NCBI RefSeq assembly: GCF_964204865.1 | Contig: NC_135257.1 | Coordinates: forward strand, 15,996,001-16,060,000 | DNA from: Styela clava | Taxonomy: Eukaryota | Length of the DNA stretch: 64,000 nucleotides | Direction of reading: 5' to 3' | Part shown: positions 1-64,000 of the stretch, piece by piece | Layout: each line of letters begins with the position of its first letter | Numbering within the stretch: position 1 is the first letter of the stretch | Program-made: the position numbers and the translations under genes | The notes under the pieces: generated by a model | Database searches by the model: none | What the model was told of the DNA's origin: nothing | The model's input: the letters and a program-made list of their open reading frames with translations, nothing else

Positions 1-238
1 TGGAAAATAATTTTTTCGCGATTAATTCGCAAAGTAATACTTCGGCAATACTTAAACATTGTAACTGTTTTGACTGGGCAGAAATTTTTGTGAAAGAGGT
101 ATTCAATTTACAGCAATATAAGATGAGAAGTAAAAGCAATGTATGCATTTGGTTTACTGTTACTTGCACATTGCAGCCAGCTTTAGCCTCCTTAATACTG
201 ACATACACGGTGTTGACAGTTGCATTACCACAATAAAT
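1..238 (-). CDS. Candidate terminal exon of the ZP-C-like extension (hydrophobic tail); runs off the window edge
   Basis: Acceptor tacactag|ATT at 238, phase 0, matching the donor of the 418-580 exon. The frame IYCGNATVNTVYVSIKEAKAGCNVQVTVNQMHTLLLLLILYCCKLN... stays open to base 1. Confidence 0.3.
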   Translation of the reverse strand, partial: MYCGNATVNTVYVSIKEAKAGCNVQVTVNQMHTLLLLLILYCCKLNTSFTKISAQSKQLQCLSIAEVLLCELIAKKLFS

Positions 239-417
239 CTAGTGTAAATTATACCTGCTTATACCTTAATCCGACAGAGACCTACATGGGTGGTTTGTTT
301 ATTTGAAAATATTAAGGCAGCTGTAATTCATTTATCCGTTGACCTCAAGAGTTCTCAGATGAGTAAATACAAGGGGGAAGGAAGTACAGAATTTCTTTGC
401 ATGAAAATTTCATTTAC

Positions 418-580
418 CTTGCTCGAACACTTTCCATTTCTCTTGAAGCAGAGACCAATTGTGCACGAGATATCCACTTTCCTTCCTCTGAGTGAGAAGT
501 TTTGGTAACGGAAACGGAAGCGGAAGTTGGAAAATGATTTCATAGTTGTTATCGGTAGTCCAATATTTTGATTCGGACAA
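418..580 (-). CDS. Candidate exon encoding the second half of a ZP-C-like domain
   Basis: Acceptor tttcttag at 581-582 and donor AAG|gtaaat at 417. Encodes xCPNQNIGLPITTMKSFSNFRFRFRYQNFSLRGRKVDISCTIGLCFKRNGKCSSK, resembling the ZP-C pattern GCP...RFxFxxF...VxLxCxVxLC....C (recognised by eye). Confidence 0.5.
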
Positions 581-1265
581 CTAAGAAACAAATATGCTAT
601 GATTTACCTATGGTAGGAGTTGTAGTTAAGGAGAAATATATTATTTTTATAAGTTGAAGAGTCATGTTCTGGTCAAATATACTTAAAAATCCTACAACGG
701 TATTTTGTAATAAATAATGACCCTGAACAATACTATTAATATTTCAATTAATTTCAGTTTCGTGAATTTGTAACTACAGTTCGAAATCAGGAAATAATAC
801 GCATAAAGACTACACTTTTTTCCGGTATGATATATTATTTTGAGTGTTTTGAATTTTTAAGGTAATTCAAGAAACACGTCAATTGAGTTCGTATCCAGAA
901 ACAGCATATCATGCGATTTAGTGATATTTTTTTTAATGAATAAGTGGCATAAACAGATATATTGTGGTAAACTTTAGATAATCTAATGTTGAAAGTGTTA
1001 AGTCTATATACTTAGCCTAGAACGAATAATGCCATATTTATAATGCCATTCAAACAAAGCAGGCCCCATGGAAACGCAATCACGTGAATTCGTAAACAAC
1101 TGAGTGTGGCTGGGGGAGAAGTAATACTCGACTAGCGAGCGAATTTTGTTTTCAGGTTAAGAGTTGAAATCACGCATAAGTTAAAATATTAGGTTTGCGT
1201 CGATATCAGTGCGCTTATTTCCAAATGAACACGACATCGCCGGATTGTTAGCATATATCTTCTAA

Positions 1266-1775
1266 ATGGAAACGAACTACGTATATAAAGCCATTTTCGT
1301 CATCTGTCTTTCAGTATCAAATAGCCAATTGTTGCACAGTCAAGTCCCATTGAGGCCAGAATTGGTCGTAGTTTTATCATACTTGGCATCTGATATTTTC
1401 AATAGATTGAAAGTTACCCATTTAGAATCAACTGTACGCTCTGCTGGCGATATTTGGAGTTACTTTCAGAATATGCCGTGCAGTCAGTCACTTCGATTCC
1501 CGCGAGGGCAGGCACGGTTTCTTTTAAATAGTTTTCGCGTCTTTCATCGTACCCCACCTCGACAAAGACCATTTCTCCTATACGTTTGTGGGCGCCTGAA
1601 GAAACAAAACGAAATGGGTATCCAAATATTATTTATTCCGTGGATAATAAATATAGACAAGACATACCATATGCTATTGACAGCTGAATACTGGGAGAAT
1701 GGTGAATTATATGTTAGATATGAGTTTGTTTTGACAAATATGTCGGAAGTGGCAAATGGTCTACAATCTACATAA
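1266..1775 (+). CDS. Orphan 169-aa ORF with signal-peptide-like N-terminus
   Basis: True ATG and an uninterrupted 169-codon frame in AT-rich DNA. N-terminus METNYVYKAIFVICLSVSNSQ. Splice-acceptor-like ttgttttcag near 1155 and AATAAA near 1989 and 2122. No family recognised. Confidence 0.35.
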   Translation: METNYVYKAIFVICLSVSNSQLLHSQVPLRPELVVVLSYLASDIFNRLKVTHLESTVRSAGDIWSYFQNMPCSQSLRFPRGQARFLLNSFRVFHRTPPRQRPFLLYVCGRLKKQNEMGIQILFIPWIINIDKTYHMLLTAEYWENGELYVRYEFVLTNMSEVANGLQST

Positions 1776-2708
1776 CCATCAGTAGTAAGTAGTAAATCGT
1801 AAAAATAGACATTTTTCAAAACACAAAAGGATAATTGCCTAACCGTATACCACTGACTAAATATGAGCAAACAAATTTGAGGGAATCGAAGCATGAAAAT
1901 AATAATAAGAGATTCGAGCACGTTGTGATCTTTTCCATCCATAAGAAATTTAGAATTTTGACGTTTTTTTTCACCCAACATTAGTGGAAATAAATATTTA
2001 TCGGAATACAGATCTTTATACTTGCGGAGAAGGTATTGCACTATTTGCTTAAGTGGTGATGTGATCAAGCTAGTTAAAATTGAGCAACGTACGATCTAAA
2101 ATATAATTGATTAAGGAATCGAATAAAGACGTCATTCCGTGGACTGCGCGTGGATTATGACGTCAGCATTCAATCTATATGATTGACTGTTCATTCACCA
2201 TCTGTGCCACCGTAATTACCATCATTATGCATGTATTAAAAACGAATACACAGGAGAAAATGCACTATTGCTTAATTGCTTTGAAAGTCCCAATGCAGCC
2301 ATTGTAAAGGTGGGAGGATAGTGCCATCTAGGGGTGAAATACTAAAAAGCGTTGTTAACAAGATATCATTTTACGTATTTGAAGAAACCAGAACCAGCCA
2401 TCTAATTTCATATTTCATTTTTTCTTGGTATTTTATTCGTTTTTATTCATTGTTTTCTTTAATTGTAGTTTGGATGATTTAAATGACGACAATATATTAG
2501 GAAATTCAACTCGGAAAGTTTTACTATAAACCTAAAAGTTTGTTTGAAATCCAAGATGAATTTAAGTTATTAGCATTCCATTGATTAGGATCATCGGCAT
2601 TTACATGTTTGTAATGCTTGAAACGAGCAAAACATTTTGCCACGCACACAGTCCTACCCGCGCACAACTATAGCTATGGAACTTTACTACCAACTACTCA
2701 TTACTTAC

Positions 2709-2852
2709 CTGGTTTCAATGGTTTTGTGTAACCAGAATCTGCATATAACGTTATCGTTGGTTGATAATTCAGAAGAAAAAGTCCACCCCAACCGAGTATA
2801 CTCGACATAGTTTTACGATGAACGTCAGGTTTTTGTATAATAAGTTGTCGAT
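2709..2852 (-). CDS. Extra in-frame exon downstream of the peroxidase domain; start of a ZP-C-like module
   Basis: Acceptor atcttcag|AT (2852) and perfect donor CAG|gtaagt (2709), 144 nt, phase 1 to 1. Joins the peroxidase donor GGA G|gtaaac at 3067 in frame: DRQLIIQKPDVHRKTMSSILGWGGLFLLNYQPTITLYADSGYTKPLKP. Confidence 0.6.
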
Positions 2853-3010
2853 CTGAAGATAGTTCATGACAAGTACATTAAAACGTAATTCTAGCTTGAA
2901 CCCACGTGAATAAACGGGGTTATGGGACAATCTATTGCGTATTGTTATCTGGTCAAATGAAAAAATTGTCCATAACATAGTTTACGTCTAAATTCACAAA
3001 AGTCGACAGT

Positions 3011-6000
3011 CTATTCTGATATTGCACCCAATAGGCTCTTAAGATGAGAATTGTGAATTTGTTTACCTCCGGTATTTGAAAAATCTCTCCACATGTTCAA
3101 GTCTACATTTGGAAGAAGTTTGCATGGTACTGGTGTATTGGTCAATACGTTCGGAAGCCTCATAGCTGATGGTTGAATGTTTGTTAATTGTGGCATGTTG
3201 TTACAAATTACTTTTGCCAACGTAGTCTTTCGAAGCTCACGTACTTGTTCTGAAAGTTAGTAATAATCAAGTAATACTTTAGAATTTCTTGAATTCTGAT
3301 CATTCTCACACCAAAAATTGTGACCCGCCCGAATGGACACAATGCAGAAATTCATGCTCTCGGATTTATTTAAAAATTGAATTTCGAATAAATTTTTTAT
3401 AAACACAAGTGAATTTTCTCTGGAGGTTACACTAGGCGAATGCAAGTATCGATAACATCAATTTTATACACAAAAAAAAAATTTGTAAAATTTTTGCACT
3501 TGCTTCCTCTTAATGTTTCAAGTTCAGCTAGCAAGAAGTAAATAGCAAAGAAACTGATAGGATAGAATTTACATATTCATCCTGGGATTAAAAGGAAATG
3601 CACGGAGAAACATAAGACCGCGAGAAAGGAAAATACTGAAAACCATCCAAAGTTTGTAAATAGAGGCTGATGGATGTCCTCTTTTTTTTGAAAGTTGGAT
3701 TGTCGTATTTTAAGAATTATCTGAAACCTAAATCAATAACAAGTTCTTTCTTGCATCGTATATCAAAGTTATATAAATACCTTGATTGAAAACAGCATTA
3801 GGAGGTTGGTTGTCAAACCAGAATCTATCTCCTTGCTTTAATTTGACGAATTGGTTTTTCAATATACAGGCAAAGGTTGGTCCTACAGTACTGCCTTGAA
3901 CAGCTTTCTCCAATAAACCACCGACATAAAGATCGATATCTTCCACTGACCTGTGGGTAATTGTGGATCAGATGGAGTAAAAATAATCATGTTACTGCAA
4001 AAGATAATTCGAATAAATGCAAACAGAGAACTTGGATTATTTGAAAGTCAACAGAAATACACTGTTCTGATTTGCTCATTCAAAACAGGTTGCTCAGAAC
4101 TTACTTTAATTTCAACCCCTCCTCGTTCTATATCAGGGGTTCCCAAACCGCGGCCCGCGGGCCAATTCCGGCCCGCGTAACAATTTAAAATGGCCCGCCG
4201 AACTTGAGTAAAACGATGTTGTTATGTCATTACCACAGTTTAAGCACGTGTTTATCGCGTACCATTTCAATTATGCCGATATCTCAATAATACGTACCGG
4301 TATTACTGTGTTTCCCCAAAAATAGAACAGATTATTTCAATTTTCTTTCGAAAAATATAACTAGGGCTTATTTTCGGGGCGTGTCTTTTATTTTCATGAG
4401 TCAAAAAAAAATTACAAAGATTTTCAAATATAAAAAATATGAAAACCAATATCCATTTACTTAAATGGCACGTTTTCCTCTTTCACACTTGTTAGATTAA
4501 TCATTTACAACGTGTAGGGGAGATTTCCTGCTATCGACTAGGTACTATACGTCTTATTTTACGGTGAGGCTTATATTAAAATAATTCTTAAAATTCAGGC
4601 TAGGTCTTATTTACGGGATTGGTCTCATTTTCAGGGAAACACGGTAGGATTACAAAGAGCAGTAATTAAGTTATCAGCCGTATAAGAAAGCTTACAGATG
4701 TCAAAAAAACAAACAAAACTAGACTTTGCAAATAGACGTTTCCGGGATAAATGGTAGCTCTCATATTTCTGTATTGCAAAGAATCAAACTTCAGCGATTT
4801 GTCTTGCCAATGAAATATTCCAGTTCTGAAGGAATACGACATTAAGCGCCATTATGAGTCAAACAAACAGATTGCAAAAAATGTCAAATGAAAGTGAATC
4901 CACTGAACCCCAGCTAAACCGCCGCGAACTTTCGGGCGGTAAACTCTTCCGGCCTCCCGATTTCAAATTTGGCCCGCGTCCAATAAAGTTTGGGAACCCC
5001 TGTTCTATATAGTGCAACAATCATTCACTTTCAATTCTAGATCCCAATCTATATATTGTATTTCGAAACTCTGCATGATTTTTTTATAGTGTCACTTAAA
5101 AAAACAGATATATACCAAAAAAAAACTACAATAGTTTACAGTGCATACCTAATCTACTTTTTATGTTTTAAGCAACGATTCTGGAGTATAATATAAACAA
5201 ATAGCGAATATATATAAAACTAGGTTAATCACAAGGTTCTAACAACTAAAATTTTCAGTGTCAAAATAATGTTTTATTTATTATGGTGAAGTTGTTCAGT
5301 TTAAAAATATCGCCTTTTGGTTATTCACTATATATATTAACATGCAATAATAAACTTCCTGCACCTGTATAAAGTTCGAAGCATATTGGATTGTTTTTCA
5401 CTGAACACAACGTTCAAATCTACCATCATTGAAATATTTGAAAATCCACACCATTGGCGCCATTTATTATATCCAGGTATTCCGTGGTCCCGACCTCAGA
5501 TAAATAAAACTTTGATAATCATAAATTTGTGCGTCATCCGACAATTTTTTTGATTACAGTACAAGTTTCATAAATAATACAATTAGTCATGGATATTTAG
5601 CCCAACAAGGTTTTTATTTATCTATGGGCATTTTAAGATAAAAATTTAATGCGTATTACCTCTTTGAATGTTAAGTGCAAGCAAGTCAAGTCCTGGGCCA
5701 CTTCCGTTCGCAAACATCCTGTTTCTGAGTGCATTGGTGAATTCGCCGTCTATCTCGTTTCCCGGAGTTGACAGCAGACAAGTAGATAGCCCATTTGGAC
5801 CTGTAGTTTGAGAACTTTCGAAATGAGTGCATAAAGAAGGCAATCAATCTTGTTGGAGAAGTCACTAATATAGTAACGTGAATAGTATAGTAATTGAAAA
5901 CGTGCAAGTATAATATATTATAGAAATGTTCTGCTTCCTGGTATTGGAAGTCTCGTCCAGTCTAGACTGTGTGTTTTGCATTCTCATTTAGCAAGCAAAA

Positions 6001-9000
6001 ATCATTTTTTGATCATTTGGATATTTTTGTTGTAACATTCATTGTGAATGTAACAAGAGCAGTACGTTGATCATCGATACCCATTTAACAATGGTTCAAT
6101 CGCATCAAGCACTTTCGCAAATTGTGCTACGCAATTGATGTATAGATACTCTATATAATATGTTACCTCAGATTAGTTCTCAAGTTAAGGGGTTCAGAAA
6201 TTAGAACGGGGGCGAGGGGAGTAATTCTAAATTAAATAAGTAACATCAAGGTTAAATTATGTGCCTCCATGGATATATACGCACAGGATTAGATGTTGTC
6301 ACTCACCTATACTATTATTGTATAAGCTTGAAGGGTTGAAAAATGCAACATCCAAACTGTCGTCACTCATTTCATCTGTGCTGGAAGAGGCCTCCTGTGG
6401 CTGAACAAAACTGTCCGTAACTTGACTGTGTCCAAACCGAAAAGCTGCAGTTGCAAATGCGTTTGAAATTGTAGGGTCTACTTCGGGATTGTATTGTGAA
6501 AGAGATTCTCCATCATAAATAGACAGGGCCATTTCGTCACCTAAAATGTATACCTCAGCTTAACATTAAAACGACCATCTGGTATGAAATGTAAATCTAA
6601 CGAGGATTTGTCATAGATAGAGTATTCCACAAGACGAGGATAGAATGCTCAAACATAATATACGCTTCAATAATCTTTGTATGTGTGAATAGGTGTTTGA
6701 AATTTAAGTTCTAAAATAAAATATTTAGCATATTTTTAAATGCTCCTACATTATACAAAAACATTGATGTAAGGTTTCAATTTTAAACTGCATGCATTTT
6801 CATTTAACTATAAGCTACCTAAAATTTCTTTCATATACTCTGAATATGTTATATGCTGATGCTGAGCAATGATGATTTGTCTTGTCTCCCAGAAAATTCT
6901 TCGTTTACTCCACCTTGGATTTATTTCCCTCAAACTCTCAGCAATCCTATTGTGTTCTCGAACCCACAAAAGATGAATCAAAGTCAAAGTAGGTGTTTCA
7001 TTCACCCTACATTGTATAAAAAAAATTTGGTATTCATTGAATTGATATTAAATGGTATACAGACATAAAGAATAGAATGTAGAAATGTTTCGATAAATTT
7101 GTTCCGCCGCTTCATTTTTGTGGCCCGTGTCGCATTTGCGCAAGGACAAACAAAAAATCGCATTTGGTGTTGTTTCTTCATAAAACCAGAAAAAATTTTT
7201 GACATATTGTTACAACACCTATGTTATTATCACATCACTGAGTTGACTAGTGTTATGACTAGCTGAGGCAACTGGCGGAGTTTAGTAATTTGCGTGGCTG
7301 GTCCAAATTGTTAACTGGTTTCTATATTTTCGGTCGGCTAAAACGGTATTTTCTCCGTATGGCACTTTCTCCAATAGATGAAAATTTTGAAATCTTACAA
7401 TAAATGTAGACATAGCCAAATTTTTGCACGTTTCAGTGAGTTTTTTTTGTGGTGTTTGCATATATTTTAGCTCGATAAATGACAAATGGGTTTGGACAAT
7501 AGAAGAGTTTGTTTTTGTATATATTGTTTACCTATTCTTGGCACTATTGTGGCCCGCGAACAATACAAAAATTATGATGTTGCCCGAGAGGCCGACAACC
7601 TTGTACCACCTTGGTTTAAAGGAACAAGCTTCAAATTCTTACATTCAACCTAATAACTTAGGGTGAACTTTGAAGTTTCACAGATGTTTTTTACCTGAAA
7701 TCTCCTGCAGCAAAACATTTTCCGTGTGATTCAGGTCCGGGACATTTGAATTTATTGCTGAACGTTGTTGACACCTTGTCGTATTCAGGAAGTAAATATT
7801 TCATTGGTGAATTAGATACTAAAAAATATAACTGAAGTTAGTACTTTATTAGCAGGAGTGGGTCAAATACATGAAAATGTAGAGACAATAAGCTAGACCC
7901 ATATGTAATAAACAGGACATAGATAGAAATTTTCTCTACTTCGAGATATGGAAAAGAAAATCCAATTTTTGGTTCATGATGTATTATATCGAGCAACTAT
8001 GATGGCTTTGCTGAATGCTTTCTAAAATCATTTCCAAAATTGCGTGACTATTGATAGAATATTACTTGTTGAGTATTATAATTAAATTCTAAAGCCTTCG
8101 ATGTTTATTGTAAAAATGTGTTATTGTTCAATATATTCTATTCTCTAATATATTCATAATAATATATAATAGTTCATAATATATTCTGTATCTAATACCT
8201 TCCATAGTGCTTTGGTGTTCGTTTGACAATGTTTCCAGTAGTGTCTGTGTGGATCCATACACAGTGCTCGCGTCGATGTAAGATGTTATCTGATTGACCT
8301 GTGTATAGTAGATTATATATCATAGATGCTTTCGAAATTTGTGTTTTCGTTATAACAAAAACATTGATTTCAAAGATCCTAAACTCATGCCTTTCTAAAG
8401 TCCCCCACCTGTTCCCTATAAACATTTTTTGTGCAGCCATTTGGCACAGTTCCAGCAGATCGAGATAAAGGTATACATCCTGTGGTTCTTCCAAGTTCTA
8501 TATCAGCAACTGAAACCCGAATATTGTAACAAGATTGAAGCAAAGACATTCCGCAATTGCATTCAAGTTTCTGGCCTTGTTGGTCTGTGAATTGTAATGA
8601 TTGCTATTTAGAAAATCTATCTTCCTGAATTATTTTACGTTTTGTTACTTAATTCCGTTCATTAATCTTATGTCCTGCTGTATTATTATTTGTCTTGGCG
8701 ATGAACTTTGGAATACATCCCACCTGTAGCCATAGGCGTGAATGAAAAATCATGTGAAATATATTGTCCCCACTGCATCAACATAGCAGAATGATGTTTT
8801 GAAGGATCCACGTCTTCAAGTTGCATACTAGTACTCACGCGTCTGGCGTTAGGAAGAGGAAAACCTGTCGCGCTACATCTCGGCATTTGTTTATCTGAAC
8901 AAGAACTAAATGTAAAACAAAATACATGAGTAATTTCGTGCTGAATTTGAATAAACTGAATAAGACCGCAAATCAAACAAGATATCCCCGGCGCTTACAG

Positions 9001-10377
9001 ATCAAGCATCGTTATCGGTGGTGTTGTATTGAATGTTGTTATATACATTGCATGTCTTTAAGCTTTAAAATGCCAGCTTTGTGTATGATTTTTGTTTTTG
9101 TTTGGAGCCAATTTATTTATTCAATTCATACGTCATTTATTCACCAACATACATTTTCCAGAAAACGTCAAAAATTGACTCACTGTCGCAGTAATCGGGT
9201 TCCAGATTTCTATTGAAAGGTCTTTGATTTTTTCCCCAGAAAAGGTTCTGTAAATTATTACAAGACCCATCTATGGATGAATATCGCTTCATAAACGAAC
9301 TTCGACCATCACATATTGATGATAATTCAGTTTCGTTCCAAAATTCAGCTGCTTTCTGACACGTCATAAGCTCTGCTCTGGTTTCAGAATCCCCGTGAGT
9401 ACGATATCCACTGAGAAAAAAGATATAGTACCACTGACAACCGTTTTTTCATACGTGTTTTTAAAGGCCTTTCATGAAATAGAAAATCCCAGGGAGTGAA
9501 TTCGATAGAACGACCCGATAACATTGTGCAACATTGTTTTCCTGTTTTTATAACCAGTTAAGGTGTGAGAATTTAAAATTTACTGACGGGCGACAACAGG
9601 TGAATATTTTTCTTGGTGCACCGAGTTCAGAGTAGAAGTACAAAGATTGGTCTATATCATCTATAAAATAAAAATATATTCATCAATTTTCTTGCATCCA
9701 AAATAATTTAGTTCATGATCCAATTTTAGATTATTCTATATGCGAGTTATTGTAATGAATTCAATTAACGATGTATAGGTTAGACACGTGACCATGAGTC
9801 AAAATGTTAAAACATTTACCCAATGTAATTGCGCAAAGCTGCAGTAATTTACAAAAATGAAGTGAACTAGCATCCAGAGAAAAAGCACAGCGAAGAGATA
9901 AATGCTTGCCAACATTATTTTATTGCCTTTACTGATCCTTTGCAGTAACACTATAGTATATATATATATATATTTATCCGAATTGAATAACGCAGAAATA
10001 AACGATAACATATATATATAACTAGCATATTTAATACAATATCACATACGTAAATTTGTCAGTTATTAATCCAAAACTTCAGTCATGTAACATATTGATA
10101 TTGAATATCGAAAATATTGATACTAATTGCGCTCACTCATTGTCAGAAATTCCAAGATCTATCTCCTTTCTGAAGACGCTGTCATCTTGCACACGGAAAG
10201 CAGATAATAATCGGTCAGAATCTTCTTGTCCATTGACCAATTTTAAAGCTGAGTAACAAAATATATATATGCTTGTTTTCCCGACAGACATTTGTGTAGT
10301 CAATGCACAACTTTAAATAGGAACTTACCAAAACCAATCACTATTGTCATAAGTGCACAGTTGCATTTGGTTTCCAT
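3011..10377 (-). CDS. Secreted animal heme peroxidase (peroxidase-cyclooxygenase superfamily; peroxinectin/MPO/TPO-like), about 15 exons
   Basis: Approximate exons: 10377-10329, 10248-10137, 9866-9820, 9660-9588, 9410-9184, 8894-8724, 8584-8409, 8298-8199, 7818-7695, 7006-6819, 6540-6307, 5850-5660, 5494-5365, 3950-3781, 3249-3011 (or -3067). Motifs: signal peptide METKCNCALMTIVIGFALKLVNG, YSSIDGSCNN, QWGQYISHD (distal His), ITSYIDASTVYGS, GDFRVNETP..REHNRIA, AFRFGHSQV (proximal His), LNIQRGRDHG, DIDLYVGG, LKQGDRFWF. Confidence 0.93.
4134..5002 (+). mobile_element. Deleted hAT (Buster/SPIN/Charlie-like) transposon in a peroxidase intron
   Basis: TIR CAGGGGTTCCCAAAC / GTTTGGGAACCCCTG, perfect 8-bp TSD TTCTATAT, GGCCCGCG subterminal motifs, decayed transposase start at about 4698-4865 (MSKKQTKLDFANRRFRDKW*...AICL...KEYDIKRHYES). 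Confidence 0.9.
4306..4644. mobile_element. Tc2/pogo-like MITE nested in the hAT element
   Basis: TA-flanked, ends CTGTGTTTCCCCAAAAATA / TTTTCAGGGAAACACGG. Related copies at 17217-17728 and 34924-35277. Confidence 0.8.
7112..7615 (+). mobile_element. Truncated copy of the hAT MITE family seen at 44497-45389
   Basis: Shares tgtggcccg.gtcgcatttg and tacctattcttg...attgtggcccgcgaacaat...caaccttg.accacc.tg with 44497-45389 and 58468-58652. Confidence 0.7.
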
Positions 10378-11415
10378 TGCTTACGTGAGATTTTTTTTCT
10401 ATAAATAAATGGCAACACACCAGTAATGGTTTCTTCCTGCCCTTAATCCTACATCTGACGAGTTTTAAAAAACTACAAATACTTGAAACTCTCGATTTAG
10501 ATTCGAACGACTGTCAAACTGGCTTGATGGCAATCATTTGGCAACACATTTACATTCTTGTCAAATTTTCCAAAGATATTCTGGCCTTATAAAATTTACC
10601 AAATATTATCAGGTAAAGATTACAGCCTTAAAAATTGGCTAAACTCATTATTTATCTTTAAAGCTTGCCTGTAACTGCATAAATTCAATTTGCGATTTTA
10701 TTGCTGGAAATTATTACGCTCGATTTCCAATAGTATCAAACAAATAATTCTCAGTTATATCACGAATTAGTCTGAATGAAACGAGTACAGAGAAAGTCGG
10801 AATTAGAACGAGAACAAGATACAAACGTGTAAGTCAATAAAAGGGCTTACATAGCCATTCCCCACAATACACCAATAGTTCAAGCAATAAGCTTTTCGCA
10901 GCAGAAGTGAAGCAGGCGTGAGAATCAAATGGAGCAAACGTAATCATGTTACTCCCATTTTCATATATTAATTCCTAGCAATGCCGCAAAACAAGTATTT
11001 GATAACATATTTGCCCTGACATATTGGAATGTATCAATGGATGACGCAATCGGCTTCTTTTTGCAGATATGTTTATTAAAAGCAATATTGAATAAAAAGG
11101 TTGATGTGGCCAGTGTGTAAAAATTGATTGATTGTTGTAGGAAATATTAAAAACAACTGAGTATTATTCATTCTCTCTCTCTCTCAATGTTTGCGAGTAG
11201 GGTTGAACCTGATATGATTATACAGCCAACACATTTGCATAAATGAATATATATAAAATATGCACACCCAACCGTCAATGGGATATGTATACAAACATAT
11301 ACAGCCAGTTCAATATGCATATACACCATTCAAAGATGTACATATCAACTTTGTTTGTCGGGTCATCTGTTATCGAAGTTATAATGCAATCGAACTGTGC
11401 CAAATACATATTGAT

Positions 11416-14400
11416 CTACCACAATTTTCTTCCAATAAATTCAAATAACATATCATTGTAAGGCTTGAAGAATGTGTCCAAAATTTTTAGTGAGTTCGGA
11501 TTCGGTACGAATGAGGTAGAATTTGATCGAGTTCTTCCTTTCGCCCTCCCATGCGCTGTCGCAGTATAACAATTCATCGGAGCGTACTTGACTTTTGAGT
11601 CAGCCACACTGGTAGGTCTGATGCAATATAAACCAGTATCTGGATTTTTCACGAAATCGTCAGGCAGAATCATCCTTGGAATTCCTAGAAAATCTTGAAG
11701 CTGGAAATAAATAAAGCAGAATGAAACGGAATGATTAAAAAATGAAAAAATGCGGTATAGTCATTTTGAAATTTATTTCAAAAAGGGGATTCCGCCTTCA
11801 AGATTCCGCTTCCTATAAAAGGCCAGCAATAGTATATGCGCATATGTAGCGACACTTAACGCCAACTCGGCCGCTTCGTAACGCCTACCGCCTTCGGTTT
11901 TGGGGGTTCAAATTGTTTGGCGCTCTACTTGTAGCTGCAGCAAGACACACGTGTCAGACGCAAGGTTCTGTCTGTCCCGGAAGCTTCAATCTAATTTTAA
12001 AGTCAAGTTATTTTATCGTTCATCCGATTCGCTCATTTGATTTTAGTGTTATTTCGTTGTTTTGAATTGAAGATTATAATATACTGACATATTACGAATC
12101 TGTATCAGAGGCTTCATAGAGCGGACTTTAAAGAAAGCCCGGTCTCGTCACCGGAAATCAAAACATTTAAACCTCCAAACGCCGTGTACTGTGAAGCGTA
12201 ATAGTTGTTATTATTCTGAAATAAGATTTTGAGTTATTAAAATCAGATGTAGCGCACATACCTTCTCTACCACGGCTCCAGAATTATATTGAAGTTCTTC
12301 TCCACTCACTACAAACAATTGATCCAATGAAAAATACTTCAACCACCTGGCATAAAGAAAATATGGAAATATAATTCGACAAAAACAACGTCTACTATGT
12401 TCAATAAAAAGATATGTAAAATTGGAGAAATATTATATGTAAATATTTTTTCGGATCGTATTCAATAGCTTGGCTACGGCACATATCCAGTACAAGCATG
12501 AAAATATTAAAATAGACTAGAATATTTCTGGAATTGCCTATTTAATTCGTTACATATTGAGAAGTATTGGATTGTGGGAGAACTAGGGTTCTAGTCAGTA
12601 TTTTTATGCTGCTACACTGAAACGGGTCAGGTCAACACAGTGACGTATCTAGGGTGTGGGAGCCATGGCTCGTGCCATGGGCGCCGTTTGGATAGGGGCG
12701 CAAAAAAGGCGAAAAGTTTTAATCGTTAAATGTTTCAATAAAAACAAATTCGAATTAGTAATAACTGAAACTCGTAGTTTTACTCAAATAATAACGTACA
12801 ATTAACTCATTTCCATGAGAGTCATTATAAATTGTGAACTAACTATCAAGGGGGCGCATTTTCAAATTTTGCCATGGGCGCAATTTTATGTAGATACGCC
12901 ACTGGGTCAACACGCTAAATACTAGGCTATGGTTCAATTTGTTGCAACATTACTTTCGAAAAACTTGCATTGCAATTAATGCTAATCACCTAAAATTACC
13001 TTTTCAGCGAATGGTAGTAAATTCCTCTGGTCAGAATATGAGAATCTCCCATACGCTTATGCCAAGCATCTGAAATTGTTTCAAAGTTGTCCTCATCAGT
13101 TTTTGAGAATTTTATTCTTGCTTCACGAACAAACTTATTGACATAATTATCAAAGCTCCCCCGAAATTTTATACTTCCCAGCGCCGTCTGTAGAAAAAAC
13201 GAAATTAATGAATGCTCCCGTCTAAGTCAATAATATAAAAGTATGCAACTGGACAACTTTGCTAAACTCGACAAACAAAACTATTCGGAACATTTGGCTT
13301 TATAACAAGTCCATGCTGATTGATAAACAACTATAGGACTAAATATATATAGTATACAACTTTAAATCAGAGCCAATGTTCAAATTGATTTTGAAAAAAT
13401 ATATATGCACAATATGAATAATATGATTGTGAAATCATTACAATTAAATCATGTCTTGATAATATATAAACGTACGTAGTAATTTTAACCGTTGGGGGTA
13501 CTACTCGATAGCACGCAGTTTTACTGTATTATCGAGCGGTTTATATTTGTAGCAAACTGGCGAACGCCTCAGGATAGGATAGGATTTACATATTTATCCC
13601 GGGGGAGAGGAAAGTCGATGAGACGAATTTTTCATATGGCGAACCCCGGCCTCTCGTCCGGTTACCAGTCCAGGTCGGGTATGGGATTAGTTAGTTATTT
13701 GTTTTCGGAAGCATGGACTTGATGGTGGAGGAAGCCGTAATCGACCAGCGGTTACGTGAACCACCCTACGGCGGCGAGGAGTCCAGCAATCCTCTCGTAC
13801 ATGAACATCCCCGCATGGGATTCGGACCTTCGATCCCACGAAGGGTAAGAGATGCGGTGGCGAGCGTATTCCTAACGTTTTTATTTTTATTTTTTATTCC
13901 TAAGCGTATTTCTAACGCTTAGCACGATGTGCCCTTCACCACCGAGTTGATGGGGTTGTAATAGAATATGATAATTGAATGAAGCTATTTAGTCATTAAT
14001 TGTAACCTAATTACCTCATGAACAAAATCTGAAAACGTTCGCAGTGTAGGATTGCATAACACGAGCCACAATTTAACATTTGGCAACTGAGATATTATTC
14101 TTGCTGGCGTCTCTGGTGTTCCAAAATTAAAATAACCTGGAGTCTTTTCCATGCATAATTCATTTTTTGTAGTATTAGGCAATTTACTTCTGTAACATAA
14201 AAAATAGCAATTGATTCACTATTCATTATTACTGAAACAGATCATAAGTTTAGCATCCCCATTGGGGGATACGTCACAAACAATATGAGGCATTTTTAGG
14301 GAAATAAATGTTAAAAGTTACTATTTTTCATGTCAATTCTACGTTTCATGTGTCTCGTACTTAAATATTTTAATTTTAAACTTCAGTGAAATAGTGCTGT

Positions 14401-16669
14401 AATGTGTTTTTGAATTTAATCCAATTAACTCTATATTTGAATCAAAGCAATAACACCATAATCTTTATTTCTGCAAAAAAACATTTGATATGCGGAATTC
14501 TCCACATCTCATTGTCTCACTTTTTAGCCATTAATACAATAAGAACGGAATCATTTTCATAAAGTTGTGCAGTTTTCTGTTATCTTATTTCTATTTATTA
14601 TATTGTGAAATATTTTTGAAATTCCAAAACTGAAAATTATATATTTCGTATAGTACACCCGAAGTATGTGAACCAAGATGGCGGACACCGGAACGTAATA
14701 TGTATTGTGTACATGGTTAGGGTTAGGTCATAATTGTATTCCAATTTTTCTTATTTTAGTTCTATTACGAGTTCGGGGACTAGCCAAGTGACTCCCGTAG
14801 TATTTGTACCTGAAATTATGGCCTAACGTTAATCTGGTACATATACTACGTTCCGCCATCTTGGTTCACATATTTCGGGAGTACCTTTCTTATTTTGGCA
14901 AACTATTTCTGGATACAACGTACCGATAAAATTCCATTCCTTTGAAATAATCCCCATTATTGAAAAAATGAACTTCGTTCAAGCCAACCTTTATCATTGG
15001 ATGGTGTTGTAACGCAAACTGCAACCACCCGGTTCCGCATTTTTCAGCGCCTATTCCGATGATGTCAGGAAGACGTTTCATTTTCTGAACAAGATGTATA
15101 GCACAAAACAGTAAGTTATTTAGAGATTATAGTAAGTGATTATTTGATATTTCCTCACAGCACAATAAATCACCTCATTGTTTTTATTTCTTTTGTAGAA
15201 TTCTAACACGAGTCTGTCTCTTTCTGTCATACCCGATTTTGCGTCTGAAAATAAAAACGTAGCGAAGTGATTTATTACCCCTGGCATCGAGAATGATATG
15301 CAAAATTAATATTTAACGATATTTAATCTCCTAATTCGATCATATAAAAACAACTGTATATATAATATTTCCACCATTCAAGTAGACCTAAGTAACATCT
15401 AATTTAAAAACAATCAGAGATGAGAAAAGATTCCTCTATCCACGCCGTAGAGACGATAAAGTTAGTACAGATCGAGTATGGAAATAATGGGTAACAGTTA
15501 ATCGTTCCAAGCACGAGCACACGGATACTCCATGTTAACGGAAGATTACGCGAACCATTTTGTGATGGCGAGGAAACGGGGCAATCAGTCGGGCTTTAGC
15601 TATCGTCACCTGTTTAATAGACCGATTGATCAACATTTGAGTTTCATCACTGTAAAACCTCAGTTTAGGGTACTCCCGTAGTATGTGTACTAAGTTAGGG
15701 TTAGGGCATAATTTTATTCTGATTTTCCTTCTTCAGTTTTATTACGAGGACGGGGGCTGTCTGTGTTAGCCAACTGCTCATAGATTTCAGTTCTTTTACA
15801 GTGCAGGGGTCTCCAACTCAAAACATGTCGCGGGCCAATTTTTGAAAGTTATTGACCACGCGGGCCGCAAACCAAGAACTTAGATACAAAAATGGGTATC
15901 TGAGTGTATCGTGATGAAATTATACTTGAATCTTACCGCCAACAAAACATGAAACATATTCATTTACTTGTGCTGGATATTTGGATTTGATGTTTTGCGT
16001 TAGTTTGCTAGTCTTAATAAAACAGCATGTTTTGTCTTGCTAACTTTCATATTTGAAAAAAAAACTGCTCGCAAATTTAAGAACTGCCAAACATCGCAGG
16101 TATGCAACGTGAATATGCAATTAGCTCTGCAAACCTTTCTTCAGAGACAATGAACTGACCGAAACTCGTTTAGTTCGAAATCATTGTATTTATAATTGAA
16201 TTGTAACAATAGAATAAAACATGAACGTGGTAAAGTGGAATAACAAGGGAAATGTTTGCTTCACTTTTTACAGTATCTTGATGATAATAGACACGATAAA
16301 ACTTACTAATAGTTTTGACATTGTACTATTTAGGTTTTTGTGGGAAAATCCCGACCATGACGCGGGCCGCAAAAAAATGCCTGGCGGGCCGCGTGTTGGA
16401 GACCCCTGCTTTACACAACTTGATGTAAAATGGGCCAACAAATGATCTACCATACACATACTTCTGGAGCGCCCTGTTTAGAACTTTTACACAATATGAT
16501 TATTTTTGTAACTCTAACGCACTTACTTACCTACTTGCTTCTCAGTCATATATATAATCTTTCGAAATCTCCACATTCTTAATAACTGCACTCCTAAAAT
16601 GGTTATCCCAACGGTAACCAAAAATAACACGAGGGATTTCAGTAAAAATCTTCGACTATGAGTATACAT
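11416..16669 (-). CDS. Heparan sulfate glucosamine 3-O-sulfotransferase-like (HS3ST family), type II membrane protein, 7 exons
   Basis: Approximate exons: 16669-16531 (MYTHSRRFLLKSLVLFLVTVGITILGVQLL, TM anchor), 15244-15174, 15084-14923 (KRLPDIIGIGAEKCGT..EVHFFN), 14188-14016 (EKTPGYF..CNPTLRTFSD), 13187-13000, 12346-12263 (RWLKYFSLDQLFVVSGE), 11701-11416 (QDFLGI..GLYC..C..KGR..FFKPYN). Confidence 0.88.
12638..12904. mobile_element. 267-bp hAT MITE
   Basis: TIR CAGTGACGTATCTA / TAGATACGCCACTG (13/14), perfect 8-bp TSD GGTCAACA, repeated GCCATGGGCGC motifs. Confidence 0.9.
13571..13945 (-). mobile_element. tRNA-derived SINE, near full length
   Basis: On the minus strand: B-box-like GGTCCGAATCC, GC-rich body and (ATCCT)n tail. 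3' fragments of the same element lie at about 18166-18308 and 48154-48301 (+). Confidence 0.75.
14652..14885. mobile_element. Merlin-like MITE (GG..CC ends, 8-bp TSD)
   Basis: About 34-bp TIR (g)GTAC.CCCGAAGTATGTGAACCAAGATGGCGGA, TSD TTTCGTAT/TTTCTTAT, internal GGTTAGGGTTAGG. Confidence 0.75.
15669..16473. mobile_element. Second copy of the Merlin-like MITE, interrupted by a hAT MITE
   Basis: Ends GGTACTCCCGTAGTATGTG / CACATACTTCTGGAGCGCC, TSD CAGTTTAG/CTGTTTAG, internal GTTAGGGTTAGGG. Confidence 0.7.
15804..16408. mobile_element. hAT (Charlie-like) MITE
   Basis: Perfect 14-bp TIR CAGGGGTCTCCAAC / GTTGGAGACCCCTG and repeated CGCGGGCCGC subterminal motifs. TSD is not clean. Confidence 0.8.
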
Positions 16670-17216
16670 ATTATCCTATGCTATTCTCGTGAAGAATATT
16701 TTCGATTAGAATTGTCATTGTAACAAGACTATATTCAAGTGCCTGAGGGCAACTTCATTCCGGTTTTGTGATGTGGTACTAACATAGATTGGCCGTAGAT
16801 TAATAAAGATTCCTTTAGAATTTAAACGATGACGTTTCTGTGAATTGTATTTTATTCCATTTCACATTTTTTAAAAGTCATCAAATCACAGTCATAACAT
16901 TTTTATTTATGTTGTCGTGGCATTCTTCGTGCGCCAATGATATTGTGTTGCAGTACATTGCATTCAATAGAAATGGAAAAAAAAATCTCCTAGTTCAGTA
17001 CAATTAGAATATATTCACTTGTGCTTGAAGATATTGTACAAAGCGATTTACAGAACATTAATTAAATACCCGAATACTGCATCCTGTGTCTATTGGGTAA
17101 AAATCTAAAATTTATATGTCGCTTACGTGATGGTTTGGTTTTCCAACATGTGTCGGTGTCCATCACTTTATTGTTTGTGATTCCACTGTTTTTTTCTTGT
17201 ACGACATGGGCATATG

Positions 17217-17728
17217 CAGTGTTTCCCCAAAAATAAGACCTAGCCTAAAATGATATAGGGATAATGTTGTTATTTTGGTAAGATTTCACTGTTGTTTTTC
17301 AGATTAATAATATTAATCTATTACTGCCTATTTGTCGTCGTTTAACGACAGACGATAAACTGTTGTCCACCAACACCTATAACCAGCCAAAATATATTTT
17401 CTTACCCCCAAAATAATACCCAGCATGTTTTGAAAATGATTTCAATATAAGCTCTCCCCTTAAAATGAGACCTAATCGATAGCGCAAATTTTTTTTTTTT
17501 TTTGACTTAGTCTTAGTTAGTCGAAAGCATAAAATCTCTCTTACACGTTCTAAAAGCTTGATTATTTTTGAATATTCTATGTTTAGCATTCTAAATAAAT
17601 ATGAACCGCGTTGTGTAATTTTGTTTTTGGACAATGAGAACAAAAGACATCCCCCAAAATAGGATCTAGGCGTTATTTTTCGAAAAAAATTTGAAATACC
17701 ACCCTATTTTATTTTCCGGGAAACACAA
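17217..17728. mobile_element. Tc2/pogo-like MITE
   Basis: Ends CAGTGTTTCCCCAAAAATAAGAC / TTATTTTCCGGGAAACAC; same family as 4306-4644. Confidence 0.7.
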
Positions 17729-18165
17729 TTATCACGCACTTGAAGGCCTTGTGCGCACTCATCTTAATTCCCGCATATACATTTTTACGCAAGATACTCA
17801 GCCAGTGCCTCATGAATTCGAGTTTTTGACTAATGCATTTAAAAGGCTCACACCGCATTTTACGATACAGCAACTTTGCTAAATTTTCGTCCTGTTTGTT
17901 GCAATGGATGCCTTGGCGGGGTTAAAAATACATCATATATATAATCAAATTCTTAATTATTGTTAATATAATATACTCCAATTCACAATCGTTATTTACT
18001 AATGAGTACTAATGCGTAACAATTTCACCCCTAGATTGTAAATACTTGCTTGTCTAACACCTAGGTATTCTGAAGTTTTGAAATTATGCGCTTGATATAG
18101 GACTACGCATCATGTCTGTATGTGCCAAATTTGTATTTTTCTACAGTTGGCAAAGTTCAATCAAA

Positions 18166-18308
18166 TCAAGTTCCTGCATCCGAAAAAATAACTGGCTAAC
18201 TAATCCCACACCCGCCATGGACTGGAAACCGACTACTGTCCGTAAATTGGCCATATAAAGCCTAAATCAGCTTTCCTCGCGATAAATATGTAAAGCCCAT
18301 CTTATCCT
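18166..18308 (+). mobile_element. 3' fragment of the SINE at 13571-13945
   Basis: Shared ctaactaatccca.acccg.c.tggactgg and gataaatatgtaaa..atcct tail. Confidence 0.65.
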
Positions 18309-18706
18309 AAGTTCAAGATGTTTGTTCGCTTGATTTTCCGAAATATCTACTATTTAAACTTTGATAAGATTCTTTTTGGTCTTTTTAAAATCTTAGTTAG
18401 GGTTTCTGTACTTACTGTGCACATAATATTTTTTCATTCTTGCGTATTGTATTATGTGTTGTGTTGAAAGATGAGTCGAAATAAAGAGAATGTTGATCAG
18501 TGGGGGGAGCACTGTTTTTTTTTACGCGTGGGATCAAATTGCTACACCGATAAGCAATAGTTATTATCAGGATAAATTCTCGAGGATATTTTTCTCATAA
18601 AAGTAGCCTACATGATAAAGATTTTCTCAAAGACTGGTCACTTGGTTGGGGTTTAGGTTGCTGTGAATTTACATTCTACTTGTTCTTTAATTATATTCAA
18701 GCTGTA

Positions 18707-21700
18707 ATGGTTATGAAAGAGACCGAGATGAGTTCTGGCCAGATTTTAAGAAGGAACCCACCTGGGACAAAGAGTGCTGTAAGTGAACCTTGAAAGCCAT
18801 GTTAGTGTAATTTAAAACTGAAAAATTAGAAATCAGTTTGCGTGTCAAGATTTGACCAAATTCTCGAAATTGGAGCTTATTTGTTCTATTTTGATTCCTT
18901 ACTGCCTTAGTTGAATATTTTCAAATCAAAGTCTTTTTCAATATGCCTAGGCCTATTTCTGTTTTGAGTAAGTTTTTAATGTGACATAGGCTTGTCTAAA
19001 ACTCAAATCCCTTTAACAAACTTCTGAGTAAAATGAAAAGCCAATATACCTACAAACATTTGCATTGTACTGCTGTACTGTTTTTACCAAAATATCTAAA
19101 GTTGATTGTTGCGCATGTTCCAAAATCCTGTTTAAATTACAATTCTTTTTTAAAATTGTCATTTCCAATTCAGATCAATTTCAAATCTTTAACTTGTTTA
19201 CCCCAATATTCAGGATCTCTATAACTGGCCAGACCAGAGTTTTGATGAGATGGATACAACACTGGCTGTCCAGCAATATATTCAACAAACCATTCGTAAA
19301 GATTACAGTGATATTGATCAAATATTATCAGCTCCAGAGGGTCAGGATGAAGGAGTATGGAAATATGAACATCTTAGGTGACCGCATAATAATACATAAT
19401 TTCTATGACGATACAATTGAGTACCATCTGATTATTTTTTTTTCAAATTCAGTATGCATGATATTTCATCAACCTATTAGTCCTATCCTTTATGTAACTC
19501 AGAAAAAGTGACTTTGGATAAACAAAAATTTTAGTTTTGGTTTTTAATTACATAAACATCACCAATCGTAATATTTTTTTACATTGTTGACGAGAATCTT
19601 GTTTTCTGACTTTTCAAAGTTCAAAATTGAATCATAAGAAAATTTGATTTCATATTTCAGATTAGGACTTCTGCTACTTTTCCTGTATCGAAAATAAAGC
19701 TGACCAGGAAGATGCGAAGTCTGATTTTTCAATAATATTGCACTATAACAATCTTGTCTCATAAATGAATCTCTTTGGGCCCTATAAAATAAAACGCACA
19801 TGTCAATATTGTAATCACACAATTACCACCCTATAAAAATCTCTTTATATTTGCAGGCAATTTTGCTTGGAACTTAATGGGCTTGCGGTCAAGCTTCAGA
19901 CTGAATGTACAGCTGAAACATGTTCACAGATGACTGCAACAGAGCAGTGGATATTTCTTTGTGCTGCTCATAAAACTCCCAAAGAATGTCCTGCTATAGA
20001 TTACACAAGACATACATTAGATGGTGCTGCATGTTTATTAAACAGCAACAAGTATTTTCCAAGCAGGTACAACACTTGACAGGGAATATTTCAATGGTCT
20101 CTCATCTTGGGACCATTTCAGATCATGTATGACAATAGCTATACATTTGGTTGTTTCAGATGCATGAACTTTAATGACTTATGATGCTGCAACAAACCAG
20201 CGGTAATGTGAATCATCCTCTGATAAGGAGTTTAGCATCTTCTCTTGCTTATAATCATTCCCATAATATGCCATTGCAAGCAGAATAGACAGTGGGAAGT
20301 CTCACTCTGTTCTTAATACTTAGCATAATGAACCAACTATCAAGTCGTCGATTTTTCTGATTTTGTACCAATATTTGCCTAAAATTGATTATAATAATGA
20401 CACATGTACAAATGAAATGGAAAATTGTTCGACCAAATATATTGTTTTTTTCTCGGCTCGAAATTCTTGAAATAAGCAGGTTAAAATGCAACTTGAAGTT
20501 TTTTTGGTATGATATTTTACCTTACTTCATGCTACAAACTCAATTTTATATCTGAATATGAAATTAGAATTGAAGATAAATGATACATCTTGATGGTAAA
20601 TGGTTTCGTTTCACAGGTATATCATTTTAAATAATTATTAATTTTAAGGTATCTATGTGATATGTTTGTCAGTATATCGCTCAAAGTCATATGAGTATTT
20701 GTCAATGCACAATTCAACATTTTTAACGTTTTTCAGAGTCAGCATCAAAGAATCATCTGTGGCGAAGTTAGGATCTGTATGTAGAAGAGTTTATAGAATA
20801 TTTTCTCATGCTTATTATCACCATAGACACATATTTGATGAGTTCGAGGCTAGTGAATATTATTTCTTATTGTGTATGTGGGATTCAGGGGTGGTTCTAC
20901 GATGTCAAATAGTAAACAAAATCTTATTTAATTTAACTTTATAGGGCTATTTTTCTTTGTAAAAAGTGATATAAATCATTACTTTGCTGATGAATTAAAT
21001 GATTTGTAGTAAACGAAAGTACGGTAATTTTGGCAATCTGTCTTCCTAATGAAAAACTTGCAAATAAAACTAATTTTGGATTCCGTTTAACTACGGTAAG
21101 TTCCTTAGACAAATCTTACTGAACCGCTGTAAAGATCGTAAAATTTTAGCTTCCAACATGATTAAAATGTATCTTTAACGTATATTTTTATTCAAATCTT
21201 TTTAAAGCAAATTATTTTGCTATTACGGTTTGTGCTTAACCTGGAACAGGTGTTATGAAGCAAGATGTGAACTTTATTTACATTGCAGAATGAAAGTCAC
21301 CTCTGTCGTAGATTCACTGTCTTTGTTGTCAAATACAATTTAATGTCACGAGACAATTTAATAGTTCCAATACTGCCTGATCCTGAGGATCCATCCCCAA
21401 AGGAAACCTCTCCGACATACACTCTTGTATCATCACAGGTATGAAATATACTCTACGCAGTTTAGCATCACTGCTTTATGTTATGCTAAGTTTGCCGAAA
21501 AGTGTTTATTGAATATGTTTTACATGATTGTTTAATGTAATTTCATGTTATAGGTTGAAAATGAAGATGGACAACCTGCCGAGGACTCACCTCTCGATGA
21601 GACGCCTGCTACAGATGATACATTGTCAACGACAATCATACAAGCCGCAACTGCGGAACAATCAGAGGACGAACCAGTTAGATTTGTTTGCTATATAATA

Positions 21701-22647
21701 ATTACAAAATCTCTTTTTTTCGATGTCTTTTCACTCCTTCGTTTCACATAGTTCTCTGCACAAGCAGCCACTGATAGAAATAAAGAGCTTCTCATCGGAT
21801 TATATCCGGTTTAGCATTGCCTAATGCCCACCCAATTTATAGCCTTCTGTGTGAGGTGTTGGGCATGGAGTTTAAAACAAACATCTCGAACCTGCGAGCT
21901 GCGATGCCAACATTTTTATGTCCAACGCTCCAAGCTCCCACCCCCAAAAACAGATTCCAATCTAAATAGGTTCTGCTATCATTGCAGAATCCTATCTAAC
22001 TTTCAATCAAAATTCCGGGGATATTAAATCAGCTCGAATTCAGCCTCTTCTGGTTGGCAGGAGTCGGCTATTAGATTTTTGTCAGTCGACAGTGATCAAT
22101 CTTCAATTTCTATAATAGATTAAATTAATTGTAAAAGTTGTGTAATCTCATAATGTTGATTTTATGGTTGTATGTTTGAAATAATATTGGCCATTTGCAA
22201 TGAAGTAGTTGGTAGACCTTACGATCATGTTTTCTATATACCGTAATAACCATGACAATTCGCTATTTTGGGAATATACACTGGTGAATGTAGTTGTTTA
22301 TAACACATCAGGAGGATGTAAGTTTCTGGATCATTTTTATCATTTGTAAATAACCATGCCATTGCCAACATTATTCTCCATAGGTTTTTTTACTAATGTT
22401 GTTAATGTTAAAAATTCAGAAAATAACTCAGGAGGAAGGATTTGGACATTCCGGTGGAACTGCTGACTTTGCTACGCTCAAACTTTCAAAATCATCAGAC
22501 AAGAAGGATTCAACTAAAAGTGTGAATGCCAACAACAGCAACAATTTGGTTTCCAAATTAGAATCCACAATACTTGATTTAGCAGCAGCTGGGGATAATT
22601 CTGAACTTTCCCCTGAACGAAACGAGGAAACAGAAGATTCTGACTGA
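18707..22647 (+). CDS. MOB4: MOB-like protein phocein (MOB4) with extended acidic C-terminus, 7 exons
   Basis: Exons 18707-18778, 19214-19377, 19857-20066, 20737-20848 (GC donor), 21289-21438, 21554-21676, 22420-22647. Near-identity to MOB4 by recognition: [93 protein letters not shown]. Confidence 0.96.
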
Positions 22648-24933
22648 ATTGTATGATATTTCTACCGCATACACAGAAACAGAGCACATTGTTCCAAATA
22701 TACGTGCAAACTTTGATAGAATACTGTGTTGCACTTTTGAGTATGCATGATAAGAATGCGTTTTGATCAAAAGCAAGGCTGTGTTGTTGGTATGAGCCTT
22801 TCAAGATGACATGCTTGCTTTTTATTTGCTGTTGCTATATATTTTGTATTAAGTTTATATATAATGTAGAGGAAATCAATATCTATTTGATTTGAACGTT
22901 TTATGAAAATTATGTGCAGGTAATAAGTTATGGAGTCTTATTATAGCCTTTGCTGCAAGAAAACTGAAAAAAATCAGCATAATTAACCCGAAACACATTT
23001 TGGACATGCCTACTTACCTAGTTTTCATAAGATGAATTTCTGCTGTTTTCATTACTTTTGTTTCGTAGCCTCGAACTGTTTCAATGATGCTAATCTTAAC
23101 GCATCTTTGTCTTGAGTGTTATCCGGATTGTTGTTCAACATATGATTAGGCAGTTTGTTCTCCAATGGTATAAATATAATAATTCTTATAGACTTTTGCT
23201 AAATATATTACAAACTGAACATGCGTGTAATTGGACATATATGGAAGCGTTTGCATTAGATATGAGCATGTGTTTTGCTATATCTTCACTCATCATTCGT
23301 TCAATGGAAATTTAAATGAATTTATTCCTAAACGTATGACTCAAGATATCAAGCCTGGAGTATTTGATAGAATTTTTAATTTTTTCATTTGTTTTGAATC
23401 AATGTCAAATGTGTTGCTTGTAGATTTATATGTTTTTATATGTAGGACTGTATTGTTATTTAATAAATATTGATCATTGTGTGATATTAATGACCATTAC
23501 AACCATTACAATTCAAGAATCTGCTTCAATAGAAGTGGTCTGAAAATGTCGTTGGATACTTCTCCCCCATCTTGTCCCAATTACTAAATTAGTTAAACTG
23601 TAAAGCATATACCAAAGGTTTAGGAGATGGATAACAATAAGACTTAGTTTTCGATGTGCTAACGGCACAGGGCGTATATTGCAGATAAAATTTGAAAAAC
23701 TGTTTTGAGATATTTTGAAGGATTTTTCAATTGTTTGATGTTTACGGAAAAATGTTTTATTGCCGATAGCATGATTCGTACTTTTTTTGTTAATGTATAA
23801 CTTATCACGATCTGTATGCATCGGCATAAAGGAGCCTTGTTTTTTTCCCAACATTTTTATAGTTCATTCGCCTGTTTAGAAGAGCTTTGCACACCCTTGG
23901 TCTGGAGGATGCCGCTGGAGTTCACGGAGGCCGGAAAATATCAGTACAGTAGTAGCAAGTATATTATGGCGTCCACTTTTATGTAATGTGCCAATGGCAT
24001 TTAAATGTTTACAATATATCCGTAAATGACTACAAACCGGCCACTGTCGTTTATCATCATCTGCACAAGATTGATTGTCGAAACCATGTTTTTTTCGGCG
24101 CTCGATTGAAAAACAAAACCTTTGAACCATTATTAATTTATTGTTGCATCGCGTGTGAGGAGTGAGAACCCCATGTGTCTTGTAGTGCGTAGGTAGGTAC
24201 CGCATGTCTGTATATCAGATAGATATTGACTTTTATTTCGTAATCATTGCCTTCATGAAGTTTATTTGTACAGACAACAGACATACGAAACGGTGGCTAA
24301 ACTGAAGGTTGGCGAGGCATTCTGAGAGCAATTGGGTTTTGTCGCGATTCTTAAGTAACGAAGCCTGGCAGTCGGGGCAAGACAAAATATTTTGTCCACT
24401 GTTACAAGAGCGCTTACCTGAACGAATACCGGTACCGGTATGTCAGGTCTGCATGTCGATCCCCTGGTGAGTTGTCAACTCTGTTTACTGGTTTTTACAA
24501 GTGTGGTGTCACTGTTTGGTGTCGATCGAATACGACGAATAGTAGCGTGTTTCATAGTTAAGCAGTTTGTTTCCTTCTTATTGAAAAATGCAACCGGACA
24601 CTAGAAAACAGCAAAATTAACAATTTAAAATATCCACTAATTTTAAAAATGATATAGGTACGAATACGAGTATGAGTTTAAAATGATAAATAATAATTTA
24701 GTGAATATAGAATTCAAAATTAATTTTGATTAACGTTTACTACTGTCAGACTGTAGGGTAGTCTACTAGGTTCAGGTCAGGCAGACAGGAGTATCCCCAT
24801 AATTCCACATAACTGCAATGATCAGTTTGTACCGTATATAGGATATTTCTGATATAAGGTTAAAAAAATTGTTGCTTGAATCTTAGAGTCTGATAGTAGG
24901 TAGGCCTACCTGTATTATATAGTCTAGTAAATC

Positions 24934-27529
24934 ATGGACTTGTTGTACCTTCCAAGTGAAGATTTGAAAGAACATGGATATTCCAATTTATTGAAAGAGG
25001 TTCAACAGTTAGGTTGGTTTGGCCCTATCACTTTTTCAAAAGGAATTTATTACCCGGAAAAATATAAACATAAGATTGATCGAACTCCTCAAGATATTTG
25101 GAAAGGGGTTCTTGATGCCGACCGTGTACAGTGGATTGCATCAAACATTGCAAGAGAGGAAGAAAAAGATAAGGGAGAGATTCTGAAAGATGCTTCGAAA
25201 ATTCTTCAAGAAATGGCATACAAGGAACATTTGAATTTGGTTAGATTTTTCGGATTTTCAATGTATCACGTTATGAATACGATTTACCAAGAAGGAATTT
25301 ATTATAACACTGATACACTGGAGGCATTAAAAAAAGCGATTAGAGAACACCCCGTTATTTTAATGCCCAGTCATCGTTGCTATATGGACTTTCTTGTTGT
25401 TTCTGTTCTTTCTGTACATTTAGGATTGCCGCTTCCCGCAATCGCGTCAGGCATGGACTTCATGACAATGAAAGGGGTTGGTTTTCTTCTTCGATCAAGT
25501 GGTGCATTTTTCATGCGACGTTCTTTTGGAACAGATAGATTATATTGGGCTCTTTTTACGGAATATGTTCACAGTTTGATTATAAATGGCGATCGTACCA
25601 TTGAATTTTTCATTGAAGGTACAAGAAGTAGATCTGGAAAGTCCTTGAATCCAAAATTGGGTCTGTTCTCTGTTGTTGCTGAGCCATATTTGAAAGCTCA
25701 AATATATGACATCATGATTGTTCCTGTTAGCATTTCTTATGATAGAATCCTGGAAGAGTCTTTATATGCATATGAGCTACTTGGTGTGCCAAAACCTAAG
25801 GAATCAACATCAGGCCTATTTAAAGCAACTGGAGTTCTGCAACAAAACTACGGAAGTTTACACGTTCATTTTTCTGAGCCAATTTCAATCAGAAAAGAGT
25901 GCTGTCACATGGATCGTGCAATACATTCATGTTATCCTCGATACATGCTACGTTTAACTTCAGCAGAACAAAGTTATCTTAATGATCTTGCATTCAAAGT
26001 CATTCAAATTCAGCAGAAAAATATGGTTATCAGTGTTTGGTCATTGATCGCAACCGTTCTTATTCATAGTCTTGGAGGGTTAAAGTTCATCGATTTAATA
26101 AAACAGATTCAATGGCTTCTGGATTTACTTCGTAGATGTAATGTCAAAGTCAGAGTTCAAAGTGGAAACTTAGAAGACGTTGTTAAGCATGTTTTGTTCC
26201 AGTACAACCATCTTGTAAAAGTAGATTCCAAAAACGCTGAGGAAGCAACTGTGAGAATTAAACAAGATGAAAAACCAATCTCTACACGATCTTCAAAAAA
26301 GCTGGTTATATTGCAACCTGTGGTTCGTGACAGAGCAGCAATTCACATTATTGTTGCAAGTTATAGAAATCAACTCATTCATGTTTTTGTAAAACCAGCC
26401 TTGGTAGCAATAGATCTTCAAATTAAACATGGGCTACTTGAATGTGACACAGAACAATTTGATATCCATTTTGCTGACGTTTCGAATGAATTTCAATTTA
26501 TGAGGGAAATGTTTTATAAGGAGTTTATATTTGCACCAAATCAGTTAAATACTGATTACAAAGAAGGGTTAAATTTTCTTTGTCATTCCGGAGCATTAGA
26601 GAAAAATGGCAGTGTCTTGAGATATCACTCCAGAGGAAAAAACGTTATAACGTTTCTCATGGATTTGTTGCGTCCTTTCTTGACCTGTTATAAACTTATA
26701 TGTGACTATGCTTCACAATTCCATCATGCTCGTGAGCTGAAAGAATTTTGTAATCTTGTTCAGCTTTGGATGGCAGAAAGTATTGAAGATAATCAAGTGA
26801 TGCTCGAGATTTTATCCAAGGATATGATCAACAATGGCGTGCATGGCATAGAGAAGACTGGGGCACTGAGAATAAGCAAGGTTCGCTTTTGGTTTTCGTT
26901 TAAATATATGCTGTTTTCGAAACAAATGATTTTCTCTTTCATTTTGTGTGACAATTAATAGAACATTAATTTAAAAACTTAATTTGACCCACTAGTAGCA
27001 CTGGTATATGGATTATTTTTTGGCAAAAACTGAGCTTCCATTGCTAATATGAATATACCTTTGTTAAACATTGGAAGTTATCCCTCAAATGGAACGGTTT
27101 GCCTGTGTTTAGTTGTTTTCATTTGAAAATATTTGACTGGTACAATCCTAATAAAGAGTTACTCTTGTTTTCATTAGTAACAAAGCTCCAAAACACCCTT
27201 TTAGAAAAAAAAGCACTCTTTTAGGTAAAGTAGGCAGCTCTCAAATCTGGCCATAGATATTATGACGTGGCTCCGATATATTATGAAGCTAAAATGTATT
27301 GAATTAACATTGGTTGACATATATATTAGGGGAAAAATTGCTTAACATTGTCTTACAGTTCACTTTACTAGCTTCAATATGCATATGTTTAACACAGAAA
27401 GCCGGCGAGCATATTGTTCATGTGAGAAGAAGGAAGGCCCAATCAATCAGTAAAAAACTTGAATGTCTGAGAGAAGGAAAACATGATGTACAATCTTTGC
27501 AGACAATCAGTAGCCAATCAAAATTATGA
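24934..27529 (+). CDS. GNPAT: Dihydroxyacetone phosphate acyltransferase (peroxisomal), 2 coding exons
   Basis: Exon 24934-26880 (donor AAG|gttcgc) plus 27398-27529. Acyltransferase motifs PSHRCYMD, SGAFFMRRSF, FFIEGTRSRS, ELLGVPKPKESTSGL. Ends in the PTS1 tripeptide SKL. Confidence 0.95.
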
Positions 27530-28273
27530 TTTTTCTTATTTCTAATGATTATGCTGTTATATTAATTGAACTTTTTATTGAATTGAAATTGAACTTTCAA
27601 AATCAAGTTCTATGCAAAATAACTATTTTATTAATGCAGATTACTTTCTTCGATTTTTGTTAGTAGTTTGACTTAGGCTTGTTAATTTTGTCCACTGATT
27701 TGTACTGTTATATGTTTTGTTAGTCAACTTTTGTTTCCTATTATTGACTTTATCGTGAGCTAATATCTGTATTTGCATCAAATTTTAATTCAGGAGTATT
27801 CAACCTGTATTCTCTCATTTACTCTTTACAAGTTTCAAATGTAAAATTTACCCCTGATCTTTTATTTTATTTTCACTTTTACAAATACCTATGATGGCTC
27901 ATTGGACGAAAATGGTTTGGTAAAGTAATTTCAATGTAGAATTGTGATTGTCTAAGTTCGGTGGTTTTGAGTTCACACAACTACAGTTTAAGCACCAGTA
28001 GTGAACTCCTGCTCTAGGGACAATATCCTAATCAGACTTTTTTTTTTCATTCACACCTTCCGCTAAGGCATAATTCCATAGCCTTTATTATATATAGATT
28101 GAGTTATATTTGCTTCTATAATCGTATTTGTAGTGCACACTTATGCTCCCTAATAATTACTTATATTTTCTTAATCACAGATATAATCATAATAGCGATA
28201 GCCTATCCTAAAATTGTTGGTATAATTCACTGTTTTGTGGAAGCACTGTTCAAGTTTTCCGTTCTGTCTTCAA

Positions 28274-29322
28274 ATGGCAAGCAAACAATCTTCATCAGGT
28301 GACCTAAAATTTACTTTAATATAAGAAAGCAAATATTATGAAGTGCTTGATGTATGTATTACAGTTTTCCCTCATTGGTGTAGATAACATGGAGTAAATA
28401 AACTATAGCGAAGGAAAATTTGGAATTTGTTGTAATTGCTGGCTCTTTTAGGTTCTGGTGGTTCAGGGCAACAAATGTTTGTTCGTCAAAGTCCAGTTCC
28501 TCAGAGCAAATATGCCGATTTACTGGCTGTCATTGAAGAACTAGGAAAGGATATCAAGCCAACATATGCTGGAAGTAGAAGTGCGACTGAGAGATTGAAA
28601 AGAGGTAGATAATTAGAGCATAATTAGAAATATCTGTGTTATTCAAGGTTTTCTAAACTCACCTTCGAGAATGGGTACAATTCATATTTATTTGAAGAAG
28701 ACTATATTACCAATAATCATGTGTATGCTCCACTTGGGTAGCATTCCTTAAACCCAGTTCACTGACATGACTCAAATCACTTAGTAGTAGGGGTGTGCAG
28801 CAGGTTATATGGCCCACGCGCCACCAACAAAACATGTTGGACACCCCTGACTTAGAAGAGTCCTAATACCTCAGCAAGCCTATATTCAGGCCTCATAAAC
28901 TCTGGCATGAGCCACGCCCACACTTGTTTCGAAGGAATCCAGCAGTAGTTCCCTGAGACCAAACTATTGTGCTCCATAATTACTAATGTCCAATGCTAAT
29001 AATGCAAGTTGTGACAAATTAGGTCGGTTTAGCCAAGTCGTAACCAGGGACTATATGTCATACGATGGACTGATTGTGATATGAGCACATTTTCAAAATA
29101 GATTGGTTGTTGTGTATTGGACACTTGGTCAAGTGTCGCATGTAATCAATAAGATAAACGTTCTGCCTGCAGTTTTTCACTTTGGGAAGACTGTGCCAGT
29201 GCATGGAAGCAATTTTAAAGCCTTTAAAATATAAACTTAAAAATCAAATAACAGGTATTCTTCATGCTCGTGCACTAGTTCGTGAATGCTTGATAGAGAC
29301 TGAAAGAAGTGCAAGATCATGA
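28274..29322 (+). CDS. CDK2AP1: CDK2-associated protein 1/2 (DOC-1 family), 3 exons; missed by the ORF track
   Basis: Exons 28274-28298 (MASKQSSS; start less certain), 28452-28604, 29255-29322. Encodes [55 protein letters not shown]. Confidence 0.92.
28788..28849. mobile_element. Minimal (about 62 bp) hAT remnant in a CDK2AP1 intron
   Basis: TAGGGGTGTGCAGC / GTTGGACACCCCTG ends, flanked by ACTTAGTA and ACTTAGAA. Confidence 0.5.
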
Positions 29323-29802
29323 TGGCAAATATTTGACTAACCTTCAAGGGTTGATGAAAGGAGATTGCTCAATCTAAGATCTACTCTTGCAATATTTATT
29401 TGTTGTTACTTACACATTGCATTTTGTATATCTTTTTTTAAATTTTACCATATGTTGGAAACATGTCCAAGTCTGATAAGATAAAGTTGTTGTTATCAGC
29501 CAGGAAGGGGAATTTTCAACTTTTAGAATCATTTTAATGACACTGCCACGAATCTTGACTTGAAATATTGAAATGTTGAAATATCTAATTAAATCGCAAA
29601 TAAAAATCATTGTATTGGTAATACCCCTTATGGGTTACTATTTGGGAGCAGAGATTGGAAAGTTTAGTGGAAAATCTAGTAACTATCACTGTGATATTCG
29701 ATTTGTATTTCATGTACCCTGATTTTTGAATTTATAGGGTATTGTTGGCCCTGTCTGCGTGTCTGCACTCCCGTGTTATTTAACCCATGTTCAATAGAAT
29801 CA

Positions 29803-30188
29803 TTTTAACGGTATTGAAACTAAATGCTACTCAAACGTTTAATGGACTGACGCTTTTTAACAGTTTTGGAAGTTATGGTGAAATGCTATTTAAACATTAA
29901 ACGACTGACGCTTTTTAACAGTATTGAAGTTACGATGAAAACGTTTAACGACTGACACTTTTAACAGTATTTGGGTTACGGTGACGCTCATAAACATCAT
30001 TGAGATTAGAATGTAATGTCATTTAAACGTTTGACAACCGACACTTTCTAACAGTATTGAAGTTACGTTTAAATGCTGAATAAACGTTAAACGATTGATG
30101 CTTTTTAGCATATTTACGTTGAAATGCAATTTAAACGTTCAATGAATGATGCTTTTTAACAGTATTCAAGTTATGGTGAAATGCTATT
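29803..30188. repeat. Degenerate minisatellite of about 57 bp (left part)
   Basis: Repeated TTTAACAGTATTGAAGTTACGGTGAAATGCTATTTAAACGTTTAACGACTGACGCTT-like units. Confidence 0.85.
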
Positions 30189-32657
30189 AGATAGTTTATT
30201 TCGAAAACTCCATAACAAACCTAAATTTAAAATGGAGAATTCTGGAGGGCAAGCAAAACCTACAAAAAAGTTTAAAACATGAAGTATCTCATGTGCCTGC
30301 CCACCAGCACGCACACAAAAACACAAGCCCAATTAAATGAGGCTTGGGCCAAACTTAAAAAACAAAATACACGATAGTAATAAACTTTCGGGCTGTTGTA
30401 CTCTCTTTCAACAATTACGTTGATAATGACCAATACCTACAACCTCATGCAAAGATAATGTGGGGAGTGGAATGTAATAAATTTGCGACGATAGTCATAC
30501 TCATGAAGCCATGAAAGCTTTTAAGAAAAACCAAGCCATGAAAAACTATTTAGGGAACATTTGTATTTTAAACAGTTCATATTTTTAGGGAACATTTGAA
30601 TTTTTGCTATTATTTCTGTATTGCTGTTGTTTCTGATCTGATCTTATGAAGAAGACATACTCCTGGTACCGAATACATATATTGCAATTGTATATTTGCA
30701 AATACAAAGAACAGTTCCAAGTCATGACTGATAAGTCACATAAAATCAAAGTTTCACTGCAAGCCCGAGTTCGTTAATTACTTGTCCATCGTTATCCTTT
30801 CTTTTCTCTCCTAACGATTGGTCGCTTTTATGCTGGTTTTGGTGTCCTTAGGGCATGACGCGTTATCGTCATCGTACCTTACAGGACGTCTAATTGTTAC
30901 GTATTTTATGACTGAGAGATTGCTTCTAATTTTAAGATTAGTATGACTTTAAGTCTAAACACGTAACTTAACCAAAAGCAGCAAAATTACCCAATATCCT
31001 ATACTATGCACCTACTTTAGCTGCGGAGCAGTGGCCAAGCTTGGGCGTGCAGTGAAAATATATACATAAGAAAGTTGAAATTATGATTATGAGACAGAAT
31101 GTGTGTGTGTTATACAGTGTATGGAAAGAAAAAGATTTGGCGTTGGTTTAATTTTATAATTTAGGTGACAGATTACTACCAATGCTTAGCTTTAATACAC
31201 TTCGTTTCACAATAATAAATTTTGAAGCGCTGAAAAAAATAAAAAATACGCGTGTTGCGTTGATAAGCTTTTCCGGCTATAATTGTGATGAGCCAAATAC
31301 ATCCTGAAGCGCTGATTCGAAATACGATCGTATATGAAATCATATTTTGAAAAAAATGTTAAAGTCAACGTAAAGTATATTTAAAGAAAACGAATGCTAA
31401 TATCTGCCAAAATCGAATAAATTAAATATTTTTGAGTAAACCTCGTTGGGTTTAATACCAAATATAGAACGCCTTAAAGATTAGAAAGAAGGAAACGTGA
31501 AATACCTGTGAAGAAGAAGAATGTCTGTCCATTTTGTACACGAAATTGAAATATTTATAGTACAATATAAAATGCTACAATCGCGCGGTTTCTTGAAGTT
31601 GGTTCGCGGGCGTTTCTTTCTGAAGTCTTTCGTTTCATATCTTTCTCATTTGTTTTTGTAGTCAAGAGTTCTGACTAGTTTTTGATTTTACAGTTTTTTT
31701 CTGGTGTAAAACAGTTCATATAGTATGAATGTTTTACACATATTTTTATAACAGTCCATAGTTCATATAATGTGAATCTCATACACATTTTAAATCTAAC
31801 AGTCTTTTTCTTTTTGTCAGAGTCTTTGGTATTTCGCTTGTAATTCCTTGATTTTTCATACTGTCTGAATCTTGATTTGGTTGTTGTTTTTCATTTTCCT
31901 TGATCTTTTTATTTTCGGCTTGCTTGTGGAGTTGATGTCTTTGGGGTCACCTTTAGTTCTAACGGTTTCTTTTCAGACTCCATCTCAGAAAGGCGCTGGT
32001 TCGTCTGTCGGGGATACCATTTGCTAAATTAGGCATTGCGGAAAAGGTGATAAGTGGTTTAATATACAAACAAACGCAAAACCATGGCGGCAAATTCGGT
32101 GTGCGGACACTCAAAAAAGCAATTATTAGGAAAAACACTAATCACACGTGAGCAGGTCTGTAGCCTAATTGATACATTGACGTGGCCAACATTGTTAAAA
32201 CAGTACCGGTATACACACAGAGAGAACAAATCAAAAATATGCCACTAAATGAATGTTTAAAAATGTTACACTGTAAGTTACACTGCAAACTATTTACACA
32301 TATATAGTTGAATACTCAGTATTCAAGCGGAATTTCTAGAAATAGCAGTATATCATACTCTTTGTCACAAAATAAAATATCTGAATCAATCCCTGTTGTA
32401 TTCATCTTTCGATTCTGTTATGATGTCCGTATGTTGCCTTTATGCTGCCATGTAATTTCATATTTCGGCCTTTACTTGTTGATATTCCTAAGTGCTGGTT
32501 CATTGTTGTCAATCTAATCTTTCTGCGCCGTTCAAAAATGCGACCGCACCCGACGACTGCCAAACACAAACTTTAAATCTAATCTTTTATCCATAAACTT
32601 CTTTAATTCCGGTGGATGGGCCTTGATCATGTTGATATCACGAGATACAAATCTAAT

Positions 32658-32765
32658 CTATTCAAACGTTAAACGACTGACGCTCATAAACATCATTGAA
32701 ATTAGAATGTAACGCCATTTAAACGTTTGACAACCGACACTTTTAAACGTTTGACAACCAACACA
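32658..32765. repeat. Continuation of the 57-bp minisatellite after a 2.5-kb insert
   Basis: tgacgctcataaacatcattga.attagaatgtaa..catttaaacgtttgacaaccgacac matches about 29982-30043. Confidence 0.8.
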
Positions 32766-32811
32766 ACGTGAAAAATGATTAAATGCAACTCAGTGATATA
32801 AATTCATCTAC

Positions 32812-32951
32812 AGAGAGAGAGAGAGATTTATTTTCGTCAACCAGAAAAAACAACAACACTGAAACAATAGCAACAATAAAAATGTATAGATTTTCGGTAT
32901 AGACTGGGAGGAGCGATACGACCATACGGTCATCAGAGTCAGCTCCCCCCA
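32812..32951 (-). mobile_element. Probable LINE/SINE 3'-end remnant
   Basis: Minus strand has a hairpin (GGAGC..GACCGTATGGTC..GCTCC), AATAAA and a (CT)n tail. Confidence 0.4.
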
Positions 32952-34923
32952 TATTCACTATTTTAATTATGCATATAAGAATTCTTGGGTTAGTATATGG
33001 TATAAAAGAGAATGGATAAGGTTGTCTGGTTTTCTACAATATATATAGTTTAGGTTTGGCTATATAATTGTTTTACCAAGTTACATGATAAAAAAAAGGC
33101 CCACAAAAAGTTTTTTTTTTTCTATTACAGAAGAAATACAGAAATAATACAGAAAATAATGACATCCTAATTAGATATCTAATATTGAGTTAGGTGGAAT
33201 TTTTGTTCAACATGCCAGCTGATAACAAATCATGGGATATGTGCATTGGAGCTTGGAAGGAGCAGCGGTGTTGAAAACAGTTACAGAAAAGATTTGGAGA
33301 AGATTGAGAACCACTTCTGAAAATCATGATCATGAAAATTGGTCACGTCTGGGAAAATTTCACTTAGCAACTTATGCAAAAAATAAATAAAACTTTCACA
33401 TTGTCAACGTCAAGTACATTCAAAAACCTAATGATAAACTTTTATGATGACAATTGGGAGAAAAGCTTTCATTGAAAGGCATGTGTTGGCAAGAAGAAAA
33501 TTTATACACATCTGAGGAATGTTGGACTTGATAATGCGGAAGACTGAGTGCCCCCTATTATATATTCATAGGACATATATTTATAGGGAATGTCATAACT
33601 CGAACTATATCTATGTTTGCTGACTTAATGCTATGAGAAATATTTTTTGCTAATAAAAACTTGAGCCTATGGGTGATGTATACAAGTCAGTCAAATTACT
33701 GTTCGTAGGGTCCGCATTGATAAAAATAGATTTGAGAGGAGTGAATACAGTATATTGATTCAGTATTCATTACCGAATGAGAGCCAAATTGGGCCTAATT
33801 TGCATGATATTTTTGGGAGTATTTCTCATGCCCAAAAACTTTTATAGAGGTTCAAGATGATACCTTAGAAAGAAACCAGCATACCGGTCAGACTAGCTCT
33901 GATAATACACGTGAGAAACGCCATTGAAAATTCGACTATGGACATTTCTGTGGTGCTCTCTTTCTCTTGGTGCTCTAAGCACGTGCTGATTTTGCTTAAT
34001 CGGTAATCTAGCCCTGATCCTATCCTGTGTTGAAACAATTCACATGGTAGGACACCGATTTATTGCCGCCACACAAAATTTGTTAAGTATAGCAAGAAAA
34101 TACAAATATTTCGAATATGGTATTTATTTCGACCGAGCGGGGGACGCGAGCGGGGTCATAACTAATTCAACCGATCACCGGATGTCGCATGGGATTTGAG
34201 CATTGTTTTCTGAATAACTATGATTTTAGTACAGATGTCAGGTATATCCAACGACTAACATACCGGGTATATCTAAAAGCGATTGGGGGATTAAAGGGAC
34301 TGTATTCACTTTGATATCGATTCTATAATGTGAAAACAAAGCGAATGACTAGAAGAAGAGAGTGTTAATAAGTGAGAACAAGTAAGTCAGCAACTTGATT
34401 CAATGTTTGAATCAGATAAATACCGTAGTGCATGTAGTGCGCGAAGAGAGGCTTTATTTTGATTTTCTGTTGCAGCAAAACAACTGAATAAAGCAGGAAA
34501 GAGACAATATCGTAGTGACTACTGCAATACAAGGCAAAACACGAAAAGTATTGTAGCCTTCCGTATGCGAAAATGTTCATATTATTATGCTGACCAATTA
34601 TACGGTATAAAATATTTTGTTTACAAGCAGTTATGTGGATAGAAACAAAACCAGGAATAAGAAATATGATTTGTGCGTAGCGGTAGTACAGTACCGTAGT
34701 ATATGGAAAAGAACCTGAATTTGTTATTTATTTATGAATTGTGTATATTTTGATTAAGTTTTTGATTTTATTGAAAACCTGAAAACACTGCTAGGTGATT
34801 AAATAATGCCAGAAAAATTATGAAACTTGTGTTTTATTAGACTCTGCTTATTTATTACATTCAAATATTATCCACAAGAAGAGATTTGAATATTGCTGTG
34901 TTTCTGGGTTTTTCACACAATTA

Positions 34924-35277
34924 CAGTGTTTCCCCAAAAATAAGACAGTGTCTTATTTCAATTTTCTTTCGAAAAATACCACTAGGGCTTATTTTCAGGG
35001 GAATGTCTTATAATTTTATTTATCAAAAACAAAACTAGAAAGTACAGAATTAGGAGGGTTTCGCCTATCCATTACTTAAATGACACGTTTTCCTCTCTCA
35101 CACGTTTTAGATTACTCGTTTATAGCGTATGGGAGAGATTTCTTGCTATCGACCAGGTAAAAAAAAATTGCGTTATTGACTAGGTCTTGTTTTAATGGGA
35201 GGGCTTATATTAAAATCATTCCTAAAATTCAGGCTTGGTCTTATTTTCAGGGTAGGATTATTTTACAGGGAAATAGG
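34924..35277. mobile_element. Tc2/pogo-like MITE
   Basis: TA-flanked CAGTGTTTCCCCAAAAATAAGAC end; colinear with 4306-4644 along its length. Confidence 0.8.
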
Positions 35278-35795
35278 TAGTAGGTCTGAAATATAGTTAT
35301 TTAAAAACTTTGGTATATTTGAATCGACTACTCCTGATTACCATGTCAGCATGTAGTAATCAAACAAATTTGAACAGCAATCACTTATAGCTATATAGAC
35401 TCAACATTGAAAAAAGTAGAAAATTGCCCAATTTTGTCAAAGAATTTATTTGAATTGTAAATTTAGTATGTGGGTAGATAAAGTAAATATGTCTAATACA
35501 GTAATATGTTTGATTTTTTCTTTTGTTTAAGAAAATGTGCACCTATACTGGTACCAGTAGTAAAATATGAAACCATGAACAGAATATATTCTTCATCTTA
35601 ATATTATAACAACAGAAATCTACTTTTACTTTGAATATTACGGTACATTATTCATTTAACACAAGACAGAGGGAATTTCAGCCTTCAGGTTTTACTGTTG
35701 TTGAAGGATTTTTTCCGGAATTGTAAAAATTGTCAGACTATTTGATGTCTGACAAGGGGTTTTATCTGCATTAATCGGAAAGAAAGTTTTCAGAA

Positions 35796-38700
35796 ATGTC
35801 ATTGAGTGATAGTGATGGGGAATTTTTTGATGCAAGAGATGAAGTTAGCTCTCCAAGGTAAGTAGCAATTAATAAATCTACAAAATTGTCGGTAATGGCC
35901 ACAAATGAAAAATTCATTATTTCAAATACATTTTAAAATAACATTTTTGAATATAGATATTAAATTTGAAAATGCAAGAAACATAAGTACGGTAAAGTAG
36001 TATAAACAGATATAACTGTATGATTAGTTTTCTATTTTTTACAGTTTAAATGAAGACATTTTTGATCATTCTGTAAGATTAAGAATTCGGTGCTTCAAAA
36101 TGATGATATTTCATGCGAATTCCAAAATTTAAAATATTGAATATTAGTACATCATGGTATCATACATACATTGTTTTTTGGTTATTTTTGTATGCCTTTT
36201 GGATGTAACAATCTGCGGTGTTACTGTGTTTATAATTGATAAAATTATTCTGAAAAAGATAAAAATAAATTATATTTTGATACATTTAGGTCATGCCAAA
36301 AGCCTGTTTCTGAATTGGTATCTTCTCTGAAGGAAGCAAAAAGTGAAATTTCTTTACCCACAGTTCCTGACAATGAACCAAAACAGGTAATCTTCATTCA
36401 TATATTCAACTTTGTGTGTTTTGTTTATAAAACACACCAAAGCATACAGAAACTTTTTTGGATGTACCTCACTAAAGGTGTTTTTAACATACTGTGTTAT
36501 TGAATGTTATTGTTATAATTATACCGGTATGTATTTTTTGATGACTTTGGACTGTGTACATGGCTTTGTCAATTTTGAGATTACTATTACGGCACAATTG
36601 GAATGAAGGCTGTTTTATATTACACAATCGATTGATGGAATAAAAGAAGAGTGGCATTAGCATTTTAACATTGTCTCTTACTCCCATCGCTCAAAGGTAA
36701 ATCTTTTATCATCTGCCCAAGTTACACTACTGGTCTTCCCATTTTGTTATTTTCTTCACTACTTTGTAATAACAAACTTATTTTGGGCAGCTGAACTTGA
36801 TTAAGTTGTGAGTTACTGACAAACATTTAAATTCTTTATTTCTTTAGAAAGAGGAAGTTGTTCCTGAATCAAAGCATGAAAATGTGATGAAAAATGAACA
36901 TGAACTAACATTAGAACAAGAGGAAACAAATGATGAGCAAGTACTTGATAACCATGATGAGCCTGATTCTTCTAAAATAAATGTAGAACCTGATAAATAT
37001 GCAGATGGAGACTCAAATAGTCAGATTGGCTCACCCAAACTAGATGATAAAAATACTACGAAACGAAAAGAAATGACACCGACTATAACTGTTGGTAAGT
37101 TGAGTATGCTTTCATATTTTTAATTTGAAGTATACCGTTATGCAAAAGATATTGTCATCTTGAGCCTTAAATATCCAAAAACATACATATTAATTTATTA
37201 CTTTCTACTTCCTGAATCCATCAACTAATTAGGGATTAATATTAACTATGGGGCATTTTTAGAAAATTTGTTCTTTCACTGCCACAATATATTTGTATTA
37301 TAATTTTTACCACTATGAATGTTTGCAAATCTTTGCTTGAATAATTGCATCATCTGACAATTCCGTATTCAATCATTCACTATTCTTTTTCAATAAAATA
37401 TAAACCGCGGTATTCTAATGATAGAATAAATTATTTGGAACTGTTTTTATTCATAAAATAACCTTGAGTGTTAAAAAATATATGACTTTATTCATTGACA
37501 TATAAAACAATTCTAAGAATTTATTAGATTATACTATCAAACTTTAGATTAATAACACTTCTGAAACCGATTTGTCCTCTGCGCATAGCAATATGCATTG
37601 AATGCAACACAAAACTTACAATTTGGTTATGTCATAGTCAGAAAAATTTATTTGCTCGGATTTGGTTTATGCCAAAATTATCATAATAATTATGCACTGT
37701 TTTGCTTTAACTGGAATGAAGATTTCAAAAGCTTTGATAATTTACTTTGAAATTGTATTGTTTTCAGAATTCTTCTGATATCCTAGTTTTAAGATTTATC
37801 AATTTTAAACCAAAAACCACGGAATTCGTATTTTCAAATTTTCAGCACAGAATTTATCAAGATTCATTAAATTTACATTTTTTAAATTTTTTAATTAGAG
37901 TATTTTGCAGTATACATTTCGTTGTATTTGGTTTTTCAATACAATTATGCAAGTAATTATTGCACTGAAAGTAACATAAAATAATGGAAAATTATCAGAA
38001 AACACACCAATGTCTGGGCAAAAGCCTGATTTACTTGCCTGCGTTCAAGATCGACCAACTAACTTGCCTGGAGTCAAACCAGTGGATGTTATTACTCGTC
38101 CAACCATGCCTCCTCCACCACCACCTGGGCCAAGGAAGATTCCGCCATCAAGACCAGCGCCTCCAAAACGGCCACCGCCACCAAAAAGAACACACTTGAC
38201 TGCTAGGTCTGCGAAGCCCTATTTGAAGTAAGAGCATGTTGAATCATTTTTAGGGTATATTTTTAAATTAAGGATTTGTGTAACAACAAAAAAATTGCAT
38301 CTTGCATAAATAAATCAAAACCTAAATTATGATTGTTCAATATCTTTTTAAAGCACTATGCCTAATATAACTATCAGTAGAGGTTAGTAGACTAACCCCC
38401 AATCGTTCCTCAATGCCTTTGCGCTAATGGAATCGTATGCGTATAATGCAATAATATAACAATCCCATACTATGCAATTCAAAAGTCATAATGCACACTA
38501 ACACATTGTGTTTCTGTATTTGTGTTAGTGTAAAGCAGGACTCCTAATTTCATATTGTGCTTAATGTCTGGAAATAAAATATGTCATAAGGCATGGATTG
38601 ATTGAAAAAATTGTCTGGTATTCAACATGAAACTAATTGTGGATCTGAATTTTCAGAATCAACTATTTAGGTATGGACATTTAGGTACTAATCCACTGTC

Positions 38701-41700
38701 CACATACTAATCTACGATTGTGAGTAGAGTTTTGGGGATCATGATGAAATAGTGCTTTTACATTGCTTTTATACTCGCAGTGAAACTGATGATGGCCTTT
38801 TGACTCCAAATTCAACTGTTGATAATTTAACAAGAGAATTTACAGAAGCTTTGAAACATGATAGAAGTATTAATAAACAGCAGGCAAATGAAGAATCTAT
38901 ACATACTGACAGGTATCTTATAGAAATATACTATTTTTGAGATTCATGTTATGTTCTGGTATATAAAATTGTGACCTTGGTACCTTGTTTGCTTTAACAG
39001 GTCTGAAATGTGTTATTTACTAATCCTAAGTTCCTGTTTAAATAGCTTAACATGGTCAAAATCGAATACCATAAGCTCTTGATTATTGGAGGACATGTAT
39101 AAGTTATTGTGTTGAACGAAAAGTAGACAATGTCATAGTAAAATAGAAAATCAATTAAACAATGGGTATTGTAATATATTCGATATTCTTCATTTAAAAA
39201 ATATCAGTTTAGTGTGTACTGTATTTATAATTCTCAATAAATCATGCAAAAAATGGGAGAACAAAACTAAGAAATTTCTCTAGCAAATGAAAAATTTACC
39301 TTCATGATAGGGTTCTAAAAAGTGGATACAATTTTAGCATGAGTTACCTAAAATTTTACAATAAAACCAGGGACATGTCTACAGATACTCTTATCAAAAC
39401 TATTACACTCATGCAAGCCATATTAACTTGCCTGTTATCTTGATTAACAATCCACTTATTAAGATTGATTTCATCATTAGTATATGATCACTCAACAGTA
39501 TAAACAAAAAATGCCAAATATAATATGGCGATTATTTGCGTAATGCTACAGTTGCATTCAATGAATGTTTTTGTAATTGTTTCATATTTCGTTTAATTTT
39601 TAGTTTATCTATTGAATATACTGAATTGTATGAATTGATTTCTGGGTAAGAATCGCACTACACTTTGCTGTGACAATGTGCAAGTAATTGAAATTATTGA
39701 AACCAAAAAGTGCTTAATTGTTTATTGTTGTGGCGGCATTGTCAATTATCGATTTTGTAAATGCTTATTTACAACATTATCATTTTTTTTGAGGAAAATT
39801 TGAAATATAATTTTTTTAGAAGAATGTAGTTCTGTTAAATGATAAGTTTATGCATTTTAGTGAGTTTCTCCATTTGCAACTCTCACAATTTAAATAGTTC
39901 TCTGGAATTGTGCTAGAATATGAATAACCTCTTTCAACACCTAACCCCCTAATTAATGCAAAAGCAGCAGAAGTACGCAGACATCAGGGATGGCCAATAC
40001 CGAATAGTTCACTATTTCGAATACATTCGAAATTATTATTTTCGAATATGAAATTTCGAATACTTCGAAATTAAAATCCAGTAATAGAATCTAAGTGTAT
40101 GAAGGAATTTTCATACAATAAACAATGGGAAAACTTCTATTTACAACCTGGCTATATTACCAGGCATTTCATGTTTGCAGATTATTGCGATATATATTTT
40201 ATATAACATGAGTTGTGTTAATTAACAGAATTAAAATAATACGACAAGGCATTTTAAATAGTGGTATCGGAGATGGATTTGAATGCTTGAGCAACACAAA
40301 ATCATCCTAGTAAAACGCCCATACTTTTATATACCAACCATTATCCAAATTATTTGTCAAAAAGCGGGATAAAGTATGAGTTCTTTTTCAGACTTGTGAC
40401 AATTTTTTCGTGCGTACAAAAATACGAATCAAAAAGTAATTATATTCGGGAACTTTACCACACATTTTAAGTCCGCAGATCGCCGTTGTATGTTTGTGTA
40501 ATAATACTTTTATTATTTTATAAATACGAAAACTATTTATAATTGGGTAGTTTACCACACATTCAATGTCCACAGATCACGGTTGTATTTTGTAAATAAG
40601 AAAATAGGAATCAAAAATTAATATCAATCGCGAGTTTGCCTCACAATTTATGTCCACAGAATGCCGTGATATTGTGCCCGAATATAATTAATTTTTGATT
40701 CTTATTTTCGTACTCACGAAAAAATTGTCACAAGTCGGAAAAATAATTTATACTTTATTACACATTCAAGTCCACAAATCGCCGTTGTATTTTTGAGTTA
40801 TAATAGTTTTAATATTTTGTAAATACGAATCCGAAATTAATTATAATTGGGCAGTTTACCACACATTTCATGCCCACAAATACCCGTGGTATTTGGTATT
40901 AATACTTTCATTATCGATACTTTCGACCATCATTATCAAAATTATTTTCAAGAAAGCGGGTGAAAGTATTTTTCTAATAAATTAACTTGTTTCCAAACTT
41001 GTGACAATTTATTGGATATCGTAACAATTACGGCTATAAATACCGTATTTCCCGCCTAATAAGTCTACATGGCAAATAGGACGATGTATATTTTTAGCAC
41101 TCAAAAAAAGGGGGTTTTCCATATAGGCCTCCAAGAAGACGGGAAGAAAAATTGTTCCCTGTTGTTCAGTTATGCTAATATGCGCTAATAATAATGTGAT
41201 AAGTTCCACACGGTACGTCCACGGGTTATTTCACAGCTGTGTTTCATGTCCCTGTCATTTTCTGCTGAATCGGCAAAACCAAAGGGTTATAAATCACTTA
41301 CTTTATCTGGGTGGCGGTGGCCGTGTTTTCTCTTTTAAGTAACGATAACCGGCCTACGATTAAATATCATGATTGGCAGACCCAGAACCAAATATAAGGT
41401 CAACACAAATTATGCTTGAGAAGACTAATGCGAAAAATAAGCAGGCCACATAGAAATAAAATAAACATGCTTTCTCAATAAGGCGCCCCACCCCCCAAAA
41501 AATCAAGCCAAAATTGGGTCTAGAAAAGCAAAAGCGACTTACTAGCCGGGAAATACGGTGATTGTCGATTTTTCGACTAATGGAAGTGATTTTGTGAATT
41601 AAAAGACGAATGTCGGCAATGTTCACCAACGCAAACGTGCAAATGTGTCGCAACACTATGGGACGTACATTCGCGCTGAATATAAACAATCAAAATGCCG

Positions 41701-44700
41701 ACTCTATTTCATCGTCATTACAATACGCGAGAAAGCGTAAAAAGTCGTTTGAAGATTCCGGTAAAACGAAACACGGTGTTTACGGCGAAAAGTGACTACT
41801 ATTCGTAATTATTCGGAAATGAGCCGAAAAGGTATTCGAATACTTTGATATTCGAATAATTTCGAATATTCGATTCGTTTTGGACAACCCTGGCAGACAT
41901 CCATAGCATAATCAAGTTCACAATATTTTATTAAATATAAGCACACGCTTCATTCTTACTAATAATATAAGAGCTATGTGTTATTCTTTAATTATCACAT
42001 ATACTTTTCACCAACATTGTTCTGTAATTAAAAGTGACCAAATCTTCACTAGGTGATTTGAACAAAATTAAATCAATAAAATTCCTATTTAATTTGCAAT
42101 AAGATACTTATTAGGAATCGGGACTTATACTTATGCGCACATTTTTGAATGTTCTGTTTCAAGATTTTTAGTCAATCATGTTGATTTCAAAGAATGCAAG
42201 CATAAAAAAAGCTTTCCCGAATAAATATTCAATTTACATGAAAGGTTTCAAAATATGATTTGCTTTCAACTTTTTTTCTCTCATTATTGCTGTAAAAACG
42301 GATCTTGAAATGTCAATTATCTATGATGGATTCATAATCTCATGTATATTATTTTTTTGTTCATTTCAGCCCAGAATTTATGGTATCTCATGAAGTATCA
42401 ACAAAAACTATAGAGCAAACTGGTATGTTATAACTTTGTATCAGATATAAAAATTAAATTTTTTTTATCATATATTTTTTTTATTGGTTTATGGTCTTAA
42501 ATTTAAGACACTCGTCTAGTAAGAAATGTAAACAAAAACATAGATTTTTTTCTTTAATTTTTATCTGATAGCCATTTTAGACCTCCAGATATATACAAAA
42601 AATAGTTGTATGAATATCTATTGTAAGAGTGTACAGTTTTATTTTTATTACCTACTAGTTTACTTGCAGCAATGTTATTTTACTTCAGTATAAACATAGG
42701 CTAGTTTTATTTGTCAATATAATCAATACATACTTATTGACTATTTTGAATATTTTATAATCTTTCACACTTCAAATGAACTTATAATACCAATTGATTT
42801 AAAACATTAAGTATCAGTAATTCCTAATTACCTAATCAAAATAAAACCACATTTAGATTGATGTTTATTTTAAAAGAAAATGTAGACCTATTTACAGAAT
42901 ATGAATTTAGTTTGACATGGCTCTTGAATTTGCAAATTGTTTGATTATTCCAAATCAATTATATGCTAGATTGAAGATACTTCTTATTTAAGAATTATGT
43001 AAGTCGCAACTCACGTGTATTTTGAATCTAGCATGGGATATTTTATGGGGAAGAATACTTGTAACTGTTAAATTTTTTCTCTGACTCTTCCATTTGCTGT
43101 TGTGGGGATTCTTTTTTGCAACTCATTTCGATTTAAAACAAAATTGATATTTAATCCAAATATTATACTGCCAAGAAAAAACATTTCGCACGAAATAAAA
43201 AAAGTCTTCATAAAAATGATCAAAGTGTTTGAAACACTTCTTTATTATTAATCCTAAATTATATTGGAGGTGAATTCTCAGCACAATTTTCTCAAAATAT
43301 CAGTTTTACTGAATTGCTGATAAAATTAGAGAAAAAATCTGAACAAATATTCAATGTGATCATGGATGAAGAATTCAATATTTTTTGTTGTTATTAAATA
43401 CGAGCCAATTTGAAGTATTTTTAAAAATCAAATTTATTTTCAGAACACAGTAGTCACATTGGATCAGCATCAACTGTGAACACGCATACATCACCATCAA
43501 GTTCATTACGAAGGGAAGAAGTAAGATTAATTATATGATTCTCATATTAGGAAATGTAAAAAAATTCAATTCCAATTATTAATCATTTCATTTTACAACA
43601 GGATATCTTGGCAAGTGTTATAGTAAAAAATTTGGACACTGGTGAAAGTATGCCACTGAGTACAGCTGCAGAACATGTAAGTAACGGTAATTTTACATCT
43701 TCATATATAACAGTCTATTCGTGTAAAAGGAATATATCTAACACTGCTAGCGTAGTACTTCAGTGCTAAAACATCTTGAAATCTACACTCATATGTTGGC
43801 TAGGGTTTTATCGCTCGATTACCTTAAATATATAGACATAAATGATAACTATTAGAGATAGAAATGCAGCAGTTGATCTCAACCTAGCTTAAAGTAGGTC
43901 TCTTACTATAGTGAGACGCTCCAATAGTTCTTCACAGCCACAGGTGGATGTCTAACAAGTGGAATAATTCTGATTTTTTAAATTTGTTCAATACTAGTTT
44001 GATATGTATTAGTAATTTTAAATTTTGATTTAACAAGTTGTTGTTTGAATACCCATAATATTGATTTGTTACTTCATGTATCATTAAATGCTGTGTACAC
44101 CATGTTAGCATGTACTTTACTATGATATCTGTGTAGACTTCAAAAGAAGCAATTATGAACTATCATGTTATTGACAAATTATTACTAGTTTCTTCTGATT
44201 TTTGTCTTGCAAGACTTTTGATAATGTCAATTTGTGAAAATAATTTTCTTTGCAAGAATAATTTGGATTAATTTTATATTTTATACATCATTAACATTTG
44301 GCGAATTTGACATAAAAAGATATTTGGGTTCAAATAGCATTGAATTAGTATGTACGTTAAATAGGCTATGTGACAGTAATGATACTTTGGCTGTTTGCCC
44401 CTTTTTTAACAGAAATGAAAAATACACATTCTACAGAGTATTATCACTTTTTCATTTTCTCTACTTCATCTAAGTATGATGCTAAGGTATCTAGGCCAGG
44501 GTGGTCCAAGCAGCCTCATTATCTGTGGCCCGCGTCGCATTTGATGGGAGGTAATTAAAAAATCGTATTCAATGTCATAATGTAACCAGAAAAATCGCTT
44601 GGCATATTGTTAAATCACTAATGTCACTGAATTGCCTAGCGTTATGACTAGCGAAGTTTAATATTGTGTTTGGCCAGTCTAAATCGCTGGCTTTCTATAT

Positions 44701-47700
44701 TTTTGGTCGGGAATATACGCTAACCATATATAGGCATCATAAAAAACTAAAAATTGAATGCAAAATCCATTGGCCTATATTGGCTTATGCATGATAACCA
44801 GATATTAATGTTATGGCCTAACATTATAAATCCTTATGTATGTATTTTTTTTCAACCAACCCAAACCGTATTACAAAAAATGATGCCTATTATGTCAGAA
44901 AATTTAGTAATTACCCTCCTTCACCTCATATTTGGCAAACAATCAATCTGCAGTTATTTTGTAAACATGAATATGAAAAGAAAGCTGACCAATTCAATCA
45001 GATTTTCAACTGCATATGAGTGTGAAAACACCACAATGCCTGCATTGTTGTGTCGGTGACAAAAGTTTATAAAATGGCATTTAACAATCTCCCGAGCAGT
45101 AAGCATTTTCTAAAGTTTTTTTTGCTCTGAGAATCGTATCGATGTTCTAAATAACTTACATTTGCAGAAGCACTTTCTCCGTTAGGAAGAGTTCGAAATT
45201 CTAAACTAAATGTAGATACAGAAAGACTTTTTTACAATCAATGTGATGATGATCAATGCGTTTGCACATTGAAGGTGTTTGTTTGTATTGCGCTGCTTAC
45301 CTATTCTTGTCAGTGACACTATTGTGGCCCGCGAACAATGCAAAAATAATTTTGAGGCCCCCCGAAGAGGATAACCTTGGACCACCCTGATCCAGGCAAT
45401 GATGGAGTGCAGTACGGGGACCATGGTACATAAAGTTTGAGAACCACTGTTTTAAACTATCAAAATTTATTACTACCGAAAACCCCAATCCCAAATGCAT
45501 AATATTGTATCAGGAATTACAATTTTTTCATAGATCTTACTTCCTTGATGTAAATTATGCATACTCATATTTTTCTATTTAATTATAACAAAGTTCACTG
45601 ACTTTTGGATCACATGACATCGATAGGGAGAGACAATACATTTCTCATTAACTAATAGAAAAACGTTTTTGTACACACCTTTATAAAAACATTTAACAAA
45701 AAGGCGATGTGTCAAATTTCAAAGCACTAAATATTTGAACACGCCCGATCCTATTGAGAGAATCTATTAATATTTGCTTTCCTATTTGACATATTATGTA
45801 TGTCTATAGAATTCCAATCTATTATATTGATACCAGCTGGAGGTCTGTATTAGTTGGTGTCAGGGCACACAGGAGTTCATGAAACCATCAAATTAGGATC
45901 AGTATCACGATACCTTGACTTGGAAATGGTTGTATAGAAATGTGTAGTATTTTTTGATCATGTGAAGTTGAACAATATGAATTTTTTTTTCGGAACTTGA
46001 TTTTTAAAAGTTAGAGGACAGATTAGCTTCGACTTTTTGATGCAATTGAGTTTGTGTTCATTTGTATTTTGGTTCGTTTTCTGAATATTATAAATCATTT
46101 ATTTTGCTAACGGTAAATATATTCTGCCAATGCAATGTATCTCTTTTACGTCATATATAAAGATCCTACCATAAACAGTAACTTGGTGAAAATTTTCTTT
46201 TTCTCCCCATCGAGAACCCACTCATCGAGAATAAAATTGATCATCTCCCTCTTTTCAAAATACATTTGTCTCTTTGCATTGCTAAAAGCTTGTACGATTA
46301 TTTTTCATAAATTTTCTCCTATATTTCTCAGGTTTCTCAGTTTATAAATCCTCTAGCATTGCAAATCATGAGTAGAACGAAAGAGTTTTCATATTCTGGA
46401 GGCTCAAACAACAGTACAATGAGTTCTCATGACGGTCAGATGAACACGGCATCAGCTATTTCACAATCTGTTTATGTCGATAGTGATTCTCTGTCAATCG
46501 CTAGTGACGATATTGATATAGGTATGTGTATTATTAAACGAATTTTTGTTGAATATGAAGGATGATTACCAGTGAATAATCCCAAGCAGTTTTTGTTGTA
46601 AATTTAAGCTATTTAGATTACTGGTATATGAAATTGAAGATGAAATGCAAAATGGAATTTCGGAATATCAATATATGTAGTATTTAAACTGCCTTTTGTT
46701 TTAGGCTTTCTTAAAACTATATAACTTTTGAATAACCATTTTTTTTTCTACTATACTTTCTTAATTTCTGAATTTATTATGTGTTTATTGCTAAAAATTA
46801 TTTTACCTCGATCTTAACTGTGTTGTCATTATTAAAATTTATTTTATATATTACATTCCTGAATGTAGCTTTGTGTTTTTGATTCTGCATACAGAAAAGG
46901 TAGACAAAAAATTGTAAGACCTCAAATTTTGAGATATTCTGCAAAAATTTTACATCTAAATTATTAATGTCTGAATTGTTCCTAATATCCAAAATTTACT
47001 TTAATCAAATATAACCAATTTTGAACGTATTCAAATATTCGATTCATTTTGGACATTCATGGTTATTGGTATTTATGTATTTGAAATGATTTCCCATCTT
47101 GTTGTCACCTCAATTCTCAATTCATCAACTTTACATTTGCAATTTGTTAGTAAGGCAAAAGTCAACAGAGGTGATGACATTCTGACCATTAAACAATTCC
47201 ATTCAATCTAATAATAACATTGTCAATTTGATATTATAACGTGTCAATTAAACCTATTATTATTATTCCTTTTGGAAACAGGTAAAGATGCGTCACAACA
47301 TAAACATAAGGAAGGCAAGAAACTGAAATCAAAGAGCAAGAAATTTAAAAAAATGGTTGGGAAAGGAGTATCTAAAGTGAAGGTTGCGGCTGGAACGCAA
47401 GTAGAAAAAGCGGTGCAAAAAGTGAAACATGTGAAAGATGAAGGTAAGTTGAGTTGGTATATTGTTCGTTCATGAGTCCAGAGATTTTATTTGGCGTATT
47501 ATTCAATGCTGCTGGGACTACTGGTCTACTGCAATGATCAAAGTCGAATAAACTAATATTCGAATACCTTCGAATTCGAATTACATATATTTATATTTTC
47601 AAATATGGAATATATTCAAATTGGGACATCTTCAACAAAACATATAAAAGCTCATGCATCATATTTGTGAATACAGTATATGCTCGTTTTACCGCCCGAT

Positions 47701-50700
47701 CTTGAATAGGGCTCGTTTGAATAGCCGCCCGTGTGAACAAAACATAAAAATAAATGAGGGTCGGTGCTTGAATACCCGCCCGATGTAAAAGCTGATTTTT
47801 CAGTGGTAGAGAACAATAGGAAATAAGGTGCGCTTTTGTCACAATGGATTAATGTTGTCAAATATTTGTCTTCAAAGATACCGTAATTTTTGTGTATAAT
47901 TTTAATTTAAAAATAACCGTGCTTGAATAAGGGCCAGTTTGAATAAGGACCCGGTTAGTGAGTTTGGTTAAAAAAATATGGGCCCGGGCTACAAAACGAG
48001 CAAATACGGTAGTTGACTTTATAGCCAATGCACATTTCACTGACACTGAAATTCAATTTAGAAAAATATTTGTTGAGGCTGATTTCCGGGACCTCCACAA
48101 GTATGTGCACCAAGATGTCGCACAACCTTAATATAGTATGAGTACCAGGTTATGCATCTGAAAACAAAATAAATGACAAACTAATCCCATGCCCGAAATG
48201 GACTGGTAACTGGACAAGAGGGTGTGCCGTGGTTTACCATGTGTTTAAGATGTATTATCGGCTTTTTCTCTCCCCTGGGATAAACACATAAATCCTATCC
48301 TAATAAATAGACAACTGAGCAATTGCTGTAAATGTTCTGTAAAATAAATTTTACTGTTAAAAAGCTGTAATTTATCTGATTTCTCACTTTACTTTATCAG
48401 TTACTCACACTGATCAGCTGAATGTATCGAGTGATGAAGATTCAACTGAATTTGGTTCGTCTTCAACTATTAAAGTAAAAGCAGCTTCTAGTAATAAAGG
48501 ACCTTATCAACTTTCACATCCTAAACAAATTCAGGATATTGCGGTTCATGTTGTAAGTTACCTCACTGCTATATTCAAACGGACTAAACTTTCATGGTAA
48601 AGCTCTGATTATAGCAAGAAAAATCGGAAATTCATGACCTGAATTTTTTATTACTCAAATAGGGTGCTGTTTGGTGCATGAAGTTCAGTCATTGTGGAAG
48701 ATTACTTGCAACCTCAGGACAAGATAATGTCATCTGGGTTTGGGTGCTGAAAGATTTTTATAATTATTTTAATGATATGAGGAACAAATATGACAATAAA
48801 GGTATGCTTTTCTTTCATTTGGCAGTAGATAAAAGGGTAATTTTTGGCAGTAGATAAAACTCTGTATTAAATGTTGAACTATGATCATTAATTAAATAAC
48901 CTAAAGCGCCGAATGACACTCACTCTATACGAAATTTTTGATCCCGAATCACCGATAAATGCACTCATAAAATTCCACTCATTGGCTAATGATTTCTATA
49001 TTTCCAGACGATGAATTATTCAATGCATCATCCATGAAGCACGTTGTGCATTCGTCATCGTCAAATTCCTCAGAATTTCATCAGAATTCTGAAGACGATG
49101 TTTTTAATTCTGAACCACAAATGAGGCCGAGTCAGTTAGAAGAGGATGAAGAAGAGGCTCCTTTCAGACAGGTATTGGGGAAGCATGAGGGCTACCTCCA
49201 CTCCTAACAATGTACAAGTGGTCACAGATACTTGAGAATTCAATACTTTAAATTGGCATTTCTTACCCAAATTATTACACTGGTGAGATCTGGTCAGCAT
49301 ATCTTACACCGCAGGTCGGGTGCAGCCAGGTCATCCAAAAAAGGGAGATTTTAAAAATTTTCAATACATTGCACAGGGATTCACTTGCAGCGACTTTCAA
49401 AACCTAGGGTGGTTGAGCGCTATAATCTGCAATACCGTAGTTAGGTCAAGGTCAAAGTTCATTAATCCATTAATTGAATGTTTTGAAATAGCAAAGAGTT
49501 AAAACAATCTCTTTCTAAGCTTTTATATTTTCCCTCATATCGTTTTTTACCTGTACACTTCATTTTTATTTCAGGTCCCATTCTCATCGTATGTTGGTCA
49601 TGCTGCTGATGTTTTAGACTTGGCATGGTCAAAGGTAAAATCAATTTCATTTCAATAGTAATTCTAATCTTCACTGGGAGGTCGTATAAGGAAATTTATT
49701 TTTAATAAGGGTTTGCACATGGCGAGCCAACTTTTATGCTTACTATGCTATTGCACTTGAATAGATGTAAGGTGACTCGCCTAATTGTTTGTACCAAACC
49801 CATATTTCCAGTTTTTTTTATGTGAATTAATACAAGCGTGAAACTGAATTCAAAATCATGGGCAAAATTGTTTAATGGACTTTTTTGTAACGAAAATCAC
49901 GCACTGAATCGCAATTAAAGCATAATTCAAAGTAGGGATGTTCAAAACAAAGTGAATATTCGAGTACATTCAAAATTGATTATATTCGATATAGTAAATT
50001 CTTAATTTGAAAAATTTAGAATATTTTTATTTGAAAATGTCTTCAAGCATTCATTATCTTATGATTGACAAAACATTAGAAACTTCCAACAAAATAAAAT
50101 AGAGAATACTAATTAAAACTTTTTTTATCTCAATTATTCTACATGACTTAATTCGATTTATATGAATTTACAATTGTCTTGAAGAATTTCTCTTGTGAAA
50201 TAGATTCATTTCAGAATATATTCAATATTTCATATTCGGAAAGATTATTTTCGGAATACTAAATTATTCGGTTTTGGCCTTCCCTGATTCAGAGTCTTGT
50301 CAGATTCATTATAACACAAGTTTTAATTCATTTTTTTTACAGAATTTTTTCATTTTATCATCTTCCATGGATAAAACTGTGAGGTTGTGGCACATATCAA
50401 GAAAAGAATGTTTATGTTGCTTCCAACATATTGACTTTGTAACTGCAATTGCTTTTCATCCGAGGGTAAGTATACTTAGCAGTCTTAGCTAATTGGTTTT
50501 CTATGCAAAATATCATTCTGACTATTTAATAAATCTCTGTACAGTATTTTACAGACCATAAGGCGCACTTATAATGTTTTTTTTTCTCAAAAATCCATTG
50601 TATGCCTTGTTATAAGCCTGTGCGCCTAAGTATGAATCAGGTTGGTATGTGATATTCCTTAAAACTGTTGCATCTCATATTTTGGTGCACCTTACATATG

Positions 50701-53512
50701 GACAAAATCCCTATCTCAAGCAATTTTTTATGGCGTTCCTTATAACTAGGGGCTCTCCATGGTCTGTAAAATACCGAACTTTATTGTTGATTGAGTTTGT
50801 ATTTAACACGACGAAAAGGTGAAGGTTCGCATGATGGGTCATAAGATTTTGGTTCAAGCTATAGCCCTCACCAGGTTGTTGTCATTTTGGTATGCTATTG
50901 ACCCTTCTGATACTATGACAGCTTGTTCAGACAGAGCCTCCATCAAAAATTTCATTGGGTAATGAGTTTGTCGTAATTGCTTTGTCATTGTTTATATAAA
51001 CTGTCGAATAATTTTGTTGCAGCAGGGTTTTTGCCTGTCTGATAATATATTGTATTGTTTTTTTCAGGATGACAGGTATTTTCTGAGTGGTTCATTAGAC
51101 AGCAAACTAAGGTTATGGAATATACCAGACAAGAAAGTAGCACTGTGGAATGAAGTATCTCCTGATGGATCATCAGTATGTTAAAATTGAATTATAAACA
51201 TTGTTTTCTACCTTTCTAAATCTGGATGTCCTTTGAAGCGTTTTTAAGATTAATGATTTTCATTCGCGAGTTGTGCATCTTGCTCGTCATCATCAATTTT
51301 TTCATTATCTGTCAGACATTTTATGTATGTAACTATGTGCATGAAAGGTGTGTAACTCTTGCCCATGCTTGGCACCGTATGTTGAAAATCTTGAGTTTAT
51401 AAATGAAATTTTGACAGTGTCTGTTTTCGAAAAAATACATCTGTTTAACATAGTATGCACTATTTAACAGTTTTATTTATTATCTCGATAGCAAGTTAAG
51501 GTTTTTTATCATTATATGAGTTTTTCTGAAAGTATTAATATTTTTAGTCATCAGGCTCTGTTGGAGGAGCATTGATCACAACAGTTAATTTTTGTGAAAA
51601 TGGTAAATTTGCCGTATGCGGAACTTATGATGGAAGATGCATATTTTTTGATACAGAGGTGAGTTGTATGTTTCATTGCCTTTGACAATATTTCACTTTC
51701 CTTATTGCTATGTTCAGTTGATGTTAGAAATGGATAATGATTGCACTATGATAATGATGTGTAGAAGGGAATTAATTTATTCCTTTTTTGTCATCTAGCA
51801 CTTGAAATATCACACACAAATCCATGTTCGGTCATCCAGAGGTCGAAATACGAAAGGTCACAAAATTACAGGAATAGAACCGTTGCAAGGAGAACATAAA
51901 ATTTTGGTAAGAATAAGAACCCATTTCTTGTATTTGGTGCTGTTAGATTCGTGATAAGTTTTAGTCAACTCATATTTGAATTTCTTTTGAAAATAAATGT
52001 TTTTTCCTCATAATGAAACCATGCTCTGCCCTTTTTCAAAGTTCCTCATCTCAGAGAATATTATCTGCAAAGGCTAAAAAATATTTAGATACACTGGATA
52101 AAATATATTTTTGACTATCATTTTAGGTAACGTCAAATGATTCTCGAGTACGTCTATATGATTTGAGAGATTTGTCATTAGTTTGTAAATACAAAGGACA
52201 CACAAATCTTAGCAGTCAAATTAAAGCCAGTTTCAGGTTTGTTTTTTATTATATTTGAATTATGCATATTTGTATAATATTCTGCACTCGGTTAGGCTGG
52301 TTTGGTTAAAAATGACAACTTCTTTATTAGTTGTTAGCTCAGAACATGGATTGGTTGTTGCCAAACTAACATCGTCTGTCTGTATCTCAATGATTATGTT
52401 AAGCGCTGTCCAATTTATAGTCATCTTGAGGTGTTGATCGTTTCTATGTATGGAATTATTACTCTTTATTGCCTTTATTCTTTGAGGCAAATTATTGATG
52501 AAAAAAGTTTCATAATTTTATGGTTTCTCATGTATGTTAGTATCAAAATTATGGGGTATTTTCTACAAAATGTTGGCATTTATCTCTTTGAGGAATTAGA
52601 CATCATTATTTTGAATTCAACTCATGTGAAATTTTCAGACAGATTATTTTTTTTTTTTAAATATTAGTGTGGTATTGAAGTGTTGGTATATTTGAAAAGC
52701 CTGGAATTCCTTTATAATGGAATTTGTAGGCTCAATTCAACCAAGTTGTTGTTTTGTTATTTTAGTCCTGATTCAAAGTACATCATCTGTGGATCAGAAG
52801 ATAAATGTGTGTACATGTGGAGAACCAGTTTACCACAGGATGTAACTAAACTATCATCACTGCGAAGAGATCGTAATGACTCCTGGGAAAGTATGAAAGG
52901 TATCGAATGAAATAAAATCGCTTTCCAAAACAGTGCTTACATGTTTCTATCACAGTTATATAATCAGAGATATAATCAGGCTCACATCAGAATATGAGCA
53001 TTACAACCCACTTGCAACTGAATGTCTGATAATTTAGTTGTGAATTATGGGATCTAATTTCATAGGGAGGGAAAGGATTGCCAACATTTGCTGTCCAGGT
53101 ACAGCTAACTTTTACCGATTAGCTTTTTTCCATATCCAAACTGGGCAGGAGGCTGCAGTTTTCTTTATGACATGGTTGTTCTTATCGTCTTTGCCTTCAT
53201 CATGATAATAATAACATTGACTTGATATACCATATTTAAATCTATTAAAGCATTTCTTTCTCCAATGAATATACAAATGTAACCTTATTTTTCATTGCAG
53301 CTCATGATGCGGTCGTCACTTGTTCCGTCTTTGCTCCTCATCCACAGCTTTTATACAAAAACGACGATACTGATAATAATACAGAGACAAAAACCAAATC
53401 AAAACCGCAATCTATTTTATCTTTATCTTCCAAAAAACATCCGCAAGAAGTCAACGTAATTGTATCTGCTGATTTTAATGGTTGCATAAAAGTAATAGTC
53501 AGTGGACAATGA
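35796..53512 (+). CDS. WDR44: WD repeat-containing protein 44 (rabphilin-11), about 21 exons
   Basis: Approximate exons: 35796-35857 ([20 protein letters not shown] motif), 36290-36386, 36848-37094, 37999-38206/38227 (Pro-rich), 38781-38912, 42370-42422, 43444-43520, 43602-43676 ([14 protein letters not shown]), 46332-46521, 47282-47443, 48401-48552, 48662-48801, 49008-49171, 49576-49634, 50343-50465 ([37 protein letters not shown]), 51068-51176, 51548-51658, 51799-51906, 52127-52236, 52766-52899, 53301-53512. Confidence 0.95.
39985..41892. mobile_element. 1.9-kb non-autonomous hAT element in a WDR44 intron
   Basis: Ends CAGGGATGGCCAA / TTGGACAACCCTG, perfect TSD GCAGACAT, dense subterminal TTCGAATA motifs. 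Confidence 0.9.
44497..45389. mobile_element. hAT MITE, about 890 bp
   Basis: Perfect 14-bp TIR CAGGGTGGTCCAAG / CTTGGACCACCCTG, TSD ATCTAGGC/ATCCAGGC. Confidence 0.88.
47674..48009. mobile_element. Tc2/pogo-like MITE (second family)
   Basis: TA-flanked, TIR CAGTATATGCTCGTTTT / AAAACGAGCAAATACGG. Confidence 0.8.
48088..48301 (+). mobile_element. Merlin-like MITE end followed by a SINE 3' fragment
   Basis: aagtatgtgcaccaagatg (as at 14660), then ctaatcccatgcccgaaatggactggtaactggac...taaatcctatcct (as in the SINE). Confidence 0.6.
49933..50286. mobile_element. Short relative of the 39985-41892 hAT element
   Basis: Ends TAGGGATGTTCAAAAC / TTTGGCCTTCCCTG, TSD ATTCAAAG/ATTCAGAG, TATTCG motifs. 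Confidence 0.65.
50542..50776. mobile_element. Tc2-like MITE (third family)
   Basis: TIR CAGTATTTTACAGACCAT / ATGGTCTGTAAAATACCG, preceded by TA. Confidence 0.7.
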
Positions 53513-54945
53513 TGAAGAGTTACTGTGTTTCATTTCATTTTGCTGATTTTACATATGCTTCACAAATTTTCAATGTGGAATTGAGTACTGTCCATGTTTA
53601 TCTGTTCGAAATTTAGAAAAAAGTCGCAAAATAATGTTGCAGTCCTGTAATTGAATGACAAAAAGAAATCATGTATGTAACTATCAAGTCCTCTGAATGA
53701 TTATACAATCAGTTACAGCTCATCTGATTGCAGTGCAATAAGTGAATAGGCAGGATGCATTCAATGCTAGGCACGTAACCCACGGAGTGGTGGTTATCAT
53801 AATCTGTGGTCGCCTTCTCTTTTATAAAAATATTTTATTTTGCTTTTAAACGCATTTACATAATTTATTTATGCGCCATGTTTAACGGAAGTGAAAGAAT
53901 ATATGTATTGCAGTCGAAGAAATAAATGAATCTTCGCTTCAAATTATGTAGTCATGAATGGTATATATGAGAAGGCTTTTGCTTGTGGCCTCAGATAACC
54001 TCTCTGTGCTGAGTGTGCTCCCTGGTGGAGCCGAAGGCACAGTTTGAGAAACTCTGCTTCAATAACCACAGAGAGTTTAGCGGTCTCACCTAATTTTTCT
54101 ACTTCTCCCTTGATTGCAAATTAAAAAGGATTGATTTTTGTGTTGGCCCTATAATTTTTGACTCTATGATTCAGTCCTATACGTACTTGTTTTTTTTAGT
54201 ATGTTTTCATTTTGCTGAAATTCTGAGAGCAAAGCACTAAACATTTTTGTGCATTTTAGACATATTAGATGTATGGCTTTAACACAGCGTGCAATATAGT
54301 AATGTCTTATATTCCTGATGTTTATGTAGCTTTCGGGAGACTTTATTTGTGAGAGAAATATAACAGCAACGAGACAGTTTATAAGTTATACGTTGAAAAT
54401 GCCAATCGAGTGTTGACAAGTTTTCTGCTATTTGTATACTGTTTTACTTTTTAGTTTGTCACTTCCCGTTTCATAATAATGAAATTTAATGCAGTACTCT
54501 AGTGGTTCTAGTCCTTCCATTGTTGTTTTTCTTGGCAAATAAAGATTTTCTGAATTATTCATGTGTCTTTCATCTACCTTCCTGAATTGCTTGGATCTTC
54601 ATTATCTTGATCGTAGATCATTTTTTAGAGCACCAAGCATTTCTAAACATTCGGATGATGCTGCGTACCAAGAGGTTTCCTCGAAAATAGGATAACTCTC
54701 TAACAGCAACCCATAAAATGCCAGTAGCTGTGCGCTAAAATATGCAACATTAGGAGTAGAAATTTTGTCTTTTGAAATGAAAGTACAATACAGTAGGTAA
54801 ATATAAAAATAGGTGTGTTTAACCAATTCAGTTCTGTTTTTTTTAAATTATCGGACGTTAGAGATAGAAATATTTTCAAAATGATAAAAGTAATCCGCAT
54901 TTCTCCGTGAAAATTACGATTTTGTCTCGTTTTTTCGTTTAATAT

Positions 54946-55292
54946 CGACACATTAACAGTTGAAATATTTAAAAGTACCGTTCATTAAATTAAACCTATC
55001 TTTAGAGCGTAGAAAATCCATATTAGTTTGAAAGATATAAAGCAAAAACTATCGATATTTAACGAATGCCGTTATAAGGGGCGTTCTAAAAAATTTAGTT
55101 CCAATATGAGTATTGAAGTTTTGGTGAAGCCCTACCTAAGCGTTTAACAACTGATACTTTTCAACAGGTCTGAAGTTGCGCTGAAATGCTTCCTAAATGA
55201 TTAACGACTGATGCTTTTTAACAGCATTGAAGTTACAGCAAAATGCTGCTTAAACTGTTAACTTCTGGCGCTTTTAAACAGTACTGAAGTTA
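54946..55292. repeat. Degenerate 57-bp minisatellite, same family as 29803-30188
   Basis: ttaacgactgatgctttttaacagcattgaagttacagcaaaatgct-type units. Confidence 0.7.
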
Positions 55293-55464
55293 TTCGAACC
55301 ATTTTATAAGCCTTGTTAATGTACCCCGAATGTAATATTTTGAAAGTGAACACTGCTAGGAATTGTGGTTACAAAACTTCAAGGTGATTCCGCTGACTTC
55401 ACGCGGTGGTGGTGTGCGTGGCGGAAACGGCTGTCAAAACGTTGGTTGCAATGACCGGTGAGAG

Positions 55465-58408
55465 ATGGACTTGATCAAAGGATGTAAGGAGGTATCTTCA
55501 GAAAAAAGCTTTTACGAGGAAGCTGACAAATACTGGAAAACAATAACACCTACCCTGGATGGAATGCTTGGAGGCTATAGCCATATCTCAACTTCTGATG
55601 CTCTTGGTTCTAGAAAATTTTTAAGAGAATTTCTACAGGTTTGCTTGTACTGACTCATATTTTGAAGGAGGTTATCACTCGCTACCAGTAGAAATCACTT
55701 GTTTTTAGCTTTTTGCTATTTTTATAACTAATAAATTAGCCAATAGAAAAACAAAATACGATGTCAAGATCTGGGGTCTAGTACAGGGGTCTCGTGTAGT
55801 TTCGTACCTAACATACTTTTAGTGGGCGTAGCATGACAATTTTCTCACGTATCAATCCTAACCCCCACCTGACTACACCATCCAAAAATTACGTCAACAC
55901 GACGTTACAGTGACGTAATAGAGCCCTTCAAACTATACGAACTGCCATCCAAGACGCGCAAACGAGCACCCGAAATCGAACAGTTATTCCTCTCGTTTTC
56001 TCGTCGCGGCGATTCCAATAGGAAAGAGATCTATAACGTCAGTCAGTTCTTTATCGCAGGCGCCAATGCCATTTCGGGCGATTGTACGTGTATTTGGCAA
56101 GCTCTATGACGTGATTGGGATGTCGTAGTGACGTAATTGGATGGCGTAGTCAGATCGGGGTTAGGATTGACATATCAAAAAATTGTTATGCTAGCCCACT
56201 AGAAGTACGTTAGGTACGAAACTACACGAGACCCTAGTATAGTTTAGTACCACAAGTACTTCCAGTGGGCGTAGCATAACGAATTTTGCATATGTTATTC
56301 CTATCCCCACTTGACTATGCCATCCGAAAATTACGTCATTCATTACGCCGGCACCACTTCATAGGCCTTTGCCAAAGTATAATTATGATCGCCCGAAATG
56401 GCATCTGCACCGCAGTTAAAGAACTTGCTAATGCCGGCGATCTCTCTCTCCTATCGTGATCGTTGTGACAAGAAAACGAGAGAAATAGCTTGCTCGATTT
56501 CCGGTGATCGTCTGCGCGCTTTGCACGACCATCTGCATACTTTAGTGGGCCTTGTTACGCCACTGTGACGTTGGAATGACGTAATTTTTCGGTGACGTAG
56601 TCAGGTGGGGGTTAGGATTGACATATGCAAAAATTGTTGAGCCAGGCCGACTGGAAGTGCATGTGGTACTAAACTGTACCAGACCCAAGATGTGTTCAGT
56701 ATAACTTAATAATTTATTTTGAGGATTATTATAGCCACTAAAAAATATAATTTTTAATTTATTTCACAGTTTATTGCTTTAAAATGTAAGCCCTTCAATT
56801 AACACAGGCATGACAGCAATTTTTGCTATTATTACAGTAAGACTATTCTCACATTATTAAATGGATGAATGGATAATAATACCCAACCGATGAGATTCTA
56901 TTTTTTTCAACGATGATTGCTCTTGTTCCCTTATTGTGTTGGAAAAAATTCAACATTATAAAAAAGATGGTAACAATCGTCTGCTTTTATAATTTTATAT
57001 AAAAAAAAAATTTAGCATGTAGTATGGAAATTTCATTCATCTAGAGGAGGAATCAAGTATTGGTAATCATTTACCACCATATATTCAAGTATAGTATATT
57101 TGTTCAGGGTTCAAATCCGCGATTACGTCATAAGAGAGCATTAGATTGTGGAGCAGGAATTGGAAGAGTATCCAAATTATTTCTTTTGCACATTTTTGAC
57201 ACTGTCGACCTTCTGGAACAAAATGGTGAATTTCTCAAGCAAGCACCGAGTTATTTAGGACCTGAATTGTCGAAGAAAGTGGGAGAATATATCTGTGCTG
57301 GATTACAGGATGTAAATTTGAAGCCAAATTTTTATGATTTAATCTGGGTGCAATGGGTAACAGGTGCGTTTTCAAGAAGTAGTTTGTATTATAATCTGTT
57401 TTCTAGAAAGATATTTTTTCATATTTTCTTTGGATTCTGTGGGCCATGTTGTTTATCCAGAATTTTGCTAATTTTAAATCAAAAATTGTGACACGGTTTT
57501 TTTGCTAAACACGTTTACCTGTTGGTTGTCTACCAGTAACAGAAACTTTGTTTTCCACATATTCGTTAATTGTTCCCAGCATTATCATTGTAACACACCA
57601 CATATACAGAATTTTGCTAATTTTAAATCAAAAATTGTGACACGTTTTTTTTGCTAAACATGTTTACCTGTTGGTTGTCTACCAGTAACAGAAACTTTGT
57701 TTTCCACATATTCGTTAATTGTTCCCAGCATTATCATTGTAACACACCACATATACAGAATTTTGCTAATTTTAAATCAAAAATTGTGACACGTTTTTTT
57801 TGCTAAACATGTTTACCTGTTGGTTGTCTACCGTAAACAGAAACTTTGTTTTCCACTTATTTGTTAATTGCTCCCAGCATTATCATTGTAACACACCACA
57901 GTTCAATATTTCACATCATGCTCAATCCAAGCCTGTTGTTTAACAGCAACTGTTTGCTGATATTGACCACTTTTCAAATAGAATTTTAAATGTTACAAAA
58001 CGACATGTTTTTTAAATTTTATTTTTATCTTTCTATTAGTTCTAGCCTCTCATATTCAACACTTGTCTTGAAAACTTCACTTAATAGCAGCCTTTATACG
58101 AAAACTATGTACCGTAAATTCTTTTTTTTATTTATGCAGGACATTTGACGGATGCTCACTTTATAGAATTTTTACGCAAATGCCAGAATGCACTTTTGCC
58201 TGGTGGTCTGCTAATATTGAAAGACAATATCTCATCAGGTGATGTGGAATGGGATAAAGTTGATAGCAGTGTCACAAGAACACATGCACAACTACGAGGG
58301 ATATTCAAACAAGCAGGAATGAAGATTGTAAAAGAAGAACATCAGACTAACTTTCCAGCAGAATTATATAAGGTTTTTATGTTTGCATTATCTAAAGAAG
58401 ATTCATGA
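55465..58408 (+). CDS. NTMT1: N-terminal Xaa-Pro-Lys N-methyltransferase 1, 3 exons
   Basis: Exons 55465-55638, 57108-57363, 58140-58408. Motifs YWKTITPTLDGMLGGY, ALDCGAGIGRVSK (SAM motif I), YDLIWVQWVTGHLTD, ILKDN, DSSVTR, FPAELYKVFMFAL. Confidence 0.96.
55774..56686. mobile_element. Merlin-like MITE (outer copy) with long TIRs
   Basis: Ends GGGTCTAGTACAG.. / ..CTGTACCAGACCC, TSD AAGATCTG/AAGATGTG. Confidence 0.85.
55787..56234. mobile_element. Same-family MITE inserted into the left TIR of the outer copy, opposite orientation
   Basis: Perfect terminal GGGTCTCGTGTAGTTTCGTACCTAAC / GTTAGGTACGAAACTACACGAGACCC, TSD TAGTACAG/TAGTATAG. Confidence 0.88.
57458..57900. repeat. 149-bp tandem triplication in NTMT1 intron 2
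   Basis: Near-identical units start at 57458, 57607 and 57756. Confidence 0.95.
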
Positions 58409-58467
58409 CACAGTTTTTGGACTTCACCTCATATGCTTTTTATTTGCATACTGTAGCTTTATAGCCT

Positions 58468-58652
58468 GTTTTTTGGTGGATTTTGCATGTTATAGCTTGA
58501 TAAATGACAAATACTGATCAAAATGTGTTCTCACAATAAAGAAGTGTTTGTTTTGTATTGCACTGTTTACCTATTCTTGGCGCTATTGTGACTCGCGAAC
58601 ATTGCAAAAATAATTTTGTGGCCCCCGGAGCGGACAACCTTGGACCACCCTG
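58468..58652 (+). mobile_element. 3' end of a hAT MITE downstream of the NTMT1 stop
   Basis: Ends ACCTTGGACCACCCTG; colinear with 7441-7615 and 45275-45389. Confidence 0.75.
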
Positions 58653-59497
58653 GTCTATACCATATTTTTGACACTTCATTTTGAATTCAGTATAATGATA
58701 TCCTTCGCAGTTCAGACCTCAATTTGTGCAACAGTCACCAAAACCGGCCTTTGACTCTCGCTTCTGCTGACAATAAAAAAGCATCCTTTCTTATTTTTTG
58801 TGTAGTAGTACAAATACATCCGCCCATTTGAGCAAGCAACAAGCATTATGTCTATATCAACTCATGTCATATCTGCTCAAGGCTCTGGAAAATTGTTTTT
58901 AATACATTTCTACGAAAGTTGTTGTCTAAATTGCAATTTTTCACCAATTGATTTCTGCTCAAAATATTTGTTGCATTTTAATGTTTTAGAATTTTGCCAC
59001 TGAAAACCAAATGGTTTTATCCTAACATTTTTCAATAAATTTTGCTTTTTCTTGTTATTGAGTTTTTTTAGTACATGAGGCTGTATTACAGTTTGAATTT
59101 TAGCATTCTGATAAAAATAATTCCAAAATATACTCTTTTGTATAAAAATTTATTTGTTATAAAAATTTATATAATAATACAAAAAATATAAAAAAATACG
59201 AAATAAGGATTGATAAATACTGGTGTGTTGAATATTGTAAATACTGTTTACGAGTTTTTAATGCAGTTACAATGGTGTTCAATGAACATAATAAATTTAC
59301 GGTGGATTTTTGCGTTAAACCGGTTGCGATGAGGATTTTTTTTGCCACAGCTGGAATGGTGTCAAATTTTAATTTCGTAAGGTGCCAACTGGTTAATAAT
59401 ATGGTGAATACTGAATCAGTTGATTTGGAACTAGGAGTATCATAAATAGTTTCATAGAAGATTATTCGGATTATTTCTTAAGATTTTGGACACAGAT

Positions 59498-62400
59498 TTA
59501 CCTTAGTTTTGATATAGGCTGCTGACCGGGATCCATCCAGTAACTGATAGCAGAGTGCACAAATAAAAATAGGCATGCGATCAAGATATTAGATTGTGAG
59601 ACAAAATCGTATTGCAGTAAACTGTATAAAATTAGAAATAAAAGCAGGCCTTTTAATATCTTAGAGATTGTCTGTCGTCGTTGAATCCATTTGCGAGTGT
59701 TTGGTAGTTCATCCATTTTCTCGTGTAGGATATATCGTTTTACTCCCATATGATAATCTTCAATATACTTGTTCCAATCCAATGTAGAAGTGTCAAAATA
59801 AAACGTCTGCTTGAAAGAAATGGGGAGGTGTTAATATTGTATGATTTATTGCTAGCATTATCATACTGTGTCATGATAAAATTCGGTAATTACAATTCAC
59901 ATTATAACTAGTTGTGTGAGGCGGCAATCTGCGTAGTTTATTCGTGGTTGTGTTTGATTGACGCTGAATAAAATGTTGCAGCAGAAGTACCCACAGGAAA
60001 GCCGGCGTTATTTGGTTACTCCTCCTAAGCAACTTTACACCGATTCCCCAAAAAATTTCGTACCTTTTTATCTTTGTCTGACATAATCTTTTGCAATTCT
60101 TGTTTGTTATTGTTCTCCCATTTCCATGATCTGACTGTGAAGTAGTTCAGACAATCACACATTGAATTAATCTTCTTATACCATCGAACGAATCTGAAAA
60201 ATAATCTGACTTTCAATCTTCCATAATATGTTTAGGAATTTGAACAATGATTGAAACATGTATGCGCAGAAAGCTATTCTCAAAGATATGGACACAAAGT
60301 AATATTACTGCGTCAAAGATCCTAACTCCGGGTGAAATTACGGTACGCTTGTTTCAGCTAAATATACACTTCACAAATGAAGCGACATTTTCAAGGTTTG
60401 AGGAAGACAATCATAACCATTGAGTGTTACGCTTTACAAGTTCGTTGTCGGGCCACCGTGGTTTCTCCATATCGTTGCAAAAACCAAAAATCGGAAAGAA
60501 ACTAAAAAGAAGCGCAATCTGAAAATGTCGCGATTAGGTTCATCAGAAAACATGATTCGATTCACCGCAAGACTACTAAAGAATTTGCGTTCTAAAGGGT
60601 TCGAAATTTGTCATGTTTTGAAGTCTAATGAAGAACCAGAACCGCAGTGTCCAGTTCCGCCACGGGTTAATACATTCTCATAGAAATTTACGACTTCCAC
60701 ATAGGATCATTTTCATGTGTACGAAAGAAAGTCTGATCTCTCTCACTTGGGTCTTTTCCGTGCGATTCTTAGAATGCCGTCGACGGTATAAGCTGGAATC
60801 CAGTGGCAAAATATCCATTCGAGCTTATTCCGAAGGCGATTCGGTGAAATACTTGATCCATATAGTGGTATTCTTGCAGGTTTATCCAATGGAAGCAGTT
60901 TTGCGTTGTAAGCTAGGAGGTCGGATAAATCCCCCCAGAGAAACCGATTCGAGTCCGGATTTGTACAGTTGTAAATCGTTGGTTCCGATTCGTAGTTTCT
61001 GAATAGACGAAGAAATAAGAAGTTAAGTTCTGATTGAGGCTAACTTTACGAATGTTGTGCATACTCCGTGTACCGTGTCGCATATGTAGCCTACACCGTT
61101 TACGTGGTAGTCCAAACTCGAATCAAAGTAAAAGAGAGACGTATCGAATATTAGGCAAAGCTTTTATACTGTATTTTATAATATCTTTAAAGAAAGCGTT
61201 TGAATCAATTCATAAGCGCTCATAAAATTTCAGGTAATAGCGATGCTTTGTTCTTCGGAGAGCCGGGAGTTCCAAGTGTACCAATATTCTTGCCGAATTC
61301 TCGAATATAAAATAAGAATAAAAAAGCACTATTGATCAATTTCGAGTCAAATTATGTATCCTAAGTTGTATATATGAATATTTAGTTCCGATCTGAATTA
61401 GCATAAATATCATTCTACGTGTGTACTAACCTTTGGGTAACATTTTTCCAGGCTCCGGCCAGCATTAGGTTGATTGGAACATCAACAGGAACGAAATTAG
61501 CTGCGGCACTACGTTTTCCGAGCATTGTTCGTAACAGACCTTTTCCGAATGTGATGACGAGTCCAACAGGTCCATTCATGCTATCGCACCAACCTAGACA
61601 AGAATACCAACAAACTGGTAGTATTCTCAGAATTAGCAAGATGAATTTGAAACTAGCATCACCCTGATTTCCTTTGTCTAACTTTTTAAACAGTATCTTG
61701 ATACCCCGCTTTCTCTTGGTGAACGCTTTGTATGCGGACATTAGCAAATCTATATAACAGTGGTGGCCAGCTTATTTTTGACTAGAATCGTCGCATACAG
61801 TGCGATCGACTAATCAATAATAAATTCGCGCACATAAATGAATGTTCCGCTGTTCTGCTACAGTTGCGAACAAAATTCATAGCATTCCAGAGTAGACAAA
61901 ATCTTTATGATTATGAAGAAGTGAAATATCGATTGTAGGATTGTTCGTCGCTCAAAACATCTCACTCGGCCTGTTTGTTTTTGAACCTTGACAGCGACGA
62001 ACTTGTATTTGCTGCGTTTGTTTGTCTTCATCACGTTTTTCTCCAGGCATATCATCTTCTGGGCAAGCGAATTGGACATTCCTCTTTTAGCTGCATAAAT
62101 TATTATAGTTGGAGACAACGAACTATGGGCCGAGTTCGTAATTATAGGATTGAGTCCTATTATCGGCCTTTTCCCCTCATGACTGGAAACATTATCATAT
62201 CCTATTTACAGGTGTAGTAATCGTAGATGTATTAACCCAATTTAGAATTTCTGAATCACACCTGCCATTGGTTCCTTCCAAGATGAAGTGACGATGGAAG
62301 GTCTGACAATGACAGTTCGATGTTCTATCCCATGGTGCAGCAGTAAATTTTCAGCGACTGATTTCGTATAAGTGTATGTGTTTGGGTGATCTCCCAACAA

Positions 62401-63223
62401 CGACGGTGCCAGCTTTTCCATCATTTCCGTTGACATCCATCTACACAAATAATGCTGCTAGATATTATTCGCAGAACGTTTGTTTTGAGTTTCAATTCAA
62501 TGATAACTCGCTTATATATCAAACACGCAGAAGTTTGTTATATTAATTTCCTCCTGTGAGAAATATTAAAGTTACTTAGTCGCACTGTCACTGTCGTTTC
62601 ATGTGTGTGTTTTCTAATGCTTTCATTGATATTTCATTTTCCGATTATTGGATTATTTTTGTACGTAATACAGATACTTCCCGTTCAATAATATAACAAA
62701 CCTGGAGCAATTAAGTAAATCTTTCGGATTAACATTGATCGGATAAAATTTCTCTTCAATGTGTTTTCTGTAGCAATAGGCAAAAGCTGTTGATAAATGA
62801 ACCAGAACCTATGGAATATTAAACAAATTATTTCATATAACATTGAATACTATATAATATATTAGTTTCAAACTAATTTTTGATAATTATCGGAAAAAGG
62901 ACGGAAGTGTTGCGGAGGAAAGATAGTTTATCCAGAAAGCTGGTGATTTTACTATGGTAAAAGTTTACTTTGTTATTTTACTTTTTCGTAATATATACCA
63001 AAGCCATATTGAAGCAGTATGTTAAACATCATAATTGATTGTATTTTTGACGTTTATGTGTACACGGAAAGTGCCCCTTGTCCTGGACAGGTATACACCG
63101 CAATAATAGGCCTGTGAAGTCGCAGAGGATAACCAAATTTACATACTAACTTCGAATTTCCGCATCTTCTTTGAGAGTTCTATGACTCTATCGACACTTC
63201 TGACATTTGATTCAATAGCATCT
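59498..63223 (-). CDS. FAR1: Fatty acyl-CoA reductase (FAR1/2 family), 3' portion; 5' exons lie beyond the window
   Basis: Exons 63223-63151, 62808-62702 (VHLSTAF), 62440-62262 (HPNTYTYTK YxxxK motif, IVRPSIVTSSWKEP), 61593-61431 (GWCDSMNGPVG..GKGLLR..VPVDVPIN), about 60999-60748 (IYNCT), 60193-60064, 59805-59498 (DWNKYIEDYHMGVKRYILHE plus C-terminal TM). FAR1 versus FAR2 cannot be resolved. Confidence 0.93.
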
Positions 63224-63508
63224 CTGCAAACAGAAGAATTGTAGTTATCAGGATCCAGGTATTTATATATAGTAAATATGTCTCTTGAATATAAGATTAT
63301 ATCAATTATCACACTGTACGTTATTTGCAAGCTTGAATACCGTGGAAGACGATCATGAACGGCGACGAATTTCTCGCCGTCGGTAGTAGTTACTTTACTA
63401 ACTCTGTTATTCATTTAGGGATATAACTCAATTTTATTGTTTGATATCTTTTTGTCCAAAATTTGCATTAAATATTAGCATGAAAATATTGACTTCGAAG
63501 TTTTGCAA

Positions 63509-64000
63509 TAGGCTTGTCCATGGGACATATTTTTCTGTCCCATTCCATCCCATGGGATTCCCATTGAAAACAATTTTCAATAAAAAAAATTAGGTTTAGC
63601 GTCTACTAAATAAGACTACATGTACAAAGAAACATGCAAAACAACAAACTTTATTGACTTTGTCAACTTTAAAAAATTTAGAAATATTATTTAACTAACA
63701 TAAGAGAGCTATGCTCAAATACATGGACACGAAATCCATAACGGAATTTCATTGTCATCAATTCCCCCAAAATCATACGGCATCCTGAACGAACCTGAAC
63801 AGCCACGGCTGCCGGCTCTGTGAAGATGATCTATATTCTATGCCACATGATTCAGATTTTAAAACCATATTCCTACGAGTAAAAATAATAAAGCGAAATT
63901 TTGGATCCCATACCATTCATAGAAAATTTACGAATAAATCAAAGTAATAGTTTAGGAGGATAGTGATTTTTTCATAACGATAAGAAGATAAATTGGTGTC
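63509..64000. mobile_element. Left end of a probable DNA transposon in a FAR intron
   Basis: TAGGCTTGTCCATGGGAC start with repeated CCCAT/ATGGGA subterminal motifs; the other end is outside the window. Confidence 0.45.

Follow-up and report, generated by a model that had tools for sequence, protein, structure and literature searches.

Gene model and splice evidence

The 64-kb window (the whole stretch of DNA analysed) carries, on its minus strand, a Styela clava gene of 17 exons in which a heme peroxidase is spliced in one frame onto a ZP-C domain. The fusion product (P0002, 832 amino acids, for which the source names Styela clava as the organism) matches the genome letter for letter, exon by exon, and RefSeq includes this model under a generic name, with both Pfam domains present. 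Exons 1 to 13 (3067..10377) encode a signal-peptide-like start, a pro-region and the An_peroxidase domain (amino acids 1 to 668). The last peroxidase exon (3067..3249) ends at a phase-1 donor at 3067, in frame and exactly where the sequence-only reading had placed it. The phase-1 intron leading from the peroxidase to the tail (2853..3066; 214 nt) is absent from the X4 and X5 contigs and present in the DNA run X6; read through, the frame meets a stop at 3013-3011, as had also been claimed.

The tail is encoded by four exons. Exon 14 (2709..2852; 144 nt) supplies a segment resembling a ZP interdomain linker together with ZP-C strand A (GWG...LYADSGY), and exon 16 (418..580) supplies the second half of ZP-C, with Cys777, Cys815, Cys820 and Cys827, the residues F-S-L at the FXF motif and a phase-0 donor at 418; both had been recognized earlier and both are in frame. 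A phase 1-to-2 exon linking the two had been postulated and missed. It exists as exon 15 (1418..1595; 178 nt; single copy in the genome), which encodes the middle of ZP-C with Cys755 and ends in ILNG, but the frame once offered as a candidate for it (609..722) is intronic, is bypassed by the joint 1418>580 and has no Pfam match. An indel suspected at the CCC run at 721-723 finds no support in a DNA contig over 545-1316, which shows no difference or gap there, the sequencing run being possibly the window's own source. The last intron (6040 nt in all) starts in the window (1..417) and leads to exon 17 outside it (G000:C9:15990377 downward, = L002:4377); this exon carries the codons for Val-Cys832-stop, followed by the 3' untranslated region (UTR). 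Both RefSeq models (P0001 and P0002, two alleles) terminate Val-Cys.

None of the sequencing runs is recorded as RNA, and they were treated as such because their joints are GT-AG. The predicted junction 3067>2852 is present in the X4 contig (a 214-nt skip with CT..AC ends) and in the X5 contig, with one allelic letter at the joint. The joints 2709>1595 and 1418>580 occur in all three RNA-type runs (X5, X4 and X1), and 418 is joined to G000:C9:15990377 (a skip of 6040) in the X5 and X4 contigs. Spliced contigs from two studies cover every tail junction; the DNA run X6 has no junctions. A single X5 contig of 2777 nt, which runs from 8894 into the 3' UTR and has the length of the whole coding sequence plus 43 nt, holds both peroxidase and ZP-C exons and rules out a separate ZP gene beginning past 3011.

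The same contigs contradict a proposed junction 418>238, since they join 418 to exon 17 across the frame at 1..238, which is intronic in the transcripts seen and has no Pfam match. An X6 DNA contig carries a TTA>TAA stop at window position 132, inside the Leu run of this frame, and stop-free frames of at least 79 codons occur 70 times in the 64-kb window, so that the frame is no more than chance would provide. A free form produced by retention of intron 3066-2853 is likewise unsupported: contigs splice across the intron, and two paralogues use the same one. Spliced contigs suffice to explain the binned depth over 3066-2853 in X1, X2, X4 and X5, and arithmetic on the depth tables leaves a depth of about 0.5 unexplained in X3. 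Contigs drop rare isoforms and so cannot prove absence; low-depth contigs cover other introns.

The peroxidase half and its relatives

Pfam PF03098 matches amino acids 97 to 637 of P0002 over the full domain (1-530 of 530; E 1.6e-171), and the predicted model has an MPO-like fold when compared with MPO and LPO by Foldseek and VIA (for MPO, TM 0.87-0.89 by target; Z 42.9, rmsd 2.3, 548 aligned). Residues Q173, H177, R320, H420 and N504 and a TSYIDAS loop align with MPO 5MFA; we take them to be the distal Gln, His and Arg, the proximal His and Asn and the calcium loop. E323 aligns with the heme-ester Glu of MPO. As far as these aligned positions can tell, the heme pocket is intact. The N terminus is signal-peptide-like, as judged by hydropathy only, and by the same measure no hydrophobic window of >0.93 lies past the signal region of P0002; the enzyme is predicted to be secreted.

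The catalytic fold and the active-site His, Arg, Gln, proximal His and Asn are shared with TPO, MPO/LPO and peroxidasin, whereas the column of the second heme-ester Asp of MPO/LPO/TPO is Ser176 in the fusion and that of the MPO Met is Thr324. The fusion also lacks the CCP-EGF-TM tail of TPO and the LRR-Ig and VWC domains of peroxidasin, which Pfam did not detect in P0002, and it falls outside the peroxidasin clade. The earlier view that the tail is not of the TPO type is sustained: only PF03098 and PF00100 are present, and the Styela clava genome has a separate TPO-like gene with Sushi and EGF exons, as well as a separate peroxidasin-like gene.

The nearest relatives lie elsewhere. In a tree of 22 rows, with no vertebrate MPO or TPO row, the query peroxidase clusters (support, 96/93) with six secreted tunicate WxxW peroxidases (P0080, P0235 and P0253 of Styela, P0067 and P0149 of Clavelina, and P0219), to which it is 35-39% identical. 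At the heme-ester Asp position, the query and all five others with the motif read have Ser, Ala or Thr. Mucin2_WxxW (PF13330) was found in the five other clade members scanned and is absent from the query; the tunicate WxxW peroxidases share the clade with the query but differ in carrying a WxxW tail where the query has ZP-C. The last peroxidase exon and the tail-joining phase-1 intron are common to the query and both intron-bearing clade paralogues (P0080 and P0235). Because clade relatives carry WxxW repeats behind this same intron, the tail was likely exchanged by exon shuffling.

The ZP-C tail

Continuation of the peroxidase into ZP-C, the central claim of the sequence-only reading, is upheld. 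Pfam PF00100 matches residues 698 to 828 (E 2.7e-7; 31.2 bits versus a cut-off of 24.6), and for a predicted Atlas model of residues 665 to 832, all 10 neighbours listed are ZP-C domains (TM 0.65-0.69). With the query gene left out, an exon profile derived from 12 further ZP genes of the Styela clava genome placed exon 580-418 at the top of 2790 frames (E 0.009). All six ZP-C cysteines are kept (Cys755, 777, 815, 820, 827 and 832, that is, Cys5-8 plus CysA/B). The tail is nevertheless highly divergent (best phmmer E, 0.19 versus the other ZP exons compared), and a PDB sequence search with it gave a uromodulin chain at a nonsignificant E of 0.66. In a first AlphaFold model the peroxidase folds well and the tail has a pLDDT mostly of <50; this low-pLDDT tail model resembled only generic Ig-like sandwiches (Z of 5.5 or less), with no ZP chain among the matches listed, and a second model, using exon fragments, reached a pLDDT of 33.

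The tail lacks the parts that flank ZP-C in ordinary ZP proteins. There is no ZP-N: PF23344 is unmatched in P0002, and the peroxidase and linker exons are parted only by the spliced-out 214-nt intron. No basic cleavage site, EHP or TM/GPI anchor follows, as the stop comes after Cys832, and no furin-like motif occurs beyond residue 660 of P0002; the hydrophobic anchoring tail once proposed is not borne out, the final residue of the protein being Cys832, ZP Cys8. A linker of about 19 residues (24 in UMOD) precedes ZP-C strand A, insertions of about 5 residues (strand A) and about 9 residues (strands B-C) distinguish the tail from other ZP genes, and its pI is basic (9.6).

The genome contains at least 12 ordinary ZP genes. 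Of 14 further ZP loci, 12 have a phase-2 intron before Cys6, as does the fusion gene, and exon 14, apart from an insertion of 5 residues, aligns with the exons that encode strand A elsewhere. By pattern picking at 13 other ZP loci, the exon that follows the equivalent phase-0 intron has x-Cys and then a basic cleavage site in 10 and a GP-hydrophobic EHP in 9, whereas the fusion gene stops straight after the corresponding Cys. A docking site for ZP-N on ZP-C (FXF motif and acidic pocket) has been described for UMOD. The docking column is Val in the fusion protein and Tyr (7/9) or His (2/9) at other loci; the Asp after Cys6 and the NG, each present in 11 of 14 other loci, are missing; and FXF reads F-S-L, with F804 and Q802 kept, Leu at the third position and a putative N-glycan sequon at Asn803. 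Judged from sequence, the site at which ZP-N would canonically dock appears degenerate, with the Tyr and Asp of the pocket lost. Since ZP-N is also absent, canonical co-polymerisation with a ZP matrix, as had been envisaged, is unlikely.

The two alleles differ at 6 of 165 residues in the tail versus 11 of 667 in the rest. In exons 15 and 16, 6 of the 10 listed allelic changes are synonymous versus about 21% expected (P = 0.009), or P = 0.09 for the same changes under a transition-generous expectation of 35%.

No second gene of this kind was found among 253 other fetched proteins, none of which the tail matched, or among six intron-bearing paralogues. Exon 15 matched one of nine candidates among longer proteins, and the tail region matched 1 of 268, in each case the gene itself. 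In whole-protein searches, the 120 matches listed out of 2679 included no PF00100 domain besides the query's own, and none of the best-scoring stretches in the 150 matches listed out of 13486 lay past residue 682; both are weak negatives because double-domain peroxidases crowd the lists. A metagenome scan gave no match, and an Atlas whole-protein search (clusters of 50 or more) gave no cluster with both families. No ZP-C exon lies within 10 kb downstream of six intron-bearing paralogues or within 4-6 kb of three intronless copies, in scans whose strand-E/F profile recovered the fusion gene's own exon and whose strand-B profile missed it. These searches found no orthologue in any other species, and the fusion is known from one species. 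In the accessible literature outside subscription journals, no description of a peroxidase/ZP-C fusion was found. Endostyle and thyroid-pathway papers and supplements, in their available parts, do not name the gene; among their available rows labelled peroxidase, only TPO and a glutathione peroxidase occur, and at least one supplement uses other gene identifiers, so expression data may exist.

A possible role for a ZP-C domain on its own

Canonical ZP proteins (uromodulin, GP2, ZP2/ZP4 and ascidian L022-L039) share the fold, six-Cys pattern, linker and introns before Cys6 and Cys8 with the Styela fusion, but the fusion has no ZP-N, cleavage site, EHP or anchor, its docking site appears degenerate and an enzyme is attached. 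Nematode standalone ZP-C proteins of the T01D1.8 and F46G11.6 subfamilies are described, in the accessible part of the source, as having a signal peptide, no ZP-N and mostly no cleavage site and as ending before EHP strand G (PMC7456536). The Styela protein, with its signal peptide judged by hydropathy, shares these traits, but no fused enzyme is described for the nematode proteins in that text. The Styela lone ZP-C likely arose independently, because its intron positions are shared with ZP genes of its own genome. In the Oikopleura house, according to the part of the source available (PMC3390340), oik20 (ZP) and oik21 (peroxidase) are separate proteins secreted into one matrix, whereas in Styela ZP-C and peroxidase form one chain. 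The pairing likely pins the predicted secreted enzyme to extracellular matrix.

We give about even chances to the proposal that the lone ZP-C is a non-polymerising tether holding the enzyme on an apical extracellular matrix, probably of ZP filaments. On this proposal, the WxxW exons would have given way, at the shared phase-1 intron, to 3' exons derived from an ordinary ZP gene, and the stop right after Cys8 would have removed the propeptide; the protein would thus be made already in the state that only cleavage produces in other ZP proteins. EHP-less UMOD stays in the endoplasmic reticulum (ER), so the fusion ZP-C would need some other complement. The linker could supply a strand for the EHP groove left open on a ZP-C at the end of a filament, and the fusion protein would then sit as a terminal subunit, unable to extend the filament. 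The tethered enzyme may draw on H2O2 for local cross-linking of tyrosines or oxidation of halides; Duox-like genes are present in the genome. A further proposal, conceivable if rather doubtful, is an enzyme-bearing cap whose linker enters the growing end of a ZP filament, halts elongation and cross-links or halogenates the matrix, or else peroxidase chains formed by strand exchange free of ZP-N.

ZP-C could instead complement itself and act as a monomeric Ig-like module for binding something other than ZP (a tunic protein, a glycan or a microbial surface), as WxxW may do in the sister proteins. The apparently degenerate docking site, the insertions, which could fill the EHP groove, the basic tail and the swap at a shared intron are all consistent with such a module, which is unlikely nonetheless, given that a linker close in length to that of UMOD is kept before strand A and that ordinary ZP genes offer possible partners. 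Self-assembly into peroxidase dimers or chains by ZP-N-free exchange of donor strands, the linker of one subunit occupying the EHP groove of its neighbour, seems distinctly unlikely: UMOD polymerisation requires ZP-N contacts impossible for the fusion protein, and a bulky enzyme domain lies immediately ahead of the donor strand, although EHP is absent, the linker is present, UMOD cut before EHP polymerises intracellularly and the LET-653 ZP-C aggregates.

It is improbable that the tail is a tolerated, functionless relic of a lineage-specific fusion, with the peroxidase acting free. Its occurrence in one species, high divergence, lost motifs and greater amino acid variation than the enzyme part would suit a relic. 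Against this, the tail retains its six cysteines, and its four exons are clean and in frame despite introns of 0.8, 1.1 and 6 kb; exon 16 has an excess of synonymous changes (6 of 8 listed); and neither RefSeq allele, nor any allelic change listed from the runs, closes the frame. A ZP-C domain anchored by frame 238-1, alongside a free form from retention of 3066-2853, is scarcely credible, given the contigs of two studies that cross both segments, the stop allele in the Leu run, the Val-Cys ends of both RefSeq models and the chance frequency of such frames. In its favour are an AG acceptor of the right phase for 238-1, the absence of stops from that frame in this haplotype and the loss of rare isoforms from contigs, which leaves room for a minor form.

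The Styela ZP-C bears on a question raised for the uncharacterised nematode proteins, namely, the role of ZP-C without ZP-N and EHP. In this chordate protein a lone ZP-C has an enzyme attached, its localisation and binding would be readable through the activity of the predicted enzyme, and the fusion could allow a test of what ZP-C does alone. The gene also appears to document, within a family of tunicate peroxidases, a clean exchange of WxxW for ZP-C at a single intron. Should ZP-C prove to be an address tag for ZP matrices, it would provide a route for loading enzymes on egg coats, tunics and mucus nets.

Exon structure and transcript evidence

Six of the 12 listed sequencing runs were compared; none is on record as RNA, and three (X1, X4 and X5) are of RNA type, with GT-AG joints. 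A single 2777-nt X5 contig, whose length fits the whole coding sequence plus 43 nt, bears both the peroxidase (PF03098) and the ZP-C (PF00100) exons of this minus-strand gene, confirming the sequence-only reading that the peroxidase runs on into ZP-C. The donor at 3067 and the exons at 2852-2709 and 580-418 lie on the minus strand where that reading had placed them, and its junction 3067>2852 is joined in contigs of X4 and X5, from two studies; X1 contigs break at that point. The missing link is an exon at 1595-1418, which runs from phase 1 to phase 2. Its joints (2709>1595 and 1418>580) occur in all three RNA-type runs, and with it the frame is open from the peroxidase through 418. Leaving it out breaks the reading frame, as does using frame 722-609, the link first proposed; the suspected indel in the CCC run (721-723) was not supported. 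Rather than the expected joint 418>238, contigs of X5 and X4 join 418 to G000:C9:15990377 in the S. clava genome (G000), beyond the window (G000:C9:15996001-16060000). The last exon there reads Val-Cys-stop, so that 238-1 is skipped, and the hydrophobic anchor suggested from it is not supported. One contig of the DNA run X6 carries a stop allele within 238-1, and the window holds 70 stop-free frames as long. X6 has none of the four joints (3067>2852, 2709>1595, 1418>580 and 418>15990377).

A protein search with exon 1595-1418 returned a single protein, P0001 (832 aa, “Styela clava eosinophil peroxidase-like”), with precomputed PF03098 and PF00100. A second protein of that cluster, P0002 (XP_039272499.2), is identical to the window's translation along 16 exons, and both terminate Lys-Val-Cys; the gene model is already in RefSeq, under a generic name. 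In the 3' UTR (L005:339-590), an X5 contig jumps 250 nt. The ends of this gap are not of splice type, and it is probably an indel allele; X4 contigs span the stretch.

One peroxidase intron holds a MITE-like element (4129-5007) whose terminal inverted repeats are 20 nt long and whose contig depth is high, and a sulfotransferase-like gene (11419-15126, minus; PF00685 E 0.0008, below the cut-off) lies directly upstream of the fusion gene on the same strand. The plus strand carries a Mob1/phocein exon (19837-20076), a single, apparently intron-poor open frame of 675 aa (24931-26955) that encodes Acyltransferase and GPAT_C domains and an N-terminal methyltransferase exon (58118-58405; PF05891); a fatty acyl-CoA reductase-like gene has an exon on the minus strand (62245-62457; PF07993).

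Peroxidase clade and a probable tail exchange

The peroxidase domain clusters with six WxxW-tailed peroxidases, five of them named Styela or Clavelina, at support 96/93 in a tree of 22 rows without vertebrate rows; a 47-row quick tree, with four rows omitted for want of one long stretch, gives the same grouping. In two intron-bearing Styela paralogues, P0080 and P0235, the same last peroxidase exon is followed by a phase-1 intron, as at 3067, and then by WxxW exons. The simplest reading of these structures would be a tail swap at this intron, from WxxW to ZP-C because WxxW is the tail in two genera. Eleven intronless An_peroxidase copies are clustered at G000:C1:20.5M, C1:22.5M, C4:15.6M, C17:10.6M and C17:13.2M (L046-L048), likely a retrocopy expansion beside P0080 and P0235; all three copies read have WxxW-like tails, one Pfam-confirmed. 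A TPO-like gene with Sushi and EGF domains (L041, G000:C1:12.79M) is separate, as are, judged by reading frames, a peroxidasin-like gene (L040, C19:12.08M) and two Duox-like genes (L044 and L045, C3).

The ZP-C tail exons are single-copy in the genome. No second peroxidase with ZP-C was present among 253 other fetched proteins, six intron-bearing paralogues or the matches listed in protein searches, where close ascidian proteomes are possibly absent. The peroxidase domain and ZP-C are each of known kinds; we could not find their combination, or a chordate example of a lone ZP-C that lacks the EHP, described in the literature searched, which lay outside subscription journals. The endostyle supplements searched do not show the fusion gene, and their entries are not readable by its id.

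Anatomy of the ZP-C tail

The tail exceeds the Pfam ZP-C cut-off, and all 10 of its listed Atlas structure neighbours are ZP-C; structures predicted for the tail were of poor quality. Six cysteines are kept, the last being the final residue. PF00100 has 18 exon matches elsewhere in the genome, and 12 of the 14 ZP loci read have a phase-2 intron before Cys6, as in this gene. In 10 of 13 ZP loci the matching phase-0 intron is followed by an exon that opens x-Cys and goes on with a basic site, and in nine with a GP-hydrophobic patch, these exons being chosen by pattern rather than transcript and three of the 13 not found in the DNA examined. Where other ZP loci run on, the peroxidase-ZP-C gene has a stop directly after x-Cys and therefore encodes linker plus ZP-C in the post-cleavage, EHP-released form. 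Right after the stop, the 3' UTR (L002:4368-4354) holds an in-frame R-C-D-K-R at the position that the basic cleavage site takes in other ZP genes; it may be a decayed remnant or may be chance. About 100 weak matches to the tail (E 0.6-5), judged chance, lie in a tandem unit at ~9-14 kb spacing (G000:C19:3.07M, C19:3.70M and many small contigs, L010-L021), possibly an rDNA-like array.

Predicted enzyme and proposed matrix attachment

The peroxidase part covers the An_peroxidase model in full, and its confident AlphaFold model matches MPO and LPO. Aligned to myeloperoxidase, this putatively active enzyme keeps the heme-pocket residues Gln173, His177, Arg320, Glu323, His420 and Asn504 as well as the calcium loop; the second heme-ester Asp position is Ser176, and the MPO Met position Thr. 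Loss of this Asp is common to all clade members whose motif was read. The position (P0002 aa 176) is Ser, Ala or Thr in P0002, P0080, P0235, P0067, P0149 and P0219, with Glu kept, which suggests that the tunicate clade peroxidases may form one heme ester bond only. Secretion is predicted because the only hydrophobic stretch in P0002 is N-terminal. In intron 2, a hydrophobic Met-initiated frame (9802-9915, minus) resembles a second signal peptide; it is absent from the RefSeq model and has no Pfam match.

There is about an even chance that the ZP-C holds the protein on an apical matrix, probably a ZP one, as a tether or cap that does not polymerise, with the enzyme cross-linking or halogenating there. 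LET-653 is reported to enter matrix through ZP-C alone, and PMC7456536 describes ZP-C-only proteins of nematodes whose chain stops short of the EHP. It is unlikely that the tail is instead a self-complemented module binding another ligand. Section 8 of PMC7737619 describes a docking site for incoming ZP-N on UMOD ZP-C; the corresponding site of the tail appears degenerate (Val for Tyr, without Asp or NG, and F-S-L here, with a sequon at Asn803). Self-assembly of the fusion protein looks doubtful. Two alleles differ at 6 of 165 residues in the tail versus 11 of 667 elsewhere, and of the 10 changes between alleles listed for exons 15-16, six are synonymous. The tail thus seems constrained, but loosely. 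That it is a mere relic is improbable. An anchored ZP-C form is highly implausible with 238-1 spliced over, although contigs cannot rule out rare isoforms. With ZP-C as tether or cap, the predicted secreted peroxidase would be attached through it to the apical extracellular matrix, where it may carry out cross-linking or halogenation in place.
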